Assembly: GCA_014297435.1 (NCBI GenBank)
Contig: JACOQA010000002.1
Coordinates: forward strand, 64,001 to 128,000
DNA from: Candidatus Nanohaloarchaea archaeon
GTDB lineage: Archaea > Nanohalarchaeota > Nanosalinia > Nanosalinales > Nanosalinaceae
Direction: 5' to 3'
Length of the DNA: 64,000 nt
Shown: positions 1 to 64,000 of the stretch, in pieces
How the letters are laid out: every line of letters begins with the position of its first letter
How positions within the stretch are numbered: the first letter of the stretch is position 1
The notes under the pieces: model-generated
Seen by the model: the letters and a program-made list of their open reading frames with translations, nothing else
Told to the model about the DNA's origin: nothing
Databases searched by the model: none
Translations under genes and position numbers: made by a program

Positions 1-12
1 CTGAAGAGTGAA

Positions 13-612
13 ATGGACGACGAGGCATGGAGGTTTGCCTATGAGTCAGGTCCAAAAATTATAGAGGAACTGATAGATATCGCGCACCATGAAGAACGTC
101 CTGACAAAGTTAAGCCCAGAACCCTACTTTCAAACGTCGGTAACTGGCAAGAATACGAGAGAGGTAGGTTCGACCAGTTGATCAACGCACTTGAAGAAAA
201 GAATGCTTTATCAACCGACAGGAAAGGTTACGTAGAACTAGGGAAGACAAACATGAGAGAATTAGCGAGTTATGATCATTCTCTGAAGGCTTACAGACTC
301 GCAGATCACACCCGAACCAATGTAGATGCCGAAGATACTGTATTCGCACTGAGACATCATGAGGATCCAGAGGCAGTGGAGATTTACGGTCCGACCGTCC
401 TAGGGATTCTGAGGAATCCTGAACTCGAGGAAAATGAGGTCAAGATGGCTGCAAACCTGGCTTTCGAGAACGCGTTCGAGGAAGTCGATACTAGACAAAC
501 AGAATGTGCGATCGATTTTTTCGAAGACCTGGGTGTTTTTGATAGAGCTGAAACTTCTGAGATCGATGAAGTTGTCAACGGTTTAGAAGAGTTCTACGAC
601 ATCAACCTCTAA
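13..612 (+). CDS. Hypothetical acidic protein, probably 5'-truncated by the window edge
   Basis: Frame is open from position 1 through the ATG at 13; acidic composition like neighbours; no motif recognised. Confidence 0.7.
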   Translation: MDDEAWRFAYESGPKIIEELIDIAHHEERPDKVKPRTLLSNVGNWQEYERGRFDQLINALEEKNALSTDRKGYVELGKTNMRELASYDHSLKAYRLADHTRTNVDAEDTVFALRHHEDPEAVEIYGPTVLGILRNPELEENEVKMAANLAFENAFEEVDTRQTECAIDFFEDLGVFDRAETSEIDEVVNGLEEFYDINL

Positions 613-621
613 ACCAAGTAT

Positions 622-1830
622 TTATTCGTACCTTAATGCTTCCGCCGGTTCTAGCTTGGCTGCTCTTCTCGCAGGTAAAACCCCTGAAACAGTTCCAATA
701 ATGAATGAGAAAACTAGGGAACCTAGCAAAAGTTCAGGACCTAGGTAAGGGTTTATCGGTATGTTAACTGCCTGTGTCGCACCCCAGGAAGCTAGTGAGG
801 AGAGCGAGGCACCTACCAGAACCCCTACACCTCCCCCGATCAAACCGAGCACTCCTGATTCGAGTATAAAGAGAAGCATAACCTGCCGGTTTGTGGCGCC
901 TATAGCCTTCATAACGCCAATTTCACGTGTTCTCTGGGTTACCGCCGTATACATCGTATTCATTATACCGACTGCGCCTACAAGAAGAGAGATTGAAGCT
1001 ATTCCTATTACAACACCTCTTACAACGTTCAGTATGCTTGTGAAAGATGAAATCAGGTCTTCCTGGGTTGAAACAGTGAATCTCTCGTTGCCTTCCTCAA
1101 CGTTTCTTCTCTGCCTTAAAGCCTCTTCAACCTCCTCTTTGGCTTCTTCGGCTTCAAATCCATCTTGAATCCTTGCAAAAATCCAGTCGTACGTATCTTC
1201 TTCGGCTTCAAGCAGTTCTCTTGCGTTTTCTATAGGCAGTTGGACTGCGCCATCGATAGAGGGATCGCCTGTTGGCTTCAGTATACCCGCCACCCTGTAA
1301 GTCTTGTTCCTGACCTCTAACTGAGATCTTATACCTATATCAGTATTGAACTTATCAGAGATCGCGCTGCCGATAACTATGCTCGATGTGTCGGTAGGTC
1401 TTAGTTCTCTTCCTTCACCGACCTCCATCGCCCAACTTGTCTCAACTATCTGTTTCGCCTCGCCCATAGGAATACCTAAAACCACAACAAATTCTTTGTT
1501 ATCATCGTAACTGATCTGCGCTGTCTTGAATAATGCGCCTCCAGCCTCATCAACCGATTTTACATTCTTTATAGCCTGGAGATCCTCATCGGTTAAAGTA
1601 GAGCCCGAGGCTGTGTTCCCCTGGGTCTGATCTCCGCCAGGGTTGATGAAAAGTTTGTTGCTACCTATAGACTCGAACTCCTTCTCAACAGAATCCTCTA
1701 ACCCCTGACCCAGAGAGACCAGAGAAACAACAGCAGCTATACCTATGAAGATTCCTATGACGGTGAGCCAGGATCTTCTCTTCCTGTGGAGTAGGTTCCT
1801 AACTGCCAAAGTAAAGAAGTCGTTTATCAT
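622..1830 (-). CDS. MacB/FtsX-family ABC transporter permease
   Basis: RSWLTVIGIFIGIAAVV first helix, large extracellular loop, GIMNTMYTAVTQRTREIGVMKAIGA and C-terminal PARRAAKLEPAEALRYE. Confidence 0.93.
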   Translation of the reverse strand: MINDFFTLAVRNLLHRKRRSWLTVIGIFIGIAAVVSLVSLGQGLEDSVEKEFESIGSNKLFINPGGDQTQGNTASGSTLTDEDLQAIKNVKSVDEAGGALFKTAQISYDDNKEFVVVLGIPMGEAKQIVETSWAMEVGEGRELRPTDTSSIVIGSAISDKFNTDIGIRSQLEVRNKTYRVAGILKPTGDPSIDGAVQLPIENARELLEAEEDTYDWIFARIQDGFEAEEAKEEVEEALRQRRNVEEGNERFTVSTQEDLISSFTSILNVVRGVVIGIASISLLVGAVGIMNTMYTAVTQRTREIGVMKAIGATNRQVMLLFILESGVLGLIGGGVGVLVGASLSSLASWGATQAVNIPINPYLGPELLLGSLVFSFIIGTVSGVLPARRAAKLEPAEALRYE

Positions 1831-3023
1831 CCGTGTCGTATCGCCTCCGCCGGTTCAAGCCTAGAAGCTTTCAAAGCAGGCAAAACACCTGAAACCATAC
1901 CCACAATGAAAGAGAAGAAGAGAGACCCTAAGATCAGTTCTAGACCTACGTAGGCTGTAATCCCTATGCCTAGCTGCGAGCTAATGACTGATGTTGCCGC
2001 CCAGCTAAGCCCTATGCCTATCGTGGCGCCCATAGCACCTCCAACCAACCCTATTGCACCAGATTCGATTAGGAAGAGCGTAAGGATCTGTCTTTTGGTA
2101 GCTCCGATCGCCTTCATAACACCTATCTCACGGGTTCTTTCAGTAACCGACGTGTACATAGTGTTCATTATTCCTACAGCACCGACAAGCAAAGAAATAG
2201 AACCTATACCAAGTAGTACGCCTCTGACTATACTTAACTGGTTGTTCAATGATCTTATCAGGTCTTCAGCAGTATTTGTAGTAAAATCTTCTTCACCTTC
2301 TTCAAGATCTCTTTCATTCCTAAGGTTTTTCTCAATATCCTCCTCAACTTCAGAAGGCGTATAACCCTCTTGAACCTTTACATTTATCGAACCGAAACTT
2401 TCAGGTCTATCTAAAAGCTCTCGTGCCTCCTCCATAGCCATAACTATGCCAGAGTCAACATTACGGTTACTAGAAGACTTACTTACACCAACAACTCTGT
2501 AATCATTTCCATTTATTTCTATTCTGGATCTAGGCTCCAGGTCTTGATCTTCCGCAATACTCTGACCTACAACCACGCCAGAACTGCCCGTAGATCTCAG
2601 ATATCTGCCTTCAGACACCCCTATATCCAATGTCTGCTTCATCAAATCTGAATCAGGATCTACACCGAAAATCTGACGGAAAGATGTCTCATCATCAATC
2701 TCAACAATTAAAGAGCCTGAAACCCTCCCCTCAACAATATCAACACCTCGAGTTCTCCTAATAGTTTCTATATCGTCTTCATCAAGTTTGGCGGCTGTAC
2801 CCGAAAATCTTTCTGCCACACTCCCGCCCCCGGGAGAAACATATACTTTATCGGCACCTATGTCCTTAAATTCATCTTCTATAGAGGTCTGGAGACCCTG
2901 ACCTATCGAAATAAGTGATACAACAGCCATTATCCCTATCAGGGTGCCGATTATTGTAAGCCAGGATCTCTTGTCCCTGTGCCTGATGTTCCTGTAAGCC
3001 AGTTTCAGGAAGTCAAGCAGCAT
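1827..3023 (-). CDS. MacB/FtsX-family ABC transporter permease (paralogue of 622-1830)
   Basis: Same motifs (RSWLTIIG; SVTERTREIGVMKAIGA); 4-nt overlap with the downstream paralogue. Confidence 0.93.
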   Translation of the reverse strand: MLLDFLKLAYRNIRHRDKRSWLTIIGTLIGIMAVVSLISIGQGLQTSIEDEFKDIGADKVYVSPGGGSVAERFSGTAAKLDEDDIETIRRTRGVDIVEGRVSGSLIVEIDDETSFRQIFGVDPDSDLMKQTLDIGVSEGRYLRSTGSSGVVVGQSIAEDQDLEPRSRIEINGNDYRVVGVSKSSSNRNVDSGIVMAMEEARELLDRPESFGSINVKVQEGYTPSEVEEDIEKNLRNERDLEEGEEDFTTNTAEDLIRSLNNQLSIVRGVLLGIGSISLLVGAVGIMNTMYTSVTERTREIGVMKAIGATKRQILTLFLIESGAIGLVGGAMGATIGIGLSWAATSVISSQLGIGITAYVGLELILGSLFFSFIVGMVSGVLPALKASRLEPAEAIRHG

Positions 3024-4207
3024 TATCTCTCTCGTCTCTTCCTCCAGTAGTAGATACCGCCGACAGCCAACAAAACAACCACGATCAACGGCATAATACT
3101 TCCGCTGCTTGTTAATCCGTATCTTTCAAGCTCCTTAGAAGTGTAAAGCTTGGCGTCGACCGTCTGTGTCTCGGATTTCTGGGAATCAGACTTGTAACCA
3201 ATTTCTACAGGTATCTGAAGGTTTTCCGCTTCTCCAGAAGCGTGAAGTCTGAGCTCGACTGTCTGGTAGTCATCAGGATCCATCTCCCCTATGTACTCAG
3301 AACTTGATGAAAGCAGTTCGAAGCTTTCTGACTCTTGGACCTCCAAGTCAACGAAGTCGGCTGATCCTTCCCCGCTGTTAATCAGTCTTAAGGTGACTGT
3401 TCCTGTCGAACCGGGTGTAAGTGTTCCGGCATCGTTGACCCCTAGCTTGAGATCAGGTTCTCCGCCTACAACTAAAGCAGTAGTGGAGTCAACTGAGAAA
3501 GATGTTCCTGCCTCGTTCTCATATTCAAGACCTAGAGGAAGTTTGAAGACACCGTTCTCAGCTGATTCGTCTACGTTAAGCTGGAAGGAGACGTTTCTGG
3601 ATTTTCCTGGCTCGATCTTCCTCAGATTAGCTATGTTTGAGTCGGAGGCAGCTGCTGGAACCTGTTCGGACCCTAGCTTGACCTCTATATTTTTGATCTG
3701 TGAATCAGCCATGTTTTCAAGTTTTACAGTCATAGTTTCTGAGGCGCCCGGCGCCACTTTGTCCGGAAACTCTACGTTCGAGATTGAGAGGATCGAGCTG
3801 TCGGTTCTAATCTCTACAGGCACTTTTTTCTCTAATTCAATGTTTTCTGAGCCTACTGTTGTCTTGAACTCGAGCATGTTTTCGCCGTGCACCGCGTTCT
3901 CATCCACTTTAGCTTCTAAATGTATCTGGCTTGACTCTCCTGGAACCAGTTCGCCTAAGCTCCAGGAAGTTTTGTCATCAGGGTCAACTGAGAAAGGATA
4001 GTTTTCGAGGAACCGGATTTCTACATCATTTGCGGCTGTCGATCCAGTGTTCCTTACTTCGAGCCATATGTCGGCGTATTCGGATGACTGGAGCGGCGTG
4101 GGCTCCAGAGTCTTTTTCGTGATTTCTATTTGGTTTGAAGATTGTGCGGCTGCGATACCTGTAAGCATCAGCAGCGAAACTGTTAGTGCTAGTGTTTTAG
4201 TTTTCAT
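3023..4207 (-). CDS. Exported COG1361/S-layer-domain (Ig/CARDB-like) protein with C-terminal membrane anchor
   Basis: Signal peptide, repeated beta-rich units (VRNTG..A.DV; LINSGEGSA), hydrophobic helix followed by RKRRER; lies inside the ABC operon. Confidence 0.75.
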   Translation of the reverse strand: MKTKTLALTVSLLMLTGIAAAQSSNQIEITKKTLEPTPLQSSEYADIWLEVRNTGSTAANDVEIRFLENYPFSVDPDDKTSWSLGELVPGESSQIHLEAKVDENAVHGENMLEFKTTVGSENIELEKKVPVEIRTDSSILSISNVEFPDKVAPGASETMTVKLENMADSQIKNIEVKLGSEQVPAAASDSNIANLRKIEPGKSRNVSFQLNVDESAENGVFKLPLGLEYENEAGTSFSVDSTTALVVGGEPDLKLGVNDAGTLTPGSTGTVTLRLINSGEGSADFVDLEVQESESFELLSSSSEYIGEMDPDDYQTVELRLHASGEAENLQIPVEIGYKSDSQKSETQTVDAKLYTSKELERYGLTSSGSIMPLIVVVLLAVGGIYYWRKRRER

Positions 4208-4922
4208 CGTCTTTCTCCTTGTTCTTCAGTTTTTCCTGGTTCTCAAGGTCTTCATCAGGATTTGTTTTTCCGTCAACTATTCTTACGATTCTATCAGCGT
4301 ACTCAGCATCGTTTGGATCGTGTGTAACCATTATTATAGTCTTACCTTCATCGTTAAGCTCTGTCAAAAGATCCATGATCTTGGATCCTGTCTCTGTATC
4401 GAGGTTTCCTGTAGGCTCGTCCGCCAGAATTATATCGGGATTGTTCGCGAGGCTTCTGGCTATTGAAACTCTCTGGCGTTGACCTCCTGAAAGCTCTGAA
4501 GGTCTAAAAGTTTTTCTGTCACCCAGACCTACTTCTTCAAGTAGTTCATCGGCTCTCTCAACCCTTTTCTTCTTCGGAGTGTTCCTGAAGATCATGGGCA
4601 GGGCAACGTTTTGGCGTGCGTTCATAGAGTTAATCAAGTTGAATTCCTGGAAGATAAAGCCGATTTTCTTGCTTCTCAGAAGCGCGAGCTGGTTTTCGGA
4701 CATCTGATTGATCTCTTCACCGTCAATATTTACTTCGCCTTCACTGGGAACGTCTAGTGCACCTATCATGTTCATGAGTGTTGATTTTCCCGATCCGGAT
4801 GGACCCATTACTGCAATGAACTCTCCTTCCTCTATCTCTACGTTCGATCCTCTCAGGGCTCTTACTATTGTTTCTCCGAGCTGGTAGTTCTTCTCGACGT
4901 CCTGAAGGCTGATTATGGACAT
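4197..4922 (-). CDS. ABC transporter ATP-binding protein (LolD/MacB type)
   Basis: Walker A GPSGSGKS, signature LSGGQRQR, Walker B IILADEPTGNLD, VTHD. Confidence 0.96.
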   Translation of the reverse strand: MSIISLQDVEKNYQLGETIVRALRGSNVEIEEGEFIAVMGPSGSGKSTLMNMIGALDVPSEGEVNIDGEEINQMSENQLALLRSKKIGFIFQEFNLINSMNARQNVALPMIFRNTPKKKRVERADELLEEVGLGDRKTFRPSELSGGQRQRVSIARSLANNPDIILADEPTGNLDTETGSKIMDLLTELNDEGKTIIMVTHDPNDAEYADRIVRIVDGKTNPDEDLENQEKLKNKEKDDEN

Positions 4923-5044
4923 AGCTGTGTTCCTATAAGTTTGGTTTGTTTTCTCTGTCTTATAACTTTGAGACAGGCGTTCGATCTTAATCGAACAAAA
5001 AATGGGGTCGAGGTTATAAACGGTTGAAGCCCGAAAAAATCTGT

Positions 5045-5248
5045 ATGTCAGAGGAAGAAGAGATTGTGGATGAGCTTGAGCACGAGGTCGAGACCTTGGA
5101 TCACGAGTTTGAGGAGGTTAAGGAATCTGATGCTGAAGGGGATCTGAAGGATAAACAGGAGCGTGTGGAGGAGATCCTTTCAGAGGTTCATGAGCAACTG
5201 GATTTCTTGAAGCAGGTAAGCGAGGAAGAGCCCGTAGAAGAACAATAA
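5045..5248 (+). CDS. Small, highly acidic coiled-coil-like hypothetical protein
   Basis: ATG at 5045 lies 24 nt after TTATAAA (5014-5020); E-rich helical sequence. Confidence 0.7.
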   Translation: MSEEEEIVDELEHEVETLDHEFEEVKESDAEGDLKDKQERVEEILSEVHEQLDFLKQVSEEEPVEEQ

Positions 5249-5285
5249 TTTTAAAGATATAAACAAAAAAGCTATTGTGATACTT

Positions 5286-5705
5286 ATGAGACGCCTAGAC
5301 CGACAAGACGGCTTCGACGACCTCCGAGATCAGATGCAGAGAATGTTAAACCAGTTCCAAAACTTGGGTAAACAGGCAGGAGTCACAGGAGTACCAGTTG
5401 ACATGAGAGAGGAAGACAACGAAATAGTTCTAACCGCCGATATACCAGGCGTTACAAAGGACGATATCAATATCAAGACCGACGAAAATAGGCTTGAAAT
5501 CACAGCTGAAGCAAAGCAGGAGATTAAAGAGGAGAACGAGAAATACATCAGGAAGGAAAGAAGTTCGAGAAAGTTCTCAAGAAAGATTAGTTGGCCCACC
5601 AAGATAGATCCCGAATCAATAAAGGCTAAGTACGATGAAGGCGTTCTAACTGTTAGGGCTGAGAAAGAGGGGGACAGCGACGACTGGAACGTGGAGATCG
5701 AGTAA
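5286..5705 (+). CDS. Small heat-shock protein (Hsp20/alpha-crystallin)
   Basis: PVDMREEDNEIVLTADIPGVTKDDI and AKYDEGVLTV motifs. Confidence 0.93.
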   Translation: MRRLDRQDGFDDLRDQMQRMLNQFQNLGKQAGVTGVPVDMREEDNEIVLTADIPGVTKDDINIKTDENRLEITAEAKQEIKEENEKYIRKERSSRKFSRKISWPTKIDPESIKAKYDEGVLTVRAEKEGDSDDWNVEIE

Positions 5706-6347
5706 CTAGACCTCTTCTAGGAGGTCCTCGCCCCCACCAAACATTCTTCCTTTGAATAGATTTTCATCAATCAATTCAACCATTTCCGACCCCTTAGCTC
5801 TTTCATAGGCTTCCTCCGTACACATGTAGCCTCCGTTCTCCGAGTAGTATGGAAGATCGTCAAGAATTATGGGTTCGTTTACAACATCGTTCCATGCCTC
5901 GACCTGAGGCGAGTAAGGGACCGAAATACCTGTATTAGCTTCTATATTGTCCAGAAGCCTTTTCATGTATTTATTCTGCTTCTCTGCTTTTCTTATAGGA
6001 TTAAAAGTCTCTTCGCTTTGTTCCCTTTCTTCTCGAGAAGGTATACGTCCGGGACTTTTCAGCTCTATCTTTGTTAGCTCTCCGGTAGGCACGTGTAGCT
6101 TTCCTGCATCTAGATCTCCTGCCCATCCTCTGCCTTCGGGTCCTGCCCCTACCTTAGATGCTATCTCGGGATCAACGTTAGAAGGAGTGTGATAGTATTC
6201 TTTGTCAACGAAATAGATTGTGTCATCCCTAAGACCGTCTTTAACCCATTCCTCGACCTTGAAGTCACACAGAACATCGTGCCTCAGTCTTCCTTCTTCG
6301 TAATTGGCGCCAGAATCGACAAATAGCTCAGGCTTCAACTCGACCAC
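5706..6347 (-). CDS. Hypothetical protein with a possible PD-(D/E)xK nuclease-like motif
   Basis: GDLD...KIELKS...KAEKQ arrangement; start codon uncertain. Confidence 0.5.
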   Translation of the reverse strand: MVELKPELFVDSGANYEEGRLRHDVLCDFKVEEWVKDGLRDDTIYFVDKEYYHTPSNVDPEIASKVGAGPEGRGWAGDLDAGKLHVPTGELTKIELKSPGRIPSREEREQSEETFNPIRKAEKQNKYMKRLLDNIEANTGISVPYSPQVEAWNDVVNEPIILDDLPYYSENGGYMCTEEAYERAKGSEMVELIDENLFKGRMFGGGEDLLEEV

Positions 6348-6404
6348 TTCTAAGGTCTTCCTGAGCTTTTGAAACCATCCTATATACTACAGCAAATGTG
6401 TTAT

Positions 6405-6830
6405 TTAATACTCTTTCGATTCAACTTGTTCCAGCTCATCAAAAGACGACGCAAGAACAGGTTCTATACCCGAGAAAACCTCATTATCAGGCGTATCAGA
6501 ACTAAAGAAATAATCCTCCGATAACTCATCATAGTCCCCTATTCTGGCGTTATCCGCGTTCGAAATGTACAACCGTGGATTGAAAACCTCCTCACTTAGA
6601 AGCACACCGGTAGACCTCAGGACGTCGACAACCTCGGACCTATCAACTTCGGCAGACTTGTCGTAAAACCAGCCTGCCTCAACCTTGTACGCATCATGAT
6701 CATACTTCAGAATATCTGCTTTTGAACCATTCGCAAGCCAGACGTCGCGTGTAATCAGGTCAAAAGAGCTTTCACCAAGCTCGGAAATTTCTCTCTCAAA
6801 CCTCCAATCCCGAACTTCTTGCCACAACAT
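6405..6830 (-). CDS. Hypothetical acidic protein
   Basis: 141-aa acidic ORF co-oriented with rtcA; no motif recognised. Confidence 0.6.
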   Translation of the reverse strand: MLWQEVRDWRFEREISELGESSFDLITRDVWLANGSKADILKYDHDAYKVEAGWFYDKSAEVDRSEVVDVLRSTGVLLSEEVFNPRLYISNADNARIGDYDELSEDYFFSSDTPDNEVFSGIEPVLASSFDELEQVESKEY

Positions 6831-6845
6831 ACCTATTTATTAAAC

Positions 6846-7868
6846 CTAAATTCTTTTACCCTCAACGGCAATCAACAGATTCTCGCCTTTTTCAACCTGA
6901 AAACTTCGGTCAAACTCTTCAAGAATATCTATAGAGCTCTTCAGATGGCTTGTCATCGACCTAACTTTTATTTCTCCGCCAAAAAGACCAAGATAAAGCA
7001 TTAGCTGATCAGCCATGTGTTCATCGACCGCTGCATCAGAGGAATGAAACTTCTTAAACCCCCGAACAGCTTCATTCGCAACTTCTTCACTCCTCTTTCC
7101 CTTTTCCCCCAAAACATCAAATCCGGCTACGGAGTTCTCGTAAACAGCTTTAACCACTAAAGTAGAACCTGTGGAACTGGTTTTCCTGTAACTTACGTTT
7201 TTCTCGACAGGTTTCGACATATGCGAATTCTTCAGTATTCTTTCGGCCTCATCTGCCTGCCTGTCCGCAACATTCTGCGATTCCAGGTCCTTAGACGCTT
7301 TCGAGTAAACCTCGAACCTTTCGAGTTCACCTCTCTCCTTTAATTCTATAGGCTCGAATTCACTGCTTTCAACCGTCAAATTGGCTTCTCCGTTGCCTGA
7401 AGGATAGTAACCGGTCTTTTCCAGATCTACTGAGGCTTTTAAACCAAATTTCTCCAGTAAAGGAAGCTTAATTTGTTTCAAGTAATCAATAGGCGGAGAC
7501 CATTTCACGTCCGTACCGCCTTTCCCGGTTAAACGGAAAGACCCGGAAAACCGTGTTCCGATAGGTATTACGGTGTCAAAAAGCAAAGTGATTGATCCTG
7601 CAGTCCCTATATTTGAAGTGAAAGATTCATTTCTTAGCTCCTGAGGCTTGAACACAAGTGAATCGGAGCCTAGTTCTGCACCTTCAACCTCTGCATTAGA
7701 AAGTCTTTGGACGGCCTTAACGCACTCTAGGTGCTGGTTTTTCAGCCCCGGATTCGACCTTGAACCCCTGATATTCTCCATCCGGAAAGCCTTGTTTTCT
7801 ACCGCGGAAAGTGTTAAAGCAGTTCTCAGGACTTGGCCGCCACCGTTTTCACCGTTTATCTCGATCAT
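6846..7868 (-). CDS. rtcA: RNA 3'-terminal phosphate cyclase
   Basis: MIEINGENGGGQVLRTAL, PGLKNQHL, GGTDVKWSP, VDEHMADQL, catalytic TSH; start placed at 7868 rather than the track's 8006. Confidence 0.93.
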   Translation of the reverse strand: MIEINGENGGGQVLRTALTLSAVENKAFRMENIRGSRSNPGLKNQHLECVKAVQRLSNAEVEGAELGSDSLVFKPQELRNESFTSNIGTAGSITLLFDTVIPIGTRFSGSFRLTGKGGTDVKWSPPIDYLKQIKLPLLEKFGLKASVDLEKTGYYPSGNGEANLTVESSEFEPIELKERGELERFEVYSKASKDLESQNVADRQADEAERILKNSHMSKPVEKNVSYRKTSSTGSTLVVKAVYENSVAGFDVLGEKGKRSEEVANEAVRGFKKFHSSDAAVDEHMADQLMLYLGLFGGEIKVRSMTSHLKSSIDILEEFDRSFQVEKGENLLIAVEGKRI

Positions 7869-7911
7869 GATATAGGTTGATGGCTTAAAGCTTTGAACCA
7901 GTTTCGGTTCT

Positions 7912-8433
7912 ATGGGCGACAAGTACTTCGACCTAGACCGAGATGAGCTTCTTGAGATGCTGGATTTTCTTGAAGAGGATGTCGAAAACGTCAGAAGGGT
8001 CGCCAAATTTATCGAGGAAAAAGATATCGACGCAGAGTTCCTTTTCCATGGAAAAAGCGAGTCAGCAAAGGATTCAGCGGAGAAAACAGATCTCGACCTT
8101 GATCAGATCGTGAAGACCCTGGTTTTCAAGACAGGGAACGACTTCGTTGCGGTTCTGTGCCCGGGCGACAGCAGAGTTTCCGAGCAGAGCCTGGAGGATT
8201 TGACAGGTTCGAAGGTCAGGATGGCAAAACCTTCGGAAGTGGAAAACCATACCGGTTATATTGTCGGAGGTGTTTCACCTTTCGATCTTGATATCGATGT
8301 TTTCATGGATATCTCGATACCTGAAAAGGACTTGGTACGCCCTGCCGCGGGCTCCAGGGTTGTTGGAGTTGAGCTTGAACCAGAAGAACTTGTTAGAGCT
8401 TTAAACCCTTCAATCGAGGATATATGCAGATAG
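7912..8433 (+). CDS. YbaK/EbsC aminoacyl-tRNA deacylase family protein
   Basis: QIVKTLVF and TGYIVGGVSPF motifs. Confidence 0.9.
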   Translation: MGDKYFDLDRDELLEMLDFLEEDVENVRRVAKFIEEKDIDAEFLFHGKSESAKDSAEKTDLDLDQIVKTLVFKTGNDFVAVLCPGDSRVSEQSLEDLTGSKVRMAKPSEVENHTGYIVGGVSPFDLDIDVFMDISIPEKDLVRPAAGSRVVGVELEPEELVRALNPSIEDICR

Positions 8434-8462
8434 AAGAGTTGAGTTGTAAAGGTGGAACATAG

Positions 8463-9302
8463 ATGACCGGACGAAACCAAGTAGAAAGACAGCTGCAGGA
8501 AAGTGTGTTGGATCGCACAGGAGAACTGTGCTTCTATGCTTCAGAGGCGGAGAGAGCGCTGGACAGGTATCTTAAGACCAGAAAGCAGCCGTACGGAAGG
8601 ACAGCGCACGAAATGCTGGGGAAAACCGATGACCTGCTTTTCTACGCCGATAACCTGATGATCGAGGCAGAGGAACGAGACGGTGTGACCCTGATAGAGC
8701 CCTTCACTAGCGAACTGCCTTCGAACAGGGAGTTAAGATACATGCATGAAAGCGATGAGCTCGAAGGCGTCGTAACCCAGCTACTTGAAAGCATCAAGGA
8801 GGAATCGGAGGAACTCTATATGAAGGCTGTAAGCATTCCCTCTTACAGAGACCTAAGGAGACAGATCGATGCAGAGCAGCAGCGCGAAGAGCGGAGGGAG
8901 ATAGAGGAAGAGATGCTGGGGACGGCCCGAGAACTCAGGTTCTACAACAGCATACTTGAACACATATCCAGGACATCAAACAGCTTCAACATCGAGGCCG
9001 CGCTCGAGGAGGCCGAGAGGAACACAGAAAAAGGCTGGCAAGCCTACAAGAAGGGTATAGGACATTTCAGCGATCTTTCGGATTACAGAAGAAGGAACAA
9101 CCTAGAAGCCGGTAACAGATTCGTCAACCCGGATAAAGCAGGAAGCCCAAGCAACGCCGAGAACATAGAGAAAAGATCCGAAAGTTTCGGAGAGCAAGAA
9201 CTTTCAAGACAGATGGAAGAGTTCTTCGATACACTTAAACGGTCTGAAAACCTGATAAGCACCAACCCTCTGGACAAGCTGGATGACTCCGAAATTCTGT
9301 AG
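8463..9302 (+). CDS. Hypothetical helical protein
   Basis: 279-aa ORF, E/R-rich; AAGGTGG upstream could serve as a ribosome-binding site. Confidence 0.7.
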   Translation: MTGRNQVERQLQESVLDRTGELCFYASEAERALDRYLKTRKQPYGRTAHEMLGKTDDLLFYADNLMIEAEERDGVTLIEPFTSELPSNRELRYMHESDELEGVVTQLLESIKEESEELYMKAVSIPSYRDLRRQIDAEQQREERREIEEEMLGTARELRFYNSILEHISRTSNSFNIEAALEEAERNTEKGWQAYKKGIGHFSDLSDYRRRNNLEAGNRFVNPDKAGSPSNAENIEKRSESFGEQELSRQMEEFFDTLKRSENLISTNPLDKLDDSEIL

Positions 9303-9343
9303 AACCGCCAACAGTTTTAACCCTTAGACCCGCACAGCAAGTT

Positions 9344-10366
9344 ATGGACACCGAGGAGCGCAAACAACTGGTCCTGAGAAATACTACCGAAATCGTTACA
9401 GAAGAAGAACTTGACGAAGTTCTGGAAAAAGATAGTCCAACCACTTATGTAGGCTATGAGACCTCGGGTCCTGTACACCTCGGACACTGGGCATCCATAA
9501 GAAAACTGAACGATCTTCAAAAGGCAGGTTTCGACCTCAAAGTTCTCTTCGCAGATCTTCACACATACTTGAACAAGAAAGGCGAGGAGGAGTGGATCCA
9601 GACCATGACTGAGTACTGGGAAGCCACGTTCAAGGCCACAGGGCTTGACGCAGAGTTCGTCCGTGGCAGAGAGTTCCAGGAAGAGACAGAATACTTCCAT
9701 GACGTCCTCGAAATGTCGAAAGAAACCACGATTAACAGAGGGCAGCGTTCGATGGCGGAAGTTGCTTCAGGCGAAGAAGACAGCCAAAGCATTTCACAGA
9801 TCGTTTACCCGTTGATGCAAGCACTGGATATCGAATATCTTGATGTCGATCTATCTATGGGTGCGACCGATCAGAGAAAGATCCACATGCTAGCCAGGGA
9901 AGCACTGCCAAAAGTCGGTTACGACAAGCCGGCATGCCTGCACCACCCGCTGGTCGTGTCTCTACAGGGAACCGAGAAGATGAGTAGCTCTAAGCCAGGC
10001 ACCATGTTCCCTCTACATGCCTCCGAGGAAACAGTGAAGGAAAGGATCAAGGACGCCTACTGTCCTCAAGGCGAAATCGAGGACAACCCGGTAATCCAGA
10101 TCACACAGTTCCATATCTTCGGCGACGACGAAGAACTTGAGATAGAAAGACCGGAAGAGTACGGCGGAAACATCCACTACTCGAACCAGGAAGAGCTTGA
10201 GGAAGACTTCGAATCCGGCGAACTACACCCACAGGACCTGAAAAACTCGGTTGCCGACCACATCGCCGAGAAACTGGAACCGGTAAGGCAGAAGTTCAAA
10301 GATAATCCAGAGCTTCTGGACTGTCTGGAGGAGATCGGGCACGAGAAGCCGGATTACGTCAAATAG
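9344..10366 (+). CDS. tyrS: Tyrosine--tRNA ligase (archaeal type)
   Basis: YVGYETSGPVHLGH (HIGH), YPLMQALD, DQRKIHMLARE, KMSSS. Confidence 0.96.
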   Translation: MDTEERKQLVLRNTTEIVTEEELDEVLEKDSPTTYVGYETSGPVHLGHWASIRKLNDLQKAGFDLKVLFADLHTYLNKKGEEEWIQTMTEYWEATFKATGLDAEFVRGREFQEETEYFHDVLEMSKETTINRGQRSMAEVASGEEDSQSISQIVYPLMQALDIEYLDVDLSMGATDQRKIHMLAREALPKVGYDKPACLHHPLVVSLQGTEKMSSSKPGTMFPLHASEETVKERIKDAYCPQGEIEDNPVIQITQFHIFGDDEELEIERPEEYGGNIHYSNQEELEEDFESGELHPQDLKNSVADHIAEKLEPVRQKFKDNPELLDCLEEIGHEKPDYVK

Positions 10367-10372
10367 TCCGGT

Positions 10373-10435
10373 TTTTCTCCTATTTTTGAAAAGGGATGTT
10401 CTCCCGAGGACTCAGTTAGAAAAAATAGGAGAAAA
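10373..10435. terminator. 15-bp inverted repeat between convergent genes, probable bidirectional terminator
   Basis: TTTTCTCCTATTTTT (10373-10387) and AAAAATAGGAGAAAA (10421-10435); oligo-T tracts on both strands. Confidence 0.6.
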
Positions 10436-10446
10436 TATCGAAAATA

Positions 10447-11016
10447 TTACTGATTTTCCTGATACTCTTCAACTGCTTCTTCTAACATTTGCTTATTTTC
10501 TTCAAACAAATCATCAGCATTTTTCTTTGATTCTGCTCTTTGAGATTCATAGTTAACTAGATTCAATAAGCCCTGTGAATCTTCGTCCCCCATCAGTGCT
10601 TCAGCATAGTTGTCCGATCTTTGTTCTGATGAAAAGATGACATCGTGAATGGCACCATCACTTTGCTCGTAGATAGTGGCTATTGAATCCACAACAGCTC
10701 TACCCACACTTCTCCATTTATCTAGGGAATTATCTTGTGCATTCTCAACAGCGTTTGCGAAATGGACTGCGCCTCCATATACTGCTGAAGCTCCGTCTAC
10801 CAGGCTGTGTTCTCCTTCTCCCTCAGCAACATCGTTCGCCACCTCATATAGTCTTTCAACATCTTCTATCTCGACACCCGGAGTCATGTCCGAGGCGAAT
10901 TTCACAGTATCAAATCCGTACTCGAAGTGACCTTCGGTTTTCTCGGAAACTCCTGCGCCTTGTTCCAAAGCCTCATCAAGATGTTGTTCGACCGTTTGTT
11001 GAAGTTCGTCTTTCAT
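10447..11016 (-). CDS. Hypothetical acidic protein
   Basis: 189-aa ORF with a TATA-like element about 24 nt upstream (11040-11047). Confidence 0.75.
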   Translation of the reverse strand: MKDELQQTVEQHLDEALEQGAGVSEKTEGHFEYGFDTVKFASDMTPGVEIEDVERLYEVANDVAEGEGEHSLVDGASAVYGGAVHFANAVENAQDNSLDKWRSVGRAVVDSIATIYEQSDGAIHDVIFSSEQRSDNYAEALMGDEDSQGLLNLVNYESQRAESKKNADDLFEENKQMLEEAVEEYQENQ

Positions 11017-11140
11017 ATGTAGTTATTTAAATCGAATACTTATAAATGTTACTGTGTAGTAGTTACACTTTTTTGTTGGATTTAGGGACCCATCAACATT
11101 AACTTAACTTCTAAAACTAGAATCTATACGTGATCCACGA

Positions 11141-11173
11141 ATGAAGGGTGGACGTTTTTCCAACAAAAGGTAG
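11141..11173 (+). CDS. Candidate micro-ORF MKGGRFSNKR (GG-leader family copy C)
   Basis: ATG AAG GGT GGA CGT TTT; shares AAGGGTGGACGTTTT with copy A; degenerate TATA TTCTAAAA ends 24 nt upstream. Confidence 0.4.
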   Translation: MKGGRFSNKR

Positions 11174-11226
11174 AATCGAAGCTGTAAAACCTGTTCTAGA
11201 AAAAGCTTTCTTCACAAGTGGTCTGT

Positions 11227-12495
11227 ATGCTTGATATCGAACTTTTCCGAAACAATCCCGAGAAGATTAAGGAGTCGGAGAAACGCCGCGACAAAGAACC
11301 TTCAAAGGTAGATAAGGTTGTAAAGACCGATGAGGAATGGCGTGAAAAGCTCCAGGAACTCGATAAGTTAAGACAGGAAAGAAATACTGTAGGCGATGAA
11401 ATAGCTTCGCTTAAACAAGAGGGTGAGGAAGCTTCCGAGAAGATCGAAAGAATGCAGGAAGTGAAAGAGAAGATATCTGAATTGGAGGAAGAAGTTGAAG
11501 ATCTCAAAGAGGAAAGAGATGAACTTCGTTACGAAATCGGTAATATCCTCCATGAATCCGTTCCTAAAGGCATGGATGAAGAAGATAACGTAGAGGAGAG
11601 AACTTGGGAGCCTGAGAATGGGAAGGACGAGGATTCCAGACTGGCAGCCGATATTATCGAAGAAAACGATTTAGTTGAGACAGAGAAGGCTGCAGAACTG
11701 GCAGGAGAAAGAGCTTACTACCTGAAAAAAGACTTGTTCCGCTTGAACCAGGCCTTGATCCAGTTCTCGATGGACCTTTTGAGCGAGAAAGGTTTCACAC
11801 CGATGCAGACACCTTACATGCTAAAGCACGAGCCTATGGCGGCAGCAGCCGAGCTCGAGGACTTTGAAGAACAGCTATACAAGATAGAAGATGAGGACAA
11901 GTACCTTATCGCTACTTCCGAACAGACCTTGGCTACTTTCCATAAGGACGATATCCTGCTTCCTGACGAGTTTCCGAAAAAGTACGCAGGATTTTCAACC
12001 AACTTCAGGCAGGAAGCCGGCAAACACGGACAACAAACCAGAGGCATCTGGAGAGTCCACCAATTCGAGAAAGTGGAGCAGTACATCTTCTGCAAACCCG
12101 AAAATTCGTGGGAGCTCCACGAGGAACTGCTTGATAACGCGGAAGAAGTTATGCAGGAGCTTGGACTTCCTTACCGCGTTGTGAACGTCTGTACTGGCGA
12201 TATGAATGATAATGCCGCGAAGAAGTACGATATCGAGGTCTGGAGACCTCCAATCGGCGAGTACGGAGAGGTCGTCTCGTGCTCTAACTGTACCGACTTC
12301 CAAGCCAGAAAAGTAAACGTCAGGATTCGCGGAAGCGATGAAAATCATGTAGCACATACATTAAACGCTACAGCAGTCGCAACCTCAAGGATCATGACAG
12401 CAATTATAGAGAACAATCAGGAAGAGGAAGGAGTAAGAATTCCTGAACCGCTCCAAAACTACATGGGCGGACAAAAGTACATAGAGACAGTTTAG
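11227..12495 (+). CDS. serS: Serine--tRNA ligase
   Basis: N-terminal coiled-coil arm, YLIATSEQ, FRQEAG, GIWRVHQFEKVEQ, EVVSCSNCTDFQAR, HTLNAT. Confidence 0.97.
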   Translation: MLDIELFRNNPEKIKESEKRRDKEPSKVDKVVKTDEEWREKLQELDKLRQERNTVGDEIASLKQEGEEASEKIERMQEVKEKISELEEEVEDLKEERDELRYEIGNILHESVPKGMDEEDNVEERTWEPENGKDEDSRLAADIIEENDLVETEKAAELAGERAYYLKKDLFRLNQALIQFSMDLLSEKGFTPMQTPYMLKHEPMAAAAELEDFEEQLYKIEDEDKYLIATSEQTLATFHKDDILLPDEFPKKYAGFSTNFRQEAGKHGQQTRGIWRVHQFEKVEQYIFCKPENSWELHEELLDNAEEVMQELGLPYRVVNVCTGDMNDNAAKKYDIEVWRPPIGEYGEVVSCSNCTDFQARKVNVRIRGSDENHVAHTLNATAVATSRIMTAIIENNQEEEGVRIPEPLQNYMGGQKYIETV

Positions 12496-12779
12496 GCGCT
12501 GTGGGAGATTTCTCCGACCTTGCAATCCTCCTCTATCTTTTCTCCACCACAGCTTTCGTTTTCCGGAGCCGAAAGCAAAGCCATCAACTGAGTGTCCCTC
12601 AAACCTTTACCAGAGGAATTTTCTAGAGCATTCATAACGTCTTCTCTAAGATCCATCTCTTCATAATGTTCTGTATAGAAATCCTTCATCCCTTCTAGTT
12701 CTCTTCCGGTGTATTGACCTGTTTGACTTAGCTTCTGACTGAAAACATCGTAGGTCTCTATCTCGAAGTATTGGGACAT
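12492..12779 (-). CDS. Hypothetical protein
   Basis: 95-aa acidic ORF with a TATA-like element upstream (about 12807-12812). Confidence 0.6.
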   Translation of the reverse strand: MSQYFEIETYDVFSQKLSQTGQYTGRELEGMKDFYTEHYEEMDLREDVMNALENSSGKGLRDTQLMALLSAPENESCGGEKIEEDCKVGEISHSA

Positions 12780-12821
12780 GCTAACGTACCTGCTTCAATC
12801 TGAAGATTTATAAGAGATTGA

Positions 12822-13112
12822 CTAGTTTCCATCGCCGAACTCCCCCAGAGGGATCTCTGATGAGCCAAGATAATCAAAGGAATGTTCGTAATTCAGACCT
12901 CCATCAGCGACAGTTTCCTGATTTTCCTCTTCAAGCATCTCTGACTGGAAACCGTCCATCCCAAGCTGCTCGATATAATCCGGATCTTCGATTCCATAAG
13001 CTTCATCGCCCTCAACCATCAAATCGTCCTCTTTACTGGATTCGATATAGCCTTCAGGGTCTTGAACGATTGGAACTTCCGGATCTCTTCCTATCCTAGG
13101 ACAGTAATCCAT
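12822..13112 (-). CDS. Hypothetical acidic protein with a TVADGG motif, downstream of leader A
   Basis: 96 aa; its ATG overlaps the stop of the His/Thr micro-ORF (TAATG). Confidence 0.7.
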   Translation of the reverse strand: MDYCPRIGRDPEVPIVQDPEGYIESSKEDDLMVEGDEAYGIEDPDYIEQLGMDGFQSEMLEEENQETVADGGLNYEHSFDYLGSSEIPLGEFGDGN

Positions 13113-13186
13113 TATAAACCCTCTCCAGATGTTTTTTCAGGTTTTGCGATGCGGCACCGTATTGTTGTGTGGTTGTGTGTTGTCAT
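13112..13186 (-). CDS. Candidate His/Thr-rich micro-ORF MTTHNHTTIRCRIAKPEKTSGEGL
   Basis: Translated by hand; stop overlaps the next start; similar to 22884-22964. Confidence 0.55.
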   Translation of the reverse strand: MTTHNHTTIRCRIAKPEKTSGEGL

Positions 13187-13298
13187 ATCGAGTAGAACCT
13201 CGAAAAGAGAATTATTGGTTTAATGCAGCACTGCCACATTCACTGCGGCAGCGGAGAACATTTTAATTGAATGTTTAATTGAGGAGATCTGAGAAAAC

Positions 13299-13355
13299 TT
13301 AGAGCAGAAGCTTCCGGGACTCAAGCACAAAACGTCCACCCTTGATTCCGCTCAT
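13299..13355 (-). CDS. Candidate leaderless micro-ORF MSGIKGGRFVLESRKLLL (GG-leader copy A)
   Basis: TATATAA (13380-13386) ends 24 nt before the ATG; in-frame AAG GGT GGA CGT. Confidence 0.55.
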   Translation of the reverse strand: MSGIKGGRFVLESRKLLL

Positions 13356-13400
13356 ATCCTAACAAAGTTCAGAAGACAGTTATATAGTTTAGGACGGTTT

Positions 13401-14606
13401 CTACCAGACCATCAGTGAGTGCTCATCCCTTACAAGATCCTCATCCCATTTTTCAGGAACATTTTCAGGAACAAGTTTCCTGAGCTCCTCTTGATTCACT
13501 TCACCCAGAAGTCTTTTTCGCTCCTCTTTCATCTGTCCGGGTCTGTTTCTTATTGCGTCACGATCAGGCTCACCGTCAAAGCTTCCTCTAACGGCGTTAC
13601 CCAGTATGTGCGCCATGTCGTTGACGTCCTCGCCATTGATCCTCATGTCGTTATCGGAGTAAAGGATGAACTCGAGATCCGGATTAAATACGTATCTCCC
13701 GTCCCCGTCTGCCTCAACTAGGTATTCAGGAGCGCTCCTATCAATATGACCGAGCAAGCCAAGTCCATTGAGGGTTGCGGCGTGGCGACCCCACATCTCC
13801 GCGTCGTTCTTAGAGATACCCATACTATCAACAGGCTCTGACCATGAGTGAAGTATTCCAACATCAAGGTTCGATTTTTCATAACCTCTGTTTCTCGTTT
13901 TCGGTTCTTTGCTGTCTACCCATAATTGTTCAGGTCTTGTGAGACGTGTGAGTCCAGGATGTATTTGTCCTAATTCATCGTGTACGCCTTCGTCTCTATC
14001 GAGTGCTGTTCTCAGTCCTACTTCCTGTATCCAGCCTTGTTCTCCGTTTTCTATTTGACCGTTAGTGACGTCGTAGTTTCCTTCACCGAATACCTGTTGA
14101 AGGTTGGAAAGATCGCCGGCGTCTAGAGAGCTTCGGGTTATAAGGTCAGTATCATATGATCGGGCGACGCGTATTCCTATGTACTCATTGTCATCCGAAA
14201 CTGCGTATGCTGCACTTGGAGGCTGCTTTATTCCTTCAGGATCGAAATCTTCTCTAAAGAATATTTCAAACTCTTCATCCGGACCTTCTTCTGGCTCCAC
14301 CGCCAGTTTGACATCTAGCTCGTCTCTTTTTTCGTTGTATTCCTCCCAGAGCTGTTTCTGGTCTGGTTTCATCCGGGTACCTGTATTAGTGTTTCGCCCC
14401 ATGCTTCCTGAAGCCATGTATGAATTGCCCGAACGACCGCCATCGGATAGATCCTCTACAAGTTCATAAACAGGCTCGTGGACTATATCGAACATGTCTA
14501 GGACTGACTGCGGTTCGTCATCCACGTACACTTGGATGTCCTCAATGCGGCTTATATCGTAAGAATTCACTTCCCCCTCCCCGTCATAGCTACTGGCGAG
14601 TGACAC
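13401..14606 (-). CDS. Orphan protein with an N-terminal Pol-beta-like nucleotidyltransferase motif and a C-terminal kinase-like motif
   Basis: SGSMGRNT...ELDV...DTDL, and WGRHAATL..LGLLGHID...NPDLE; ORF is solid, function is inferred. Confidence 0.5.
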   Translation of the reverse strand: MSLASSYDGEGEVNSYDISRIEDIQVYVDDEPQSVLDMFDIVHEPVYELVEDLSDGGRSGNSYMASGSMGRNTNTGTRMKPDQKQLWEEYNEKRDELDVKLAVEPEEGPDEEFEIFFREDFDPEGIKQPPSAAYAVSDDNEYIGIRVARSYDTDLITRSSLDAGDLSNLQQVFGEGNYDVTNGQIENGEQGWIQEVGLRTALDRDEGVHDELGQIHPGLTRLTRPEQLWVDSKEPKTRNRGYEKSNLDVGILHSWSEPVDSMGISKNDAEMWGRHAATLNGLGLLGHIDRSAPEYLVEADGDGRYVFNPDLEFILYSDNDMRINGEDVNDMAHILGNAVRGSFDGEPDRDAIRNRPGQMKEERKRLLGEVNQEELRKLVPENVPEKWDEDLVRDEHSLMVW

Positions 14607-14665
14607 TTATATCACTTCCGGCATCTTCAGTATGGATTTCCAAAGACCTGATAGAAGACTGCGAG

Positions 14666-14710
14666 TTAACCTTGCAGAAAGCATCCACCTTTTATTGTGG
14701 TGTAGCGCAT
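14666..14710 (-). CDS. Candidate leaderless micro-ORF MRYTTIKGGCFLQG (GG-leader copy D)
   Basis: TTTTATAAA (14735-14743) ends 24 nt before the ATG; in-frame AAA GGT GGA. Confidence 0.5.
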   Translation of the reverse strand: MRYTTIKGGCFLQG

Positions 14711-14808
14711 ACTTTATAGCGTTCAAACTCAGAATTTATAAAAGGACGTGGAGTCAGCGCCTCTAAAACCAGTATGGATTTAAGTGAGTTCATGTCTCAT
14801 GGAAGGGT

Positions 14809-16857
14809 ATGGAAACAACGGTCATGGTCGGGGAGAAGCCCAAAGTCGCCTCCCGGATCGCCAACGCCCTCGGAAACTACGACACCAAGACCAACCGAGG
14901 GGTCAAGAACTACGTAATCAAGACAGATGAGAGAAAGATAATCATAGCACCTGCCGTAGGCCACATATTCAACCTCGACCAGATCGCCGACAACTGGGAC
15001 TACCCTGTATTCGACGTAGAATGGAAGCCAACATTCGAAACTTCCGACTCGGCCGACTACATGAAGAAATACTACAACAACCTGAAAGACCAGCTGGAAA
15101 AGGCTGACACCTACATCAACGCGTGCGACTTCGACCTTGAAGGCTCTGTTATCGGATACAACGTTATCAAACACTTGACTGGTGCCGATGAAGAAAGAAT
15201 CGAACGCATGAAGTTCTCGACACTGACTCCTTCCGACCTACAGGAAGCATTTGATAACCTGGAGGATTTTGACGCCGGAATGACAGAAGCCGGAATAACA
15301 AGACACATTCTCGACTACTACTACGGTATCAACGTTTCCCGTGCACTGATGAAAGCGGTTAGAGATAACGACCGTTACAAGACTCTTTCTACAGGACGTG
15401 TGCAGGGTCCGACACTTAAGATCTTGGCGGACAGAGAAAAAGAAATACAGGAGTTTGAACCGGATCCTTACTGGGAGCTTTACCTAAAACATGCGGAGTT
15501 TGACGCTCAGTGGGAGGAAGACGAGGACAGGATCTGGGACCAAGAAACAGCGAACGACAAGTTCAACAAGGTATACGGAGAAACCGAAGCAGAAGTCACA
15601 AACGTGAAGGTAAACAACTATACGCACAAGCCACCGATACCTTTCAACCTGACAGGACTACAGAGCGAGGCCTCATCACAGTTCCGTATAAGCCCAAAGA
15701 AGACGCAGTCGATCGCGCAAACACTTTACGAAAACGGGCTTATCTCTTATCCTAGAACCGAGTCACAGAAACTGCCGCCGAAGATCGGATACAAGAACAT
15801 ACTGAACAAGCTGAAGGGTCAGGAAAGCTACGATAATCTGGCGAAAAAAGTACTGAAAAAAGATAAAAACGACAACCTTTACACGACGCAGGGAAGTAAA
15901 GAAGACGACGCACACCCTGCAATCTATCCAACAGGAGAAAGCCCGGGCGGAAAACTGTCAAAACAGGAGAAAAAAGTCTATGATTTAATTGTAAAACGTT
16001 TCTTCGCCGTATTCGGCAAACCAGCCAAACGTCAATCCCTTACCTTCACTCTCGACGTTAAGGAAGAAGAGTTCAAGGCCAAGTCAAAGGTTACAAAGAA
16101 GAGGAACTGGTACGAGCTCTACGATCCATACGTTAAAGTGGATTCGGCCGATCTCCCGGACATGGAGGAAGGCCAGACACTCCAGGTAGAAGACTTCGAA
16201 CTTGTTGACAAAGAAACGCAGCCACCTAACCGTTACAGCCAGTCAAAGATTGTCAACGAGCTTGAGAAACGAGAACTAGGTACAAAAGCGACACGTGCCG
16301 ACACCGTAGACCGCCTTTACGACAGGAACTACATCGAAGAGGAGCCTATCGAAGTAACGGACCTGGGACTTGCGATCGTAAACACTCTAGAGGACTACTG
16401 TGGCAACATCGTCTCCGAAGAGCTTACACGCGAATTCGAGGAAAAGATGCAGGAAATAAGAGAGCAGAAAAACACGAAAGAAGAAGTTCTGGAAGAGGCA
16501 AGAAACGAGTTAGGAGATATACTCGAAAAGTTCAAGGAGAAACAGAAACAGATTGGTTCAGAGCTTGTCGACACAATCGACTCCGAAAGAGAACGCAGAA
16601 GAAGACTAGGTCCATGCGATATCGAGGATTGTGACGGCACCCTAAAAATAATCAAGGCAAACGGCTCAAAATTCGTAGGATGCTCAAACTACCCTGACTG
16701 CGAAAACACATACCCATTACCGAACAACGGAGATATAAAGTCGACAAACGAGGTCTGCGAGGAATGCGGAACACCTAAGATCTTCGTAAGCAGGAAGAAA
16801 GGAAAAGACTACACGATGTGCCTATTTCCGGATTGTCCTACAAAAGATTCTTGGTAG
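14809..16857 (+). CDS. topA: DNA topoisomerase I (type IA)
   Basis: TOPRIM EKP and DFDLEG, STGRVQGPTL, active-site LISYPRTES, C-terminal Cys4 zinc ribbons. Confidence 0.97.
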   Translation: METTVMVGEKPKVASRIANALGNYDTKTNRGVKNYVIKTDERKIIIAPAVGHIFNLDQIADNWDYPVFDVEWKPTFETSDSADYMKKYYNNLKDQLEKADTYINACDFDLEGSVIGYNVIKHLTGADEERIERMKFSTLTPSDLQEAFDNLEDFDAGMTEAGITRHILDYYYGINVSRALMKAVRDNDRYKTLSTGRVQGPTLKILADREKEIQEFEPDPYWELYLKHAEFDAQWEEDEDRIWDQETANDKFNKVYGETEAEVTNVKVNNYTHKPPIPFNLTGLQSEASSQFRISPKKTQSIAQTLYENGLISYPRTESQKLPPKIGYKNILNKLKGQESYDNLAKKVLKKDKNDNLYTTQGSKEDDAHPAIYPTGESPGGKLSKQEKKVYDLIVKRFFAVFGKPAKRQSLTFTLDVKEEEFKAKSKVTKKRNWYELYDPYVKVDSADLPDMEEGQTLQVEDFELVDKETQPPNRYSQSKIVNELEKRELGTKATRADTVDRLYDRNYIEEEPIEVTDLGLAIVNTLEDYCGNIVSEELTREFEEKMQEIREQKNTKEEVLEEARNELGDILEKFKEKQKQIGSELVDTIDSERERRRRLGPCDIEDCDGTLKIIKANGSKFVGCSNYPDCENTYPLPNNGDIKSTNEVCEECGTPKIFVSRKKGKDYTMCLFPDCPTKDSW

Positions 16858-16861
16858 CGGC

Positions 16862-18347
16862 TTAAATAATCTTGTAACGCTCCTCTAGATTCCTAATCTC
16901 CTCTTTGCTATGCTTGGAAAACTTTGGTTCGTATCTGTAGAAAGTTGAGAAAAAACGGACTAAGGTCCAGTTCTTGGAGCAATATCTGTCTTCATTCCGC
17001 CCGATTTCGGTTTTAAAAACATTTTCAATCTCTGAGGCTACGCTCTCATTCTTCTTTCTTATTCTAAGTTCGTTTCCTGTACACAGTATATTTGAGGCGA
17101 TACCATCTAATCTTGAGTTAGGTTTTAATGGCAATCTAATTTCAGAATTTTCGTTACCTCTAACCCCTACTTTGTATCTGAGTTGGTTTTCTCCCATTAG
17201 CCGATGTGTTTCCGCCTTTCCGAAAAGTTCAACAATTTTCGAAACCGGTGCTGCATACTTATCTTCCTCCCAAGTGTAGACCTGATGTCTGGATATCTCT
17301 AAGTTTGAGGCTATCTGACGCTGATAAAGCCCTCTTTCTTCTCTCAAGCCCTGATATTATCGCCTAAACCTTCACCCTAAGATCCTCTACCTGATGAGGT
17401 CAAAGAAGTCTTTGAAGAAGTTTGACTTCTTTCTACCTCGATAAACGTAAGTTCGGGAACCTTTTTCCAGCTTCCTTATCATTTCTTTTTTCTTACGCGG
17501 ATGAGAGAACCCCCACATTATTACAGAAATTTCCGAAGTCCCTAGGACTGAACCTCAGAAGATAGGACCCAGGTTTCCGGATCTCACCTTCGATATTGAT
17601 TCCTTGCATATCGTTCTGACATGTTTCAAGAAAAGACCTAGTAGCTGAAGAGAGCGAAACTCTATAACTCTCCTGAGGCATACACCCATCCGTGTCAAAT
17701 ACTCCTCTCCAGTAGGCGTTAGATAGGTCTCCAGAGTCAAAAATTTCTGGGCGAGATAGTTCTCCTTTCTTGTAGGATTTAGGTAGGTTGAAACAGTGTC
17801 GGATGTATCGGCAGAACCATTTGTTAGCTATTTTAAGTTCGATTTTATTGCCTCTCTCGAGTATGCAGCATGTGCTTTCTGGTAAACCGAAGAGTTTCTG
17901 AACTAGTTCCTAGAGTTTCTCGATAAATTTTCTTGAGTCTTCGAGTTCTTCCGGCTTTCCTCCATCTACTACGCTCCATATGTTAGGTCCGTTGAATCCG
18001 CCATCTCCTGCTGCTACGCCTGCAAAGTATGCAAATTTCTCGGTTTTGAGATCCGAGTTTTTTCTTGGCGGATCGAGTTTTGAGGAGTTTCGTGAGCTGG
18101 TTATGTATTCTATTTCTTGGGACATCGTTTTTTCGTTGATGAGTTCTGAGAGGATGTCCATAGACCATGTCTGTTTTTCTTTACATCTTTGCATGGTCTG
18201 AGAAGTAATATTATGTTCTTCTGGATCTAAAATGTTGTATATTTCCTTGTTTCTTTCTTTGCCTATCTTAGCGTAGGGTATAGACTTTCGGCTTTCTTCT
18301 TTGCCGTTAATAAGGGCTTTAGACAAGTTGATGATTTCCTCTGGCAT
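16862..18347 (-). pseudogene. Disrupted two-motif LAGLIDADG endonuclease-like gene with a downstream HTH segment
   Basis: FAYFAGVAAGDGG, in-frame TAG at 17910-17912, then YWRGVFDTDG in the same frame, frameshifts near 17510 and 17370, then HTH-like GLYQRQIASNLEISRHQVYTWE. Confidence 0.7.
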
Positions 18348-18434
18348 GTAGATTTATTACTGGGCTTCTTTTGAAAAGTGGAGCGGACGGAGTTCCGTTA
18401 GTTCCGGTAGAAAAAGAACAAAAACAGTTATTTA

Positions 18435-18731
18435 TCATTTAGATGACTGTTCGCCATCGTGAAGTTTTTCTCTTTCTAGGTCGATTGCGGTATCGATCAA
18501 GAGACGTCCTAGCTGCCTTCCTCTTTCCCGGGACATGCCTTTTTCTTCGAACCTGTCCGCGAACTGCTCCATGACCTGTTCCTCCCGATTCTCATCCTTT
18601 ATCTCTATATCGTTTTTCTCTTTATACTCGATGACTTTGAGGACTTCTTCCATCCTGTCATCAATTTTCTCAACTATCTCATCGTTTATACTGTCGATGT
18701 TGCCGCGGGCATCTTCCAGAGGATTCGCCAT
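18435..18731 (-). CDS. Chorismate mutase (AroQ type)
   Basis: LEDARGNIDSINDEIV...R...IEYK...DENREEQV; last gene of the Phe/Tyr operon. Confidence 0.88.
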   Translation of the reverse strand: MANPLEDARGNIDSINDEIVEKIDDRMEEVLKVIEYKEKNDIEIKDENREEQVMEQFADRFEEKGMSRERGRQLGRLLIDTAIDLEREKLHDGEQSSK

Positions 18732-18757
18732 AATAGGTTATGATTGAACGGTCTTTT

Positions 18758-19615
18758 TTACTTACGGACTTCATCGCTCAAATGCTCTATTACCAGATCT
18801 GTTCTTTCCTGCGCATCTTCAAGATCGAACTCTTCGCCCAACTCCTCAAACTTTTCTGCGAAAGCCTCTTCATCCCCTATTATTTCCTGTATCTCCTCAG
18901 CGGACTCCTTGAATCGTTCACGTACTTTTTCGTTCTCAGGGTTTTCGGCCTGTATAGAGCCGTAAAGTCCGGACTTCTGATTCAGCATTCTTGCTGTAAG
19001 ATCGGTAATTAACTGGTAGACCGGAGAAGAATATTCTGACATCTCCGAACCCGACATATCTGACTTCCTGATGGTTTCGGAAACCACGAGCTCTGAGAAA
19101 TGCATCAATCCCTGTACAAGACTCATCGCCTTATCATGCGACTCAGCATCTGTGACATGTATATGTGCGTCTTTCCGGTTCCAGAACTCTTCCATAGCCG
19201 TCCATTTCTTCCCTTCAATCGGAGTTAAGACAATTTTCTGACCTTCAACCGAGTTCGAAGGGGCATACATCGGATGCATCCCCAGAACTTCATCAGAATA
19301 CTGTTTCATAGCCTCTGTCGGCTTCTTCTTAACGCTTGTAATATCGCAGAACAAGGTATCGTCCGAAATATGTGAACCGATCTCTTCAATAACATCAACA
19401 GTTACAGCGATAGGAACTGCCACGATTACGACATCCGCATCTTTTACTATCTCGGTGTTTTCTCCAAAATCCCATCCATGTTTATTTGCCACTTCTTCGG
19501 CCTCTTCAAGACTTTCACCGGAGATAGTTATCTCGTTGTGTTCTTCGAGAAGTTTTCCTAGGTGTTGGCCGAACTGACCGGTTCCGCCGACAATAACGAT
19601 TTTTTCGTCTATCAT
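18758..19615 (-). CDS. tyrA: Prephenate dehydrogenase
   Basis: Rossmann IVGGTGQFG, DITSVK, GMHPMYAP, HDKAMSLVQGLMH. Confidence 0.92.
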   Translation of the reverse strand: MIDEKIVIVGGTGQFGQHLGKLLEEHNEITISGESLEEAEEVANKHGWDFGENTEIVKDADVVIVAVPIAVTVDVIEEIGSHISDDTLFCDITSVKKKPTEAMKQYSDEVLGMHPMYAPSNSVEGQKIVLTPIEGKKWTAMEEFWNRKDAHIHVTDAESHDKAMSLVQGLMHFSELVVSETIRKSDMSGSEMSEYSSPVYQLITDLTARMLNQKSGLYGSIQAENPENEKVRERFKESAEEIQEIIGDEEAFAEKFEELGEEFDLEDAQERTDLVIEHLSDEVRK

Positions 19616-20724
19616 AGTTCCTCCTCCAGGATGTCGAACGCTTTGTTGATTTCTTCTTTAGTTGTTGAGCCGAAACATATTCTGACATTTTGATCGCTTT
19701 CCGGACCCATAGGTTCGCCAGGAACCATCGCAACACCTTCCTCGATCATATCAAGACAGAAATCCCAGGAATCCTCTTTAACCTCGGGAAATGCATAGAT
19801 CGCTCCTTCAGGCATCTGAAAATCCCATCCTAGCTCGTTCATTCTTTCGACAAGCAGGTCTCTTCTTTCCTCGTAAACCTGCCTCATCTCTTCAACGTGT
19901 GAATCATTTTCCAGTGCTTCAAGCGCTGCAATCTGCGAGGGTTTTGGCGGACAGGCAGTTGCTCCTCTCGCGACTTTCGCAAAGTTCTCTATATCATCTT
20001 CTCTTCCTACCACCCAGCCTATTCTCCAGCCAGTCATCGCATGATTCTTCGAAACTGAACCGATCACTACAGAGTTTTCACAGTATGCTGCAGGCGAATA
20101 ATGAGTCTTTCCATAATTCAGGCGATGGTATACCTCATCGGAAAGAAGCATGACGTCATTTTCTTCACAGAACTTTCCGATGTTCTTCGCTTGTTTTTCT
20201 GTTAGCATTCTTCCTGTCGGGTTTGAAGGCGTGTTAACCACGACAAGCTCTGCATCTTTCATTTCCTGCTTTGCTTCGTCTCTAAGTTCTTCGCCATCAA
20301 AGTACTCTACTTGTGTCCACTGATTGCCGTTAACCTCACTCATCAATTTGTACGGACCCCAGCAAGGATCGTTAAATACAGCTTCTTTGTTCGAGTCAAG
20401 CATTGCCGCAAAAACAGAGTAAATCGCTCCCATTCCGCCTGTAGCAACCATAACGTTTTCTTTAGAAAGCTCGGCGTTTTTCGGACCAGTTTTTTGCTTT
20501 AATCCTTCTTCCTCAACAATGGCTTTTCTCAATTTTTCAATACCTGTTACTGATGTATATCCCTGTTTCTGTTCGACTATTCCGTCTGCTGCAGCCTTTT
20601 TAACATGTTCAGGCGTGTCAAAGCTTGGCTGACCGATATCAAATCGGACACATTTATCTTGTTCTCTTGCTTTTTCCGAAATCTTTCTGATCGAAAGCTC
20701 TATGTTTTCAATTCTTTCACGCAT
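19612..20724 (-). CDS. Class I/II PLP-dependent (aromatic/aspartate) aminotransferase
   Basis: GQPSFDTP, NTPSNPTG, SDEVY, SVSKNHAMTGWRIG. Confidence 0.92.
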   Translation of the reverse strand: MRERIENIELSIRKISEKAREQDKCVRFDIGQPSFDTPEHVKKAAADGIVEQKQGYTSVTGIEKLRKAIVEEEGLKQKTGPKNAELSKENVMVATGGMGAIYSVFAAMLDSNKEAVFNDPCWGPYKLMSEVNGNQWTQVEYFDGEELRDEAKQEMKDAELVVVNTPSNPTGRMLTEKQAKNIGKFCEENDVMLLSDEVYHRLNYGKTHYSPAAYCENSVVIGSVSKNHAMTGWRIGWVVGREDDIENFAKVARGATACPPKPSQIAALEALENDSHVEEMRQVYEERRDLLVERMNELGWDFQMPEGAIYAFPEVKEDSWDFCLDMIEEGVAMVPGEPMGPESDQNVRICFGSTTKEEINKAFDILEEEL

Positions 20725-21493
20725 CTTTACCACCGAATGATCCAAGGACTTTAACCTCGGCGTAAGTTTCCAGACATTTTTTCGTGTTCTCGAATTTCTC
20801 AGAGTTCTGGTCGGCCTCCGCCTCTATGTAGAAAAAGTAGTTTCCAAGACCATCTTTAGTCGGCCGAGACTGGATGTACGCCAAGTTAATTCCGTGTCCA
20901 GAAAAACATGAAAGCATCGACCCTAGAAGACCCGGACGATCCTCACCCGGCTCCACTATCATCGATGTCTTACTGCCTTCACTTTGTTTACCGTTTAAGA
21001 TGAAGAACCTGGTAGTGTTTGACTCACGATCCTGTACGCTTTCCTCCAGAATGTTTAGATCGTTTAGTTGTGCTGCAAGCTTGGAGCAGATCGCGGCTTC
21101 ACCTTCTTCTATTTCCTCAGCGGCTTTGGCAGTGCTTGAAGACTCTTTTTTCTCCCAGCCATTTTCTCCAATTATCTTTTTTGACTGTGTCAGTGCTTGT
21201 GGATGAGACCGAACTTTCTCGACATCGTTAATGTTTCCTTCTTTTGAGGCTAGTACGTGATCGATCTCGACCTTTACCTGTCCTGTAACCTCAACATCTC
21301 TTTCTCTCAACAAGTCGATCGATTCTGTTACTCCACCTCCAAGAGAGTTTTCGAACGGTATTACTGCTGCCTTGGCATCTGATTCAACCGCCTCTGTTAT
21401 AGTGGAGACCGGAACCGGTTCATAGTTGGAGAAGTATTTTTCTGCAGCTTGATGGGTGTATGTGCCTTCAGGTCCTAGGAACGCTACTTTCAT
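20717..21493 (-). CDS. pheA: Prephenate dehydratase with ACT domain
   Basis: VAFLGPEGTYT, PFENSLGG, SHPQAL, NTTRF, IQSRP. Confidence 0.94.
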   Translation of the reverse strand: MKVAFLGPEGTYTHQAAEKYFSNYEPVPVSTITEAVESDAKAAVIPFENSLGGGVTESIDLLRERDVEVTGQVKVEIDHVLASKEGNINDVEKVRSHPQALTQSKKIIGENGWEKKESSSTAKAAEEIEEGEAAICSKLAAQLNDLNILEESVQDRESNTTRFFILNGKQSEGSKTSMIVEPGEDRPGLLGSMLSCFSGHGINLAYIQSRPTKDGLGNYFFYIEAEADQNSEKFENTKKCLETYAEVKVLGSFGGKDA

Positions 21494-21759
21494 TACATAT
21501 CCTCTTCCTGTAAATCAACAGCAGTATCTATCAGTAGTTCAGCGAGTTCCCGACCTTTTTCTCGAGGTAGGTCTTCTTTTTCGAAAAGCTTCTCGAACTG
21601 ATCCTTAACAACTTCCTCTCTGCCTTCATCCTTGATTTCCATGCCGTTCTGTTTCTTGTATTCGCCGATCTCCTCGACAACGTTCATCCTGCGGGAAACT
21701 GCGTCAACGATCTCGGTATTAACCCTGTCAATCTCCTTCCGGTAATCCTCAAGATCCAT
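21493..21759 (-). CDS. Chorismate mutase (AroQ type), second copy
   Basis: LEDYRKEIDRVNTEIV...RR...IGEYK...DEGREEVV; similar to 18435-18731. Confidence 0.88.
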   Translation of the reverse strand: MDLEDYRKEIDRVNTEIVDAVSRRMNVVEEIGEYKKQNGMEIKDEGREEVVKDQFEKLFEKEDLPREKGRELAELLIDTAVDLQEEDM

Positions 21760-21800
21760 GTCTTTGATTCACCTTCGAAGCGTTTTATAAATGGCGGAGG

Positions 21801-22382
21801 TTATGGGGTGTTGAAATGCCCCATGTAGGGAGTATCCTCCGTATCAACATCTTCCATCTCTCTGTGACGAGTTCCATCATAAGTCGGAAAACCGCCATCA
21901 GTAACGACTGCTTTCTCCGATTCTTCAGTAACTTGGATCTCCCACGACGATTTCTCGCCATATTCTTTCCCCAGTTCCTGTCGGGTTTCGAACACCGTGT
22001 CTCGAACCTCAGAACGTTCACCGGCAATAACTACCTCATCGTCGAACTCGAAAACTTCAACATTCTCAGGTGCAGCTTTTTCGGCTTCATCCTTGCCGCT
22101 TTCAAATGTTCGTTGATACTCGAAACCGTTCTGGAAAACTTTTGGAAATGCTTCACGGAAACCTTCGATTCCTGCACCCTGGTCATAAACTTCTATGGAG
22201 TCGTCATAGTCGACTACTTTTATCCTGCCGTGATCGCTGTTGACATGTATATCTCTTCCGTTGGCGTCCCCTGGATAGTTCCAGGACCGGGCGGTTTCTA
22301 CAATCTCTTCCTCGTAACTTTCAGGCACCTCAACTTCTGTCCCGACATGGGTTGGCGAAAAGTCGAATCTTTTTGCAGCCAT
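21801..22382 (-). CDS. Hypothetical acidic protein with a VVTDGG motif
   Basis: 193 aa; coupled to the upstream ORF by a TAATG overlap. Confidence 0.75.
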   Translation of the reverse strand: MAAKRFDFSPTHVGTEVEVPESYEEEIVETARSWNYPGDANGRDIHVNSDHGRIKVVDYDDSIEVYDQGAGIEGFREAFPKVFQNGFEYQRTFESGKDEAEKAAPENVEVFEFDDEVVIAGERSEVRDTVFETRQELGKEYGEKSSWEIQVTEESEKAVVTDGGFPTYDGTRHREMEDVDTEDTPYMGHFNTP

Positions 22383-22879
22383 TATTCCATCACCGGGAAG
22401 CCGTCGTAGCTGTCAAAGGTGTTCGGTCTGTAGGTTTCTCCGTGGAACCAGCGTTCGATCTGTTTTGCCTGCTGAGGGTTCATATTACTGCCGATAACAT
22501 CATCAAGAAACTCATTTGTCTGATCGTAAACTTCATCAACAGCTGATTCGATCTCCATCATCTCATCCCTGTTAAAGGCGTACTCCTGAGAGATAGCCTC
22601 ACTACTTCCTTCAACGAATCTTTCTCCCGGGACTTCTAATGTGTCGAAGAACTCGCCATATTTTTGAGAGGGTTCTACATCTTCCTCCGGTTCGGCCAAT
22701 TTTTCCCACCAGATCTGACCTGAAGGATCTACATCATACACAGGATCTTCTCCTCCGTCCGTAACGGTTCTGTCGACTCTGCCGTTTACGGTTTCGAGCT
22801 CTCCTTCAGCTGTTTCCTTGAAGGTCATATGTGGAGCCTCTACTCTTTCCTTGATGCTGGAATCGCCTCCAGTATACAT
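22382..22879 (-). CDS. Hypothetical acidic protein with a TVTDGG motif, downstream of leader B
   Basis: 165 aa; ATG lies 4 nt after the His/Thr micro-ORF stop. Confidence 0.75.
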   Translation of the reverse strand: MYTGGDSSIKERVEAPHMTFKETAEGELETVNGRVDRTVTDGGEDPVYDVDPSGQIWWEKLAEPEEDVEPSQKYGEFFDTLEVPGERFVEGSSEAISQEYAFNRDEMMEIESAVDEVYDQTNEFLDDVIGSNMNPQQAKQIERWFHGETYRPNTFDSYDGFPVME

Positions 22880-22883
22880 GCTC

Positions 22884-22964
22884 TCAATACCTCTCTGGTT
22901 TTTCTGAATTAGTTTTGGGTTTTTCTCTCATGCCGTGTGTTGTGTGGTGTGTGTTGTGTGTCAT
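22884..22964 (-). CDS. Candidate His/Thr-rich micro-ORF MTHNTHHTTHGMREKPKTNSEKPERY
   Basis: Translated by hand; 4 His and 4 Thr in codons 2-10; similar to 13112-13186. Confidence 0.55.
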   Translation of the reverse strand: MTHNTHHTTHGMREKPKTNSEKPERY

Positions 22965-23145
22965 GATTGTATCACGAATACGAAATGGCGTTTTCTACGG
23001 TTTTACCGTGAGAAAAGCCTTTTTTGGAATTTACAGCAGAATCAGTAGCAGCAGAAGTAGCAGTAAAATTGAAGATAATACGAAGTCAGTAGAAACCGAA
23101 ATTTTAGTTGAGAAGATCCGTGAGAAAGCTGGGGCTCGACCCGTC

Positions 23146-23187
23146 TTAAAGTTGCAGAACCCGTCCACCCTGAGTTGCGGACATCAT
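23146..23187 (-). CDS. Candidate leaderless micro-ORF MMSATQGGRVLQL (GG-leader copy B)
   Basis: TTTATAAA (23212-23219) ends 24 nt before the ATG; in-frame CAG GGT GGA CGG. Confidence 0.55.
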   Translation of the reverse strand: MMSATQGGRVLQL

Positions 23188-23281
23188 CGTAACTATGAAT
23201 AGACAACAGAATTTATAAACAATTTGCCGCACACACCCAGGCTAAGCCAGCTATTTATTATTTGAACTGGACATACAGTTC

Positions 23282-23674
23282 ATGAAAGATTCAACCGGAT
23301 TTGACGACCATCTAGACGAAGTTGAAATTGATCCAGACCATTTCGAATATCTTGAAGGTCCAGATGTTGCAGAAGAAGGAGATTCATATGCGGTTAATAC
23401 ACCCCTCCATGCAATTTACGAATCAAAGAAGTCCCGAGTTTTCGCATCACTACTAAGCGAGTTAGACAACTCTGTTGGAGAAGAGGCTCTGGAAAGACTT
23501 TCAGGCGTCTCTGACCCATACAGCGTGGCCGAACAGCTTACAGAGGAGCCATCTGAAGAAAACAGCATAGTTGAGGAAACTGACGAAGGATACATAGCAA
23601 ACTTTGAACATCCTCACACTACCGGGCTTGCACTACTAGAGAGGGAGCTCGTGGAGGCATACCACTTAGAGTAA
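23282..23674 (+). CDS. Hypothetical protein, possibly winged-helix-like
   Basis: Acidic 130-aa ORF; LERLSGVS...AEQL...IVEE..EGY pattern. Confidence 0.6.
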   Translation: MKDSTGFDDHLDEVEIDPDHFEYLEGPDVAEEGDSYAVNTPLHAIYESKKSRVFASLLSELDNSVGEEALERLSGVSDPYSVAEQLTEEPSEENSIVEETDEGYIANFEHPHTTGLALLERELVEAYHLE

Positions 23675-24364
23675 CTAGAAGATTCCTTCTCCATCCGACT
23701 CCATCAACCCATCATCTGTTATCTTAAATCTTCTTGACTTCCCTTCAGGCATCGAGCGATGTTTCTCTATCTCGGCTTTCCTTATACCTTGTTCAACGGT
23801 GGATAGTTTGAGAAGACATTTTGACCAGTAGCGCGGCACGTCTCGTCCTACTAGTTCAAGATCGTCCTCATCGAATGAAGTGTAAACCTGGTTTGTCACT
23901 AGAACCGGGATCTCTTCTTTTCGTGCGATCTTCGAGAGGTGCGAGAGAAGCTGTGAAAGAGTCTGGTTAACTTTCTGTACTTTGTCTCCTGTTGCCTGTA
24001 GTCTGTATAGCGAGACTAGAGAGTCGACTATGATTATCTCTGGATCGTGTTTCTCGACTACTGATTCAAGCGACATTATCGCGTCTACTTGTTCTTCGAA
24101 GGTTACTGGTTCGTTTACGACTATGTTTTCAAGTGCTTCGTCGGATGCGATCTGTGTAAATCTTTCTGGACTGAATCCTTTCTCGGTGTCGATATAAACG
24201 GCTTTATCTCCGTTCTCGCAGACATTCGCCGCTACCTGTATGCAGAAGTTGGTTTTTCCTGAGCCGGATTCGCCGAAGACGTTGGTGACGATTCCGCGCT
24301 CGATCCCCCCTTTTAGGAACGAGTCAATAGGCTCGCTCCCCGTTTCGAGCCTTTCAACTTTCAC
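23675..24364 (-). CDS. radB: DNA repair and recombination protein RadB
   Basis: RecA fold without the RadA N-domain; GESGSGKT, YIDTE, IIVDS, C-terminal KHR motif. Confidence 0.92.
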   Translation of the reverse strand: MKVERLETGSEPIDSFLKGGIERGIVTNVFGESGSGKTNFCIQVAANVCENGDKAVYIDTEKGFSPERFTQIASDEALENIVVNEPVTFEEQVDAIMSLESVVEKHDPEIIIVDSLVSLYRLQATGDKVQKVNQTLSQLLSHLSKIARKEEIPVLVTNQVYTSFDEDDLELVGRDVPRYWSKCLLKLSTVEQGIRKAEIEKHRSMPEGKSRRFKITDDGLMESDGEGIF

Positions 24365-24468
24365 AGTACAGAGTTCTATCAAAAGCTTTTATCGTTGTCC
24401 GATGGCAAACATGTTTTTTACTGACGTCAACAAAAAACCGTTTAAATGTTGACCCTAATTGTAGGCTT

Positions 24469-24816
24469 ATGTCCGAAAAGGAAGCCGACCTACTGACATA
24501 CAATACTCTGAAGGACCGTTTCGAATCAGTCTACGAACGGAACAAGTTCTACAGGGGTTTATTCGGCTACAAACAGACCGTGAAGAAGAACGGCAAAAAG
24601 TACGAATACGAGAAGGAAGGCTTGATGGATGAAATACCTAATGCAAGGATCGATGACTCAGTGTTTATAATCGCGAAGAAGAACACTGAACGTGTGGTCG
24701 ACTACTTTCAGGACTGGGGCAACAAGGTGTCCCACCACGTCTTCACAGTACTAGTAGAAGACGAGGAAATCATTCAGAAGATCAAAGGTGATACTCATGA
24801 CAGACAACGAAGATGA
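24469..24816 (+). CDS. Hypothetical protein overlapping the cdc48 start
   Basis: 115 aa; TTTAAA upstream; no family confidently recognised. Confidence 0.7.
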
Positions 24817-27085
24817 TAACGTAAAACTACGTGTAGGAGAAGTGCCGCCAAACGCCCAACAAGACATAGGAAGAGGGATCGTCAGAATCGACTCCAAAGT
24901 GATGGACGAACTCGGCGTAACCGAAGGCGACGCAGTAAGCATAAAAGATGATAGAGAAACAGTAGGAAGAGTTGCAAGAAGTTATCCTGCCGACAAAGGT
25001 CTTGGAATAGCAAGAATGGACGGCTACATGCGTAAAAACGCAGGCACCTCACTAGGACAGAAAGTAGATGTATCAAAGGCCGAACTAGAAGAAGCCGACA
25101 AAATAACACTGGCTCCAGCAGAAGAAGGAGTAATGATCCAGGTTAACAACCCAGATATTTTCAAGAAAGCCCTGTTAGGACGCGCCGTCATGAAGGGCGA
25201 CATAGTAGTTCCTGGAGAACCAAGCGATAGAAGAAAATCGCTTTTCGACGAGTTCTCTCACGCATTCGACATGGATACCGACCATTTCAAGTTCTCGTTT
25301 GGTCAAGATACAAAGCTTGCAGTCGTCTCTACTAAACCTAAAGGCGCTGTCAAGATAACAGAAAAAACGGAGATCGAAGTGAAACAGCAAGCAGTAGAAT
25401 CAACCGAACAACAGGAAGTAAGAGTTCCCGAAGTCACTTACGAAGACATCGGAGGACTCGAAGAAGAAATACAGCAAGTAAGAGAAATGATAGAGCTACC
25501 TCTGAAACATCCTGAAGTCTTCCAGCAATTAGGGATAGATGCGCCTTCAGGCGTGCTGCTTCACGGACCTCCAGGAACAGGAAAAACGTTACTGGCTAAG
25601 GCTGTAGCCAACGAAGCCGACGCAACTTTCATGTCGATCAACGGTCCAGAAATCATGTCAAAATACTACGGAGAATCAGAAAAACAGCTAAGGGAGAAGT
25701 TCGAGGAAGCCCAGGACAACGCACCTGCAATTATCTTCATCGACGAAATCGATGCCATCGCATCCAAAAGAAGCGAAGTCGGTGGCGAAGTCGAAAGAAG
25801 AGTTGTTGCACAGCTACTCTCCTTGATGGACGGACTTGAAGAACGTGAGAACGTTATCGTGATCGCTGCAACAAACCGTGTAGATGCTGTAGACGAAGCT
25901 CTTAGAAGAGGCGGAAGATTCGACAGAGAGATCGAAATAGGAGTTCCTAACAGAGAGGGCAGGAAGGAGATCATGCAGATCCATACCCGAAACATGCCTT
26001 TAACCGACAATGTTGACTTGGGCGAGCTCGCAGAAAACACGCATGGCTACGTGGGAGCAGACCTAGAGGCAGTAGCAAAAGAGGCAGCTATGTCAGTTCT
26101 CAGAGACGTGTTGCCGGAAATAGACCTGGATGAAGAGATTCCTAGCGAGGTGATGGAACAACTCGTTGTAGATCGAGATTCCATGCTTGAAGGTATCAGA
26201 AAGGTTCAGCCTTCCGCGATGAGAGAAGTAATGGTTGAAATACCTTCTGTCACTTGGGAAGATGTAGGGGGTCTGGAGAGTACGAAAGAGAATTTGCGAG
26301 AGATGGTCGAATGGCCTCAGAAATACCCTGAACGCTTTGAGAAGATGGGTATTGAGGTTCCGAAAGGCATCCTACTATACGGACTCCCAGGAACAGGAAA
26401 AACACTGTTAGCGAAAGCCGTAGCGAACGAAGCCAACGCCAACTTCATCTCAATCAAAGGACCTGAAATTTTCTCAAAGTATGTTGGTGAATCTGAGGAA
26501 GCCGTAAGAGAAGTCTTCCAGAAAGCTCGCCAAGTCGCACCATGTATCCTGTTCATCGATGAGATCGACTCCATTGCAACCAAGAGAGGATCGAGAAGTG
26601 ATTCAGGTGTAGGCGACCGTGTTGTCAACCAGTTACTAACAGAATTGGACGGTATTGAAAACCTTGAAGGCGTGACAGTGATCGCTGCAACGAACAGACC
26701 TGACCTGATCGATCCCGCAATCCTGAGACCCGGGAGAATTGATAGAGACATAGAGGTAGAGGTACCGGATCTAGAGGCTAGAAAGAGGATTCTCGAAGTC
26801 CACACGAGCAAAATGCCTCTAAACTCGGATGTAGATCTTGATGACCTTGCAGATAGGCTTGAAGGTTATGTAGGAAGCGATATCGAGTCACTGACTAGAG
26901 AGGCCGGTATGAAAGCTCTCAGAGAAGACACCGAATCTGAAGAAGTCAAGATGGAGCACTTCGAGCAGGCGATGGAAGAGACAAGTCCGACAGCGACCGA
27001 GGAAAACATGGAGCATTACAAGGCGATGATGCAAAAGATGGATCAAGTCGAGGAACCTGATGAAGGACCTGACTACTACGCCTAA
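24797..27085 (+). CDS. cdc48: CDC48/VCP/VAT AAA+ ATPase
   Basis: N-domain plus two AAA modules ([16 protein letters not shown]; FIDEID); C-terminal YYA (HbYX-like). Confidence 0.96.
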
Positions 27086-27164
27086 AACCACTCTCCTAAT
27101 TTTTCCTCTTAATCCTCCAATTAACCAAGTGGTATAATAAACGGTTCAGCAAAAATGTTTGAAT

Positions 27165-28145
27165 ATGACCGACGATTTTGAGTGCGATAAATGCGGAGAT
27201 TCTTTCGACTCGGAAAGAGGGTTGAAAGTCCACACCGCACAGATGCATAATGGAGAAGACTCAAAAGAACAACCCAAAACCAATACTGAAGAACCTGAGG
27301 CATCTACAAACTCGAAAATTTCTGTTTCGAAGAAGAACTTTGTCTCAGGAGTTTTCATCCTAGGTCTGGCGCTAGGATTTATTGGAGGTATCTATGCACC
27401 TGTCCCGGGAGACACCTCCGAGGCGTTGGAAACAACCGGAAGCACAGCACCCGAGATAGATTCTGAAGGATCGCAGAACGCTGACACCAACACAGGTTCT
27501 GAAGTTGTAACCCTTCAGGAAACGAAGTATCCTTACGGCAACTTGAATCACGGGGTAGGTTCAGGCACAATAACCAAGGGCAACAAGACTTTTGATGTTG
27601 AGGGAGAGCCTTACATCGGCAGTGAAGACTCTGAAGTTACGATGGTTGCGTTTGAAGACTTTGAATGTCCGTTCTGCAACCGCTTCAACAACAACGCGTT
27701 TCCTTCGATTGTTGAGAACCATGTGAGGGCTGGCGAAGCACGTTACTACTGGAAGAACTTCCCTCTGCAGCGCCTACACCCTTGGGCTGAAGCATCAGGA
27801 GTTGCAGCCGAATGTGCTCTAAATCAGGACAGTGAGGCGTTCTGGATCTTCAAGAACGGATTCTTCAACAACCAAGACGCTTTGAACAACGTCTATAAAT
27901 CCGATCAAGCAAAGTTCGATCAGTCAATGAAGAAATGGGCTTCACAGATTGGTTTAGACACAGAGAAGTTCAACTCGTGCTACGACAATCAGGAAGAGCT
28001 TGAAGAGGTTCAAGAAGACCAGCAGCAAGGTTCAGAGCTTGGAGTTAGCGGCACACCTACGGTGTTTGTCAACGACCAGAAGTTGGTAGGCGCTCAGCCT
28101 TATTCCAAGTTTGAGTCCGCAATCAACTCAAAATTGGGACAGTGA
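27165..28145 (+). CDS. Membrane-anchored DsbA/BdbD-like thiol-disulfide oxidoreductase with an N-terminal C2H2 zinc finger
   Basis: CDKC-x12-HTAQMH, transmembrane helix, DFECPFC, GVSGTPT. Confidence 0.88.
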   Translation: MTDDFECDKCGDSFDSERGLKVHTAQMHNGEDSKEQPKTNTEEPEASTNSKISVSKKNFVSGVFILGLALGFIGGIYAPVPGDTSEALETTGSTAPEIDSEGSQNADTNTGSEVVTLQETKYPYGNLNHGVGSGTITKGNKTFDVEGEPYIGSEDSEVTMVAFEDFECPFCNRFNNNAFPSIVENHVRAGEARYYWKNFPLQRLHPWAEASGVAAECALNQDSEAFWIFKNGFFNNQDALNNVYKSDQAKFDQSMKKWASQIGLDTEKFNSCYDNQEELEEVQEDQQQGSELGVSGTPTVFVNDQKLVGAQPYSKFESAINSKLGQ

Positions 28146-28651
28146 ACACGAAGGAAAAAACCAGAAGACTTAGAGAAGCTTTCAGGGCAAGCGTGAAGAC
28201 GAAAAAGAGATTGCTTGCCACCTCAGTATCTATTTTTTCTGTTTTCTCTCTTATGGTCTTAAGTGCAAGACCTATCTATACCTACCAGATGCTAGATTCT
28301 AGCCTTCTAAGCCTTCCTGTAGCGATAAAGGACCTCTACCTTTACAACAACCCTGGAAAAATCAGTATGGCTCTTACTGCAATCTACTCATTTTTAGGAG
28401 GAATAGCGCTAGTAATATCTTACGTACAGTTGAGAACTCAGGGATTGAACTTGAAAGGTGTCACCAGCATAGCTCCTGGTTTCTTGGTAAGTGGCTGTGC
28501 CGGGTGCGGAGTAGGAATAATAGGTTTACTGGGTTTTACAGGTGCTTTAGCTGCCTTGCCTTTCGGAGGAAACCTAGTTATGTTGGGAGGAATTCTGCTG
28601 CTTATCTTCTATCTAAACAGAACTGGTAACCCGGAGACGTGCAAGATATAG
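28142..28651 (+). CDS. Membrane protein with CxxC (GCAGC), coupled to DsbA
   Basis: Several hydrophobic helices, GCAGCG, C-terminal TC; 4-nt overlap with the DsbA stop. Confidence 0.75.
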   Translation: MNTKEKTRRLREAFRASVKTKKRLLATSVSIFSVFSLMVLSARPIYTYQMLDSSLLSLPVAIKDLYLYNNPGKISMALTAIYSFLGGIALVISYVQLRTQGLNLKGVTSIAPGFLVSGCAGCGVGIIGLLGFTGALAALPFGGNLVMLGGILLLIFYLNRTGNPETCKI

Positions 28652-29542
28652 TTAACGACGGGTTGTAACGATGTTTTCACCGCCATCCATTCCTACTAAA
28701 ACAGTATGTTCTGCCTGGGCAACCAGTGAACCTTCTCGATCCTTCAATACATCGTAAGACTTCACAACCCCTTTCTGGACAAGCTTGTTCAAAGCCATTT
28801 TGTAACGACCGCCATAATTGTTCAGCCAGCGAGAAGTAAACGGAAGACCGTTAAAATTCTTTATTTCTCCCATAAGCTTTCTTTCAGCTCTGCCTCTAAC
28901 ACTTCTGTTCGATTCAAGCATGTAGATATTGCCAGGTTTGCCGTTCATCATCTTACCAGAACCTGTCGAAATAAAGGGCTCTATAGCCACAGCGTCTCCT
29001 TTCTTGAATTCGTGTGTTGAAGCGTTATCGCAGTTAGGTACTGAAACTCCGGCGTGTTGTGTGTAACGGTCAAGATAATGTCCGGTCAAGTTTGTAACTA
29101 TATTATATTCGCCAGGGACCTGTCTCTCTACATGTCTGCCGAACTCACCAATAGTCTTACCTGGTTCAACGAAATCCAGCGCTTCCTCAAGAACTTTCTC
29201 GACTGTTTCTATCATATCCTGATGTTTGCCTGATGGGTTTACTGTTAGAGCAGTATCGGCTATAAAGCCATCAGAATGAGCGCCTATATCCACCTTTAAA
29301 ACATCATCAGCTTTTAGCTCTCTATCTCCGCCCGGCGGAGGAGTATAATGCGCCGCTTGTTCGTTAATCGAAAGATTAACAGGGAACGCAGGTTCTAAAC
29401 CGTCATTTCTAATAGATTTTTCGACTTTCTCGGCAATATCCACAAGTTTGGTTCCTGGCTTTGCCTCCTCTCTAGCCAGTTTTCTGGCTTTCTGAACTGT
29501 TTCCCCTGCCTTAATGTAGTTGTCTTTTTCTGACTGCTCCAT
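28652..29542 (-). CDS. map: Methionine aminopeptidase type II
   Basis: AFPVNLSINEQAAHYTP, KVDIGAH, DTA, NLTGH, AIEPF, AQAEHTV. Confidence 0.95.
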   Translation of the reverse strand: MEQSEKDNYIKAGETVQKARKLAREEAKPGTKLVDIAEKVEKSIRNDGLEPAFPVNLSINEQAAHYTPPPGGDRELKADDVLKVDIGAHSDGFIADTALTVNPSGKHQDMIETVEKVLEEALDFVEPGKTIGEFGRHVERQVPGEYNIVTNLTGHYLDRYTQHAGVSVPNCDNASTHEFKKGDAVAIEPFISTGSGKMMNGKPGNIYMLESNRSVRGRAERKLMGEIKNFNGLPFTSRWLNNYGGRYKMALNKLVQKGVVKSYDVLKDREGSLVAQAEHTVLVGMDGGENIVTTRR

Positions 29543-29714
29543 GTACCTACGGATCATGAAGAAAGTTAAAACTCCTTCGGAGAACAATCTTACCCCCGCT
29601 TTCTCTATATTCGATCACGTTTCCTGACAGAATAAATTCGAAGAGAACCTGTAAGAACAATCCGAATATATTTTCTACTTTAGAATAGAAGAATTGAAAG
29701 AACAAATGACGCGA

Positions 29715-30848
29715 CTAAGCTGCTTCTCTAACTTTTTCAGCTATTTCTTCCGCCAGCTCCGAATCAAGTGTCTCAGGGACAATCCTGTCCTTTCTAGGTT
29801 CGACAAAGTTTCTGATAGCCTCTGAAGCCGCCAGCTTCATTTCTTCATCTATATCCGAAGCTTCTGCATCTAGAGCTCCTCTGAAAACACCCGGGAAAGC
29901 AAGAGAGTTATTCACCTGGTTATCGAAGTCAGATCTTCCTGTCGCCACGATCTCTGCTCCCGCCTCTTTAGCTTCACTTGGCATAATTTCAGGATCAGGG
30001 TTTGCACAGGCAAAAACTATAGAGTCTTTATTCATACTAGAGACCATTCCTTTCGACACCACTCCGCCAGTTGAAAGCCCTATAAGGACATCAGCGCCCT
30101 CTATCGCATCCTCTAATGTTCCGGATTCCTGTGATGCCTGGGTTCTCTCCGCAAGATCCTGTTTGTATTCGTTTCCCTCATCTGTTCTCAGGATCCCGGA
30201 GGAATCGACAGGAACAATATTTTCCGCTCCAGCATCGAGAAGAATATTTGATACAGCTATTCCTGATGCTCCAGCACCCAGCACAACTATTCTGGAATCG
30301 CTCAAATCCTTTTCGACAATTTCAAGTGCATTTCTCAAGGCGGCAAGCATCACTATGGCGGTACCATGCTGATCATCGTGGAAGACCGGGACATCCATCC
30401 TTCTCTTCAGCTCTTCCTCTATACGGAAACATTCCGGCGAGCTAATATCCTCAAGGTTTACACCTCCCAGCGTAGGTTCAGTTCTTTCAACCGTTTCAAT
30501 AATTTCTTCAGAAGTCTCCGTATCAAGAACTAAAGGAAATGCATCTACGTTTCCAAACTTTTTGAACAGGTTGCATTTTCCTTCCATTACAGGCATCGAT
30601 GCCTCTGGTCCGATATCTCCTAGACCTAGAACAGCTGAACCGTCCGAGACAACGGCCACGAGATTGCCTTTTGTAGTATATTCACGGGCTTTGTCCTTAT
30701 CTTTCGCAATCTCCTTGCATGGTTCAGCAACGCCAGGAGTATAGACAAGGTTAAGATCTTCCTTTGATTCTACATCTACAGCAGATTCGATTGAAATTTT
30801 TCCAGGTTTTCTAGAATGAAGCTCCAGGGCATCCTCTCTGTTGGTCAT
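29715..30848 (-). CDS. NAD(P)-dependent malic enzyme
   Basis: YTPGVAEPC, DGSAVLGLG, VMEGK, FHDDQHGTA, GAGASG, NQVNN. Confidence 0.94.
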   Translation of the reverse strand: MTNREDALELHSRKPGKISIESAVDVESKEDLNLVYTPGVAEPCKEIAKDKDKAREYTTKGNLVAVVSDGSAVLGLGDIGPEASMPVMEGKCNLFKKFGNVDAFPLVLDTETSEEIIETVERTEPTLGGVNLEDISSPECFRIEEELKRRMDVPVFHDDQHGTAIVMLAALRNALEIVEKDLSDSRIVVLGAGASGIAVSNILLDAGAENIVPVDSSGILRTDEGNEYKQDLAERTQASQESGTLEDAIEGADVLIGLSTGGVVSKGMVSSMNKDSIVFACANPDPEIMPSEAKEAGAEIVATGRSDFDNQVNNSLAFPGVFRGALDAEASDIDEEMKLAASEAIRNFVEPRKDRIVPETLDSELAEEIAEKVREAA

Positions 30849-30894
30849 AAACTTAGAGTGCGAGAATGGTTGTTAAATTAGTTCAAGTAACCTT

Positions 30895-32931
30895 TCACTC
30901 AATATCCAAAACTATGTCACTTATGTACAGTTTTCCTTTTCGCAAAATCGCAGGGTTAAGATCGATTTCCTTGATCTCTTCATGCTCCAAAGAAAGATCT
31001 CCAAGACGAACAATAGCTTCCTTCACAGGTTCAAGATCGTGTTTTTCTCCCCTAACACCTTCAAACAGTTCAGAACTTTCTAATTCTTCTATCATTCTTT
31101 CTGCTTCCTCCTCGGCAAAAGGCGGTATTCCGAAGGAGACATCGTTTAAAGCTTCTATGTAGATCCCACCCAGACCTACCATTATCATCGGTCCAAACTG
31201 CGGATCCCGTTTCATACCTAGAGCAACTTCCAAACCATCAAGCTCTTCCTGTACCTGTATGCCCCTAATCTCAGATCCTGAAGAATTAACGTGTACGTTG
31301 TTCATGATCTCTCTAAATCCATCTTTCACGTCTTGTTTTGATTCGACGCCTGTTACGACCCCCCCAACATCTGTCTTATGGTCTATGTCAGGAGAATCAA
31401 CTTTGAGCACAACTGGAAAACCAACGCCTTGAGCAGCTTCAACGCCTTCAAAGGGAGTTTCAGCTACTTCAGTCAAAGCAATATCAAAGCCATGTGCTTC
31501 GAATAATTTTTCAGCGTCTTCGTAACTCGAATAATCCTTTAAAGCAGTTTCAGCCTTATCTAAGTCGTATTCTAAATCTAGACTAGTCTCTTCTTTCTCA
31601 AGAAATTCTTTGTATTTTTTCATGGCTTTCAGCGCCTTTACTGCGTCTTTAGGATCCTCGAATTCTGGAACCTGGTTTTCTTCAAGCATTCTTTTTCCTT
31701 TCATGACGTCCTGTTCGCCCATGAAACATGCGAAAACTGGTTTATCCGATTCCTGATCGGCTTTGATAACTGTTTTAGCAGTCTTCTTAATCTCAGTGTT
31801 GGCTTGAGGAGTAAGCAGAACCAATGCGGCATCGACTTCTTCATCTTTTAGAGCCGATTCAAGTGCTTTTCTGTAAAGCGTATGTCCTGCATCGCCTATT
31901 ACATCTAGAGGGTTGTGAGCCTTCGCCTCTTCGGGCAGAAAATCTCTCATTTCCCTTTTAGTATCACCTGTAAACTCAGCTAATTCTAAACCATTTTCAG
32001 ATATTTCATCTGTGGCTATTACCCCTGGTCCGCCCGCATTAGTTATAATAGCGACTTTCCCGCCTTCAGGTAGAGGCTGGTAGTTGAAGCTTCTCCCCAA
32101 GTCGAGTAATTCCCGGTTTGATTCCGCCTCAATAATACCTGCTTTCCGGAAAGCTGCTTTGTAGGCTTCATAGCTTCCGGCTATACTTCCTGTGTGTGAG
32201 GATGCGGCACCGCCACCTTGCTCCGTTCTACCGGATTTAACCACCACTATAGGTTTCTCTTCAGACGTTTTCTTTGCTTCTTCGATAAATTCCCTGCCGT
32301 TATCTATTCCTTCAGTGTAGGAAAGAATCGTTTCTGTATCGTCTTCCCGCCATTTTTGAAGCAGGTCGACCTCATTTATCATGGCTTTATTTCCTAGAGA
32401 TACGAAGTGTCGGAAACCTATATGCTCGGCTTTAGCGTAATCAAGTATTGCCGTGCAGAAAGCTCCGCTCTGAGACATGAAGCTTATCGAACCACTTTCA
32501 GGCATCTTTGACGCAAAACTGGCGTTCATCGAGTTCTCTGTATTGATTAAACCCAGGACATTAGGTCCAAGAAGTGCTATACCGTTTTCCTCGGCTTTTT
32601 CCACTATCTGTTTTTCAAGATCTTCTTTCCCGGTTTCTGAGAACCCTGCGGAAATAACTATTACTGCTTCGACATCTTTCTCTGCGCAGTCGTCTATAAC
32701 ATTAGGAACAATCTTTCCAGGAACCACTACAACTGCTAGATCCATGCCTTGCGGTATTTCGTCTAAAGCCTCTTCTCCATCAACTTCTTCCGCGTTCGGG
32801 TTAACAGGTACTACCTTTCCTTCGAATCCGTGTAGAAGGTTTTCGAACACTTCGTGGCCCGTTTTTCCGTCGTCTCTTGACGCGCCGACTACCGCCACTT
32901 TTTCTGGTTTGAACAGTTTTTCCAGATTCAC
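30895..32931 (-). CDS. ADP-forming acetate--CoA ligase (fused alpha/beta ACD)
   Basis: VAVVGAS, LGPNVLG, SQSGA, SHTGS phospho-His, C-terminal ATP-grasp HKTDVGGV; start probably GTG at 32931. Confidence 0.92.
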   Translation of the reverse strand: MNLEKLFKPEKVAVVGASRDDGKTGHEVFENLLHGFEGKVVPVNPNAEEVDGEEALDEIPQGMDLAVVVVPGKIVPNVIDDCAEKDVEAVIVISAGFSETGKEDLEKQIVEKAEENGIALLGPNVLGLINTENSMNASFASKMPESGSISFMSQSGAFCTAILDYAKAEHIGFRHFVSLGNKAMINEVDLLQKWREDDTETILSYTEGIDNGREFIEEAKKTSEEKPIVVVKSGRTEQGGGAASSHTGSIAGSYEAYKAAFRKAGIIEAESNRELLDLGRSFNYQPLPEGGKVAIITNAGGPGVIATDEISENGLELAEFTGDTKREMRDFLPEEAKAHNPLDVIGDAGHTLYRKALESALKDEEVDAALVLLTPQANTEIKKTAKTVIKADQESDKPVFACFMGEQDVMKGKRMLEENQVPEFEDPKDAVKALKAMKKYKEFLEKEETSLDLEYDLDKAETALKDYSSYEDAEKLFEAHGFDIALTEVAETPFEGVEAAQGVGFPVVLKVDSPDIDHKTDVGGVVTGVESKQDVKDGFREIMNNVHVNSSGSEIRGIQVQEELDGLEVALGMKRDPQFGPMIMVGLGGIYIEALNDVSFGIPPFAEEEAERMIEELESSELFEGVRGEKHDLEPVKEAIVRLGDLSLEHEEIKEIDLNPAILRKGKLYISDIVLDIE

Positions 32932-33028
32932 AAGTTTTAGTTGTCGAAAGCCGTTATTTAGGTTGTTGACTTCACCGAAAGGTCGCAAACAATTCTTTAT
33001 ATTCAGGGCGTGGCGAAACTCAAACATA

Positions 33029-34078
33029 ATGTCCAGAAAACAGGTTTATTCAGGCGAAGTCGAGCGTATCGAGGTAATGAACGCGGATGAAACCTCCGAT
33101 CTCGATGAAGAAGACCTAAAACAGCTCTACAAACAGATGGTTCTTGCCAGAAAGTTCGACGAGAAAGCGTTCTCACTCCAGAGAAGAGGAGAAATATCTA
33201 CCTACGCACCACATAAAGGGCAGGAAGCTGCACAGATCGGCGCCATGTTTGCTTTAAACGAGGATGACTGGATGGTTCCTTCTTTCAGGGAAACAGCAGC
33301 TTTTATCGCAAGAGGCGCACCCCTGGACAAGATTTTTCAGCGCTGGATGGGAGATGCAAATGGACAGAAAGATCTCAGCGATATGAATACTTTGCCTGTC
33401 GCCATACCTGTCGGAACACAGAATCTTCATACTGCAGGAATCGGTATGGCAATGAAAAACAAAGGAGACGAAAACGCAGTACTGGGATTTACAGGCGACG
33501 GAAGCACCTCTCAAGGAGACTTCCATGAATCATTAAACTTCTCAGGAGTCTACTCAGGACACGCAGTATTCTTCGTACAAAATAACCAGTACGCAATTTC
33601 TCTTCCAAGAGAAAAACAGACAAGATCAGAAACAATAGCACAGAAAGCACTCGCCTATGGAATAGACGGAATACAAGTCGATGGAAACGATATTTTAGCT
33701 GTAATCGAAGCCACAAAAGAAGCATTGGAGAAAGCAAGAAACGGCGAACCTGTATTAGTTGAGGCAGAGACCTATAGACTTGAAGATCATACAACCAGCG
33801 ATGACTCCACCCGTTACAGAGACGACGAAGAGGTAGAGGAATGGAAAGAGAAGGATCCTTTGAAGAGATTCCGTGAATATCTGAAAGAAAACGATATCTG
33901 GACTGAAGAACTCGAGAAATACGGAGAAGAAGCCGAAGAGAAAGTCAACGAAGCAGCGAACAAGGCGATTGAAGCCGAAGAACCCGAGTTCGACGAGCTG
34001 TTCGACTACGTCTACGACGAGATGCCTGAGACCTTAAAGAAAGAAAAACAGGCACTAAAGGAGGAGATTAATCAATGA
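33029..34078 (+). CDS. pdhA: Pyruvate (2-oxoacid) dehydrogenase E1 alpha
   Basis: GQEA, TPP motif GDGSTSQGD...NNQYAIS, HTTSDD; start at MSRKQ (33029). Confidence 0.94.
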   Translation: MSRKQVYSGEVERIEVMNADETSDLDEEDLKQLYKQMVLARKFDEKAFSLQRRGEISTYAPHKGQEAAQIGAMFALNEDDWMVPSFRETAAFIARGAPLDKIFQRWMGDANGQKDLSDMNTLPVAIPVGTQNLHTAGIGMAMKNKGDENAVLGFTGDGSTSQGDFHESLNFSGVYSGHAVFFVQNNQYAISLPREKQTRSETIAQKALAYGIDGIQVDGNDILAVIEATKEALEKARNGEPVLVEAETYRLEDHTTSDDSTRYRDDEEVEEWKEKDPLKRFREYLKENDIWTEELEKYGEEAEEKVNEAANKAIEAEEPEFDELFDYVYDEMPETLKKEKQALKEEINQ

Positions 34079-34374
34079 ACTTAGAAAAAATTAGAACCAA
34101 AGAGTTCCTAAAACCAAGCAAAATCGATTTTCTTATATCGGCAGTCGTGCTTATAATTCTAACAGCAAGCTACACGACCTTTGACCCCACTTATGAGATA
34201 GGTTCTAAAATTAATTTTCTTGGTCATGAGCTATTCGTAGGGATATGTCCTGTCGGAAATTCATGCTCCGGAGGTTACAGCCTACAATCTGTGCTAATAC
34301 TTTCTACCAGCATAATTCTATCCTATCTAATCACCAAAACAGCATTAGCCGGATACAACAGAGGTAGAAAATAA
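34075..34374 (+). CDS. Small two-helix membrane protein inserted in the pdh operon
   Basis: ATGA and TAATG overlaps with the flanking genes; CPVGNSC loop between two hydrophobic helices. Confidence 0.7.
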   Translation: MNLEKIRTKEFLKPSKIDFLISAVVLIILTASYTTFDPTYEIGSKINFLGHELFVGICPVGNSCSGGYSLQSVLILSTSIILSYLITKTALAGYNRGRK

Positions 34375-35342
34375 TGGGCGAAAAGATGAATATTGTCGAA
34401 GCTGTAAACGCAGCACTCGAAGACGAAATGGAAGAAGATGAAGACGTGATCGCTTATGGCGAAGACGTCGGGAAAGACGGCGGAGTCTTCAGAGCCACAA
34501 AAGGTTTACAGGAAGAGTTTGGAGAGGACAGATGTTTCTCTTCGCCTCTCGCAGAGTCAGGCATAGCCGGAACCGCGATAGGCATGAGTCTATACGGCTT
34601 CAGACCTGTCGTTGAGATGCAGTTCTCCGGTTTCTCCTACCTAGCATTCTACCAGATCAAAGAACACGCAGCAAGATTCAGGATAAGAAGTAGAGGCGAT
34701 TATAACGTACCTCTTACGGTTAGGGCGCCTTACGGAGGTGGTATTAACGCATTAGAGCACCACCAGGAAAGCCCGGAAGCCTTCTTCGCACATTCACAAG
34801 GACTACATGTCGTAATTCCAAGCACGCCTCAGGACACATACTCCCTGCTAAGAAAATCCATTCAAATGGATGACCCGGTTGTTTTCTTAGAGCCTAAGAA
34901 GACTTACAGAGCGTTTAAAGAAGAAGTTGACAGGGAGAAAGAAGTTGAACTGGAAGAATCAAGAATTGTCCAAGAAGGAGACGATGTTACTTTGATCGCT
35001 TGGGGAGCCATGGTTCCTGTAGCAGAAGATGCAGCAGATGAAATTGATGCTTCTGTCGAGATCGTGGATCCGAGAACTATCTATCCTACGGACTTCGATA
35101 CCATTATTGAGTCTGTTAAGAAGACAGGTCGGGCGATGGTTCTACATGAAGCGCCTAAATCAGCAGGTTTCGGCGCCGAGATAAGCTCACGAATACAGGA
35201 AAACGCTATATTGAATATGGAAGCTCCTGTAAAGCGTGTTACCGCGCCCGACGTACCTTACCCTCTCTACACCTTAGAAGATTTCTACATGCCTAACAAA
35301 AAGCGAGCAGTAACCGGTTTAAAAGAAGTTCTGGAGTTCTAA
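34374..35342 (+). CDS. pdhB: Pyruvate dehydrogenase E1 beta
   Basis: GEDVGKDGGVFRAT, PLAESGI, EMQF, EHHQESPE. Confidence 0.95.
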   Translation: MGEKMNIVEAVNAALEDEMEEDEDVIAYGEDVGKDGGVFRATKGLQEEFGEDRCFSSPLAESGIAGTAIGMSLYGFRPVVEMQFSGFSYLAFYQIKEHAARFRIRSRGDYNVPLTVRAPYGGGINALEHHQESPEAFFAHSQGLHVVIPSTPQDTYSLLRKSIQMDDPVVFLEPKKTYRAFKEEVDREKEVELEESRIVQEGDDVTLIAWGAMVPVAEDAADEIDASVEIVDPRTIYPTDFDTIIESVKKTGRAMVLHEAPKSAGFGAEISSRIQENAILNMEAPVKRVTAPDVPYPLYTLEDFYMPNKKRAVTGLKEVLEF

Positions 35343-36704
35343 ATGAGCCTCGAGTTTGAATTTCCGGATACAGGAGAAGGCGTGACAGAAGGAAAGTTCC
35401 TGGAATGGTTGGTCGATGAAGAAGAAACTGTAGAGGAAGATCAAACTGTTGCAGAGGTTGAAACTGATAAAGCTGTTGTAGACGTTCCTGCGCCCGTAGA
35501 TGGAGAAGTAGAAGAGTTAAAGGTGAGTCCTGGCGATAAAGTGGGAGTCGGCGAAGTCATAATGATAATCGAACCCGCAGATTACGAAGAAACCGAAGAG
35601 AAAGAAGATGGCGAGGAAGAAGAAAGCACTGAAGAAGTTCAGGAAGTCAGCCATACCAGCTCAGATTCTGGCATAATGGCGCTTCCGAAGGTCAGAAAGC
35701 TGGCTGAAGAGAAAGGAGTCGATCTAGATTCTATTAAAAAAGGGGAGAGAATTACAGAGGAAGATGTTCTGGAAGCCGCTCAAGATTCGACAAGTAAGGA
35801 AACGCAAAGCGACAAATCCGAGACCGGATCAGATTCGTCTCCTGCTGGTGTGCAGGCAACTCCTTCCGTGAGAAAACTGGCAAGAGAAAAAGAAATCGAT
35901 ATAGACAAAGTTGAAGGATCTGGTAGAGGTGGAAAGGTTACAAGAGAAGACCTACTCAATCATGAAGAAAGCTCAGATAGTAAAAAGAAGAAAAGAAAGG
36001 TCGAAGAAGGAGAGGGCGACGTTAGGGAAGAGCTTTCAGGAACCCGAAAGATGATTGCTGAAAGGATGGAGGAGTCGAAGTTCTCCGCACCTCACGTGAC
36101 GCACGTCGATACTGCCGATGTTACAGACTTAGTTAATTTGAGGGAGCGGGTTCGGGAAGATGTAGATGTTCACCTGACCTACATGCCCTTTATTCTGAAA
36201 GCCGCACAGAAAGCTCTCGAAGAGTACCCTGAGTTAAATGCGGAGCTTGATGAGGAGGAAGATGAGCTAGTTTTAAAGAAGAACTTCGATTTCAACATGG
36301 CAGTCGATACGGAACGAGGATTAATGATTCCGTTACTGGAAGATGTTGACGAGAAAAGCGTACTCGAGCTTGCAGAGTCCGTAGGAGATATGGCGGCAGA
36401 GGCAAAGAAAGGAGATCTTTCGCCTGAAGAAATGGAGAACGGGACTTTCTCCGTAACCAATTTAGGGGTTATCGGCGGGGAAGAGTTCACTCCTATAATT
36501 AATTATCCGCAGACCGCTATACTCGGCGTTGGGAAGATACAGGAAACTGCCGAGGTAGTTGATGGAGAAGTAGTTCCAAGAAGCACTGTAAAGCTCTCAG
36601 TTAGTTACGATCACCGGGTTGTCGATGGCGCGACAGCTGCACGTTTCACAAACAAGGTAATCGAAAAACTAGAGAATCCGGAAAAAATGCTACTGGAGGA
36701 GTAA
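35343..36704 (+). CDS. pdhC: Dihydrolipoamide acyltransferase E2
   Basis: Lipoyl ETDKA, two peripheral-subunit-binding repeats, catalytic DHRVVDG. Confidence 0.95.
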   Translation: MSLEFEFPDTGEGVTEGKFLEWLVDEEETVEEDQTVAEVETDKAVVDVPAPVDGEVEELKVSPGDKVGVGEVIMIIEPADYEETEEKEDGEEEESTEEVQEVSHTSSDSGIMALPKVRKLAEEKGVDLDSIKKGERITEEDVLEAAQDSTSKETQSDKSETGSDSSPAGVQATPSVRKLAREKEIDIDKVEGSGRGGKVTREDLLNHEESSDSKKKKRKVEEGEGDVREELSGTRKMIAERMEESKFSAPHVTHVDTADVTDLVNLRERVREDVDVHLTYMPFILKAAQKALEEYPELNAELDEEEDELVLKKNFDFNMAVDTERGLMIPLLEDVDEKSVLELAESVGDMAAEAKKGDLSPEEMENGTFSVTNLGVIGGEEFTPIINYPQTAILGVGKIQETAEVVDGEVVPRSTVKLSVSYDHRVVDGATAARFTNKVIEKLENPEKMLLEE

Positions 36705-36707
36705 AAA

Positions 36708-38117
36708 ATGGTTGTAGGAGACATAGAACAAGGCTGCGATCTTCTCGTAATAGGCGCGGGACCTGGAGGATATACAGCAGCTATAAGAGCAGCTCAAGAA
36801 GGGCAAGAAGTCGTTGTAGTCGATAAAGAAGAGTTAGGCGGCATCTGTCTTAACCACGGATGTATTCCGGCAAAAGCACTTATCCATTCCGCAGGATTCC
36901 AGTCAAGCATCAAGCACTGGAACAGCATTGGAATTCATACGAACGATCTTGAAGTCGACTTCGAAGAGATACAGGAGTGGAAAAACACCGTTGTTGAAAG
37001 ACTTGATTCCGGTATTGAACAGCTCTTCAATAAACACGGAATCGAGTTCAAGAAAGGCGAAGCATTCTTCCAAGACTCAAACACTGTAAGAATTGAAATG
37101 GAACATAATGCAGAGACCATAAAGTTCGATAAAGCTGTAATCGCAACAGGCTCTCAACCTATCGAACTTCCTGGCTTCGAGTTCGAAAAAGACCGAGTTA
37201 TCTCCTCAAGAGAGCTACTGGAGCTCGAAGAAGTGCCTGATGAGATAGTTGTTATAGGTGGCGGTTATATCGGTATGGAGGCAGTCACAAAATTCTGCAA
37301 GTTCGGCGCAACAGTAAAAGTAGTCGAGGCAAGAGAAAAAGTTCTGCCGGTCTTCGACAGAGAGCTCGTAGACGAAATACAGGAAGTCTCCGGGTGTTAC
37401 AACGATGAAATCTATACTAACGCAAAGGCAAAAGAGCTGAAGTATGAGGACGGCAAACCTGTTGTAGTAGCCGATCAAGACGGAGAAGATTTGGAAGTTT
37501 CAGGCAATTATGTTCTTGTTGCTGTCGGCAGAACTCCCGAACCGGGACTAAACTCCCTGAACCTAGAGAACACAGAAATCGAAATTAATGATAACGGCTT
37601 TGTTGAAGTCGACAAACAGATGAGAACCTCAGACCAAGATATATTCGCTGTCGGCGATATTGCCGGTCAACCGCTTTTAGCGCATAAAGCGTACAGAGAG
37701 GGCAAAGTTGCAGGAGATGCGGCATCTGGAAAGCCAGCGGCATTTGACAATAACTACATACCGAAAGTGGTCTACACCGATCCAGAACTGGCATCAGCCG
37801 GTCTAAATCCTGAAGAAGCAAGGGAAAAACATGGAAAAATTAAGGTCGGTCGATTTGACTTCTCCAACTCAGGAAGATCTCTAACCACACACCAGGAAGA
37901 CGGTTTTTGCCGGGTTGTGGCATCCGAGGAAGGAAAGATTCTAGGCGCCCAGATAGTAGGTCCTCGTGCCTCAGATATGATTGCAGAGGCAACCTTAGCG
38001 CTTGAAATGGGTGCATACGTCGATGACGTTGCGAACACGATCCATGCACACCCAACTTTCCCAGAAGTTTTCCAAGAGGCGTGTGAAGACGTAGATAATA
38101 GAAGTGTACACACCTAA
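36708..38117 (+). CDS. lpdA: Dihydrolipoamide dehydrogenase E3
   Basis: GAGPGGY, GGICLNHGCIP, LAHKA, HAHPT. Confidence 0.96.
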   Translation: MVVGDIEQGCDLLVIGAGPGGYTAAIRAAQEGQEVVVVDKEELGGICLNHGCIPAKALIHSAGFQSSIKHWNSIGIHTNDLEVDFEEIQEWKNTVVERLDSGIEQLFNKHGIEFKKGEAFFQDSNTVRIEMEHNAETIKFDKAVIATGSQPIELPGFEFEKDRVISSRELLELEEVPDEIVVIGGGYIGMEAVTKFCKFGATVKVVEAREKVLPVFDRELVDEIQEVSGCYNDEIYTNAKAKELKYEDGKPVVVADQDGEDLEVSGNYVLVAVGRTPEPGLNSLNLENTEIEINDNGFVEVDKQMRTSDQDIFAVGDIAGQPLLAHKAYREGKVAGDAASGKPAAFDNNYIPKVVYTDPELASAGLNPEEAREKHGKIKVGRFDFSNSGRSLTTHQEDGFCRVVASEEGKILGAQIVGPRASDMIAEATLALEMGAYVDDVANTIHAHPTFPEVFQEACEDVDNRSVHT

Positions 38118-38154
38118 CCATTTTTAATCAATCTTACACACCAAAGATTAAGGT

Positions 38155-38455
38155 ATGGACTGGCACACGAAACCTGTCAAAGACGTATTCTCGAAGCTGG
38201 AGACCTCAGAAGACGTTCTGGATCAGAGGAAGCAGATTGAAGACATGAGGAAAACGGAGAGAATGTAATCAGAAGCGAACAGGATATTCTCCACTGAAAA
38301 TACTTTTAAGCCAGTTTCAAGATGCCCTAATCTATATACTTATACTTGCAGCCCTCCTGTCTCTGGCAGTTGGCTTTCTTCCCGGTCACGAACCAGAATA
38401 TGTTGACGCTGCGTTAATACTACTTATACTTGCTGCAAACGGAACATTCGGATAA
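38155..38455 (+). pseudogene. Frameshifted N-terminal remnant of a cation-transporting P-type ATPase
   Basis: MDWHTKPVKDVFSKLETSE...GENVI...LLSQFQDALIYILILAALLS...DAALILLILAANGTFG across shifted frames, then a stop. Confidence 0.75.
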
Positions 38456-38465
38456 AGGTGAAAAA

Positions 38466-38738
38466 ATGAAGATAATTAACAAGGATGGCGAAAAAGAAGA
38501 GTTCTAGGACGACAAACTGTTCAACTCCGTCTATTATCCAGGACTTGAAGCAGAGCTAAGCGACGAAGAAGTAACTGATATAGCTGAAAAAGTTGTCTGG
38601 GAGGTCAAAGCTTGGATGTCTGAGCACGAGGACAAGATATTTTCGTCAAGCGAGATTGAAGAACGAACAAGAAAAATCCTGGACAGGGAAAACGAGGATG
38701 TCGAACTTCTCTACCGGACTCACCTAGACGTTAACTAA
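38466..38738 (+). pseudogene. Stand-alone ATP-cone-like protein interrupted by an in-frame TAG
   Basis: MKIINKDGEKEEF*DDKLFNSV...SSSEIEE...LLY; GGTGA ribosome-binding site; TAG at 38505-38507. Confidence 0.65.
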
Positions 38739-38771
38739 CCTATTTAAGCCCCGAGCACTCGACGTAAACAT

Positions 38772-39566
38772 ATGACCGAGTGCGAATTCTGCGGAGAAGA
38801 CTTCGATTCAGAACTCAAGCTTCAAGCCCACTGGCGTGAGCACGAAGATGAGCTAAACTCCCACCAAGAAGAGAAAGTAAAGAAAGCGGAAAGAAAACTT
38901 GAGGAGAAAAAACAGCAAAAGAATGCCGAGAGAAAAAGAATGCTTGGATACTTCACCGCAGGAGGAGCCGCACTTGCACTTGTAATCGCTGTAGGACTTC
39001 AGTTGATGAGCAGTCCTGCAGGTAAACAGGCTGACGGTTTGAACCTTGAAGGAGAGCCTATGATGGGCAGCCCTGATGCTAACGTTACTGTCGTGGAGTT
39101 CGGCGACTTTCAGTGCCCTGCATGCAGAAGCTTCGAGGCACAGAGCTTCTCAAGAATAAAACAGGAATATATTGATACCGGCAAGGTCAAGTTCTACTGG
39201 AAGGACTACCCTCTTACACAGATCCATCCCTGGGCTCAATCCGGAGCAGAAGCCATGGAATGCGTCAACAGACAGAACCAAACAGCCTTCTGGGACGTAA
39301 AAGACACATTATTCAGAAACCAGGGCACACTTAGCCAGAGTAACGCACATTCACAGATAACCGACTGGGCCGTAGAGGAAGGGGTAAATCGTTCGGATAT
39401 GAACGCTTGTTTGAATAACGGAGAAGCCTTGAGCGAGGTAAACCAGGACATCAGCGATGGACAGAGCAATAGCGTTACTTCGACACCTACAGTGTTCGTG
39501 AACGGCAAATCCGTCAGAAACAGCTACTCAAGCATTAAAGCAGCAATCGAACAACAGCTAAGATGA
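38772..39566 (+). CDS. Second DsbA-like oxidoreductase with an N-terminal C2H2 zinc finger
   Basis: CEFC-x12-HWREH, transmembrane helix, DFQCPAC, VTSTPT. Confidence 0.88.
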   Translation: MTECEFCGEDFDSELKLQAHWREHEDELNSHQEEKVKKAERKLEEKKQQKNAERKRMLGYFTAGGAALALVIAVGLQLMSSPAGKQADGLNLEGEPMMGSPDANVTVVEFGDFQCPACRSFEAQSFSRIKQEYIDTGKVKFYWKDYPLTQIHPWAQSGAEAMECVNRQNQTAFWDVKDTLFRNQGTLSQSNAHSQITDWAVEEGVNRSDMNACLNNGEALSEVNQDISDGQSNSVTSTPTVFVNGKSVRNSYSSIKAAIEQQLR

Positions 39567-40222
39567 AAAACGAAGACATCCTAGAACAGTACGAAGAGAA
39601 GAAGCAAGAGATAGATTCACGCCTAAATGAGTTTGAGTCACTCCGGAAAGCTGAGGACAGAAGGGTGTTCAAGGAATTAGTCTTCGTAATCCTCACTTCT
39701 CAAACCTCTGCAGAAAAAGCCTGGAAATCTACGGAGAAACTTGATGATCTCCAGCTTCTTGAAAGAGGCGATAAATCCGAGATTGCTGAAGTTCTATCCC
39801 GTTACGAGGTACAGTACGAGAAGAACAAAGCCTCGTATGTCGTGGAAAATCGTGAGATGCTTTCACAGCCCACGCTTCAGGATCCTACTAAGAGCCTCAA
39901 ACTGAGAAACAAGATTGATGAAGACGATTTAGATAAAACGAGGAAGTGGTTTGCAGAAAATATTAAGGGTATGAGTTGGAAAGGCGCCTCACATTTTCTC
40001 AGAAACATCGGTTACGGAGATGACTTTGCAATAATATCAGCTTACATTTCGAAAAGTCTATACTCTCTGGGTAGAAAAGAAGATGCTGAACCTCCAAAAG
40101 ACCGTGAAGAGTACATGGAGGACGAGGAACTGATGCATGATATTGCGGAGGAGACTGGTATAGATATTCAGGCGCTTGATCTTGTTCTATGGTCGATGGA
40201 AAACGGCGAGGTCTTCAAGTAG
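39563..40222 (+). CDS. ogg: 8-oxoguanine DNA glycosylase/AP lyase (OGG2 family) homologue
   Basis: FKELVFVILT, HhH motif KGASHFLRNIG, LDLVLW, C-terminal GEVFK. Confidence 0.85.
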   Translation: MKNEDILEQYEEKKQEIDSRLNEFESLRKAEDRRVFKELVFVILTSQTSAEKAWKSTEKLDDLQLLERGDKSEIAEVLSRYEVQYEKNKASYVVENREMLSQPTLQDPTKSLKLRNKIDEDDLDKTRKWFAENIKGMSWKGASHFLRNIGYGDDFAIISAYISKSLYSLGRKEDAEPPKDREEYMEDEELMHDIAEETGIDIQALDLVLWSMENGEVFK

Positions 40223-40535
40223 AGCAAAGTTTGTATCCATCATCGCCATAATAACAAACAGCTCCAGTAAACGATGCTGCTTCTGCCGCATCCTTCAAAA
40301 TATCCGGATCTGTTTCCAGACAGGAATTAATCTCTCCAAAAGTGAGTGATTTCTTATTCTCCACAAGCTCTAAAACCGAGACAAGCGCCTCCCTGTGCTC
40401 TTCAGGCACATTTTCGTAAATACCTTCATGAAAATAGGACTTATCCGGAATCTCTTCCATATCTCTCAAGTCCCTCCATACGAAGTTGTAAGCATCTGGC
40501 ACATGGGGATTTTCACCGTCAAGCGGAAGACTCAC
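40215..40535 (-). CDS. Hypothetical protein
   Basis: 106-aa acidic ORF. Confidence 0.6.
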   Translation of the reverse strand: MSLPLDGENPHVPDAYNFVWRDLRDMEEIPDKSYFHEGIYENVPEEHREALVSVLELVENKKSLTFGEINSCLETDPDILKDAAEAASFTGAVCYYGDDGYKLCST

Positions 40536-40587
40536 ATAAAAGCGTTATACGCCGACGAATAAAAAGAAAATGAATACAATACTGCGA

Positions 40588-40884
40588 TTAAACGATTCTG
40601 TAGAGCTCCTCTCCACTCTCGTAATCCACAGTTATAGCAAGATCTATATTACCTACTTCACTTCTTTCCTCAATACTTTCAATTGCATTATCGACATAGC
40701 TCTGAACTTCATCGGCTCCAAAATCCGCCGGTCTTACAAGACCGTTCTCACCGTATTCAAGCTCTATCCGTATATCTTCAGATTTTAAAGGGATCTCTCT
40801 TCTTTTCAAAAGATTTTCAATCTCAGAGACATAATCAAAGTCTCTATCAAGCGTTTCAACGTGCTCCATCTCCGCTGCTGACAT
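40588..40884 (-). CDS. Hypothetical protein
   Basis: 98-aa acidic ORF. Confidence 0.6.
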   Translation of the reverse strand: MSAAEMEHVETLDRDFDYVSEIENLLKRREIPLKSEDIRIELEYGENGLVRPADFGADEVQSYVDNAIESIEERSEVGNIDLAITVDYESGEELYRIV

Positions 40885-40911
40885 ACCAAGTTTAGCTAAG
40901 TTGAAAAAGAA

Positions 40912-42057
40912 TTAAAAGTCGGCAGGGAATACTGTCCAGCGAACCACAACGTAGACAACAAACATCAGTATGAGCAATGCTGAACCCCATAAAGTAAGCG
41001 TTCTGTCCTCCATGGCTTCAAACCTTTCAGCCAAGCCTGTCATGCCCGCTGCCTTGGCGGGTCTAGATAGCACATTACCAATCCTGTTCTTGTTCAGTAA
41101 GTATACAAGCAGGACTGCAGCAGTAATAGTTTCCATAGGGAGATCCCACAATACCAGAGGTCTAGGAACCGCATACGTCGAAATATAGGCTCCGGCTCCA
41201 ATAGCCAATAATGGGTTGAGTATATTCGAGCCGATAAGTGTTCCGAGCGAAATACCTTCAGCTCCCTGTCTAAGCCCCTGTATGGCAGTAGTCATCTCAG
41301 GTAAGGCCGATACCACTCCTCCGATTATAACTCCTATCATAGATCCGCTTAGCCCTGTTGCAGCTATACCTATCTCTACCACTCGGAGGAAGATATCTGC
41401 TGAACCAATAACAACCCCCATCAAAAGGAAGCCTATGATCAAGTCGAGGTATGGCTTCTGGCTAGGTTCTCCATCGCCCTGTCTCTCAAGTTTCTCCGTT
41501 CTTTTGGTGTATTGATAGTACATATAGCCTGCGAAAAAGCTCAGGAGTATTCCTCCATCTATACGCGAAAGTGTGCCATCCCACGCCAGTATAAGTGTTA
41601 GAAGTGTGGTTCCCATCATCGGGGCGTAATCTCTTAGCAGGAACTTTTTCGAGAATCTGAATTCCTTGTTGCCTTTCATCCATGCCGCTGTCAGTATAAC
41701 TAGACCTAAAACAAGCGTCTGCTGTATAACATCCGAACCAATATTGTTTCCAAGTACATAAGATGATATGTCGCAGTAAGTGTTGGCTGCAGAAGTACAG
41801 TTAATCGAGGTGATTCCTGATTCAAGCCAACCAAACTCTGTTACAATCCTGAGAGAGCCTACCACATGCTGTACAAGCTCAGGTAGACTGGTTCCAAGAG
41901 AAACGATTGAAACTGCAATCACTGACTCCGAAACCCCAAAAGCTTTCGCAACACCCTGCATTTTTTCAACTACTTTATCGGCGCCGAATACTAGAAATAT
42001 GATCGATAGGAATCCGATCACGGCGTTTGCTGCGAATCCGGTAAAACCTAAAACCAT
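40912..42057 (-). CDS. Na+/Ca2+ exchanger (CaCA family)
   Basis: Alpha repeats GTSLPE...GNNIGS and SALPE...GTLIGSN; about 10 hydrophobic helices. Confidence 0.9.
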   Translation of the reverse strand: MVLGFTGFAANAVIGFLSIIFLVFGADKVVEKMQGVAKAFGVSESVIAVSIVSLGTSLPELVQHVVGSLRIVTEFGWLESGITSINCTSAANTYCDISSYVLGNNIGSDVIQQTLVLGLVILTAAWMKGNKEFRFSKKFLLRDYAPMMGTTLLTLILAWDGTLSRIDGGILLSFFAGYMYYQYTKRTEKLERQGDGEPSQKPYLDLIIGFLLMGVVIGSADIFLRVVEIGIAATGLSGSMIGVIIGGVVSALPEMTTAIQGLRQGAEGISLGTLIGSNILNPLLAIGAGAYISTYAVPRPLVLWDLPMETITAAVLLVYLLNKNRIGNVLSRPAKAAGMTGLAERFEAMEDRTLTLWGSALLILMFVVYVVVRWTVFPADF

Positions 42058-42089
42058 GTAGTAGAGTGTAACCTGATGGTTTAAATCCT

Positions 42090-44534
42090 TCAGCCGAACC
42101 TGCCGAGACCGCTCTGCTTCCCATCACCCTTCAACTGATCTTCCGTATAGCCAAATACCTTCAGAACCCTCATAGCCACAGGTATGAGCTGGTTATCAAC
42201 ATAGTATCCTGAATCATAGCTATCCGCATACTTTGGTAGTTCGGCTCTAGAGGAGATGTTTCCTCCTCCACGCGTTATAACATAACTTATTGTCTCTCCC
42301 GGAGATATCTCCTCGCCGCGCTTCATGGCTTTTTTCGCAGCTTCAACATGAGGAGCTGTTGAATCGTAGTTCTCAGGCTTTTTAGTTAAATTTGTGTAGA
42401 TCCTGAGCTCTTCAACATCTATCTCGCCGCCCTGAAGCTTCTTAACCGTCTTTTTCACAATTTCAGCGGCTTCATCAACTTTGTTTTCAAGCACCATCCG
42501 CAGTACTTCTTTCTGCGTTTTCTTAGCTATAGGGCTCCAATCCCTCCTGACCTGTTCAAAACCAGTAATCTTCATCTGACCTTTTTCTGACAAGAGAGCG
42601 TACTTCTTCTTTGCTCCTTCACCCGAATCAGTAGATGTGAAAAATCCTCTTTCGAAGAAACCCTCAAACTCGAGCTGCATAAACTTCGGAAGGCTTTTAT
42701 TTACGTCATCAAGAAAACTATCCATCCTCTGTTTAATTTCCCTCCCTCTAAGGAATACAGAATCAGTATCGCCATATACAACTTCGAAGCCTTCCTCCTC
42801 CGCTAATTCAATAGTTTCCTGAATATGTTTTCTGCCTAAATACGTTGTTGCTTCCGCAGCCTCCCTGGAATACCATCTTGCTCCGTTATATCCAAGATAG
42901 CCGTAGAAGGAGTTTGCAAGTATTTTTTCTGCTTGTTGGCGGTTATCTAATTCCTGGAGCTTTCTTTCATCCTCTGTTTCCTTTATTTGTTCTTTAATTT
43001 TTGATCTGTCCTTGACAAGCCCCTCTACCAGCTCGGGGAAGAAACCTTGTTCATCCTGACAGAATTCATATTCGAACTCATCAAGCTCGAGCACATCTTC
43101 ACACTCTTCAACGTTTAAAGTGTCCGGAGAAATATTGTGCGCTACCATCACTGTAGGGTACAGCGATTTAAAGTCAAAGAGTGCTATATCCTCGTAAAGA
43201 CCTGCGTCAGGAGTGTAGACGAATCCGCCGGAGTAAGCACCTTGCCTTCTTCTTTTCGACCGGGCTTCCTGTGAAGGACGGTTCTTCGCAAGCATATCTC
43301 TTTCATGGGCTTCTCTCAGAAGATAATTCTCGGTGAGCTGCCCATAAGTCAGTCTGCATGCATCGAACGGGATCAAACCTACAATTCTTGAAAGCTCGAG
43401 TATCTGAGGTACAAGCTCCTCTGCCAGCCTGAGAGCTAATTCAGAATCTTTTAGGGCGTAATCCGCGAACTCCTCCAGATCCTTTTTTTCTTTCCAAGAC
43501 AGTTTCATCTCATCCCATGTCAGATCTTCTTTGTTCTCCCCGAGCAGTTCCTCAGCTACAGAGTCCAGATCCAAGGTTTCCGATTCAAGACCTTGGGACA
43601 TTATATGTTCGACAAACGGGTAGAGATCGAGGTGCATTCGTCCTTTTAACCTTGCGCCTTTAAAGCGACCTCTCCTGTTGAACTTCATGCGTTCACCGTC
43701 TCTTCCAAGTGAAAGCTCGACATTATGCTTGTTTGAACGTTCACGCATGACGTCAAAGTCGAATTCGTCAGTATTGTAGCCTGTTAGAACATCAATATCT
43801 TTTTGCCTTATAATTTCTACAAAACGTTCGATCAATTCTTTTTCATCTTCGACAACCTCTACAAATTCCCGGTCAATTTCCTCAGTTGTCAGAAGTTTGC
43901 TGAAGCCCTCTCCGTAGATTGAAGCCATTATTATCTCGTCTTCGTAGACTTCGAGATCGAAGGCTACTGTTTTCCAGTTGAAACCGTCGGGTTCCCCGGT
44001 TTCGGATGGAGAATCTTTCTCAATTTGTTTTTCCGGCGTTTCAACGATTTTATCGAGTTCAAGAACTTTTTCAAATTCTTCACTCTCTATCCCATCTCCT
44101 TCAACTTTTACGACTTTGCCCGGTCTGATACCTTTGTCAATAAGGTAGCGCCTGTAGAAAGGTATATCGAACTCTCGGCATTCCTTTACCTGCTCCATAT
44201 CCCACAGCTTGTTCTTCAGCTTCGGTATGTTCGCAGGAATAGTTGAGTAAACTTTCAGAACCTGCTTTTCCTCGTTAAGATCAAGCATCTTCTTTCTTTC
44301 AACATTCTCCGTTTTTAGTGGGTCTCCCTCTTCCTCAAAATCTTTCTCGACTATCTCTTCTTTTAGTTCTTCGAGATCTACATCTGCTTCCGGCACAGCA
44401 TAAAGATAAGGAAGAAAATCACGATCGTGGATCAAAACGTTTTCTCCTTCTGGCGTTTTACCGAAGCACCTTATAGTGACCTCTCGGTCCTCGACTATGT
44501 AGTCGACATCTGCTATCCGGATTTCGATTTCCAT
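42090..44534 (-). CDS. polB: Family B DNA polymerase
   Basis: Exonuclease motifs FDLE and YNTDEFD; DFKSLYPT, KILANSFYGY, YGDTDS, KKKY; C-terminal PIP-like QSGLGRF; no intein. Confidence 0.97.
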   Translation of the reverse strand: MEIEIRIADVDYIVEDREVTIRCFGKTPEGENVLIHDRDFLPYLYAVPEADVDLEELKEEIVEKDFEEEGDPLKTENVERKKMLDLNEEKQVLKVYSTIPANIPKLKNKLWDMEQVKECREFDIPFYRRYLIDKGIRPGKVVKVEGDGIESEEFEKVLELDKIVETPEKQIEKDSPSETGEPDGFNWKTVAFDLEVYEDEIIMASIYGEGFSKLLTTEEIDREFVEVVEDEKELIERFVEIIRQKDIDVLTGYNTDEFDFDVMRERSNKHNVELSLGRDGERMKFNRRGRFKGARLKGRMHLDLYPFVEHIMSQGLESETLDLDSVAEELLGENKEDLTWDEMKLSWKEKKDLEEFADYALKDSELALRLAEELVPQILELSRIVGLIPFDACRLTYGQLTENYLLREAHERDMLAKNRPSQEARSKRRRQGAYSGGFVYTPDAGLYEDIALFDFKSLYPTVMVAHNISPDTLNVEECEDVLELDEFEYEFCQDEQGFFPELVEGLVKDRSKIKEQIKETEDERKLQELDNRQQAEKILANSFYGYLGYNGARWYSREAAEATTYLGRKHIQETIELAEEEGFEVVYGDTDSVFLRGREIKQRMDSFLDDVNKSLPKFMQLEFEGFFERGFFTSTDSGEGAKKKYALLSEKGQMKITGFEQVRRDWSPIAKKTQKEVLRMVLENKVDEAAEIVKKTVKKLQGGEIDVEELRIYTNLTKKPENYDSTAPHVEAAKKAMKRGEEISPGETISYVITRGGGNISSRAELPKYADSYDSGYYVDNQLIPVAMRVLKVFGYTEDQLKGDGKQSGLGRFG

Positions 44535-44717
44535 GCCTTACTAAGGAAGACGGAAAGTTAAGAAACAGGTTGGAAAGAATTTTTCCATTTTTATTCAGGC
44601 TGAAAAGCTCTAGAATCTGTCAAGAATCTGCCCTGAAACATCAGCACAATTAGCGAGTAATGTGGAAAATTCAGGTTTCAAAGATAATAAGTCTCTCTTT
44701 ACCAAGGACTAGAATAT

Positions 44718-45545
44718 ATGAGTTCAGAACGTGTTGAGGAATTCTATGAACAAAATCCCTTTCCGTACTTCGATCCTGAAGATATCGACTCTAGGGATGA
44801 TTTGTACAGAATGATAGGAGAGTTTGAGAAAGCTCTGGACAGAGCGATACCGCAAGATAGTAAAATTCTTGTTGCGGGCTGTGGAACCGGCATTCTGGCA
44901 AACTTTCTGGCTATCAGCGGCAGGGACGTGTTTGCTATAGACCTCAGCCAAGAATCAATTGACACTGCTCGATCAGTGAAGAAAAATCTGGAGATTGAAG
45001 AAGTAGAGTTTAAACAGAAAAACATAACTGATCTTGATACTTCCCAGAGTTATGATTTAGTAATATCTCTTGGCGTATTGCATCACCTTTCAAAGCCACA
45101 AGAAGGCTTCAGAGTTATATCAGAATGTCTAAAAGACGGATACATTGTCCTAGGTCTATACAACAAATATGGAAGGATCAGAACCAAGGCAAGAAAAGTA
45201 TTATTCAGACTCACAGGAAACCGTTTCAAAAGGATGGACCCCTATCTCAGAAAACAGAGTCTGGATGCTAAGCGGTCTGAAATTTTCTTTAACGACCAGT
45301 ATAGACACCCCAATGAATTTTCTTTCTCGATAGGAGATATCATATCCTGGTTTGAAGAACAACAAATAGACTTCAGGAGATGCATACCCTCTCAGAAACG
45401 CTTTAAAGGTCAGAAACAGGATTTAAACCTGTTTAAAACAACTAGAAAACCATCTTTACTCGCAAAGATAAAATTACAGACAAGATGGTTTTTAAATGAA
45501 GCTGAAGGCAACGGATACTTCATCATGATCGGGCAAAAAGAGTAG
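44718..45545 (+). CDS. Class I SAM-dependent methyltransferase
   Basis: ILVAGCGTG, AIDLS, YDLVISLGVLHH. Confidence 0.88.
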   Translation: MSSERVEEFYEQNPFPYFDPEDIDSRDDLYRMIGEFEKALDRAIPQDSKILVAGCGTGILANFLAISGRDVFAIDLSQESIDTARSVKKNLEIEEVEFKQKNITDLDTSQSYDLVISLGVLHHLSKPQEGFRVISECLKDGYIVLGLYNKYGRIRTKARKVLFRLTGNRFKRMDPYLRKQSLDAKRSEIFFNDQYRHPNEFSFSIGDIISWFEEQQIDFRRCIPSQKRFKGQKQDLNLFKTTRKPSLLAKIKLQTRWFLNEAEGNGYFIMIGQKE

Positions 45546-45617
45546 AAATTGTTGAAGAGGTGAAAGGAAAAATCATACCCCCAGCAAATTAAATCCTCTC
45601 AATCTAATCAATTAGTC

Positions 45618-46307
45618 ATGAAACTTCTGTTAGTTACTGATATACACGGCGAAGTCAACAAGCTTGAGAGAATAGTTGAAAAAGAACAGTTCGACGCTAT
45701 TCTATGCGGCGGGGACCTTGCTGAAGCCCCTATGGGCGAAGAAGGAGAAAAAGTTAGAGACTCTAACTTAGAGAAATACTCTTCGAAGCTAAATCAGGTA
45801 CTAGATGTATTCGAGAAGAAAGGAGTGATGGCGAAATCAGTTCCAGGAAACATGGACCCCGAGGAGGAATGTGTGAGGCAACTGATCGAAAGAAGGATGA
45901 ATATCCACAAGAAGATTGCTGCTTTCGAGGAGTTCGAGGTTGTAGGTTTCGGAGGCGGTCAAACACCTTTCGACACACCTTTCGAACCTTCAGGCGAGGA
46001 GATAAAGACAGCTATCGAGACCTTGCATGGTCGCATGAAGTCGGATAGGAAAGCAGCAGTTATACACATGCCTCCTGCCCGGACAAATCTTGATCAGGTT
46101 GACGGCGACCATGTAGGAAGCGAAGAGGTCAGAGAGCTGATCGAGGAGAAGGACTTCGAACTAGTTTTAACCGGTCATATACACGAGTCTTGGGGCGAAC
46201 ACGAGCTTTCAGGGACTCACGTCGTAAACCCCGGTCCTGTTATGGAAGGTCGGTATGGTATCGCGGAGTTCGGAGAAGAACTTGAAGTCGAGCTTAAACA
46301 GCTCTAA
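45618..46307 (+). CDS. Calcineurin-like metallophosphoesterase (Icc-related)
   Basis: TDIHG, GGDL, PGNMD, HMPP, TGHIHE, NPG. Confidence 0.9.
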   Translation: MKLLLVTDIHGEVNKLERIVEKEQFDAILCGGDLAEAPMGEEGEKVRDSNLEKYSSKLNQVLDVFEKKGVMAKSVPGNMDPEEECVRQLIERRMNIHKKIAAFEEFEVVGFGGGQTPFDTPFEPSGEEIKTAIETLHGRMKSDRKAAVIHMPPARTNLDQVDGDHVGSEEVRELIEEKDFELVLTGHIHESWGEHELSGTHVVNPGPVMEGRYGIAEFGEELEVELKQL

Positions 46308-46322
46308 ACTTATTTTTCTTGC

Positions 46323-46470
46323 TTACTCCGGTTCTGGTGTCAGACCCGGATTCTCGAATACCATAAAGTACTGTGGAGAAGCCCACAGGTTTTTGATGTT
46401 TCGAGACCGGGCTGAATTTAGAAAGCCCCGTGTAGAAATCGGAGATTAGGGCTAGCAACTTCCTAAACCA
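46323..46470 (+). ncRNA. Candidate structured small RNA (long nested hairpin)
   Basis: Five nested complementary segments; G-U pairs favour the + strand; family not recognised. Confidence 0.4.
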
Positions 46471-46547
46471 CGATTATATTTATAAGGCGTCGTAGAGTAT
46501 TTTTCTAATACAAAGGTTTACGTACTAGATACGGAGGTGAAAAACAC

Positions 46548-46745
46548 ATGGCAGAACTACCACTTGCACCTGTTAAGAGAATCATCAAACAGGCAGGAGC
46601 TCACAGAGTCTCAGAAGACGCAGTAGAAGAACTAAGAGATGAACTAGAAGACTACGCAGAAGACAGAGCTCGTGATGCGAAGGAATTCGCAGGACACGCT
46701 GGCCGAAAGACGGTGCAGGCTGACGACATCAAAGCGTCGCAGTAA
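46548..46745 (+). CDS. Archaeal histone (HMf-like singlet)
   Basis: [18 protein letters not shown]...HAGRKTV..DDI; GGAGGTGA ribosome-binding site. Confidence 0.95.
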
Positions 46746-46781
46746 ATCAACTTTTAACTCTACTTTTTCTTTCTTTATTCT

Positions 46782-47546
46782 ATGAGGCTGGAGAACAGCT
46801 TTATCCAGATACCGAGGATAGGCGAGAAAACAGAACAGAAACTTTGGAAGAAAGGAATAACCCACTGGGATCACGTAGAAGATACTTCAAACATTTCTGA
46901 TGCGAAAAAAGACCGTATAACCTCTTTCGTACAGAAAGCAAGGCAGAACCTAGAGGTAAACAACAGCTACTTTTTCGGAGAAAAGATGCCCAGTAAAGAA
47001 TCTTGGAGGATTTACAGGAACTTTCAGGAAAACGCCTGTTTCTTTGACATAGAAACCACGGGACTAGATAAGCAGAAGAACAAAGTTACCACCGTAGGAA
47101 CTCACAGAGCTGGAGAGTCAAAAGTTCTTGTTAGGGGTCAGGACCTGACTCGTGAAAGACTGAAAGAGGAGATCCAGAAATCCTCAGTTCTGGTTTCTTT
47201 CAACGGGAAGATGTTCGATGTTCCGTTTCTGGAGCAAAGTTTTGACATGAATATAGATAAGCCTCATATAGATCTGCGCTACCCCTGCAAACGCCTGGGA
47301 ATGTCAGGCGGATTGAAAAGCATAGAGAAACAGCTAGGCATAGACAGGGAGCTTGAAGATGTCGATGGTAGAGAGGCTGTAAGGCTGTGGAAGCGTTATG
47401 AGAAAGGTGATGAAGAGGCTTTGCAGAAGCTCGTGAAATATAACCGTTATGACGCAGTCAATCTCGAGCAATTGCTTGAAATGGTTCATGAGCGCCTAAC
47501 GAAGGAGTTCTTCAGGCCGTACGTAAATTCGGCAGAAGACTTATAA
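46782..47546 (+). CDS. RNase H-like / DEDD exonuclease (YprB-like) with an N-terminal HhH
   Basis: IPRIGEKT, FFDIETTG, SFNGKMFD, YNRYDA. Confidence 0.85.
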   Translation: MRLENSFIQIPRIGEKTEQKLWKKGITHWDHVEDTSNISDAKKDRITSFVQKARQNLEVNNSYFFGEKMPSKESWRIYRNFQENACFFDIETTGLDKQKNKVTTVGTHRAGESKVLVRGQDLTRERLKEEIQKSSVLVSFNGKMFDVPFLEQSFDMNIDKPHIDLRYPCKRLGMSGGLKSIEKQLGIDRELEDVDGREAVRLWKRYEKGDEEALQKLVKYNRYDAVNLEQLLEMVHERLTKEFFRPYVNSAEDL

Positions 47547-47571
47547 AACTCGTATCACAACACTTTGATAG

Positions 47572-48100
47572 AAAAACTATGAATACGGCCCTGAATACCA
47601 ACTGGACCATGCATGTGGGACCGGTTAGCTATAACTCTATCAGGGCCAAGGCCTTCTCTACTATTAAATATTTCCTGGCAGAGTAGAGCGGGATGACGCC
47701 TTGGCCTCGATGATGAGGTCAGTCACGCCGACCGCGAACACCAAAAAACTCTGAGGAAATGTCCTGTCACTTCCTACACCTGTGGACTTTCCTTGAAGGA
47801 CGTGTTCTGCCTAGCAAGGGTGGAGCACGTCCCCGGAACATTTACAGCCCATCCGACAACACATGATCAACACACAAGGTGCCTACAATCGACGCAAACG
47901 CAAAGCACTTCGAAACCGAGCTTCAGGCAACACATGAGCACAACAGCCGCGCAGAAACAGAGCTCTCGCAGGAAGCAACGGTTTTGACAGCAACAGCACT
48001 TTAAGCAGGGAGCGCTCCCTAAGCCGGAGCCCATTGTTACCTATAATCGTATTTTTGCCTCTAAACTCCGGCTTACAGGGAAAAAGTTCCCTGTAAAACC
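47572..48100 (+). other. Highly structured intergenic region (candidate ncRNA and/or chained micro-ORFs)
   Basis: TTATAAAA at 47541-47548; at least six hairpins; three ATGA-coupled short ORFs; identity unresolved. Confidence 0.45.
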
Positions 48101-48116
48101 TTCCTCTCTTCTCTTT

Positions 48117-48587
48117 TTACTCCATAGAAGCCGATTCAAACGCTGCCCAACCATTAGCCATCGAATCCAGTATCGAGGTAAAACTTCTAGCCGGCTTTAC
48201 AACCTTTCTCCGACCTTTCTTACCTTCTCTCGGACCTCTATATTCAAGATATTCGTATTTGATAACGCCCAACCTCCTCAGCTTCGGCAGTATGTTGTTT
48301 TTCAGGTTGGACTTGCCTTTCTCGTGACCCCATTCATCGAACGCGTTAAGCTTCTCAGAGTTGATTTCGCCCTCATCCTTCAACTCTCTCAAAAATATCT
48401 TAGCATACTTGTTCCGTTTTGGGCTTTGCTCTTTAGGGAAGAACAGGTCTACAATCTTTTCCCAGTTCCATGCCCTTTCACTCTTCTTGAACTTCTGCTC
48501 GTCCTCCGGAATCGCCATACTATGCTTTGTGACAATTGTGGTAGAGGTCCTAGCCTCTTCATCGACAAACGGATGTTCATCGCCCAT
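48117..48587 (-). CDS. Hypothetical protein, possibly winged-helix nucleic-acid binding
   Basis: More basic than its neighbours; NILPKLRRLGVI helix followed by a K/R-rich wing-like segment. Confidence 0.65.
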   Translation of the reverse strand: MGDEHPFVDEEARTSTTIVTKHSMAIPEDEQKFKKSERAWNWEKIVDLFFPKEQSPKRNKYAKIFLRELKDEGEINSEKLNAFDEWGHEKGKSNLKNNILPKLRRLGVIKYEYLEYRGPREGKKGRRKVVKPARSFTSILDSMANGWAAFESASME

Positions 48588-48664
48588 ACAGAAGTTCTTA
48601 ACAAAGATTGTATATCAAGTTTTCATAGAATATTTTTTCAATAACTGAGAAACAAAATGAGATT

Positions 48665-48799
48665 ATGAAATTCAATCTCTCGAACCTAGGTTTTCTCGGA
48701 GTTCTGGGAGTCCTCGGAACCGTGACAAATCAACCTAGCCTATACTCACTGTTCGCACTCTTCGCATTATACGGTCTGGATAAGGAAATAGAGTTTTAG
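48665..48799 (+). CDS. 44-aa hydrophobic micro-protein (below the ORF-track cut-off)
   Basis: MKFNLSNLGFLGVLGVLGTVTNQPSLYSLFALFALYGLDKEIEF; LGFLGxLG pattern reminiscent of DUF3796. Confidence 0.55.
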   Translation: MKFNLSNLGFLGVLGVLGTVTNQPSLYSLFALFALYGLDKEIEF

Positions 48800-49500
48800 A
48801 ACTCTAGCCTTCGATAACCTAGAATAAAACCTGCGGCTGAAAGTATTGACAGCAGCAATAATGCAGTCCAAACTGCTTCAATACCGGCTCCGTCCACCAT
48901 CACCGCTCTCATCGCTTCTACACCGTGAGTCAACGGAATGAACTGTTGAACTAAAACCAGGATTTCAGGCAAGCTATTGGAGGTGTAGAAAACCGGCGCC
49001 AGAAAAGTCATTCCTAGGAGGAAAATAGTCAAGAATTTCTGAACATCGGCATGTTCCGTCACGAAGGATCCGATCAAAAGACCTATTCCGGCATGCGCTA
49101 GAACCGAGAGAACAAGTATAGGAAGAATCTCAATACCAAGATTCAGAGAAGTCGCTAAAGTCCCCACACCTATAACCATGAAGGAAAATACCACGGGAAG
49201 GCTCGCAATCAACACCTTTGCGGATACATATTCGGTCTTCGAAAGCCTCGAGCCTCTGTACATTCTGTAAAGACCTTTTTCCTTGTCCCCCGCAATAGAG
49301 TATGCAATTGCGCTAATCGCGGCATATGAAACTATAAACACGGAGTAGGACGCAACTATCTCAGCAGTCGTACCTTGATTCAATACGAACGCAGTCAAAC
49401 CAAGAACGCCGAAAACCATCAAAACCCCGTATAACATGTTGACAGGGTTTCTGATAGTATCAAGTAGGTATGCTTTCAGCAGTTGTTTAACCTTTCTCAT
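48796..49500 (-). CDS. ABC-2 type transporter permease
   Basis: Six hydrophobic helices; FLAPVFY...LPE...PLTHGVEAMR. Confidence 0.9.
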   Translation of the reverse strand: MRKVKQLLKAYLLDTIRNPVNMLYGVLMVFGVLGLTAFVLNQGTTAEIVASYSVFIVSYAAISAIAYSIAGDKEKGLYRMYRGSRLSKTEYVSAKVLIASLPVVFSFMVIGVGTLATSLNLGIEILPILVLSVLAHAGIGLLIGSFVTEHADVQKFLTIFLLGMTFLAPVFYTSNSLPEILVLVQQFIPLTHGVEAMRAVMVDGAGIEAVWTALLLLSILSAAGFILGYRRLEF

Positions 49501-50338
49501 ATCTTCTTCCTGTCACCTCGAAAAAGACATCTTCGAGACCTGGCTTCTCAACTGAAAGATTTCGAAGATCATCTAAAACACCGCGATCAACCAGCTCCTT
49601 CAAAACTTCGTGGGGTTTATCGGTTCTAAGCTCGAAAAAACCATCACTTGAAACCGCTCTTTCTTTAAAGCCTTCAGGAACATCTCCTTCCGCCTTCAGA
49701 ATATAATCAGCATTGATATCAGAAATAAGATCTTTGGGTGAACCCGAGACGACTTCCTTGCCGCCTTCAATTATAATTACTCTGTCGCAGAGTTTCTCTG
49801 CCTCCTCCATCGAATGAGTCGAGACCATAACACCTGTCTGGGAAGTGAAGCTCTCTATCATCTCACAGATATCTTTACGAGCTCGAGGATCTAGTCCGGA
49901 GTTAGGTTCGTCAAGCAAGAGGTAATCCGGATCTTTGAGGACCCCTGAAGCAATATTAAGCTTCTTCTTATTACCTCCTGAAAGATCAGTCACGTATTTA
50001 TCCATCTCTGACTCGAGGCCTACCTTCCGATATATCTCAGTGTCTTGGGACTCGTTTAGAACACCCATCATCTCAAGAAACTCCTTTACTTTTAGTTTCG
50101 AGCTGTATTCGGTCTCTTGAAAGACCACCGACACTTTGTCCCTTACAGGATTGCCTCCGGCGCCTACTTTCCCTGATTCTGGCTCGATCAAGCCGGCAAG
50201 CACCTGCATCGTCGTTGTTTTTCCTGCTCCGTTCGGACCAAGAAGACCGACAATTTCGCCTTTTTCAAGACTCAGACTTAAGTTTTCCACAGCCTTTGTT
50301 TCGCCGAAGGTTTTCGACAGGTTTTCCACTTTTAGCAT
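49487..50338 (-). CDS. ABC-2 type ATP-binding protein
   Basis: GPNGAGKT, LSGGNKKK, LLLDEP, STH, GLEDVF. Confidence 0.94.
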   Translation of the reverse strand: MLKVENLSKTFGETKAVENLSLSLEKGEIVGLLGPNGAGKTTTMQVLAGLIEPESGKVGAGGNPVRDKVSVVFQETEYSSKLKVKEFLEMMGVLNESQDTEIYRKVGLESEMDKYVTDLSGGNKKKLNIASGVLKDPDYLLLDEPNSGLDPRARKDICEMIESFTSQTGVMVSTHSMEEAEKLCDRVIIIEGGKEVVSGSPKDLISDINADYILKAEGDVPEGFKERAVSSDGFFELRTDKPHEVLKELVDRGVLDDLRNLSVEKPGLEDVFFEVTGRRYEKG

Positions 50339-50363
50339 AGATAGAAATAAGTCATAAAGGTGT

Positions 50364-50681
50364 TTAAAGACTGTTCCAGCTTTCCATTCCGCCCTCTATA
50401 TTTCTGGCGTCGAATCCTTTCTTCCTTAGAAGCTCTGCTATCTTCTTGCTGGAATCTCCTTCCCAGCAGACAACGTAAACAGGTTCTTCTTTCGAGAATT
50501 CGTCCATGAGCTTTTCTACAGGCTGGAAGGCAAACTTCTTGTAGTAAACATTCAGAACTGTGGCGTTTTCGTGTCTTATGTGAGCCTGTGAGAAGTCCTC
50601 TTCGTCCCTGACGTCCAGGACCTGTGTATCGCCGCTTTGGAGGCTTTTCTCTAGCTGTTCTGTATCTGCTTTGTTCGCCAC
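50364..50681 (-). CDS. Single-domain rhodanese
   Basis: VLDVR, active-site VVCWEGDSS, IEGGMESW. Confidence 0.88.
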   Translation of the reverse strand: MANKADTEQLEKSLQSGDTQVLDVRDEEDFSQAHIRHENATVLNVYYKKFAFQPVEKLMDEFSKEEPVYVVCWEGDSSKKIAELLRKKGFDARNIEGGMESWNSL

Positions 50682-50764
50682 GGAGAAGTATAGCTTACCG
50701 TACCTTCATAAAAGGTTGATCTTGGGAGGGAGTTAAAAGCTTGAGAGCCCGCCAATTTTACGTG

Positions 50765-51271
50765 ATGGAGTACGAAAACCTTTCACGCGAAGAACTTGGG
50801 GAAGCCCTAGAAACCTTCGAAAAAGAAGTAGATGAACTAGAACAGGAAAAGAATAAATGGGAAGAGAAAGCCAAAAAAGTGAAGGCGGACTTCGAGAACT
50901 ACAAGAAGAAACAGGATGAAAGGAAGGAGAAATGGCAGCATAGAGCTAGAGAGGATCTTGCCGAGGACCTAATCCAGATAATGGACAATCTTGAGCGCGC
51001 GATTGCGTCTGCAGACGAGGACTCAACTGTTCTACAGGGCGTAAAGATGGTTGCCGACCAACTGCTTAGCGAATTGGAGAAGAGAGGGTTGGAAAGAATC
51101 GACGCTGAGGGCGAAGAGTTCGATCCAAGGCTGCACAAAGCCGTCGATACCGAAGAGCATGAGGAGGAGAACAAAGTGCTTAAACAGAAAAGGAAAGGGT
51201 ACATGTTTGGCGATAAGGTCTTAAGAGAGGCGGAAGTAGTGGTTTCGAAGCGTGCTGAAGAGCAGAACTGA
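50765..51271 (+). CDS. grpE: Nucleotide exchange factor GrpE
   Basis: ADFENYKK, DNLERA, FDPRLHKAV, KGY...VLREAEVVV. Confidence 0.94.
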   Translation: MEYENLSREELGEALETFEKEVDELEQEKNKWEEKAKKVKADFENYKKKQDERKEKWQHRAREDLAEDLIQIMDNLERAIASADEDSTVLQGVKMVADQLLSELEKRGLERIDAEGEEFDPRLHKAVDTEEHEEENKVLKQKRKGYMFGDKVLREAEVVVSKRAEEQN

Positions 51272-51315
51272 GAATCGACGAAAATTATTTATTAGAAAGT
51301 AGCAAATGACCAGTC

Positions 51316-52107
51316 GTGCAGTCCGTCGAACTAAAAGAATCCGATCTGAGAGATTTTTTAGACGCCGAGAGGAAGCGTCTAGATGAGATTTATCCGAAAG
51401 ATGATGTTCCTGACGACCCACTCCTATTTTTGAATAAAGATCTCATTCCCGAAGGCAGTCACGGATCAATAGTCTACGAAGATGACTTCTCCGGAGTTGC
51501 CCTCCCAGAAAGCTCCGTTGGAGACCACTCCGTTCCGGACAATCATGATGAAGATAGCTGGAAAATAATACTGGAGGATCAGAGGAGAAAAACCCTCAGA
51601 CATGAATTAACCCATATATGCTATAGGAACCACCATTTAGGCGACCAAACCGCTCCTGTGAAAAGTGGCTCCGACCCTTCTGCAGCCTACTTGGAAGCTG
51701 TTGCGATGTGGGAGGAAACCCATATATCTGAACCTCTGAAACCTTTTAATCTTGAAGAATATGGCGCACAAGGATTGGAGGATATACCCGAATTCTGGGA
51801 TAGATTCATAGCAGACAAACAGAATCCTAGGTCTATAGATGACCCTCACAGATTCGGCACCCTCTCTGCTTACCTAATCGAACGCGGCTATCTTGAGAAC
51901 CATGACCTCAAAGAGGCCAAAAAAAGAACGCGGAGAGATCTTCTGAATGTGAGTAGCAACAAAGAGCTTGAACAAGCGAATAGGCAGGCAGCAGAAACGC
52001 TATCAATTCCTTACTTTCCTGACCTTATTAGAGGACGAACTGTGAACCACTTAGACTCAGAAATTGCCGAAGTATATCTATCCAAAGGGGAAAATATTCT
52101 TAGATAA
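51316..52107 (+). CDS. Hypothetical HExxH zinc-metallopeptidase-like protein
   Basis: TLRHELTH followed by a downstream YLEAVA glutamate. Confidence 0.6.
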   Translation: MQSVELKESDLRDFLDAERKRLDEIYPKDDVPDDPLLFLNKDLIPEGSHGSIVYEDDFSGVALPESSVGDHSVPDNHDEDSWKIILEDQRRKTLRHELTHICYRNHHLGDQTAPVKSGSDPSAAYLEAVAMWEETHISEPLKPFNLEEYGAQGLEDIPEFWDRFIADKQNPRSIDDPHRFGTLSAYLIERGYLENHDLKEAKKRTRRDLLNVSSNKELEQANRQAAETLSIPYFPDLIRGRTVNHLDSEIAEVYLSKGENILR

Positions 52108-52190
52108 TTCTTCAAGTTAGTTTGAGCAACATGATAGTGAGAAGGCTGGAAAGAAGCCGGAGTCGTAGTAGGAGAAGGTAGGAATAAGAA

Positions 52191-52580
52191 TTAAGAAGTT
52201 TCTACTTGCTCCATTCTTTCTATAGCCTGTTCTGCGTCACCACACAAATTTTCTACCTCCTCTAACGTAGATACAAGTTCCCTTAACTCCGATATTTCAT
52301 TATCAATATCTTGTCTTATCTGCTCAATTTGCTCTTCAAACGCATTTTCATCCTTAAGAACTTGTTTCAATTCCTGTTCGCCAGCTTTACCTTCGTTGTA
52401 TTTCTCAAGGAACGGAACTAATTCATTCTGAATGAACTTTGCCATCCGTGTGCCTTCCATAGACTCATCTAACTGGTTCAGATGGCCTTCAGCCGACTCT
52501 ATTAAATTACTGGATTTCGTAACTTTTCCAGAAAATAATTTAATGACCTTAACATGCCTCTCTAACTCTCCGTTCGACAT
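52191..52580 (-). CDS. Hypothetical coiled-coil protein
   Basis: Heptad-rich acidic ORF; start probably MSNG at 52580. Confidence 0.65.
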   Translation of the reverse strand: MSNGELERHVKVIKLFSGKVTKSSNLIESAEGHLNQLDESMEGTRMAKFIQNELVPFLEKYNEGKAGEQELKQVLKDENAFEEQIEQIRQDIDNEISELRELVSTLEEVENLCGDAEQAIERMEQVETS

Positions 52581-52701
52581 ACGTCTTTCATAGACTAGCA
52601 GCATTTTAAATCTAGGTCCAAAAGTGAGCAAAACAATCCACTTTAAAAATTTTTAATCACGTAAACAAAAATAGAGTTTATTCTAAAGGTGAATCAATAA
52701 A

Positions 52702-54624
52702 ATGGCGAAGATAGTCGGAATCGACCTCGGAACAACAAGAAGCGCAGTAGCTTCAGTAGAAGACGGAGAACCCAAAATCCTCGAAAACAGCGAAGGAGAA
52801 AGAGTAACACCTTCCATAGTCGCATTTGACGACGGCGAAAGACTTGTAGGAAAGCCGGCTAAGAACCAGATGCTGACAAACGAGGAAAATACTGTAAAGT
52901 CGATCAAACGCCACATGGGCGAGGACTACGAAGTCAATCTAGAGGGAGAAGCCTACACGCCACAGCAAATCTCCTCGATGATCCTCCAGAAACTCAAGAA
53001 CGATGCAGAAGACAAACTGGGAGACGATGTCGAGAAAGCAGTTATCACAGTCCCAGCACACTTCAACGACGCACAGAGACAAGCAACAAAAGATGCGGGA
53101 GAGATCGCAGGTCTCGAAGTAGAGAGAATCCTCAACGAGCCAACCGCAGCAGCACTCGCATACGGCCTAGACGATGAATCAGAGAAAACAGTACTTGTAT
53201 ACGACTTCGGAGGAGGAACATTCGACGTAACAGTCCTAGAAATGGGAGACGGAATCTACGAAGTCCAATCCACAGAAGGAGACAACAACCTTGGTGGAGA
53301 CGACTTCGACCAGGAAATAATCGACTGGGTACTCGAAAAGTTCGAGGAAGAAAAAGGAATCGATCTTTCCGAGAACGATGAAGCTCTCCAGAGAGTTAGA
53401 GAGAACGCGGAGGAAGCCAAGAAAGAGCTTTCCTCGAGGAAACAGACCAAAATCAACATTCCGTTCATCCATCAGGACGACGAAGGAAACACATACAACA
53501 TCGACTACGAACTCACACGTTCAAAGTTCGAAGATCTTGTAGAAGATCTGATCCAGAGAACAACAGATCCGACAGAGACCGCAATCGAAGATGCAGGCAT
53601 CTCAAAGTCAGAAATAGACGACGTAATCCTCGTAGGAGGAACAACTAGAGTTCCGGCTGTAAAGGAACATGTCCAAGCAATTACAGGGATGGAACCGGAC
53701 CAAGAAGTCAACCCTGCAGAAGCAGTTGCACAAGGAGCAGCGATTCAGGCAGGAAGCATTACAGGAGAGATGGACGACCTACTGCTTCTTGATGTTGCAC
53801 CTCTCAGCCTTGGAGTCGAAGTCAAGGGAGGTTTAACGGAAACACTGATCGAGAAGAACACAACAATCCCTGCAGAAGAGTCCAAAGTGTTCACGACCGC
53901 CCAGAACAACCAGACAGCGGTAACCGTGCACGTTGTGCAGGGAGAGAGAGAAATGGCCAAAGACAACAAATCTCTTGGCCAGTTCAACCTTCAGGGAATC
54001 CCTCCAGCACAGGCAGGACAGCCTCAGATCGAAGTAACTTTCGAAATCGACTCAGACGGAATCCTCAACGTCTCCGCAGAAGAGCAGCAGAGCGGAGAAG
54101 AAGCCTCAATCAGTATAGACGACACATCAAGACTTGACGAGGACGAGATCGAGGAGATGAAAGAACAGGCAGAAAAACACGAGGAAGAAGACAAGCTGAA
54201 ACGTGAGTTCATCGAGACCAAGAACAAGGCAGATCAAATAGCCTCTCAGGCAGAAACACAGATTGACAACTTCAAAGACGAAGTAGACGAAGAGCTGATT
54301 GAGGGAATCGAAGATGCGATCGAAGACGTTGAAGAAGCCAAGGAAGAAGCAGAAGAGATCGACGATCTTGAAGAGGCATCGGAGCATATCGACTCCGCAA
54401 TCGAGGACTTGGAAAACGAGCTACAGGAGATCGGCCAGGAAATGTATGACGGCCAGCAGGGAGGAATGGGCGGTTTCGACCCAAGTAACATGTCAGAAGA
54501 AGATCTGAAGGAAGCAGCCCAGAACATGGGCGGAATGGGCGGAGCTCCCGGAAACTCTGGTGACGATGAAGTAGTCGACGCAGACTACGAAGAAGTCGAC
54601 ACAGACGAGGAGAAGAAAGAATAA
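52702..54624 (+). CDS. dnaK: Chaperone DnaK (Hsp70)
   Basis: [40 protein letters not shown]. Confidence 0.98.
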
Positions 54625-54642
54625 AGGAGTTTTTTAGCTCCC

Positions 54643-54825
54643 TTAATTCTCCTTTAATTTTGTGTAACCGAGAACCGCATTACTTATTGCTAATGCAAAA
54701 ATCGCGATCGACATCAAGTATTCGCCGAGGTAGCCGACAATCAGCGCTGAAACGGTTGTAAAAACAACCACGCTAATCCAGAACCCCTTATCATGCTCAA
54801 GATCATCTAAATCGACAAGACTCAT
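54643..54825 (-). CDS. Small two-helix membrane protein
   Basis: 60 aa with two hydrophobic segments; fills the dnaK-dnaJ gap. Confidence 0.6.
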
Positions 54826-54858
54826 GAAAACACATCATTCGAACGAGAAATAAAAATT

Positions 54859-55932
54859 ATGGCAAAGGAATACTACGAACTTCTAGGAGTATCAGAAGAC
54901 GCAAGTCAGGACGAAATCAAAAAAGCTTACAGGAAGAAGGCGAAGAAATACCACCCTGATTCTAACAAGGATACTGCGGATGAGGAGAAGTTCAAGAAGA
55001 TAAACAAGGCCTACGACGTTCTTTCAGATGAAGACAAAAGAAAGAAGTACGACCAGTTCGGAAAACAAGGAGTCGAAGGCCATGCCGGAAGAGGTCAAAG
55101 ACGAGCTGCATCAAACTTCCAGGATCTGTTCGAACAAATCTTCGGAGGCGGAGGTTTTGGCAGCCAAAGAAAGAGAGGTGGAAAGAACCTCAAAATACAT
55201 ACTACAATAAGCCTAGGCGAAGCCTACTCAGGCGTTGAAAAAACTTTTGAGGTTGAGAGAAAGGCAAAATGTTCCGAATGCAGCGGAACCGGAGCTGAAA
55301 ATGGCAATACATCAACATGTTCCGAGTGTAACGGTAGAGGTCAGGTAAGAAAAGTTCAAAGAACTCCGCTAGGAAGGATGGAGACCGCGGCCGAATGCCC
55401 TAAATGCAACGGCTCAGGGAAAGTGCCTGAAGAAAAGTGCTCAAATTGTGACGGATCCGGTACCGAGAAGAAAGAAGAGACCGTTACCGTGAAAGTTCCG
55501 GAAGGAGTTCGGGATGGGCAACGTCTCAGAGTCAGAAATAAAGGAAACCGCAGCTCGACCGGTGAGACCGGCGACCTCTACGTCTATATCTCAGTTGAAG
55601 AACATGAAAGCCTTGAGAGAAAGGACCACGACCTGTTTACAACAGTAACCTTAGGTGTGGGGGACGTTGCATTAGGCACTTCAGTTGAGATCGACCATCC
55701 TGACTCAAATATCCAGGTCGATGTTCCGAAAGGCACACAGCCCGGACAAGTACTAAGACTTAACGGAAAGGGAATGCCCTCAAGAAGAGGAAGAAACGGA
55801 GATCTCTACGTAAAAGTGGATGTCGAGATCCCCAAGGATGTTTCAGAAGATCAGAGAGAAGTGCTTGAAGGAATGAGAAAGAAGCCTAAAGAAGACCGTT
55901 CGTTCTTCGAGACAGTGAAAGATTTCATATAA
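54859..55932 (+). CDS. dnaJ: Chaperone DnaJ
   Basis: J-domain HPD, four CxxCxGxG repeats. Confidence 0.97.
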
Positions 55933-56656
55933 GCGCCTTGATATACGGTATAGAGTACATTATGGCGACCCCTATAGAGAAAACTAGAACGTGTGGCGCC
56001 CAGTTATCCTCGATATCCTTTATTTCGGGCATCAGGTCGCTTCCCGCGATATAGACAAAGTTGCCGACAACCAGAGGCAGAAGGATGCTTTGGATAGAAC
56101 CAGAAACATTTGAAAGCATTATAACAGCTAAAGCGCCTAGAAACATGAAAACACTGATACCTAGGTTAAAACCGAAGGCTTTGACTCGTGTAAAGCCCGA
56201 GTGGACAAGTATTCCAAAGTCTCCTATTTCTTTAGGCACTTTATGGAGTGCGACAGCGATTGTTGCGGCGACACCTGCGGAAGTCGATGCAAGAAAGCTT
56301 GAGGCGATCAATATACCGTCCAGTATGTTGTGTATGGCGTCACCTACAACCAATACTATAGAGAATGGTTCGTAGTGGTGGTCTGCGTGATGGCAGTGCC
56401 AGTGTACAAGTTTTTCGAGCAGGAAGGATCCAAGTATTCCTGCCATTATAGCGAGACCTGTGAACCGTGTGTATGATCCGGCGAGTTTGAATACGAGGTG
56501 GATGAATACGCCGCCGAAGATTGTTCCTGCGGAAAGCGAGATCATGTAAGGTATGTAGCGTTCCATTCGCTCTTTCTCCACGAAGAGGAAAAGTGCGCCA
56601 AGCGCAGATAAGACCGCAGTAATACCTATACTTAGAAGTATATTCTTGTAGACCAT
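55925..56656 (-). CDS. ZIP-family metal transporter
   Basis: His-rich loop [30 protein letters not shown]. Confidence 0.88.
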
Positions 56657-56738
56657 TCAGCCTCTGTGATATTTTCTCGAACCACAGTATTAAATTAAGG
56701 TACAAAAAAAGAAGGTTTTTAGTAAAAACAGTATCCTT

Positions 56739-56822
56739 TTAGTTTGCGTCTTCACCTCTTAAGCCCGGTACAGTAAGTCTTTCAAGTTCAACCTCGAACT
56801 GGTTCATCACGTTAGGATCCAT
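56739..56822 (-). CDS. Candidate 27-aa micro-protein MDPNVMNQFEVELERLTVPGLRGEDAN
   Basis: GGTGA ribosome-binding site upstream, acidic composition, T-tracts downstream. Confidence 0.45.
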   Translation of the reverse strand: MDPNVMNQFEVELERLTVPGLRGEDAN

Positions 56823-56968
56823 TACTCCGATCACCCTTGGAAAAGTTTTTGATCTTAGATATTCAAAAAGAAAGTTTCAGTAAGTTATAGGAGTCCTGAG
56901 ACAACAAAAACCCTTATTAGAAAACAAAAACTATACACTACAACTTAAAGGTTTTATCGATCCTAAAA

Positions 56969-58240
56969 CTAAGATCCTATAGAAGAAATAAACTCTGTGA
57001 CACCGACTCCCTCACGGTAAAGGACGCCAGCTACAACAGCGAGACCGGCAAGGATCGAACCTATTAGACGCGTTTCAGAGCCTGAGAAAGCTCCAAGAGC
57101 TGGCGACCCACCACCCCCAGCGAAACTTGTGGTTTGATCAGAAGTCTCAAAACCGCCACCGGACCCGACACGTCTTAAGGTAGAGGTCTCAGCCTCCATA
57201 CCGCCCTTTCTAGCGACGAACCTAATCCGGTTTAGACCTTCCTCCATGCTTAAAAGCGTGCAGAAACGGTTTTCCGCATCTTCCTCACGCTGCCTTTCAC
57301 CATTCCTGTATATTGTAACTTTTTCGGCGTCACCCGAAATATCAGCGCATGCCCTCACCGTTCCGGGTTCAGATATAGGAGGCATATCTATATCACTTAT
57401 TTCAAGACCAGAGACTACATCGAGCTCTAAGGTTCGTGATTCAGAACCTGCCGAAACCTGGAAATCGATTTTACCTGGTTCAGAGGGAGTAAAACCTGTC
57501 CTGAAATCTGTGTTAGGTTCAACCGTTTGTTCAAAGATTCTCTGGTCCCCAGCAAAAACATTTACAGTCTGAGAAGATGGGAATTCATGGTTTCCGCTGA
57601 CATAGACCGTTTCACCTAAAGAAACTTGTTCCTGGGAAAGCTTTACATCCAAGTTCTGCCCTTGCACAACTACTTCAGGCCAGTCTATCGATGAAACTCC
57701 GTCACCTGAACCCCCACCGTTCGTATTATCTGAAGAGTCTTGATCATCTTGATCCGAAGAGTCAGAGTCTTCATCATTATCCGAGTTTTCATTAGAGTCG
57801 TCCTGAGAATCTCCGTCATCAAACCTGGATCCATCCTCATTAGAATCATCGGTTGAATCACCGCTATCAAACCTGGAACCATCTTCACCTGCATCATCTG
57901 TAGAGTCTCCACTATCGAATCTGGAGCCGTCCTCGTTTGAGTCATCAGTTGAATCTCCGCTATCAAATCGAGAGTCGTCACTACTCTCGTCAGAGGTGTC
58001 GGTCGAATCTTGTCGATCTCCCGTATTGTAATCGTCTTGAGAGTCACCGCTATCAAACCTAGAACCAGGACTTTCCGTGTCATCGTTCGAATCTCCGCTG
58101 TCGAATCTATCACTGGATCCTTCCGAGTAATCGTTGAAGTCGTCCTGAGAGTCACCGCTCGCGAACCGCTGACCAGCCACAAGAGATGCTGAAGAGGCAA
58201 GAAGAATTAGGATACCGAGGGCTAGAGCTGTCTTCTTCAT
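56969..58240 (-). CDS. Secreted, C-terminally anchored surface protein with RFDSGDSxDD repeats and Ig-like domains
   Basis: Sec signal peptide, 7 repeats, beta-rich domains with a Cys pair, C-terminal hydrophobic helix. Confidence 0.8.
   Translation of the reverse strand: MKKTALALGILILLASSASLVAGQRFASGDSQDDFNDYSEGSSDRFDSGDSNDDTESPGSRFDSGDSQDDYNTGDRQDSTDTSDESSDDSRFDSGDSTDDSNEDGSRFDSGDSTDDAGEDGSRFDSGDSTDDSNEDGSRFDDGDSQDDSNENSDNDEDSDSSDQDDQDSSDNTNGGGSGDGVSSIDWPEVVVQGQNLDVKLSQEQVSLGETVYVSGNHEFPSSQTVNVFAGDQRIFEQTVEPNTDFRTGFTPSEPGKIDFQVSAGSESRTLELDVVSGLEISDIDMPPISEPGTVRACADISGDAEKVTIYRNGERQREEDAENRFCTLLSMEEGLNRIRFVARKGGMEAETSTLRRVGSGGGFETSDQTTSFAGGGGSPALGAFSGSETRLIGSILAGLAVVAGVLYREGVGVTEFISSIGS
57790..58170 (-). 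repeat. Coding tandem repeat: 7 x RF(D/A)(S/D)GDSxDD, the last four at 48-nt period
   Basis: Visible in protein and DNA, with synonymous variation between copies. Confidence 0.9.
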
Positions 58241-58247
58241 AACGGTT

Positions 58248-59090
58248 TCAGTCGCAGTAGTTGTTAGGGTTGGCGTTTTCGAAGAGTTGGTCTGCCTGCG
58301 ATACAGTCAGGTCTTCCTGAGAATCGGCGTCGTTAAGTTGAATTACGTATGAATCCGGTCGACCGTCATTGTCCGAGTCCCTAAAGTCAATATCGTAACC
58401 TATATCGCCTTCGACAGCAGTAAGATCTTCCAAGGGTTCGTCTCCAATCGCATCTCTGACGTCCTCTTCGACAAAGTAACCGGACACACCTCCTTCATTA
58501 CGGTAACAGGCAGCTTCCGGAAGCTCATTCATAGTGTCGTAGAACTTGGTTTCACCTGTCTGATCGATCTCGCCCGGACTTTCACCTGAATCTGTCGGCT
58601 GCTGCGTCTGCTCAGAAGCCTGATTGTCTTCCTCAGTCTCTTGGTTAGGAGTGTTGGAATCGTTTGAGTTTTGATTATTATTTGCGCCTTGGTTTGTTTG
58701 ATCTTCGGTCGAGGTTTGATTCGATGTCTGTCCTGTGGCTGTACCAGATGTTTTTTGAACTCCCGAGCCAGATCCAAGATCTCCATCTATCTTTCCGTCA
58801 GCTCCATAATCGGCGCCTATATATCCTGCTGCGCCTATACCGGCTGAAGCGAATGTTGCTTGTAATACAGAGCGTCTTCTTTCATTCACCCCTTCTTCGG
58901 TGTAGACTCCGGCTGCGTTGTATAATGTGTCTCTTGGAACTGTGTAGAGTTTTTTTATTCCGCCACCGAGCATGTGGGCGACCTCCCCTAGCCCTCCGCC
59001 TTTTCCTTCAAGGTTTTCCGAGGCATTTCCGCCCACGGAGGAGCTTTCTGATTCTCTTCTGTTTCCAGCGTCTCCTGGTTCTTCAGACAT
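58248..59090 (-). CDS. Tat-motif exported protein with a low-complexity linker and a two-Cys C-terminal domain
   Basis: ERRRSVLQ plus hydrophobic stretch; ends YCD. Confidence 0.7.
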   Translation of the reverse strand: MSEEPGDAGNRRESESSSVGGNASENLEGKGGGLGEVAHMLGGGIKKLYTVPRDTLYNAAGVYTEEGVNERRRSVLQATFASAGIGAAGYIGADYGADGKIDGDLGSGSGVQKTSGTATGQTSNQTSTEDQTNQGANNNQNSNDSNTPNQETEEDNQASEQTQQPTDSGESPGEIDQTGETKFYDTMNELPEAACYRNEGGVSGYFVEEDVRDAIGDEPLEDLTAVEGDIGYDIDFRDSDNDGRPDSYVIQLNDADSQEDLTVSQADQLFENANPNNYCD

Positions 59091-59200
59091 CGTGAGTCAC
59101 GGTAACCCTTTAGAAGTCTTTTATTAAGTCCATTTGTTTTCTTGACCGAAATAAACAGTTCTTTGTAATATAAACGTTATATCTATGGTTCAGAAAGAAA

Positions 59201-60058
59201 TTAGGAAAATATGAGAGATGTGACGACAAATCCGCCCGTAATAACGGACAGAAGCGCCTTCGAAATAAAGCCCAAACTTGTTGGAGCGCCCGCTGTCGAT
59301 GCACCCGCTTGCTCCTCAACTTGAGACTCCGCACCACCCGAGGTTAAGACCCTGATCTCAGCCGTCCTCGAGTCAGAGGAGCCTTGATTCTCGACCACAA
59401 GCTCGAAGCTGTTCACGCCTTCAGCACCCGGAGAGATGCTAAAGCATAGATCACCAGAGGCTTCAGCCGAATCAACAAGGTTGTCGTTCCTGTAGAGTCT
59501 GACGTCCGCCTCCCGAGTTGAATCTATACTAGAGCATGCCTCTATTATCTCACCTTCCGAAACCACGTCCGGAATCTGGAAGCTTCGGATCGAAACACCT
59601 TGGTTCTCAGACCGTCCTAAGTCTATATTCGGCAGCTCTATTCCTTCACCTGTTCCCGAAGATTGGTTTTCGTCCCTTCCTTCTACTGTGTCATCTAGAT
59701 CCCCCGGGCTTTCCATTTCAGGGCTGTTCTGCTCTAACTCATCATTCCTGTCACCTGGACTTTCCATGCCAGTTGATTCGTTTTCAAGTTCATCGTTCCT
59801 ATCTCCAGGGCTTTCAAGTTCAGTCGATGAGGTGCTTTTAGAGGTCTGGTTGTTCCTGTCACCTGGGCTCCGGTTACTGCTTGGACGCGATTCCATATCT
59901 CCCGGGCTTTCACCCGAATCCATTTCTCCCGGAGATACCCTGCTTGACTCATACCTATCGGCAGGGCTTTTCGGGCTGGAAGCCGTTTGGGCAACTGTGA
60001 AAGTAGCCATTAAAATGAACGTGGTAAGAAGTAGGGCTGTTCGGCTTTTTGGAGGCAT
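59201..60058 (-). CDS. Secreted, C-terminally anchored surface protein with SPGD repeats (paralogue of 56969-58240)
   Basis: Signal peptide, about 7 SP(G/A)(D/E) units, AC..I...LYRN...C...EGVN domain, C-terminal helix. Confidence 0.8.
   Translation of the reverse strand: MPPKSRTALLLTTFILMATFTVAQTASSPKSPADRYESSRVSPGEMDSGESPGDMESRPSSNRSPGDRNNQTSKSTSSTELESPGDRNDELENESTGMESPGDRNDELEQNSPEMESPGDLDDTVEGRDENQSSGTGEGIELPNIDLGRSENQGVSIRSFQIPDVVSEGEIIEACSSIDSTREADVRLYRNDNLVDSAEASGDLCFSISPGAEGVNSFELVVENQGSSDSRTAEIRVLTSGGAESQVEEQAGASTAGAPTSLGFISKALLSVITGGFVVTSLIFS
59700..59972 (-). repeat. Coding repeat: about 7 x (E)SPGD(R), including two ESPGDRNDELE units
   Basis: Visible in the translation of 59201-60058. 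Confidence 0.8.
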
Positions 60059-60747
60059 CAGCCATCACACTCGTATAGCGCTCCTACTACCTCCGGATTC
60101 TGAAGTGCGTCCTGGTAGATTTCCTGCTCCACCGGTTCGTAGTTTCCACGACCATCACTGAGCAGTACCTCTTCCTCGCCTAGAACATCCGTGTTGTGAG
60201 GATCTCTGTCAACTAGAAATACGTATTCCTCGTCTGAGTCAACCATCAGGCCGTCGCCAGGTAGCGTGTCCGAAGGCCATGTTTCGTACTGGTCAAGATT
60301 TAAATCGCCAAGTCTTTCGTATTGACCTCTAAGCCCTTGAACCCAATCAAGTTCGACCGCTAGGTCACATCCTCTGTTCGCGAGGGGTTCTGGCGGAACT
60401 CTTGCACCTGCTCCTGTGTCTTGGGGTGTGCTCTGGTTACTTCCTGTCCCGTTACCTGTTTGGTTGCCGTCACCTCCTGCACCCCCTCCAAGCTGTTCAG
60501 ACTTCCAGTTTATAGCGGCTCCATCACCGTCTGTAGCTTCTAGTATTCCGAAGCCTACAACGCCGACACCTGTGGCTGCACCTAAAGCTCCTAGACCTGT
60601 CTGGAGTACTTCTCTCCTGTTCGGCAAATATTCTTCGTTCGTATCCTCCGTAGTGCGGTCTTTTTCTATTGTGGTTTCTTCAGTAACTTTTGTTTCTTCA
60701 TGTGTGTTTTCGTCTTCGTCCCAATTTTCGTCTTCCGGGTCTGACAT
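60058..60747 (-). CDS. Tat-motif exported protein (architectural paralogue of 58248-59090)
   Basis: NRREVLQ plus hydrophobic stretch, G/N/T-rich linker, two Cys, ends YECDG; TGATG overlap with the next gene. Confidence 0.7.
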   Translation of the reverse strand: MSDPEDENWDEDENTHEETKVTEETTIEKDRTTEDTNEEYLPNRREVLQTGLGALGAATGVGVVGFGILEATDGDGAAINWKSEQLGGGAGGDGNQTGNGTGSNQSTPQDTGAGARVPPEPLANRGCDLAVELDWVQGLRGQYERLGDLNLDQYETWPSDTLPGDGLMVDSDEEYVFLVDRDPHNTDVLGEEEVLLSDGRGNYEPVEQEIYQDALQNPEVVGALYECDG

Positions 60748-60959
60748 AGTTTGTTCTCACCAATAATCCTAAACTTCTAACCCGACTAAGAAAAGGAAAG
60801 TTGTGAATAATTCCAATAATCGGCTCTGAAAGCCTCAAAACATGTAGAACGCAATAAGAACTATTTTAAGCAGTCCTTGGCTTGGGAGTGGTCGAAAAGA
60901 CGGTTACACCAACGTAAGTCAAACGGTTAAGTCAAACCCTTACACTCATAATTTGTATT

Positions 60960-61337
60960 ATGAAGTTCGCACACACGATGCTCAGAGTCTCGAACCCAGA
61001 AAAAGTCATCGAATTCTACACAGAAGCATTTGACTGGGAGATGAAACGAAAGAAGGAGATGGAAACCTTCACCCTATACTTCCTTGGACCGGAAGATCAG
61101 ACCGCCGAGCTTGAACTCACATACAACCATGGGGAAGACGATCGATACGAGAAAGGCGAGGGCTATGGACACATCGCAATCCACACAGAAGAAGGTCAGT
61201 CACTGGAAGATGCGTATCGAAAGGCTGTTGATGCCGGTGGCGAGGACTACCGAGCTCCCGACGAATGTCCTGGAAACTACGCTTTTGTGAAAGACCCTGA
61301 AGGTTACGAGGTAGAGATCTTAGCGAGATCACCTTAA
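60960..61337 (+). CDS. gloA: Lactoylglutathione lyase / glyoxalase I (VOC family)
   Basis: HTMLRV, FTLYFL, LELTYN, YGHIAI, FVKDPEGYEVE. Confidence 0.88.
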   Translation: MKFAHTMLRVSNPEKVIEFYTEAFDWEMKRKKEMETFTLYFLGPEDQTAELELTYNHGEDDRYEKGEGYGHIAIHTEEGQSLEDAYRKAVDAGGEDYRAPDECPGNYAFVKDPEGYEVEILARSP

Positions 61338-61679
61338 TTCTCGCACCCTTTTTCTTTCCTATATCTTATCCCGTTAGTACACCCCGAGCAACCATCAAAG
61401 GAGTGAGTCTCTAACAGTCACTTGGATCCGTCAGAGTAAACCCACCTATTCTTTCGAAGAAATGGCATGTTTAGTCCTGCTGCAACTCACAATCACCTAA
61501 AGATTGTTCAAATATATTGAACAGTAATATGTTCTTCAAAAACGAACATTCAAATGTTTTTAATACCTTTTGTTATTTCCATTTGGTGAAGACGAAAATA
61601 GAAGAGTGTTCGTCCTTCAAGAACAACCAATATTTACTTTTTGGTAACAAATAAAAAGCTAGGGCTTCAATCCTTTACT

Positions 61680-62087
61680 ATGAGCTCAGATCAAGGCTTG
61701 GAAGGCGCCAGAAATGAAGCTAGAACAGTTTATCACGAGAAGGATAGGTATGAAGCCATACCGGAGCTAACGGGAATGATGGGCGCCAAGGAAACGCTCG
61801 AACATCAAGAGAAGGATGCCGTAGATACTGCTTATGAACTAATTAACGAATACGGACACAACCTTGAGGAGGACGATAATAGAGCCAATAAAGATCTGGG
61901 ATGGTCGCTCGCACAGGCAAGGGACCTAATGGAGAGAGAGCCATCTACAGATTTTGAAAAACGTGCACACAACCTTCTCGAAAGCCTTGACAGAAAGATC
62001 TGTCGTGACCAAGAAATATCTGGAACAGTCCAGGTTTATGCAACGATGCATGGTCAGGGCAAAGAGATGAATGAATTAACCGAGTAA
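61680..62087 (+). CDS. Hypothetical acidic protein
   Basis: Start probably MSSDQ at 61680. Confidence 0.65.
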   Translation: MSSDQGLEGARNEARTVYHEKDRYEAIPELTGMMGAKETLEHQEKDAVDTAYELINEYGHNLEEDDNRANKDLGWSLAQARDLMEREPSTDFEKRAHNLLESLDRKICRDQEISGTVQVYATMHGQGKEMNELTE

Positions 62088-62372
62088 TGAGTGTTAATAA
62101 TATTTGAACACTCATGGACTTTCGCACTAAATTCGGAAAAACATCCAGAACAAAGGAGGTATAACGCAAACGAGTGAATCGATACCACCCCCTCAACAGG
62201 TCGAAGATATACCTTCCTTATTATAGCCGAGATGTTTCTGGCACACCCTTGCCTAAGCGTGAAAGATATATCGATAAACACGTATAGCTATATTTCTGAT
62301 ATACCTCCTTTGTTAAGACTAATTCTCATTTCCCCCTCCACGAGAGTTCAATGACAGCAAACACTCACCGAT

Positions 62373-62519
62373 TCATATCCGCCTAAGTATGAAGATAATT
62401 ACTCCCGCAATCAAAAGTCCTACACCCCAGTAAGTCGAAGTATAAGGCAGTTAAGTAAGAACAAAAGTCGCCAACCCCGACGTAATAAGAGACCATCCAG
62501 CAGTTGTCTGGTAAGCCAT
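62373..62519 (-). pseudogene. Small two-helix membrane protein with an in-frame TAA
   Basis: MAYQTTAGWSLITSGLATFVLT*LPYTSTYWGVGLLIAGVIIFILRRI; stop at 62451-62453. Confidence 0.5.
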
Positions 62520-62646
62520 AAAACCTATTTAGAGGTCTAAAAGAAAGGATCTTCTTCCAGAATAGAACATGCAAAAGCTTCTATTGTACTACGATCACAG
62601 ATTTCACCGAAAAACTATATTCGAGCACAACAAAACACTTCGAAGC

Positions 62647-63402
62647 ATGGAGCAATCAAGAAACAAAATCATATTAGCTATCTTAGTTTTTTTGTCAGCA
62701 ACACTCCTCAGCTCCACTCTAATTGATACTCAGAAGGACAAACCCAACTATATCAGCGACTGGGCTTACAAAATAGGGATTGAAAACTATACCTGGTCCG
62801 CTGAAGCACATATAGATAAAACCGAACTCGATTCTGGAATATACCTTGTAACAAAACACAGAAAGGGTGAAGTTACGTCAAAGCAGCTGGATAATGCCTG
62901 GAGACTTTATAACAATACATATTCCGCCATAGTATCTAAAGGATGGACTAAATTCACTAAAGCAAAACAGGACGGCTTCATAAACTGGAGAAATAGTATA
63001 CATTACGTAAACAAAGATTTCATACTCGATAACAAGACTTTAGACCCTGAAAGACCCGAAAGCCTAATTTACTTCAATCAAAGCGGAGAAATGAAACTCG
63101 GAGGAGCAATGTACCTGGAAAACGATATAAACAAGACCGGCAAACAGGTAGGCGGTCCTCTCACAGCCTGGCACTTCCATAGATACGAGGAGAATAGGTG
63201 CTTAGCCGACGGAAAATACTTCATTTCCAGAGAATGTGATAGCAGCGACCCAATAATATCTCCAGAAATGCTGCATGTATGGATGATTAAACATCCAGAA
63301 AGCCAGTTTAGCACCTCAATGTGGATTAAAAACATTTCAAGATCCGATTACGATAAAATAGATAAATTAAAATTTAAAAGAAAAGAGTTAAGGAATAATT
63401 AA
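62647..63402 (+). CDS. Exported or membrane-anchored hypothetical protein with non-acidic composition
   Basis: N-terminal hydrophobic helix; LDPERPESLIY, GAMY, GGPLTAWHFH, PEMLHVW; Lys-rich and AT-rich. Confidence 0.75.
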   Translation: MEQSRNKIILAILVFLSATLLSSTLIDTQKDKPNYISDWAYKIGIENYTWSAEAHIDKTELDSGIYLVTKHRKGEVTSKQLDNAWRLYNNTYSAIVSKGWTKFTKAKQDGFINWRNSIHYVNKDFILDNKTLDPERPESLIYFNQSGEMKLGGAMYLENDINKTGKQVGGPLTAWHFHRYEENRCLADGKYFISRECDSSDPIISPEMLHVWMIKHPESQFSTSMWIKNISRSDYDKIDKLKFKRKELRNN

Positions 63403-63459
63403 CACTTAAGACGCGAAGAACCCAATGTTCTAAGATATATCAGGTTCCAAAAGAAATAT

Positions 63460-63666
63460 TTACTGCTTGGTATGCTCATCTAGCACTCTTAACACTATAT
63501 CTCTGTTGTTTTCAGTGTAGAGAATGTGTGCCACCCCTTCTTCAGATTTCGTAACCGATATACCTAGCCCCATCTGACCAAACACATCTTTCAGTCTGGA
63601 GTAAAGTCTCCCATCACCATGAATTATGAAGCGTTCGCCGTCGTCCTGGATCTTTGTAATCTTCAT
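63460..63666 (-). CDS. Small hypothetical protein
   Basis: 68 aa with a TATA-like TTAAAAA upstream. Confidence 0.6.
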   Translation of the reverse strand: MKITKIQDDGERFIIHGDGRLYSRLKDVFGQMGLGISVTKSEEGVAHILYTENNRDIVLRVLDEHTKQ

Positions 63667-64000
63667 GTAGGAAGTTTCTCGAGCCGTTTTTAACCATTTA
63701 CGGACTGTTCGCTTTTTTAGAACACTCAGTTTTCACAAGTTAACAATTAATCAATGAGTGAAAACATAAAGTACTTAAAAGGTTTGAATATTCATAGTTT
63801 TTGAATACATAGTTGTTCAATCTATATGAACACTCAGAGAATGATTGTGAGTTTAAAACCGGCATTTTGCTTAAATTTAAACCTAAGTTGGGTATAATCC
63901 GGGTCATCCGACTTATCGTGGTGCAATAAATGTGAGGCTCAATACACCATCCGACCATGGATGATTGGATTAGTTGAACCAGAAGCACTAGACCTCCCGC

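Follow-up and report, generated by a model that had tools for sequence, protein, structure and literature searches.

Site C, in a 64,000-nt stretch of a Candidatus Nanohaloarchaea archaeon contig (JACOQA010000002.1, positions 64,001 to 128,000; hereafter the window), is a micro-ORF, MKGGRFSNKR (11141..11173, +), that lies just upstream of the seryl-tRNA synthetase gene (11227..12495, +). The synthetase was identified by Pfam Seryl_tRNA_N plus tRNA-synt_2b, its ATG at 11227 gives the usual MLDIELFR N-terminus, and it is the inferred target of site C. The micro-ORF is preceded by a weak, degenerate A/T-rich box TTCTAAAAC (11109..11117, +), 23 nt before the ATG, whose promoter function is inferred from spacing only. 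Within the micro-ORF we found a putative shift cassette (11147..11161, +) made of a Shine-Dalgarno (SD)-like GGTGGA (11147-11152), the spacer CGT, TTT in the predicted P site (11156-11158) and TCC, a Ser codon cognate to the downstream SerRS, in the predicted A site (11159-11161). The +1 frame from this point is an open bridging ORF (11160..11234, +; PTKGRIEAVKPVLEKAFFTSGLYA), whose TGA (11232-11234) overlaps codons 2-3 of SerRS.

Three related micro-ORFs lie on the reverse strand, each with a TATA-like box exactly 24 nt before its ATG. Site A (13299..13355, -; MSGIKGGRFVLESRKLLL), with a TATATAA box at 13380..13386, is Val-type, with GGTGGA at 13335-13340, P-site TTT at 13329-13331 and A-site GTG at 13326-13328, and an ortholog in a same-genus genome (L117) has the same layout. 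Its +1-frame ORF of 35 codons (13220..13327, -) ends in a Val/Ala-rich tail (..FSAAAVNVAVLH), contains a predicted 10-bp hairpin at 13229-13253 that is also predicted in ortholog L117, and stops at the BRE/TATA-like box of the next unit. In V-type +1 ORFs, Val is enriched in the last 15 residues (0.14 against 0.07). A second, CA-rich small ORF, MTTHNHTTIRCRIAKPEKTSGEGL (13112..13186, -), follows, and its stop overlaps (TAATG) the start of a 96-aa orphan (12822-13112).

Site D (14666..14710, -; MRYTTIKGGCFLQG), with a TTTATAAA box at 14735..14742, is Leu-type, with GGTGGA at 14684-14689, P-site TTT at 14678-14680 and A-site CTG at 14675-14677. Its +1-frame ORF of 28 codons (14590..14676, -) ends in a TAG (14590-14592) that lies 14 nt after the GTG at 14606 and 19 nt before the GTG at 14570, the two candidate starts of a 401-aa orphan (13401-14606). 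The Atlas record of this protein starts at residue 13, which is the GTG at 14570, and no family was found for the protein.

Site B (23146..23187, -; MMSATQGGRVLQL), with a TTTATAAA box at 23212..23219, is a Leu-type variant, with GGTGGA at 23164-23169, P-site GTT at 23158-23160 and A-site CTG at 23155-23157. The same GGTGGA-YGS-GTT-CTG-C cassette is the second sensor of tandem Ile+Leu or Val+Leu leaders in relatives (L019, L034, L056, L102, L104 and L108). Its +1-frame ORF of 41 codons (23031..23156, -) ends in a run of Leu codons (..SSILLLLLLLLILL), and a second small ORF, MTHNTHHTTHGMREKPKTNSEKPERY (22884..22964, -), ends 4 nt before a 165-aa orphan. The downstream operon (18435..22879, -) encodes, by Pfam, the 165-aa and 193-aa orphans, chorismate mutase, prephenate dehydratase, a class I/II aminotransferase, prephenate dehydrogenase and a second chorismate mutase. 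Orthologs of these genes follow Ile-type leaders in relatives L019, L038 and L064.

The initial annotation of these four micro-ORFs as a family sharing an in-frame (K/Q)-G-G motif, including the strings shared between sites, is thus confirmed. However, its statement that A, B and D head orphan genes is only partly so, since B heads two orphans followed by the aromatic amino-acid genes, and it missed that C heads SerRS. Also, the Gly codons, which it held never to vary, are not invariant in relatives, where GGTGGC, GGCGGA, GGTGAA, GGTGCC, CGTGGT and GGTGTC occur.

To determine whether the motif exceeds chance, we searched this genome for GGTGGA-YGY-TTT and found 12 occurrences, against 0 for the reversed-pattern control. 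In total, the genome has 14 such leaders, and the strict motif occurs in 57 of 70 genomes of the phylum. We then ran the frame test that had been proposed beforehand, and found that, of 132 distinct strict-motif hits in this genome plus 35 relatives, 120 have an ATG within 48 nt upstream in codon phase 0 with no stop between, against 3 and 2 in the other phases. For all 41 intergenic GGTGGA of this genome, the figures are 15, 3 and 1. In addition, an A+T peak at -35 to -24 precedes the leader ATGs, as it does ordinary gene starts (98 leaders and 227 genes). Hence, the family is far more than chance and much larger than the four sites.

To determine what distinguishes the copies, we compared the codon after TTT with the downstream gene. 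In all 70 strict hits with an aminoacyl-tRNA synthetase (aaRS) gene starting less than 400 nt downstream, this codon encodes the amino acid of that enzyme (Ser 15, Thr 18, Gly 14, Tyr 8, Val 7, Cys 4, Lys 2, Trp 1 and Phe 1); the two Lys cases are class II LysRS by NCBIfam (605 bits). Label shuffles gave a mean of 12.6 and a maximum of 24 matches in 10,000. Since the genomes are related, counts over hits overstate independence; counting each of the 9 enzyme families once, the chance product of amino-acid frequencies is 8e-14. The variants in this genome fit too, with GGCE-R before ArgRS and GGYD-H before the HisRS operon.

To test the rule in samples chosen independently of the motif, we examined synthetase loci directly. 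Of 25 nanohaloarchaeal ThrRS loci, 19 have the leader with a Thr codon in the A site and P-site TTT (14), CCC (4) or CCT (1). Of 27 SerRS loci, 16 are canonical and 5 are variants that keep a Ser codon there. In contrast, in one family (f3) the micro-ORF before SerRS, M(T/Q)GF(S/C/Y)RQS, has a variable codon after TTT, and the bridging frame is -1, not +1.

These results bear on the view that the elements co-regulate lineage-specific genes through a common (K/Q)GG peptide, which is not supported: each copy carries its own specifier codon two codons after GG, and the commonest targets are the cognate synthetase genes. Although K/Q-G-G-R/C-F recurs in most copies, the peptide is not conserved where the nucleotide logic is (GGRF, GGCF, RGRP, GGYF, GERF, GAHF and VGVRF), everything after the specifier is unconserved, lengths vary from 8 to 42 residues, and the one position that co-varies with context is the specifier. 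This argues against a specific arrest peptide, and a functional signal or toxin-like peptide with a KGGRF motif is likewise very unlikely.

Similarly, we considered whether GGTGGAYGYTTT is a DNA- or RNA-level protein-binding site, which the initial annotation had allowed, or a promoter-proximal element (an operator or an initially transcribed signal), with the ORFs incidental. In favor of this, the hexamer is nearly invariant at synonymous positions within this genome, Arg and Cys alternate through a C/T change, and one extra copy without an ATG exists (C1:272246 of this genome). However, the codon next to the motif changes with the downstream enzyme in 70 of 70 cases, the distance to the promoter varies by whole codons only (6 to 45 nt, always a multiple of 3), and the downstream +1 frame carries coding-type constraints. 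Hence, we regard this reading as very unlikely.

To determine how the leaders are linked to their targets, we compared the stop of each frame with the aaRS start. The +1-frame stop minus the aaRS start is exactly +1 (ATGA) in 23 of 70 leaders and within -16 to +20 nt in 67 of 70, compared to 0 of 70 for frame 0 (all 38-300 nt upstream) and 6 of 69 for the -1 frame. The +1 ORFs of aaRS-linked leaders hold 62 cognate residues against 167.6 expected (0 of 10,000 shuffles as low), whereas those of the other leaders hold 113 against 71.7 (0 of 10,000 as high), with Ile, Val, Leu and Trp runs near the end. For A, B and the Ile-type leaders, the +1 ORF stops 37 to about 150 nt before the next gene, and the ArgRS (+1 stop 48 nt upstream) and HisRS-operon leaders also lack the overlap. 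Each aaRS gene also has its own BRE/TATA-like box about 23 nt before its ATG, inside the +1 ORF, so the enzyme can probably be made without the leader. The open +1 frame, which the initial annotation did not see, points to frameshifting rather than simple stalling.

Since the specifier logic is that of T-boxes, the targets are aaRS and amino-acid genes, and GGGUGGA resembles the conserved T-box core, we explored whether the leader RNA might instead bind uncharged tRNA directly (codon to anticodon and UGGN to the NCCA end) and switch structure without being translated. Rfam, which includes the T-box family, gave 0 matches at gathering score in the window. Also, the specifier lies 6 nt from the UGG, too close for one tRNA to touch both, and the base after UGG does not follow the amino acid: it is A for all nine types, and within Thr leaders the hexamer varies (GGTGGC, GGTGAA, GGTGCC and GGTGTC). 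This reading does not explain the in-frame ATG, the open +1 frame ending at the start codon or the amino-acid bias of that frame, and we consider it very unlikely.

To determine whether the +1 frame could be entered without frameshifting, we looked for start codons in it. Because the spacing is fixed, a GUG lies in the +1 frame inside GGUGGA in every strict hit, and in most variants, so a second uORF, started on its own and coupled to the downstream gene, cannot be excluded from sequence; the frame-0 micro-ORF would then sense the amino acid by stalling only, and stalling would modulate that second initiation or an RNA structure. Four SerRS variants even have ATG or GTG there (GGTGGA-GAT-GTT..), our ORF caller called the +1 ORF of the Trp leader as a 96-aa gene starting at that GTG, and the open +1 frame and its composition bias are explained equally well by this reading. 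However, a ribosome stalled with the specifier in its A site would cover the GUG 11 nt upstream, so scarcity would block, not raise, +1 translation, which is the wrong sign for a synthetase or a Trp-pathway gene. Neither the P-site codons UUU, CCC and CCU nor the fixed distance of the specifier is explained, and there is no SD or spacer upstream of the GUG, which follows the 5' AUG by 4-30 nt. In addition, one leader (L147, a GGCGGA variant) has no ATG, GTG or TTG anywhere in its 27-codon +1 ORF, yet that ORF ends in ATGA on the ThrRS start; it is the only counter-example. Hence, two independent uORFs remain possible but unlikely.

Our best reading, which we hold as likely but not certain, is that each element is a promoter-proximal, apparently leaderless upstream ORF that works as an amino-acid-specific sensor by programmed +1 ribosomal frameshifting at a hungry codon. 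In this view, the ribosome would start at the 5' AUG and, after 1 to 14 codons, reach a cassette of SD-like RGGUGG(A), one spacer codon (mostly CGY or UGY), a shift-prone P-site codon (UUU; in variants CCC or CCU) and the A-site specifier. If the aminoacyl-tRNA for the specifier is plentiful, decoding would go on in frame 0 and stop 3 to 15 codons later, far from the downstream gene. If it is scarce, the A site would stay empty and the peptidyl-tRNA would slip one base forward, helped by the pull of the nearby rRNA:mRNA pairing. The ribosome would then read the +1 frame, kept open and poor in the scarce amino acid, up to the start codon of the target gene, where it would terminate (typically AUGA) and reinitiate, so that the cognate synthetase is made. 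Some P-site codons are not obviously slippery, namely GUU in B and in four SerRS variants, GAA in the Arg leader of this genome and GAU in its His leader.

Under this reading, C is a Ser sensor for SerRS, whereas A (Val), B (Leu) and D (Leu) are the same cassette before orphan genes and an aromatic amino-acid operon. In A and B, the +1 ORF ends in a run of codons of the sensed amino acid and stops before the target, so the output step there may differ (perhaps attenuation-like). The specifiers of B and of its relatives (Leu, Ile, Val) do not match the aromatic pathway downstream. Tandem cassettes (Ile or Val, then Leu) lie in one frame-0 ORF, and both would shift into the same +1 ORF.

Our analysis establishes the cassette, its frame, the cognate-codon rule, the open +1 frame ending at the start codon, its composition bias, complementarity to the 16S 3' end of relatives, and conservation across the phylum and in some Halobacteria. 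By contrast, with no RNA run listed for any of these genomes, it is inferred from sequence alone that transcripts start at the AUG, that frameshifting happens and responds to tRNA charging, and that coupling is by termination-reinitiation. The interpretation in the initial annotation was therefore right in part: conserved, translated, promoter-proximal and apparently leaderless upstream ORFs that act as a sensing and control element are supported, at this inferred level, but common control of lineage-specific genes through a shared peptide is not.

We found no description of such an element in print. For the output step there is precedent, as termination-reinitiation coupling at ATGA overlaps has been shown in Haloferax volcanii (PMC6728339). 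For the shift itself, SD-stimulated frameshifting has not been reported in archaea as far as we saw, and a 2021 review speaks of a single -1 case (PMC8211752). To determine whether the GGTGGA could act as an internal SD-like site, as the initial annotation had allowed in its caveat of a nucleotide constraint, we examined the 16S 3' end of two relatives (the assembly of this genome has no 16S sequence) and found ...GGAUCACCUCCA, which fits that caveat, so RGGUGG can form 6 pairs with it, ending 4 nt before the P-site codon. GGTGGA also stands 3-6 nt before ordinary internal start codons. Pairing of GGUGG with the 16S 3' end three or four bases before the shift codon is as in bacterial RF2. In some leaders the +1 frame runs straight into an enzyme, namely a TrpD-like protein after a Trp leader (L039), ThrRS itself in a Halovenus genome (L164), and an M20 hydrolase and an aminotransferase-like ORF after Trp leaders, and this is the RF2 arrangement.

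To determine whether the four micro-ORFs (sites A to D) stand alone, we compared them with the whole genome, which is 0.999 Mb with 44% G+C (the window is C8:64001-128000; contigs of the own genome are denoted C, genomes G, loci examined L and families of the phylum f) and whose nearest named relatives are Candidatus Nanohaloarchaea, Nanosalina and Nanohalobium. The four micro-ORFs are exactly as given in the initial annotation; hence, its observation is confirmed. Sites A, B and D have a TATA box, then 24 nt and then the ATG, and site C has only a weak A/T-rich box. We found GGTGGA-YGY-TTT 12 times in this genome, almost always in intergenic DNA and preceded by a TATA-like box and an in-frame ATG. 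A relaxed scan of intergenic DNA recovered 14 leaders in all, among them variants before ArgRS and the HisRS operon, and only A to D inside the window.

To determine whether this exceeds chance, we searched related genomes and found the strict 12-mer in 33 of 41 genomes (the own one plus 40 relatives), whereas the reversed-pattern control gave 0-2 per genome. Across the phylum, 57 of the 70 genomes searched have it (family f1 46/49, f4 8/8, f3 2/10, f2 0/1 and f5 0/1), with the further genomes G046-G074 contributing counts only. The surroundings of the hits in the 41 genomes were then read, except for one hit at a contig end (G024:C19), and the four hits of G012 were analyzed separately. Among 132 distinct hits, an ATG with no stop between lies within 48 nt upstream in phase 0 in 120, against 3 and 2 in phases 1 and 2, so the frame test proposed by the initial annotation is passed overwhelmingly. 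Of the 12 hits without an in-frame ATG, about 8 look like chance hits inside genes. The distance from ATG to GGT is always a multiple of three, from 6 to 45 nt. Upstream of the ATG there is an A+T peak at -35 to -24, as before ordinary genes of this genome, which fits leaderless transcripts but does not prove them.

To determine what the leaders precede, we identified the downstream genes with Pfam and NCBIfam and found that the codon two positions after GG follows the gene. In the own genome, the micro-ORF before SerRS (site C) reads MKGGRF-S (Ser), that before ThrRS MKGGCF-T (Thr), that before GlyRS MKGGCF-G (Gly), that before ValRS ..GGRF-V (Val), that before TrpRS ..GGCF-W (Trp), that before ArgRS ..GGCE-R (Arg) and that before the HisRS operon MQGGYD-H (His). 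Among the 132 hits, 70 have a synthetase gene starting less than 400 nt downstream, and only these entered the cognate and stop-position counts; synthetase labels in relatives rest on blastx against our ORF calls of the own genome, which come from a crude ORF model, and start codons are approximate. In all 70, that codon encodes the cognate amino acid (Ser 15, Thr 18, Gly 14, Tyr 8, Val 7, Cys 4, Trp 1, Phe 1 and Lys 2). The two Lys cases first looked like mismatches because the nearest own protein is AspRS, but the gene is a class II lysine-tRNA ligase (26% identity to AspRS; NCBIfam 605 bits). Shuffling the labels gave 12.6 matches on average and never more than 24 in 10,000 trials. Since the genomes are kin, per-hit counts overstate independence, and the safer figure counts each of the nine enzyme families only once, which gives a chance product of about 8e-14. 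Cys and Tyr leaders exist in relatives although the CysRS and TyrRS of this genome have none. Hence, the rule predicts correctly outside the genome in which it was noticed, although this is comparative evidence only.

For Tyr, relatives have true Tyr-type leaders directly before TyrRS (L021, L024, L049 and others). In the window, the micro-ORF MQIEELSCKGGT (8424-8462, +) has its GGTGGA 6 nt before the ATG of gene 8463-9302, which precedes TyrRS (9344-10366); this is probably just the SD of that gene, or a relic. For Lys, a leader at C1:121275 (-) (L005) stands before endonuclease V here and in the same-genus genome (relatives L083, L095 and L118 were compared). In L095, the order is leader, class II LysRS and endonuclease V. 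The leader thus seems to have survived loss of lysS-II in this genome, which encodes a class I LysRS elsewhere.

The exchangeable specifier recalls T-boxes, and the match of the specifier codon to the regulated gene in 70 of 70 hits is a functional likeness only. A search of the whole window against Rfam gave 0 matches at gathering score, including none to the T-box covariance model (Stem I, T-box sequence and antiterminator), and ARAGORN gave 0 tRNA genes. In addition, the base after UGG does not follow the amino acid: the hexamer is the same for nine amino-acid types, yet it varies within Thr leaders (GGTGGA, GGTGGC, GGTGAA, GGTGCC and GGTGTC). An antisense tRNA-like anticodon loop was also considered and dropped, since the base after the specifier is mostly C and not the A this would need.

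To determine how the leaders might be linked to the synthetase genes, we compared the three reading frames from the specifier codon onward. Frame 0 stops after 3-15 codons, always at least 38 nt before the synthetase start. In contrast, the +1 frame stays open and stops at the start codon, with an exact ATGA overlap in 23 of 70 and a stop within -16 to +20 nt in 67 of 70; frame 0 stops within that range in 0 of 70 and the -1 frame in 6 of 69. A -1 frameshift was dropped because the -1-frame stops are scattered. In one locus (L013), the +1 ORF is over 100 codons long and still ends in ATGA. For site C, the +1 ORF (11160-11234) ends in a TGA that overlaps codons 2-3 of SerRS, so direct fusion of the +1 frame to SerRS was also rejected. 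The Arg and His leaders lack the stop/start overlap. Moreover, each synthetase has its own promoter-like box inside the +1 ORF, so the leader would add to a basal level rather than gate all expression.

The +1 ORFs of synthetase-linked leaders are depleted of the very amino acid they would sense, with 62 residues against 167.6 expected (0 of 10,000 shuffles as low); for Ser, the frequency is 5% against 17% in other types. This is what one expects if that frame has to be read while the amino acid is scarce. Family f3 breaks both rules: a look-alike micro-ORF before SerRS, M(T/Q)GF(S/C/Y)RQS.. (L240, L242 and L244), has a variable codon after TTT and a conserved Ser codon (TCA) three codons later, and the frame that bridges to the SerRS start is -1, not +1. 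This may be a different recoding design.

To determine whether the cassette resembles a +1 shift site, we examined the 16S rRNA. A search of the own assembly found no 16S gene, so the 16S of two relatives (G019 and G018) was used, which ends ...GGAUCACCUCCA. RGGUGG can pair with 3'-UCCACU-5' of this end over six positions, ending four bases before the P-site codon. Variants keep GGUG or GUGG, except GGCGGA in locus L147. The same hexamer stands a few bases before ordinary internal start codons. Among permutations of the hexamer in all intergenic DNA of the own genome, GGAGGT, TGGAGG, GAGGTG and GTGGAG are the commonest (55-64 against a mean of 34), which indicates real use of a GGAGGUG Shine-Dalgarno in this lineage, next to leaderless starts.

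We next used samples chosen without regard to the motif. Of 25 nanohaloarchaeal ThrRS loci, 19 have the leader; in these the hexamer and the peptide vary, but the P-site codon is TTT (14), CCC (4) or CCT (1), and the A-site codon is always Thr. Of 27 SerRS loci, 16 are canonical and five more are variants that keep a Ser codon at the A-site position; at L243 (upstream of SerRS in G024), a run of N lies exactly over the leader cassette, so this locus could not be scored. The P-site codon is not always TTT, CCC or CCT, since GTT occurs in site B and four SerRS variants, and GAA and GAT occur in the own Arg and His leaders. An SD-like element, a short spacer, a homopolymeric P-site codon and a slowly decoded A-site codon make up the layout of the RF2 frameshift site. 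Transcriptional slippage on the T-run was considered and dropped, since the runs are only 3-5 T and this would not explain the cognate codon. Similarly, a C/D-box sRNA was dropped since only B and one other copy start with a C-box-like ATGATG.

A GUG necessarily lies in the +1 frame, so a separately started second uORF is the main rival. Directly against it speaks only L147, whose +1 ORF has no start codon at all, besides the physiological sign and the slippery-codon pattern. At C9:90325-90893 (-) (L002), two Trp-type leaders lie in tandem 277 nt apart; the +1 ORF of the second is the 96-aa orphan gene of our ORF calls, which starts at the GTG inside GGTGGA, and an uncalled acidic ORF seems to fill the 296-nt gap before TrpRS. 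An SD for a downstream ATG or GTG was rejected, since there is no start at the right spacing, except at C1:272246 (-) (L007). There, a second copy of GGAGGTGGACGTTTTTCT lies 58 nt after the Ser-type leader at C1:272304, has no in-frame ATG, is followed after 11 nt by an ATG and lies inside the +1 ORF of that leader (..FLGGGRFSMHSKFN).

Beyond synthetases, Trp-type leaders are followed by several kinds of gene. They precede TrpRS (L074 and L054), or their +1 frame runs directly into a protein: a TrpD-like anthranilate phosphoribosyltransferase (L039), an M20 hydrolase and an aminotransferase-like ORF (both in G012), and several unnamed proteins. Leaders of the Ile, Val, Leu and Trp types that are not next to a synthetase have +1 ORFs ending in runs of the sensed amino acid, for example ..SIISIIFIIS, ..AAAVNVAVLH, ..LLLLLLLLILL and ..ISSVKNFSW. 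In these, cognate residues number 113 against 71.7 expected (0 of 10,000 shuffles as high), and Ile makes up 0.37 against 0.04 of the last 15 residues. In contrast, frame 0 has a single cognate codon. Several relatives carry two cassettes in one frame-0 ORF (Ile or Val, then Leu), and both would shift into the same +1 ORF. Single-sequence folds show a 10-bp hairpin in site A and its ortholog, and a hairpin plus U-run after the Ile leader at C1:137300. At the latter locus (L006), the strong predicted hairpin comes directly after the stop of the +1 ORF (C1:137420-137470, +) and is followed by CCUUUUCUUU; this terminator-like structure suggests an attenuation-type output for leaders not linked to a synthetase.

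Of the four sites, C would be a Ser sensor for SerRS. Site D (Leu, TTT-CTG) has a +1 ORF that ends 14 nt after one candidate start and 19 nt before the other candidate start of a 401-aa orphan. Site A (Val, TTT-GTG) has a 35-codon +1 ORF with a Val-rich tail and a hairpin, which stops at the BRE/TATA-like box of a second small ORF that overlaps the start of a 96-aa orphan. Site B (Leu, GTT-CTG) has a 41-codon +1 ORF ending in ten Leu/Ile codons, followed by a similar second small ORF, two orphans and an aromatic amino-acid operon. The two second small ORFs (13112-13186, - and 22884-22964, -) are related and rich in Thr and His over a CA-rich tract (MTTHNHTTIRC.. and MTHNTHHTTHG..). Each has its own BRE/TATA-like box about 24 nt upstream and ends on or 4 nt before the start of the orphan gene downstream of A and B; an ortholog exists in a same-genus genome (L117). 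They may be a second leader layer or unstructured ribosome-loading sites. Protein Atlas gave no usable function for the 401-aa (site D) and 165-aa (site B) orphans, and Pfam and NCBIfam also gave none. The operon (18435-21759, -) encodes two chorismate mutases, prephenate dehydratase, a class I/II aminotransferase and prephenate dehydrogenase, which is a partial Phe/Tyr pathway in a 1-Mb genome of a group usually described as lacking amino-acid biosynthesis. For A and B, the sensor part is the same, but the amino acid sensed does not obviously match the pathway, as Leu, Ile and Val sensors precede an aromatic-pathway operon, and any route from the signal to the genes would be conjecture.

The system is general in families f1 and f4 of the phylum. 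To determine whether it reaches further, we examined 54 ThrRS loci from Halobacteria and found nine (L164, L174, L184, L185, L189, L191, L192, L197 and L203; free-living Halovenus species and further Halobacteriales, also free-living) that carry ATG(ATG)-GTA-GGT-GTC-CGY-TTT-ACA, a Thr-type leader (MMVGVRF-T) behind a conserved GCGCAATCTTTTTG box, with the +1 stop on the ThrRS start. In one of them, L164, the +1 frame is continuous with ThrRS. In those five genomes, only the ThrRS leader has the motif. Nanohaloarchaeal ThrRS is 62-68% identical to haloarchaeal ThrRS, so gene and leader may have moved together.

These results suggest, more likely than not, that archaea possess a functional counterpart of the bacterial T-box system that is built on recoding. 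In this view, a modular, leaderless frameshift attenuator, made of an SD-like element, a slippery codon and an exchangeable specifier codon, turns an empty ribosomal A site into a +1 frameshift, and that shift switches on the cognate synthetase, or Trp, branched-chain and other amino-acid-related genes. The cassette, its cognate codon and the open +1 frame are seen in the sequences, whereas leaderless transcription, expression, frameshifting itself and its response to charging are inferred, as a search of sequencing runs listed no RNA run for the locus and only two DNA runs with small shares. At least 11 specificities would exist across Nanohaloarchaeota (Asp, Glu, Ala, Pro, Met, Asn and Gln were not seen) and, for ThrRS, in some free-living Halobacteria. 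It would be the first regulatory +1 frameshift, the first SD-stimulated frameshift and the first tRNA-charging sensor described in archaea. A 2021 review of archaeal recoding mentions one -1 case, and we found in it no regulatory +1 case (PMC8211752); literature searches, which covered few subscription journals, found no description of this system.

How archaea match synthetase levels and amino-acid supply to tRNA charging is essentially unknown, and the bacterial solutions (T-boxes, attenuation and the stringent response) are not described there. If this reading holds, one short and easily recognized cassette explains the control of up to half of the synthetase genes in a whole phylum of host-dependent nano-archaea. 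It also marks which orphan genes respond to which amino acid, which gives a handle on what these symbionts do when the host stops feeding them. It would add sense-codon, charging-dependent +1 frameshifting to the list of natural regulatory recoding events and would show that rRNA:mRNA pairing can steer elongating archaeal ribosomes. Since the ThrRS version occurs in cultivable Halovenus species, the question is directly testable, and since the specifier is exchangeable, the cassette could also serve as a compact amino-acid biosensor for haloarchaeal genetics.

The closest known system is the autoregulatory +1 frameshift of bacterial release factor 2 (prfB). It shares a short frame-0 ORF, an internal Shine-Dalgarno-like element a few bases 5' of a shift-prone P-site codon and an A-site codon whose slow decoding reports the level of the regulated factor. 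RF2, antizyme and the ermC leader are described as cases in which frameshifting is both sensor and effector (PMC5009743). Here, however, the hungry codon is a sense codon, the sensed quantity would be aminoacyl-tRNA, the host is an archaeon and the mRNA is apparently leaderless. In addition, the +1 ORF mostly ends on the start codon of the product rather than encoding it, with true fusions in only a few (L164 ThrRS, L039 TrpD-like and two G012 Trp leaders).

T-box riboswitches of Gram-positive bacteria likewise place one modular leader with an exchangeable specifier codon before aaRS, biosynthesis and other amino-acid genes and read out tRNA charging for one amino acid. Here, the codon appears to be read by a translating ribosome and not by a free tRNA on a folded RNA, and there is no Stem I, T-box or antiterminator architecture; T-boxes are not known in archaea. 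In leader-peptide attenuation (trpL, ilvL, leuL, hisL, and pheM before the pheST synthetase operon), translation speed of a short upstream ORF at cognate codons sets downstream expression, and the +1 ORFs of the Ile, Val, Leu and Trp types end in runs like ilvL or leuL. However, the aaRS-linked leaders have a single cognate codon at a fixed place and avoid that amino acid afterwards, no alternative hairpins were established, and entry into the run-bearing frame needs a frame change. Nascent-peptide arrest uORFs (SecM, TnaC or ErmCL kind) require a conserved peptide, whereas the peptide here varies (GGRF, GGCF, RGRP, GGYF, GERF, GAHF and VGVRF) while the nucleotide cassette and the specifier persist. 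The initial annotation, which read the elements as uORF-based control by an arrest or sensing peptide or an RNA site read during translation, is supported in part.

In the ermC leader ORF, ribosomes that change frame translate on into the spacer and thereby allow expression of the downstream gene (PMC5009743). There, the trigger is a ketolide antibiotic, the effect is unfolding of an mRNA structure and the organism is a bacterium; here, the trigger would be an empty A site at a specific codon and the output a stop/start overlap. Hungry-codon and rare-tRNA +1 frameshifting (yeast Ty1 and antizyme) also involves P-site slippage while the A site waits and frameshift efficiency used as a sensor (for antizyme, PMC5009743), but those sense a fixed rare tRNA or polyamines, yield a fusion protein and are not a family with exchangeable specificity. 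Leaderless polycysteine short ORFs at the head of mycobacterial operons are Cys-responsive attenuators that sense one amino acid through translation (bioRxiv 10.1101/834739), but they are bacterial and use runs of Cys codons, and we found no frameshift, SD-like element or synthetase targets described for them. Regulatory +1 frameshifting is already known, and the present system would work like RF2 autoregulation in mechanism, like T-boxes and leader-peptide attenuation in purpose and like the drug-induced ermC leader frameshift in output. It differs from RF2 in using sense codons and, mostly, stop/start coupling, which has been shown for ATGA overlaps in Haloferax (PMC6728339).

Follow-up and report, generated by a model that had tools for sequence, protein, structure and literature searches.

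Leader micro-ORFs with gene-matched specifier codons in Nanohaloarchaeota: a probable amino-acid sensor that may act through +1 frameshifting

Four leader ORFs and the genes that follow them

The window analysed here, a 64,000-nt stretch of a Candidatus Nanohaloarchaea archaeon contig, carries four micro-ORFs (A to D) whose positions and peptides, as given in a first-pass annotation, were all confirmed (Table 1). A TATA-like box lies 24 nt before the ATG at A, B and D and, in a weak form, at C, and GGT GGA shares the reading frame of the ATG at every site (4/4). Site C heads serS, a gene assigned by TIGR00414 (474 bits against a cut-off of 301.65, scored on 11218-12495). The +1 frame of this leader closes at a TGA (11232-11234) 5 nt beyond the first base of the serS ATG (ATGCTTGA).

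The genes downstream of A, B and D are orphans, for none of which a family match was found in Pfam or NCBIfam. At D, the 401-aa ORF has two start candidates, GTG 14606 and GTG 14570, and the +1 stretch ends either within this start region or immediately ahead of it. Leaders A and B each contain a second uORF, that of A having a TAA that overlaps the main ATG (TAATG) and that of B stopping 5 nt ahead of the main ATG; the two leaders have extra similarity downstream. A genome of the same genus has an orthologue of leader A (L116) together with a 97-aa gene (56% identity to the 96-aa protein). Leader B is of the 'GG[RC]V-L-Q' type, which relatives show as a second in-frame sensor in Ile and Val leaders.

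Table 1. Features of the four leaders, in window coordinates; promoter boxes are predictions from sequence
Feature	Position	Strand	Remark
Leader C, weak TATA-like box TTCTAAAA	11109..11116	+	24 nt ahead of uORF ATG
Leader C, uORF MKGGRFSNKR	11141..11173	+	seryl-tRNA synthetase leader
Leader C, motif GGTGGACGTTTT	11147-11158	+	
Leader C, specifier TCC (Ser)	11159..11161	+	
Leader C, +1-frame open stretch	11148..11234	+	28 codons
serS, seryl-tRNA synthetase	11227..12495	+	ATG at 11227; under leader C
Leader A, TATATAA box	13380..13386	-	24 nt before ATG
Leader A, uORF MSGIKGGRFVLESRKLLL	13299..13355	-	
Leader A, motif	13329-13340	-	
Leader A, specifier GTG (Val)	13326-13328	-	
Leader A, +1-frame open stretch	13220..13339	-	39 codons; ends 110 nt ahead of main ATG
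Leader A, second uORF MTTHNHTTIRCRIAKPEKTSGEGL	13112..13186	-	predicted; Thr- and His-codon-rich
Acidic orphan gene, 96 aa	12822..13112	-	downstream of leader A
Leader D, TTTATAAA box	14735..14742	-	24 nt before ATG
Leader D, uORF MRYTTIKGGCFLQG	14666..14710	-	
Leader D, motif	14678-14689	-	
Leader D, specifier CTG (Leu)	14675-14677	-	
Leader D, +1-frame open stretch	14590..14688	-	32 codons
Orphan gene, 401 aa	13401..14606	-	downstream of leader D
Leader B, TTTATAAA box	23212..23219	-	24 nt before first ATG
Leader B, uORF MMSATQGGRVLQL	23146..23187	-	
Leader B, variant motif GGTGGACGGGTT	23158-23169	-	GTT replaces TTT
Leader B, CTG (Leu) after motif	23155-23157	-	
Leader B, +1-frame open stretch	23031..23168	-	45 codons
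Leader B, second uORF MTHNTHHTTHGMREKPKTNSEKPERY	22884..22964	-	paralogous to second uORF of leader A
Orphan gene, 165 aa	22382..22879	-	downstream of leader B

A phylum-wide family kept in frame

The family of four originally described was an undercount: the 1.0-Mb genome holds 13 micro-ORFs of this type and one further copy without an ATG. The exact 12-mer GGTGGAYGYTTT is present in 57/70 genomes of the phylum, bearing out the expectation of conservation in related genomes. It occurs 12 times in the 1.0-Mb genome, versus 0 for the reversed control, and 137 times over 41 genomes, versus 17. When 134 distinct copies from this and related genomes were compared, an ATG at most 75 nt upstream, with no intervening stop, stood in frame 0 in 123 of them and in each of the remaining frames in only 4, which is a strong frame bias; an AT-rich box at -36..-24 is a general feature of the family. 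Copy number and frame bias are far above chance. The distance from TATA box to motif varies (0 to ~20 codons), with the frame always kept, and paralogous copies differ by indels in multiples of three. A chance similarity, a repeat remnant or a transcription factor DNA site just downstream of the promoter might have been suspected from the closeness of the motif to promoters and from the downstream similarity of A and B. Such an origin is hardly credible in view of the excess over the reversed control, and two further sets of statistics, on the constant frame at variable TATA distance and on the specifier-to-gene match described below, already contradict it.

The conserved string could also matter for the peptide that it encodes, (K/Q)GG(R/C)F acting in the exit tunnel as a nascent-peptide arrest element or as a small protein. 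K/Q-G-G-R/C-F is indeed the commonest reading of the motif, and its Lys/Gln and Arg/Cys codons change synonymously. However, the Gly codons of exact-motif copies show no synonymous variation, the residue preceding GG may be K, Q, S, T, N, E, P, R or L, and the sequence downstream of the specifier codon lacks conservation. Natural variants (GGTGGC, GGTGAG, GGTGCC; putative E-site TAT or CAC; putative P-site CTT), with full strings such as GGT GGA TGT/TAT CTT ACA and GGT GCC CAC TTT ACT, alter the residues (GG to GE or GA, R/C to Y/H, F to L) and yet keep GGTG, the spacing and the NTT codon. The shortest peptide at the sensing step would have six residues only. A role for the peptide is thus improbable and the arrest-peptide reading of the annotation is disfavoured, while its caveat that the constraint may be on nucleotides stands in part, the Gly codons being invariant and GGTG being kept while residues change.

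Specifier codons and the open +1 frame

The informative part of the motif is not the (K/Q)GG peptide, as had been thought, but the codon 3' of GGTGGA-YGY-TTT. In 71/71 identifiable pairs it names the amino acid that the synthetase downstream handles, covering ten amino acids with 0 mismatches, a count that includes leaders inherited together and corresponds to about a dozen gene families as independent units. The pairs in this genome are thrS (ACC), serS (TCC), glyS (GGA), valS (GTA), trpS (TGG, with two tandem uORFs) and argS (AGA, with a variant motif). Relatives contribute 65 more synthetase pairs, all matching (thrS 17, serS 14, glyS 13, tyrS 7, valS 6, cysS 3, trpS 2, lysS 2, pheS 1), and a Ser specifier is found in 15/15 serS leaders. 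Biosynthesis genes are preceded by such leaders as well: trpB by Trp leaders L030, L075 and L088, trpD by Trp leader L039, and ilvA by Ile leaders L033 and L064. Orthologues swap specifiers synonymously (ACC/ACA/ACT, TCC/TCT, TAC/TAT, GTA/GTG, ATT/ATC, AAG/AAA). Some targets have no evident tie to the specified amino acid, namely endonuclease V (Lys) and an inositol monophosphatase-family protein and GNAT proteins (Trp). The main targets are nevertheless aminoacyl-tRNA synthetase and amino-acid biosynthesis genes and not, as the first-pass annotation had it, co-regulated lineage-specific orphans; C itself heads serS. The annotation's idea of a translated uORF control element is supported by frame bias, indels in threes and conservation in the phylum, but the targets and the key position were missed.

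The +1 frame, which the annotation overlooked, is kept open to the main start codon. Frame 0 ends a median of 13 codons past the start of GGTGGA. Across 133 copies, 97% are open for at least 24 codons in the +1 frame, as against 8% in frame 0 and 29% in frame -1, and the +1 stop falls within -14..+19 nt of the start codon of a long ORF (150 codons or more) in 81 copies, whereas the frame-0 stop does so once and the frame -1 stop 14 times. Of 70 leaders preceding synthetase genes or ilvA, 63 have their first ATG at -11..+16 nt relative to the +1 stop, and 21 show an ATGA overlap of main start and +1 stop; in 70 leaders measured, the frame-0 stop is at least 45 nt upstream of the main start. Sensors can also form cascades: in five cases (L002 in this genome; L075, L058, L045 and L117) the +1 frame of one sensor contains a second, without an ATG but with the same amino acid, at a distance of 52-58 nt downstream in the four cascades measured. 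Coupling cannot account for the entire read-out in the orphan-gene leaders A and B and several relatives, where 60-150 nt separate the +1 stop from the main start downstream of it. GGTG doubles as a Shine-Dalgarno (SD) element at main starts: it occurs within 18 nt of the start in 26/69 leaders (43/69 are without it), and 18 of these 26 have it 6-7 nt upstream of the start codon. Four relatives have a 16S 3' end, GGATCACCTCCA, to which it is complementary; the host 16S rRNA is not in the assembly.

A proposed sensor and its relation to known systems

We propose, with a probability of about 70%, that the leader ORFs constitute an amino-acid-specific, translation-based sensor that uses +1 frameshifting and re-initiation. 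Amino-acid sensing as such is strongly supported by the specifier pattern, and from the layout of the leaders we infer a +1 frameshift at the motif. The TATA box would set the transcript start at or beside the uORF AUG, making the uORF leaderless. A ribosome would read 1 to about 20 codons and then the fixed GGU GGA YGY UUU, at which point the P site would hold UUU (CUU in one genus) and the A site the specifier codon. With charged tRNA plentiful, the specifier would be decoded and termination would occur in frame 0; with charged tRNA scarce, the A site would be empty and the P-site tRNA could slip +1 on UUU-N or CUU-N, probably aided by the SD-like GGUG 5 nt upstream. The shifted ribosome would cross the leader in the +1 frame, terminate on or beside the main start codon and re-initiate there. 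Low amino acid X would therefore raise synthesis of XRS.

Several observations stand as counterpoints to this mechanism. That GGTGGA is strictly invariant in most copies exceeds the need of an SD-like element, and no better SD matches are seen. A specifier beginning with A, G or C puts the slipped tRNA-Phe on UUA, UUG or UUC, where re-pairing would be imperfect, and GAA-AGA (argS leader) and GTT-CTG (site B) are poor fits to slippage.

Alternatively, the uORF could sense charged tRNA at the specifier by stalling without a frameshift, the stalled ribosome being the read-out by blocking premature transcription termination, shielding the mRNA or opening the main start; translation of the +1 ORF would then have a start of its own (e.g. 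the GUG inside GGUGGA) or not take place. The specifier match fits this equally well, a GTG is always found in the +1 frame within GGTGGA, T5 runs occur in the valS and argS leaders, and the orphan leaders lack adjacency of +1 stop and start. We nonetheless consider stalling alone unlikely, since it leaves unexplained the openness of the +1 frame only (97% versus 8% and 29%), its end at the main start (81 versus 1 and 14 of 133) and the ATG-less second sensors in the +1 frame of the first. In addition, a ribosome with UUU in the P site would presumably cover the GUG 8 nt upstream, so that starvation would lower translation of the +1 ORF, the wrong sign for synthetase genes. In the shortest leaders no SD precedes this GUG, which is separated from the presumed 5' end by a mere 7 nt, and folding of five leaders revealed no alternative hairpins.

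The logic of a codon that names the amino acid of the regulated synthetase is shared with T-box riboswitches of Gram-positive bacteria, and the UGGA string in the motif resembles the T-box UGGN. A translation-independent element, in which a structured RNA of the T-box or another type would itself bind tRNA or a ligand, is nonetheless very improbable. An Rfam scan of the window gave no family at its gathering score, and the folding of five leaders showed no excess of structure over shuffled sequences (z from +1.49 to -1.17). As little as 18 nt may separate the specifier from the presumed 5' end, and 6 nt from UGGA, which would be too close for one tRNA to contact both, and the frame bias (123 versus 4 and 4) is unexplained without translation. 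Both systems are cis-acting leaders of synthetase or amino-acid genes with a single specifier codon; tRNA charging is the signal for the T-box and would be so for the sensor that we propose. The T-box, however, is untranslated: a structured RNA of about 200 nt, it makes direct contact with tRNA and in most cases acts on a terminator, whereas the archaeal codon would be read by the ribosome in a leaderless uORF with neither structure nor Rfam match.

Bacterial attenuators (trpL, hisL, thrL, pheL, ilvL, pheM) also have a short translated leader ORF, in which decoding speed at cognate codons reports charged tRNA for the downstream operon. They rely on runs of cognate codons and alternative terminator/antiterminator hairpins, whereas the nanohaloarchaeal leaders have one codon after a conserved 12-nt string, no hairpins, and a +1 frame open to the main start. 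In yeast GCN4, uORFs and re-initiation likewise turn amino-acid starvation into expression of amino-acid genes, but uncharged tRNA is sensed globally via a kinase and eIF2, with no amino-acid specificity and no frameshift. The same architecture as in our leaders is found at the +1 frameshift of prfB (release factor 2), where an SD-like element a few nt 5' of a NUU P-site codon is followed by a slowly decoded A-site codon. In prfB the product itself reads the slow codon, which is a stop, and the protein is encoded in the shifted frame; here the slow codon is a sense codon, and the shifted frame would be a spacer bringing ribosomes to the start of another ORF.

A frameshift of the prfB kind, placed early in a message, is both sensor and effector, according to Atkins et al. 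(2016, PMC5009743). In Ty1 and ABP140, the same review reports, tRNA-Leu slips +1 from CUU to UUA on CUU_AGG_C when the next codon is slow, and this CUU-A geometry is shared by the genus with GGT GGA TRT CTT ACA leaders. Ty1, however, relies on a tRNA whose rarity is constitutive, and its product is a fusion protein, whereas in our leaders the slow codon varies by gene and matches the gene. In the ermC leader, a ketolide-induced frameshift is described there as letting ribosomes translate into the spacer, enabling main-gene initiation, much as shifted ribosomes would run on here; the ermC inducer, though, is an antibiotic on the ribosome and the effect an unfolding of mRNA structure, compared with an amino-acid signal, no evident structure and a new-frame stop overlapping the main start. 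Of productively used hungry-codon frameshifting, the review states that 'no examples are known' (PMC5009743). The nanohaloarchaeal leaders, for which we found no published account, may represent a translation-based amino-acid sensor of a kind without description in archaea.

A family of leader ORFs and their target genes

The first-pass annotation described four intergenic micro-ORFs, sites A, B and D on the minus strand and C on the plus strand, each starting with an ATG 24 nt behind a TATA-like box. All four are present as described, and the box is borne out at every site, though weak (TTCTAAAA) at C. As a family of four the element was real but undercounted. When this 1.0-Mb genome (44% G+C, 15 contigs; the window is C8:64001-128000) was searched with a 15-mer that the sites have in common, and afterwards with looser codon patterns, the yield was 13 uORFs of the pattern M-x(0-9)-[KQEPS]-GGT GGA YGN (TTT, GTT or GAA) and one copy lacking an ATG. 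The 12-mer GGTGGAYGYTTT occurs 12 times in the genome versus 0 for its reversed control, and a scan for further variant leaders in this genome (TATA, ATG, in-frame GGTG and open +1 frame) turned up no additional member that was convincing. Paralogous copies differ by indels in multiples of three (A versus C1:137282; B versus C10:47766). An opposite-strand gene or repeat remnant was considered, and blastn of the four regions against the genome returned short motif matches only. A C/D-box sRNA, suggested by ATGATG...CTGC at site B, is not general in the family.

The uORFs are intergenic and lie 70-290 nt 5' of a gene on the same strand. We call the string GGT GGA YGY TTT the sensor and the codon right after it the specifier; with TTT in the ribosomal P site, the specifier is the A-site codon. 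The earlier view that A, B and D head orphan genes holds, their targets matching no family, but six of the target genes, that of C among them, are aminoacyl-tRNA synthetases identified above NCBIfam curated cut-offs (thrS, serS, glyS, trpS, valS and argS). The downstream orphan proteins do not form one family, being mostly unrelated by blastp and without Pfam or NCBIfam matches. No such uORF was found at the other 12 synthetase genes of this genome, catalogued by 11 Pfam searches, and these appear leaderless. One of them, tyrS, adjoins the serS leader on its upstream side and is preceded by a Tyr-specifier leader in seven relatives, so the gain or loss of leaders goes by individual gene. A leader is likewise lacking at the class I lysS here; Lys leaders precede a class II lysS in two relatives.

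Leaders and associated features in this genome and, for one protein family, in relatives (window coordinates unless a contig, C, or locus, L, is named)
Feature	Position (strand)	Specifier	Remarks
thrS leader		ACC	
serS leader (site C)	11141-11173 (+)	TCC	+1 stretch 11148-11234 (+), its terminal TGA overlapping the serS start at 11227
glyS leader		GGA	
valS leader		GTA	
trpS operon, two tandem uORFs (L006)	C9:85800-91500; uORFs C9:90905 and C9:90646 (-)	TGG in both	
argS leader		AGA	P-site codon GAA
Endonuclease V leader (L004)	C1:118500-121900; uORF C1:121281 (-)	Lys	MQGGCF-K; +1 stop 2 nt before ATG
Leader of 163-aa orphan, then DEAD-box helicase		Ile	
Leader of 106-aa orphan (L002)	C1:272246-272304 (-)	Ser	two sensors
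Site A, orphan	(-)	Val	no family match
Site A, second uORF	13112-13186 (-)		
Site D, orphan	(-)	Leu	no family match
Site B, orphan	23146-23187 (-)	Val/Leu	no family match
Site B, second uORF	22884-22964 (-)		
tyrS	9344-10366 (+)		leaderless
Class I lysS	C1:254683		without leader
365-376-aa protein, relative	L102:443-1570	Ile	no Pfam/NCBIfam match
365-376-aa protein, relative	L108:754-1881	Ile	no Pfam/NCBIfam match
Paralogue of the 365-376-aa family, relative	L109:233-1327	Phe	31% identical

The element is conserved in related genomes. Of 41 relatives, 33 have the 12-mer (137 matches versus 17 for the reversed control), and over the phylum as a whole, represented by 70 genomes in the collection, 57 have the exact string (by family, f1 46/49, f4 8/8, f3 2/10, f2 0/1 and f5 0/1). 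When the pattern ATGAARGGTGGAYGYTTT was run across species genomes, the non-nanohaloarchaeal matches among those listed were scattered in bacteria at about the number expected by chance, estimated at roughly 140. DNA around nearly all matches of 40 relatives was taken (loci L009-L118; a contig-end match, G024:C19, was left out), and the nearest downstream ORF no shorter than 90 codons was named with NCBIfam in rounds of 32 proteins at E <= 1e-30, 43 at E <= 1e-60, and 40 new ones with 10 re-tests at E <= 1e-40. Sixty-five of these downstream proteins are synthetases (thrS 17, serS 14, glyS 13, tyrS 7, valS 6, cysS 3, trpS 2, class II lysS 2 and pheS 1), and the specifier is cognate in all 65. 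Together with the six in this genome, specifier and synthetase agree in 71/71 cases covering ten amino acids. Since orthologous leaders are inherited with their genes, the independent evidence amounts to about a dozen gene families rather than 71 events. Among orthologues the specifier varies synonymously (Thr ACC/ACA/ACT, Ser TCC/TCT, Tyr TAC/TAT, Val GTA/GTG, Ile ATT/ATC), a sign that selection acts on which amino acid or tRNA is read and not on the bases.

Biosynthetic genes conform to the specifier rule as well: Trp leaders head trpB in three cases and trpD in one (E 1e-44, below the cut-off), and Ile leaders precede ilvA twice. Other Trp and Phe leaders stand before class I/II aminotransferases, M20-family deacylases, GNAT, GCS2-like and AstE/AspA-like proteins, an inositol monophosphatase-family protein and proteins of no family. 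These speak neither for nor against the rule. A family of 365-376 aa lies under Ile leaders in two genomes and has a paralogue under a Phe leader, which suggests amino-acid-specific paralogues. The leader ORFs make up a regulon that is amino-acid-specific and spans the phylum, its targets being synthetase and amino-acid genes.

Constrained bases and the +1 frame

That GGTGGA stands in frame with the first ATG, as the first-pass annotation had seen in its four copies, extends to the whole family. An upstream ATG (within 75 nt, no intervening stop) lies in frame 0, the uORF frame, in 123 of 134 distinct copies, versus 4 and 4 in the other frames. The 11 copies without an ATG comprise five second sensors of cascades (described below), one copy with a masked N run and five apparent chance matches within coding sequence. 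An AT-rich box at -36 to -24 relative to the upstream ATG marks the family, and transcription presumably begins at the uORF itself. Reading the motif as a DNA site is contradicted. Of the four sites, only A would allow GGTGGA to serve as a Shine-Dalgarno (SD) sequence of a downstream start, a GTG standing at a suitable distance there, and this reading was rejected.

Variant leaders narrow down what is constrained. Four genomes of one genus lack the exact 12-mer and have a thrS leader reading ATG AAG GGT GGA TGT or TAT CTT ACA; another thrS leader without it reads ATG AAG GGT GCC CAC TTT ACT, and in two cascades the first sensor carries GGTGGC or GGTGAG. What never changes, then, is GGTG, its spacing of five bases from an NTT codon, and the specifier, while the encoded residues vary. 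The earlier caveat that selection might act on nucleotides thus stands as regards GGTG and its spacing, but GGTGGA itself is not absolute. The same variants bear on an arrest peptide of the SecM, TnaC or ErmCL type, in which function would reside in a conserved nascent peptide. Although GG[RC]F is common, variants alter residues yet keep the nucleotides, and the flanks are not conserved; this reading is not favored.

The GGTG core is invariant, variants included, and the P-site codon follows it at a distance of 5 nt. Its complement is found at the 16S 3' end, which in four relatives (L119-L122) reads GGATCACCTCCA followed by variable sequence; this assembly, 99% complete by marker genes, holds no 16S rRNA gene. 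GGTG is also present near 26 of 69 main ORFs, in 18 of the 26 at 6-7 nt before the start codon. As for the P-site codon, every exact copy has UUU-N and genus g23 has CUU-A, the exceptions being GAA-AGA (argS) and GTT-CTG (site B). Five leaders fold no better than shuffles (z +1.49 to -1.17), leaving neither a T-box nor attenuator hairpins as candidates, and the leaders read contain no TCCACC close to the main start with which GGTGGA could pair.

In this genome frame 0 stops 7-17 codons past the start of GGTGGA and frame -1 stops are scattered, while frame +1 has no stop for 28 codons or more in 13/13 leaders. Across 133 copies, frames 0, +1 and -1 are open for at least 24 codons in 8%, 97% and 29%, respectively, and a stop falls within -14 to +19 nt of the start of an ORF of at least 150 codons in 1, 81 and 14. 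In 63 of 70 synthetase or ilvA leaders the +1 stop lies within -11 to +16 nt of the first main-ORF ATG, among them 21 at -1 (ATGA), 11 at -5 (ATGCTTGA in serS) and 4 at -4, and at least three of the seven outliers are GTG starts in a GTGA overlap (L059, L078, L095). The +1 stop of these leaders thus mostly overlaps the main start or lies a few nucleotides from it, the arrangement of termination-reinitiation; the frame-0 stop of these 70 leaders is never less than 45 nt from the main ATG. Furthermore, five leaders are cascades, in which a second, ATG-less sensor for the same amino acid lies in the +1 frame of the first. One is the Ser leader L002 of this genome (Ser, Ser) and the others (L075, L058, L045, L117) are all Trp; of the four spacings measured, three are 58 nt and one, in L117, is 52 nt. 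These second sensors would be read in frame only by ribosomes that had shifted +1 at the first sensor or had started at its internal GUG. In L002 the second sensor reads GGAGGTGGACGTTTT[TCT]ATG, with a fuller SD match and an ATG 12 nt on, and may double as an initiation site.

The best-supported reading of these observations is a ribosome-based sensor with a +1 slip and re-initiation. When the A site at the specifier codon is empty, the tRNA on UUU or CUU in the P site would slip +1, favored by the SD-like GGUG, whose distance is one or two bases shorter than that seen at start codons; the shifted ribosome would then translate the +1 frame to the main start and re-initiate there. Slow decoding of the A-site codon is presumed here from the logic of the specifier. 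A simpler possibility, that stalling at the specifier is itself the read-out and no frameshift takes place, accounts for the specifier rule equally but leaves the +1 frame and the cascades unexplained, and if the +1 ORF were started at the internal GUG, regulation would be of the wrong sign. Programmed +1 frameshifting is probably the read-out of the regulon. In its full form, to which we give about two chances in three, the model is a modular "frameshift riboregulator": a leaderless uORF with an exchangeable specifier behind a fixed SD-like and slippery cassette, in which scarcity of a charged tRNA would lead by a +1 shift to the main start, this being the presumed sign of regulation. Some observations sit badly with it. 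Slippage is a poor fit for the variants of argS (GAA-AGA) and site B (GTT-CTG), an SD role would not call for so invariant a GGTGGA, and the +1 stop lies away from the main start in the orphan leaders A, B and partly D.

Tandem and compound leaders

Several leaders carry more than one unit. In the trpS operon two tandem Trp sensors lie ~260 nt apart, each uORF with its own TATA box, and the +1 frame of the second forms a continuous ORF of 96 codons, behind which lie a 126-136-aa ORF and, after it, trpS. Many relatives likewise have Trp sensors in tandem (L054, L060, L075, L077, L099, L114, L117, L118, L030). Branched-chain and orphan leaders are more complex than synthetase leaders, owing to second uORFs at A and B and to second in-frame units. 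The second uORFs of A and B are paralogous and rich in Thr and His codons (MTTHNHTT... and MTHNTHHTTH...), and they end at the main ATG, with an overlapping stop (TAATG) in A and one 5 nt ahead of the ATG in B; each looks like a classical multi-codon leader peptide behind a GGTGGA sensor. In Ile/Val leaders of relatives (L019, L034/L096, L056, L073, L102, L104, L108) the first sensor is often followed, a few codons on, by another unit in frame, KGG[RC]-V(GTT)-L(CTG)-Q, giving combined codons of Ile or Val, then Val and Leu, as in an ilv-leu leader. Site B is of the KGG[RC]V-L-Q type alone.

Known systems and implications

The leaders resemble the T-box in that the specifier names the amino acid of the regulated gene, a likeness of function and not of membership. 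A T-box is a stable untranslated structure, whereas the five leaders folded are no more structured than shuffles and the ATG bias of the family is that of translated ORFs; a T-box-like RNA is contradicted. The T-box covariance model (Rfam RF00230; Stem I with specifier loop, T-box sequence) was unmatched anywhere in the 64-kb window, as were all Rfam families at gathering score and the tRNA models. With leader-peptide attenuators they share a short translated ORF with a cognate codon, but here that codon is single and at a fixed position, not in a run, and the five leaders folded show no structure beyond shuffles that could form terminator/antiterminator hairpins with a U run, T5 runs occurring in only some leaders. 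With prfB-type frameshifting they share a shift-prone P-site codon (UUU-N or CUU-A) beside a presumably slow A-site codon and an open +1 frame whose translation presumably has a function. The layout of the leaders parallels that of prfB. It likewise parallels the Ty1 site CUU_AGG_C, and the proposed read-out that of the ermC leader, where ketolides induce frameshifting, both as presented in a 2016 frameshifting review (PMC5009743).

The same review states that no examples are known of hungry-codon frameshifting put to productive use. If the +1 frameshift is true, the leaders would fill this gap, with prfB/Ty1 logic recruited as a general amino-acid sensor, and would be the first natural case of hungry-codon frameshifting used as a sensor. 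They would, in addition, give Archaea a first cis-regulatory system specific to an amino acid, equivalent in function to the T-box and made from translation alone. As far as our searches reach, no cis-acting sensing of individual amino acids or of tRNA charging has been described in Archaea. No description of the element was found in the full-text literature, most subscription journals lying outside its scope, nor in the parts consulted of the 2016 review and of a 2021 review of archaeal recoding, the latter mentioning neither Nanohaloarchaea nor synthetase leaders there. Since the element is compact and defined by sequence (about 18-60 nt) with a swappable specifier, reporters could directly test how archaea tune synthetase levels, and it could find use as a small amino-acid-responsive switch in haloarchaeal synthetic biology. 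Finally, the specifier labels genes of unknown function by the amino acid to which they respond, and would assign the window orphans to Val, Leu and Val/Leu and the 365-376-aa family to Ile or Phe, a rare functional clue for DPANN symbionts, which rely on their hosts for amino acids.

Follow-up and report, generated by a model that had tools for sequence, protein, structure and literature searches.

The two A/C-rich micro-ORFs of the 64-kb window (the whole stretch of nanohaloarchaeal DNA analyzed here, 64,000 nucleotides long) are best explained, with modest confidence on our part, as short leader cistrons that are translated and translationally coupled to the next gene, and that combine an unstructured A/C-rich start with an incidental peptide. 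Each micro-ORF would be the main site at which ribosomes load for the following gene. There, a strong Shine-Dalgarno (SD) sequence and an ATG would lead into about 14 codons made almost entirely of A and C, and since such a stretch does not pair with itself, the start site would be kept open. The ribosomes would then traverse the weaker SD of the main gene, unfolding local structure en route to the main start, terminate on or beside its ATG, and restart there by termination-reinitiation. The Thr, His, Asn, and Gln content would be a by-product of the A/C constraint, in a peptide without function, and the A/C-rich ORF would constitute the final portion of a composite leader some 300 nt long. 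We infer translation of the upstream ORF (uORF), its coupling to the main gene, and the enhancer effect of the A/C stretch from the anatomy and conservation of the leader, the lack of selection on amino acids, and the predicted accessibility of the tract. An initial annotation of this DNA had listed as an alternative that the CA tract is unstructured and loads ribosomes, the peptide being incidental, and it is this alternative that fits the data best.

The micro-ORFs and the main genes behind them are the following.

13112..13186, minus strand: A/C-rich uORF A, with 24 codons before the stop and an A/C-only tract at 13162-13183
12822..13112, minus strand: main gene A, a 96-aa acidic protein (29% D+E) with an ADGG motif
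22884..22964, minus strand: A/C-rich uORF B, with 26 codons before the stop and an A/C-only tract at 22935-22961
22382..22879, minus strand: main gene B, a 165-aa acidic protein with a TDGG motif and a low-confidence structure model, probably disordered

The positions and peptides of both micro-ORFs agree with those annotated initially, the translations on the minus strand being the same, and so do their ends at the next start: the TAA of ORF A shares one base with the ATG of the 96-aa ORF, and ORF B is followed by a gap of 4 nt before the ATG of the 165-aa ORF. The Lys/Pro/Glu-rich tail described there is also real, and corresponds to a conserved run of A followed by the purine-rich SD of the main gene.

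A scan of both strands of the 998,768-bp genome for A/C-only runs of at least 16 nt yields 20 runs, of which the tracts of ORF B (27 nt) and ORF A (22 nt) are the longest, the third being 20 nt. Because they are the two longest of the genome and each starts directly after an ATG, a chance origin of the tracts is excluded. Nucleotides 4-27 contain 23/24 A or C in ORF A and 24/24 in ORF B (counted by hand); over the same nucleotides of the 786 genome ORFs of at least 150 aa, the A+C fraction has a mean of 0.54, with a standard deviation of 0.11 and a maximum of 0.92. The composition of nucleotides 4-42 of the uORFs is A 0.48, C 0.36, G 0.08, and T 0.07.

Sequence comparison identifies ORFs A and B as homologous parts of a leader module of about 300 nt. 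A sequence model of this leader (R1) finds a match in 40 of the 70 genomes of the order and in 36 of the 49 other genomes of the family to which the window belongs. The four other families of the order together give weak matches in 3 of 20 genomes (none of the 12 genomes in families f2, f3, and f5, and 3 of the 8 in family f4, with E-values of 5.8e-4 to 8.6e-3). As judged from these matches, the composite leader is confined mainly to one nanohaloarchaeal family, in which it is joined to different genes. It is present in 1-5 copies per genome, and as these instances are homologous, counts made over them overstate their independence. Between same-genus orthologues, the leaders are 89% (B) and 77% (A) identical and the genes 71% (B) and 68% (A), and the identity between same-genus leaders drops sharply just 3' of the A/C tract.

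The start signals of the two micro-ORFs are as follows.

13197..13201, minus strand: SD-like GAGGT for ORF A, complementary to the 16S 3' end GGAUCACCUCCA
22971..22976, minus strand: weak SD-like CGTGAT for ORF B

The 16S 3' end reads GGAUCACCUCCA in two relatives. An SD match is located 9-18 nt 5' of the uORF in 33 of 34 copies; with the criterion of a match of at least 5 nt to GGAGGTGATC at -22..-3, it is found for 33/34 uORFs versus 20/34 main ORFs and 23% of 783 long genome ORFs. The SD of the main gene lies inside the 3' part of the uORF, with at least 5 nt matching in 20/34 copies and at least 4 nt in 29/34. Orthologous tracts that lack the ATG or carry frame-breaking indels had been named initially as evidence that would speak against translation. 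The ATG is kept in all 38 hits of model R1, no hit having a tract without it, and the frame stays open to the main start, so translation is not refuted on either count. For the coupling geometry, the main start was set without reference to the uORF, by taking the longest downstream frame and its first ATG. Measured from this ATG, the uORF stop falls at -4..+8 nt in 18/18 copies and, in a larger set, at -7..+10 nt in 28/34, compared to 6/34 in the +2 control frame. The distance from the uORF ATG to the main ATG varies between 64 and 92 nt with all three phases represented, which shows that the stop moves together with the main start.

These observations bear on the reading that the ORF is untranslated and incidental, the conserved entity being an element at the RNA or DNA level, such as a promoter-proximal signal, spacer, or processing site, that begins with ATG by chance. 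An A/C tract is stop-free by composition, and about 9 open codons would thus come for free. However, the constancy of the ATG and the SD, the tracking of the main start by the stop, a non-A/C tail of about 12 codons that is likewise open, and the enzyme genes for which the uORF ATG is the only plausible start all argue against such an element, and we consider it very unlikely. The coupled leader cistron itself has points against it, namely that 20/34 main ORFs have an SD match of their own, which means that coupling may not be required, and that 6/34 copies show long overlaps of 14-34 nt between uORF and main gene, which cast doubt on either the main start or the coupling. A search for RNA runs containing this sequence found none.

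In fold predictions for 25 leaders, which use standard parameters rather than molar salt and in which a stretch of A and C comes out as accessible almost by default, the tract has a mean unpaired probability of 0.6-0.82, compared with about 0.4 for its flanks and 0.33-0.38 for the main SD and start. Molar salt probably stabilizes RNA structure in these archaea, and the module would provide a concrete, testable example of the way in which reduced, host-dependent, salt-in archaea ensure that translation starts.

Ribosome-delivering leader cistrons are discussed for bacteria and have been built by synthetic biologists. We know of no description of a natural, family-wide, sequence-defined leader cistron in Archaea, and the literature consulted on small ORFs, transcriptomes, and leaderless transcripts of Nanohaloarchaeota gave nothing on an A/C-rich leader ORF. 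The arrangement proposed here resembles delivering uORFs and the bicistronic design (BCD), in which a first SD precedes a short ORF that has a second SD near its end and a stop at the next start (TAATG, TGATG, ATGA), the peptide being irrelevant and initiation being made independent of the downstream sequence (PMC12548453, PMC5995908). Unlike the BCD, it is a natural archaeal (DPANN) element that is family-wide and has a fixed 14-codon A/C-only start, it is set in a longer multi-ORF leader, and some copies are fused in frame to the main gene. In Haloferax volcanii, translation is coupled between co-directional ORFs that overlap by -4/-1 nt or are separated by a very short gap, and a short uORF may exist solely for ribosome delivery (PMC6728339, PMC10666635, PMC12548453). 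The pairs in Haloferax volcanii are full-length genes, whereas here a dedicated leader ORF of 24-29 codons is involved. In E. coli, CA tails or repeats next to or just after the start codon raise translation, that of leaderless mRNA included, as stated in PMC5934652 (citing Martin-Farmer and Janssen 1999). The A/C-rich start is similar to these enhancers and standby tails in being a G/U-poor stretch, predicted to be single-stranded, beside the start; they are bacterial and mostly artificial, whereas the present tract lies inside a conserved natural archaeal ORF, known here from sequence.

The A/C-rich stretch of the uORF is conserved over about 14 codons. For codons 2-14 of 22 copies, the entropy at codon positions 1/2/3 is 1.29/1.17/1.20 bits, A+C amounts to 81-87% at each of the three positions, and purifying selection on the peptide, in the form of excess third-position change with conserved residues, was not found in these 22 copies. 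Codon 2 is near-invariantly ACA, with Thr as residue 2 in 27/34 copies, and codon 15 is AAA in 21 of the 22 aligned copies and never AAG, the share of AAA among Lys codons being 54% genome-wide. Being unstructured does not, by itself, account for the near-invariance of these two codons.

The main proposal of the initial annotation was that the codon runs sense charged tRNA or that the His cluster binds metal, and neither is supported. Over codons 2-14 of 34 copies, the uORFs contain 0-4 His and 1-6 Thr, and the longest single-residue run is at most 2 in 26/34, 3 in 6, and 4 in 2; the entropy is flat, and even within the genus ORF A has two His codons versus one in its orthologue of genome G001. 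The codons ACA, CAC, and AAC are the most-used ones for their amino acids in this genome, which has tRNA genes for Thr(UGU) and His(GUG). If the peptide were instead a micro-protein with a function of its own, such as metal binding through His, this would draw on the His found at residue 4 in 11/34 copies or at residue 3 in 6/34 and on the frequent Thr2; after Met removal, several copies would start with X-X-His, an ATCUN-like motif. However, His is absent from codons 2-14 in 3/34 copies and single in 12/34, positional conservation is limited to Met-Thr and Lys15 in addition to the flat codon-position entropy, and in the fused copies the same stretch is a mere N-terminal extension of an enzyme; such a function is in our opinion highly improbable.

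The hisL, thrL, pheL, and leuL leaders of enterobacteria are leader-peptide transcription attenuators. The present uORFs are like them in being short, rich in few amino acids, and located before gene clusters, some copies preceding amino-acid genes. They differ in using common codons, in that the downstream genes make neither Thr nor His, and in that a U-rich tract accompanies just one hairpin, located 5' of the A/C-rich ORF at the end of another small ORF. A transcription attenuator of the hisL/thrL type is not supported: there is no conserved single-codon run and no room for a terminator or antiterminator, and the tract is predicted to be unpaired. Such structures are impossible 3' of the uORF because its stop adjoins the main start.

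The genes behind gene B are all on the same strand.

Within 18758..22382, minus strand: a 193-aa protein with no assigned function, its start overlapping the gene B stop
21493-21759, minus strand: chorismate mutase, co-directional, 3' of gene B
20717-21493, minus strand: prephenate dehydratase, co-directional, 3' of gene B
19612-20745, minus strand: class I aminotransferase, co-directional, 3' of gene B
18758-19615, minus strand: prephenate dehydrogenase, co-directional, 3' of gene B

The spacing suggests that these genes at 18758..22382, among them those for Phe/Tyr biosynthesis, form an operon. The main genes had been called orphans, which holds insofar as the main proteins downstream of the leaders match no Pfam or NCBIfam family, but not in other respects, the proteins being weakly related to one another, 18/34 of them having a DGG-containing motif in common, and gene B heading the Phe/Tyr cluster. 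Most main genes encode acidic proteins without a family, and His genes are not among them. Cassettes immediately precede chorismate mutase in three genomes, prephenate dehydratase in two, and an aminotransferase in one. The uORF is fused in frame to threonine ammonia-lyase in genomes G021 and G025, its homologues beside cassettes in G010 and G072 likewise begin with an A/C-rich stretch, and in a fourth cassette of the present genome the uORF runs into the main ORF. The leader may mark a set of genes that are regulated together and could matter for symbiont physiology, among them fast-evolving acidic proteins that share a short motif.

Another reading is amino-acid sensing at the level of translation, in which ribosomes would slow at Thr, His, or Asn codons when the matching charged tRNA is scarce and thereby lower (or raise) the output of the coupled gene; in the fused copies, production of threonine ammonia-lyase would then be restricted to times of ample Thr. 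The position of gene B at the head of the Phe/Tyr cluster, the cassettes before aromatic and aminotransferase genes, and the ammonia-lyase fusions and similar starts are consistent with it, as is the share of Thr, which makes up 30% of codons 2-14, a mean of about 4 of 13. Against it stand the variable codon identity and short runs, the third codon position, which is not relaxed, the use of the commonest codons with Thr(UGU) and His(GUG) tRNA genes present, and the absence of space for alternative hairpins between uORF and main start. Moreover, most of the regulated genes encode acidic proteins without assigned function, the aromatic pathway is unlinked to Thr or His, and the ammonia-lyase fusions contain 3-6 Thr (counted by hand), no more than the family average. 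We regard such sensing as unlikely; the Thr share and the cassettes before amino-acid genes nevertheless leave room, within the coupled-cistron explanation, for a regulatory rather than a purely constitutive role.

The C/A tract could alternatively be the binding site of a trans regulator, either a G/U-rich small RNA or an RNA-binding protein, with all cassettes forming one regulon. In enterobacteria, GcvB targets C/A-rich enhancers. Conservation at the level of nucleotides rather than residues, including the invariant ACA and AAA, is in line with this, as is the placement of a multi-copy leader before diverse genes. However, the genome has no G/U-only run of at least 16 nt except the antisense of the tracts and a few low-complexity sites, no Rfam family matches within the 64-kb window, and the tract sequence differs freely among copies, a poor fit to fixed seed pairing, which makes a trans regulator rather improbable.

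Beside the A/C-rich ORF, the upstream part of the leader contains two further conserved small ORFs and a hairpin.

13380..13387, minus strand: TATA-like box of leader A, of putative function, 32 nt 5' of the first ATG of the leader
13299..13355, minus strand: first micro-ORF of leader A (frame a), 18 codons, probably leaderless, with a conserved GGTGGAYG motif (peptide KGGRF)
13220..13339, minus strand: +1-frame small ORF of leader A (frame b), from a GTG inside the GGTGGAYG motif to TAA, 39 codons, hydrophobic C-terminus
13229..13253, minus strand: hairpin predicted where the frame-b ORF of leader A ends, followed by a U/C-rich tract (MFE -17.0 kcal/mol, z = -3.3 versus shuffles)
23212..23219, minus strand: TATA box (TTTATAAA) of leader B
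23146..23187, minus strand: first micro-ORF of leader B (frame a), 13 codons
23031..23168, minus strand: +1-frame small ORF of leader B (frame b), 45 codons, with a Leu/Ile codon run at its 3' end
22987..23019, minus strand: predicted hairpin between the frame-b ORF and ORF B (segment MFE -20.2 kcal/mol, z = -2.9)

RNAalifold gives 0 consensus pairs for 17 full leaders. The dual-frame small ORFs, together with the hairpin, may be a regulatory device of a type not so far known from Archaea. It is conceivable, if not likely, that the A/C-rich ORF is the last stage of a three-ORF translational relay that gates transcription or translation. The relay would start with the leaderless KGGRF micro-ORF, overlapping the +1-frame small ORF with its hydrophobic tail; the last codons of the latter would form the 5' arm of the hairpin, followed by the U/C tract and then by the SD-led A/C-rich ORF coupled to the main gene. 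Whether the A/C-rich ORF is transcribed or translated would depend on how ribosomes progress along the first ORFs. A relay of this type would tie a regulon of Phe/Tyr genes, threonine ammonia-lyase, and small acidic "TDGG" proteins to translational status or amino-acid supply, and would represent leader-peptide attenuation in Archaea, in a host-dependent DPANN lineage. In 31/35 leaders, an open frame with a hydrophobic tail runs in the frame of the GGTGGAYG motif, and a spacing of 30-34 nt between TATA box and first ATG is also found in 12 other leaders with a TATA match.

Micro-ORFs A and B lie where the initial annotation had placed them, each abutting the start of a main gene:

13186-13112, minus strand: micro-ORF A, 24 codons; its TAA overlaps the ATG of the 96-aa ORF (main gene A) by one base
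22964-22884, minus strand: micro-ORF B, 26 codons; a 4-nt gap separates it from the ATG of the 165-aa ORF (main gene B)

The genome around the window (998,768 bp in 15 contigs, 44% G+C, archaeal) encodes a seryl-tRNA synthetase that shares 95% identity with the enzyme of a 'Candidatus Nanohaloarchaea archaeon' MAG and 70% with its counterpart in a Candidatus Nanohalobium sp. MAG. With both strands counted, it contains 20 A/C-only runs of at least 16 nt, the longest being tracts B (27 nt) and A (22 nt), both of which begin directly after the ATG. Among the ORFs of at least 150 aa (n = 786), the A+C fraction of nt 4-27 has a mean of 0.54 and a maximum of 0.92. Phase variation by slippage was set aside, because the tracts are imperfect repeats with a length fixed at about 14 codons across genera.

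Each A/C-rich micro-ORF (uORF) closes a leader of about 300 nt, which forms a cassette with the main gene. The upstream motifs common to leaders A and B occur twice in the window, where none would be expected, and twice in the genome. The genome holds two further copies: one on contig 9 (99747-99825, plus strand), with a degenerate, less A/C-pure uORF overlapping the start codon of an ORF for an acidic protein of about 100 aa, and a cassette on contig 1 (137229-137850, plus strand), whose A/C-rich start and main ORF are fused. Orthologues of both A and B are present in a genome of the same genus (G001), with leader identities of 89% (B) and 77% (A) and lower identities, 71% and 68%, respectively, in the main genes. 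Pairwise alignments show high identity from the TATA box or the first ATG to the end of the A/C tract and a collapse immediately after it.

The strict pattern ATGACR followed by 14 A/C gave 18 matches in 17 of the 70 genomes of the order; its reverse gave 8. A covariance model (R1, sequence-only) built from 18 copies of the SD and the uORF matches 40 of these 70 genomes, among them 36 of the 49 other genomes of the window's family. Outside the family, it matches none of 12 genomes in families f2, f3 and f5 and three of eight in f4, the latter with weak E-values. Genomes carry one to five copies, often spaced by 0.7-1 kb; all instances are homologous, and the copy counts are not independent. 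With one genome per species searched (185,579 species), a strict pattern of SD, ATGACA and 12 A/C found seven stretches, of which two belong to organisms named Nanohaloarchaea or Nanohalobium, one to an 'uncultured archaeon' and four to unrelated bacteria.

The case for translation of the uORF is a comparative one; a search of sequencing runs for the sequence matched no RNA run and a single DNA run, at 0.07 of words. No orthologous tract lacking the ATG was found, the codon being kept in all 38 model hits (30 loci). For the other comparisons, the collected loci, minus 80 seryl-tRNA-synthetase loci, were screened for ATG codons whose next 24 nt include at least 20 A/C. Nine of the 45 candidates were dropped, as ordinary long ORFs or for want of a leader (two each in L018, L042 and L054, one each in L029 and L057) or as lying at a locus edge (L167), which left two in-frame fusions and 34 separate uORFs of 23-38 codons. 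At -22 to -3, 33 of the 34 uORFs have a match of at least 5 nt to GGAGGTGATC, which is complementary to the 16S 3' end as seen in two relatives. The proportion is 20 of 34 for the main ORFs, 23% for the long ORFs (n = 783) and 8% for an internal control. The assembly of the window's genome is without a 16S gene, and the 16S comparisons were made with those relatives.

The position of the uORF stop points in the same direction. The main start was defined as the first ATG in the longest frame downstream. The stop falls within -4 to +8 nt of this start in all 18 copies of the first set and within -7 to +10 nt in 28 of the 34, the remaining six overlapping by 14-34 nt; a +2 control frame has its stop within -7 to +10 nt in 6 of 34. 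The ATG-to-ATG distances (64-92 nt) occur in all three phases, so that it is the uORF stop that follows the main start. Moreover, in two genomes (G021 and G025) the uORF ATG is the start of a gene for threonine ammonia-lyase (PF00291, 5e-85; TIGR01127, 379.4 bits vs a cut-off of 378.75), and a similar A/C-rich start is seen in homologues adjoining cassettes in two others (G010 and G072):

L155:1522-2595 (G021): threonine ammonia-lyase gene with A/C-rich start
L163:837 onward (G025): threonine ammonia-lyase gene with A/C-rich start
L143:1-729 (G010): threonine ammonia-lyase gene with A/C-rich start
L150:1-501 (G072): threonine ammonia-lyase gene with A/C-rich start

Here the A/C-rich start adds about 18 residues, in frame, to the N terminus of the enzyme. 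G021 and G025, the two with upstream sequence examined, have the full leader. That an enzyme gene relies on the uORF ATG argues that this ATG is a working start.

The comparative sequences indicate that neither the peptide nor its codons would be what counts. Over codons 2-14, the entropy is 1.29, 1.17 and 1.20 bits at positions 1, 2 and 3 (22 copies of identical spacing), and A+C amounts to 81-87% at each position in the same copies. Across the 34 copies, these codons specify 30% Thr, 13% His, 13% Asn, 8% Gln, 6% Lys and 3% Pro, with zero to four His per copy and single-residue runs of at most two in 26 of the 34. Such a mix fits an alphabet of A and C only (ACA/ACC for Thr, CAC for His, AAC for Asn, CAA for Gln), Pro and Lys codons being few. 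A rare-codon design was rejected, because, genome-wide, Thr is encoded most often by ACA (38% of its codons), His by CAC (55%) and Asn by AAC (67%). At codon 15, 21 of 22 copies have AAA and none has AAG, despite AAA making up only 54% of Lys codons genome-wide, which points to a constraint on nucleotides. The tail of the uORF is not conserved between orthologues; some genera have in common a nearly identical nucleotide tail with the main SD inside it. We also considered that the A-run motif after the tract is frame-shifted between copies, and rejected this, since a codon-wise listing shows substitutions in one frame. The nucleotide-anchored offsets of the A-run (41, 13 times; 42, six; 44, four; 40 and 49, three each; 38 and 39, two each; 36, once; none, twice) are ambiguous, the A-runs being variable.

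The defining features of a hisL/thrL-type attenuator are a conserved codon run, rare codons and, behind the ORF, alternative hairpins and genes of Thr or His biosynthesis. In contrast, the uORF has no conserved codon run, its codons are not rare, there is no room after it for alternative hairpins, and no Thr or His biosynthetic genes follow; an attenuator of this type is thus not supported. The initial annotation had interpreted the Thr/His codons mainly as sensing amino-acid supply or the His cluster as binding metal, and the flat entropy, the variable His number and the common codons do not support either. Its alternative, an unstructured ribosome-loading tract with an incidental peptide, is the best-supported reading, and we regard it as moderately probable.

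The predicted folds of 25 leaders, which ignore high salt, are in line with a loading tract. The A/C tract is the most open part of the leader, with an unpaired probability of 0.6-0.82, as compared with about 0.4 in the flanks and 0.33-0.38 at the main SD and start. In about 10 of the 25, the main SD is predicted to pair with a C/U-rich stretch 70-100 nt upstream of the uORF, a weak and model-dependent pairing. Ribosomes would thus load onto the uORF at its strong SD and open A/C start, pass through the main SD and, on ending the uORF, reinitiate at the abutting main ATG. Initiation in E. coli is stimulated by CA tails and downstream CA repeats (PMC5934652), coupling in E. coli and Haloferax declines past 30-40 nt, and a short uORF may exist merely for ribosome delivery (both PMC12548453). 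The layout is also that of the synthetic 'bicistronic design' (PMC5995908). The element is a device of a type already known, in a new archaeal version. The fused copies indicate that the A/C-rich start is a portable initiation region, with or without a stop after it. Pairing of the tract with 16S rRNA was rejected as unsupported, the longest G/U-only runs in the 16S of the two relatives being 8-11 nt.

The device is housed in a conserved multi-ORF leader that is worth experimental work. Upstream of the uORF, this leader contains the following features:

13299-13355 (A) and 23146-23187 (B), minus strand: first micro-ORF (frame a), probably leaderless
13220-13339 (A) and 23031-23168 (B), minus strand: small ORF in the +1 frame (frame b), overlapping frame a
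13229-13253 (A) and 22987-23019 (B), minus strand: predicted hairpin at the end of frame b or just behind it, followed by a U/C-rich tract

A TATA box lies 30-34 nt before the first ATG, which suggests a leaderless mRNA. This ATG opens an ORF of 12-35 codons with one to three copies of a near-invariant GGTGGAYG motif, around which the frame a peptides are of the M-S-x-A-x-K-G-G-R-F type. The motif occurs at several sites per genome in many relatives (20-nt exact matches), and further micro-ORFs carrying it lie at 11141-11173 of the window (plus strand), about 70 nt before the seryl-tRNA synthetase start, and near 137283 on contig 1.

In 31 of 35 leaders (30 identified by pattern and one by eye), an open frame of 37-95 codons with a hydrophobic, Leu/Ile/Val-rich tail runs in phase with the GTG of the motif. 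This is frame b, whose peptide would begin VDAF... from the GTG; in one genome only (G071), the first ATG is directly in frame b. The arrangement could reflect dual coding, internal initiation at the GTG or a programmed +1 frameshift from frame a. For the frameshift, no consistent slippery site was found, CUU-stop occurring in two leaders only (by eye). A coding signature is absent from frame b in the B orthologue pair, with 4/4/4 substitutions at codon positions 1/2/3 (by eye, a tiny sample), and the frame b ORFs match no Pfam or NCBIfam family. In the Leu run that ends frame b (23031-23070, minus strand, and related leaders), most codons are CTG, a codon with a share of only 16% among Leu codons genome-wide; this suggests either a nucleotide-level constraint, such as a hairpin arm, or deliberately non-preferred codons.

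The frame b stop lies in or near the hairpin loop in most leaders. The predicted hairpin has a mean z of -2.28 against mononucleotide shuffles, with z < -1.5 in 23 of 31 leaders, and its stem sequences vary between genera while the pairing is kept. RNAalifold predicted no pairs for 17 full leaders on a very gappy MAFFT alignment; at the level of prediction, this shows no global leader fold and is compatible with local folds. Rfam gave no hits in the whole window at gathering thresholds. A permissive scan gave none for leader A and one sub-threshold hit of a miRNA model on a hairpin in leader B, which was taken as chance (24.7 bits, cut-off 60). The predicted hairpin and U/C tract upstream of the A/C-rich ORF look like a terminator or attenuator, and the 'attenuator-like' part of the leader, if any, would be this upstream part rather than the Thr/His ORF.

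The genes downstream are a reason not to dismiss a regulatory reading. Behind gene B, in the same direction and with overlaps or short spacers, lie genes for a 193-aa protein of unknown function, chorismate mutase, prephenate dehydratase, an aminotransferase and prephenate dehydrogenase. In other genera, the cassette directly precedes chorismate mutase (G029, G071 and G017), prephenate dehydratase (G062 and G022) or an aminotransferase (G061). In G072, one cassette is directly followed by an ORF with a LAGLIDADG domain (L056:1-948).

The main proteins themselves are weakly alike, with 55-409 aa and 18-32% D+E, and have no match in Pfam or NCBIfam. For the product of gene B, the ESM Atlas gave a pLDDT of 0.37 and no usable relative, and the small acidic proteins look disordered. 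A [V/R][T/A]DGG-type motif is found in 18 of 34, and they may constitute a fast-evolving family with a common binding motif. In some of them, A-M-P-x-G or D-V-D-H-T-P follows the DGG-type motif. Elsewhere in the window, a tandem array at 57792-58176 (48-nt period, 4-6 copies, 63-80% alike) probably codes for an acidic repeat protein on one strand.
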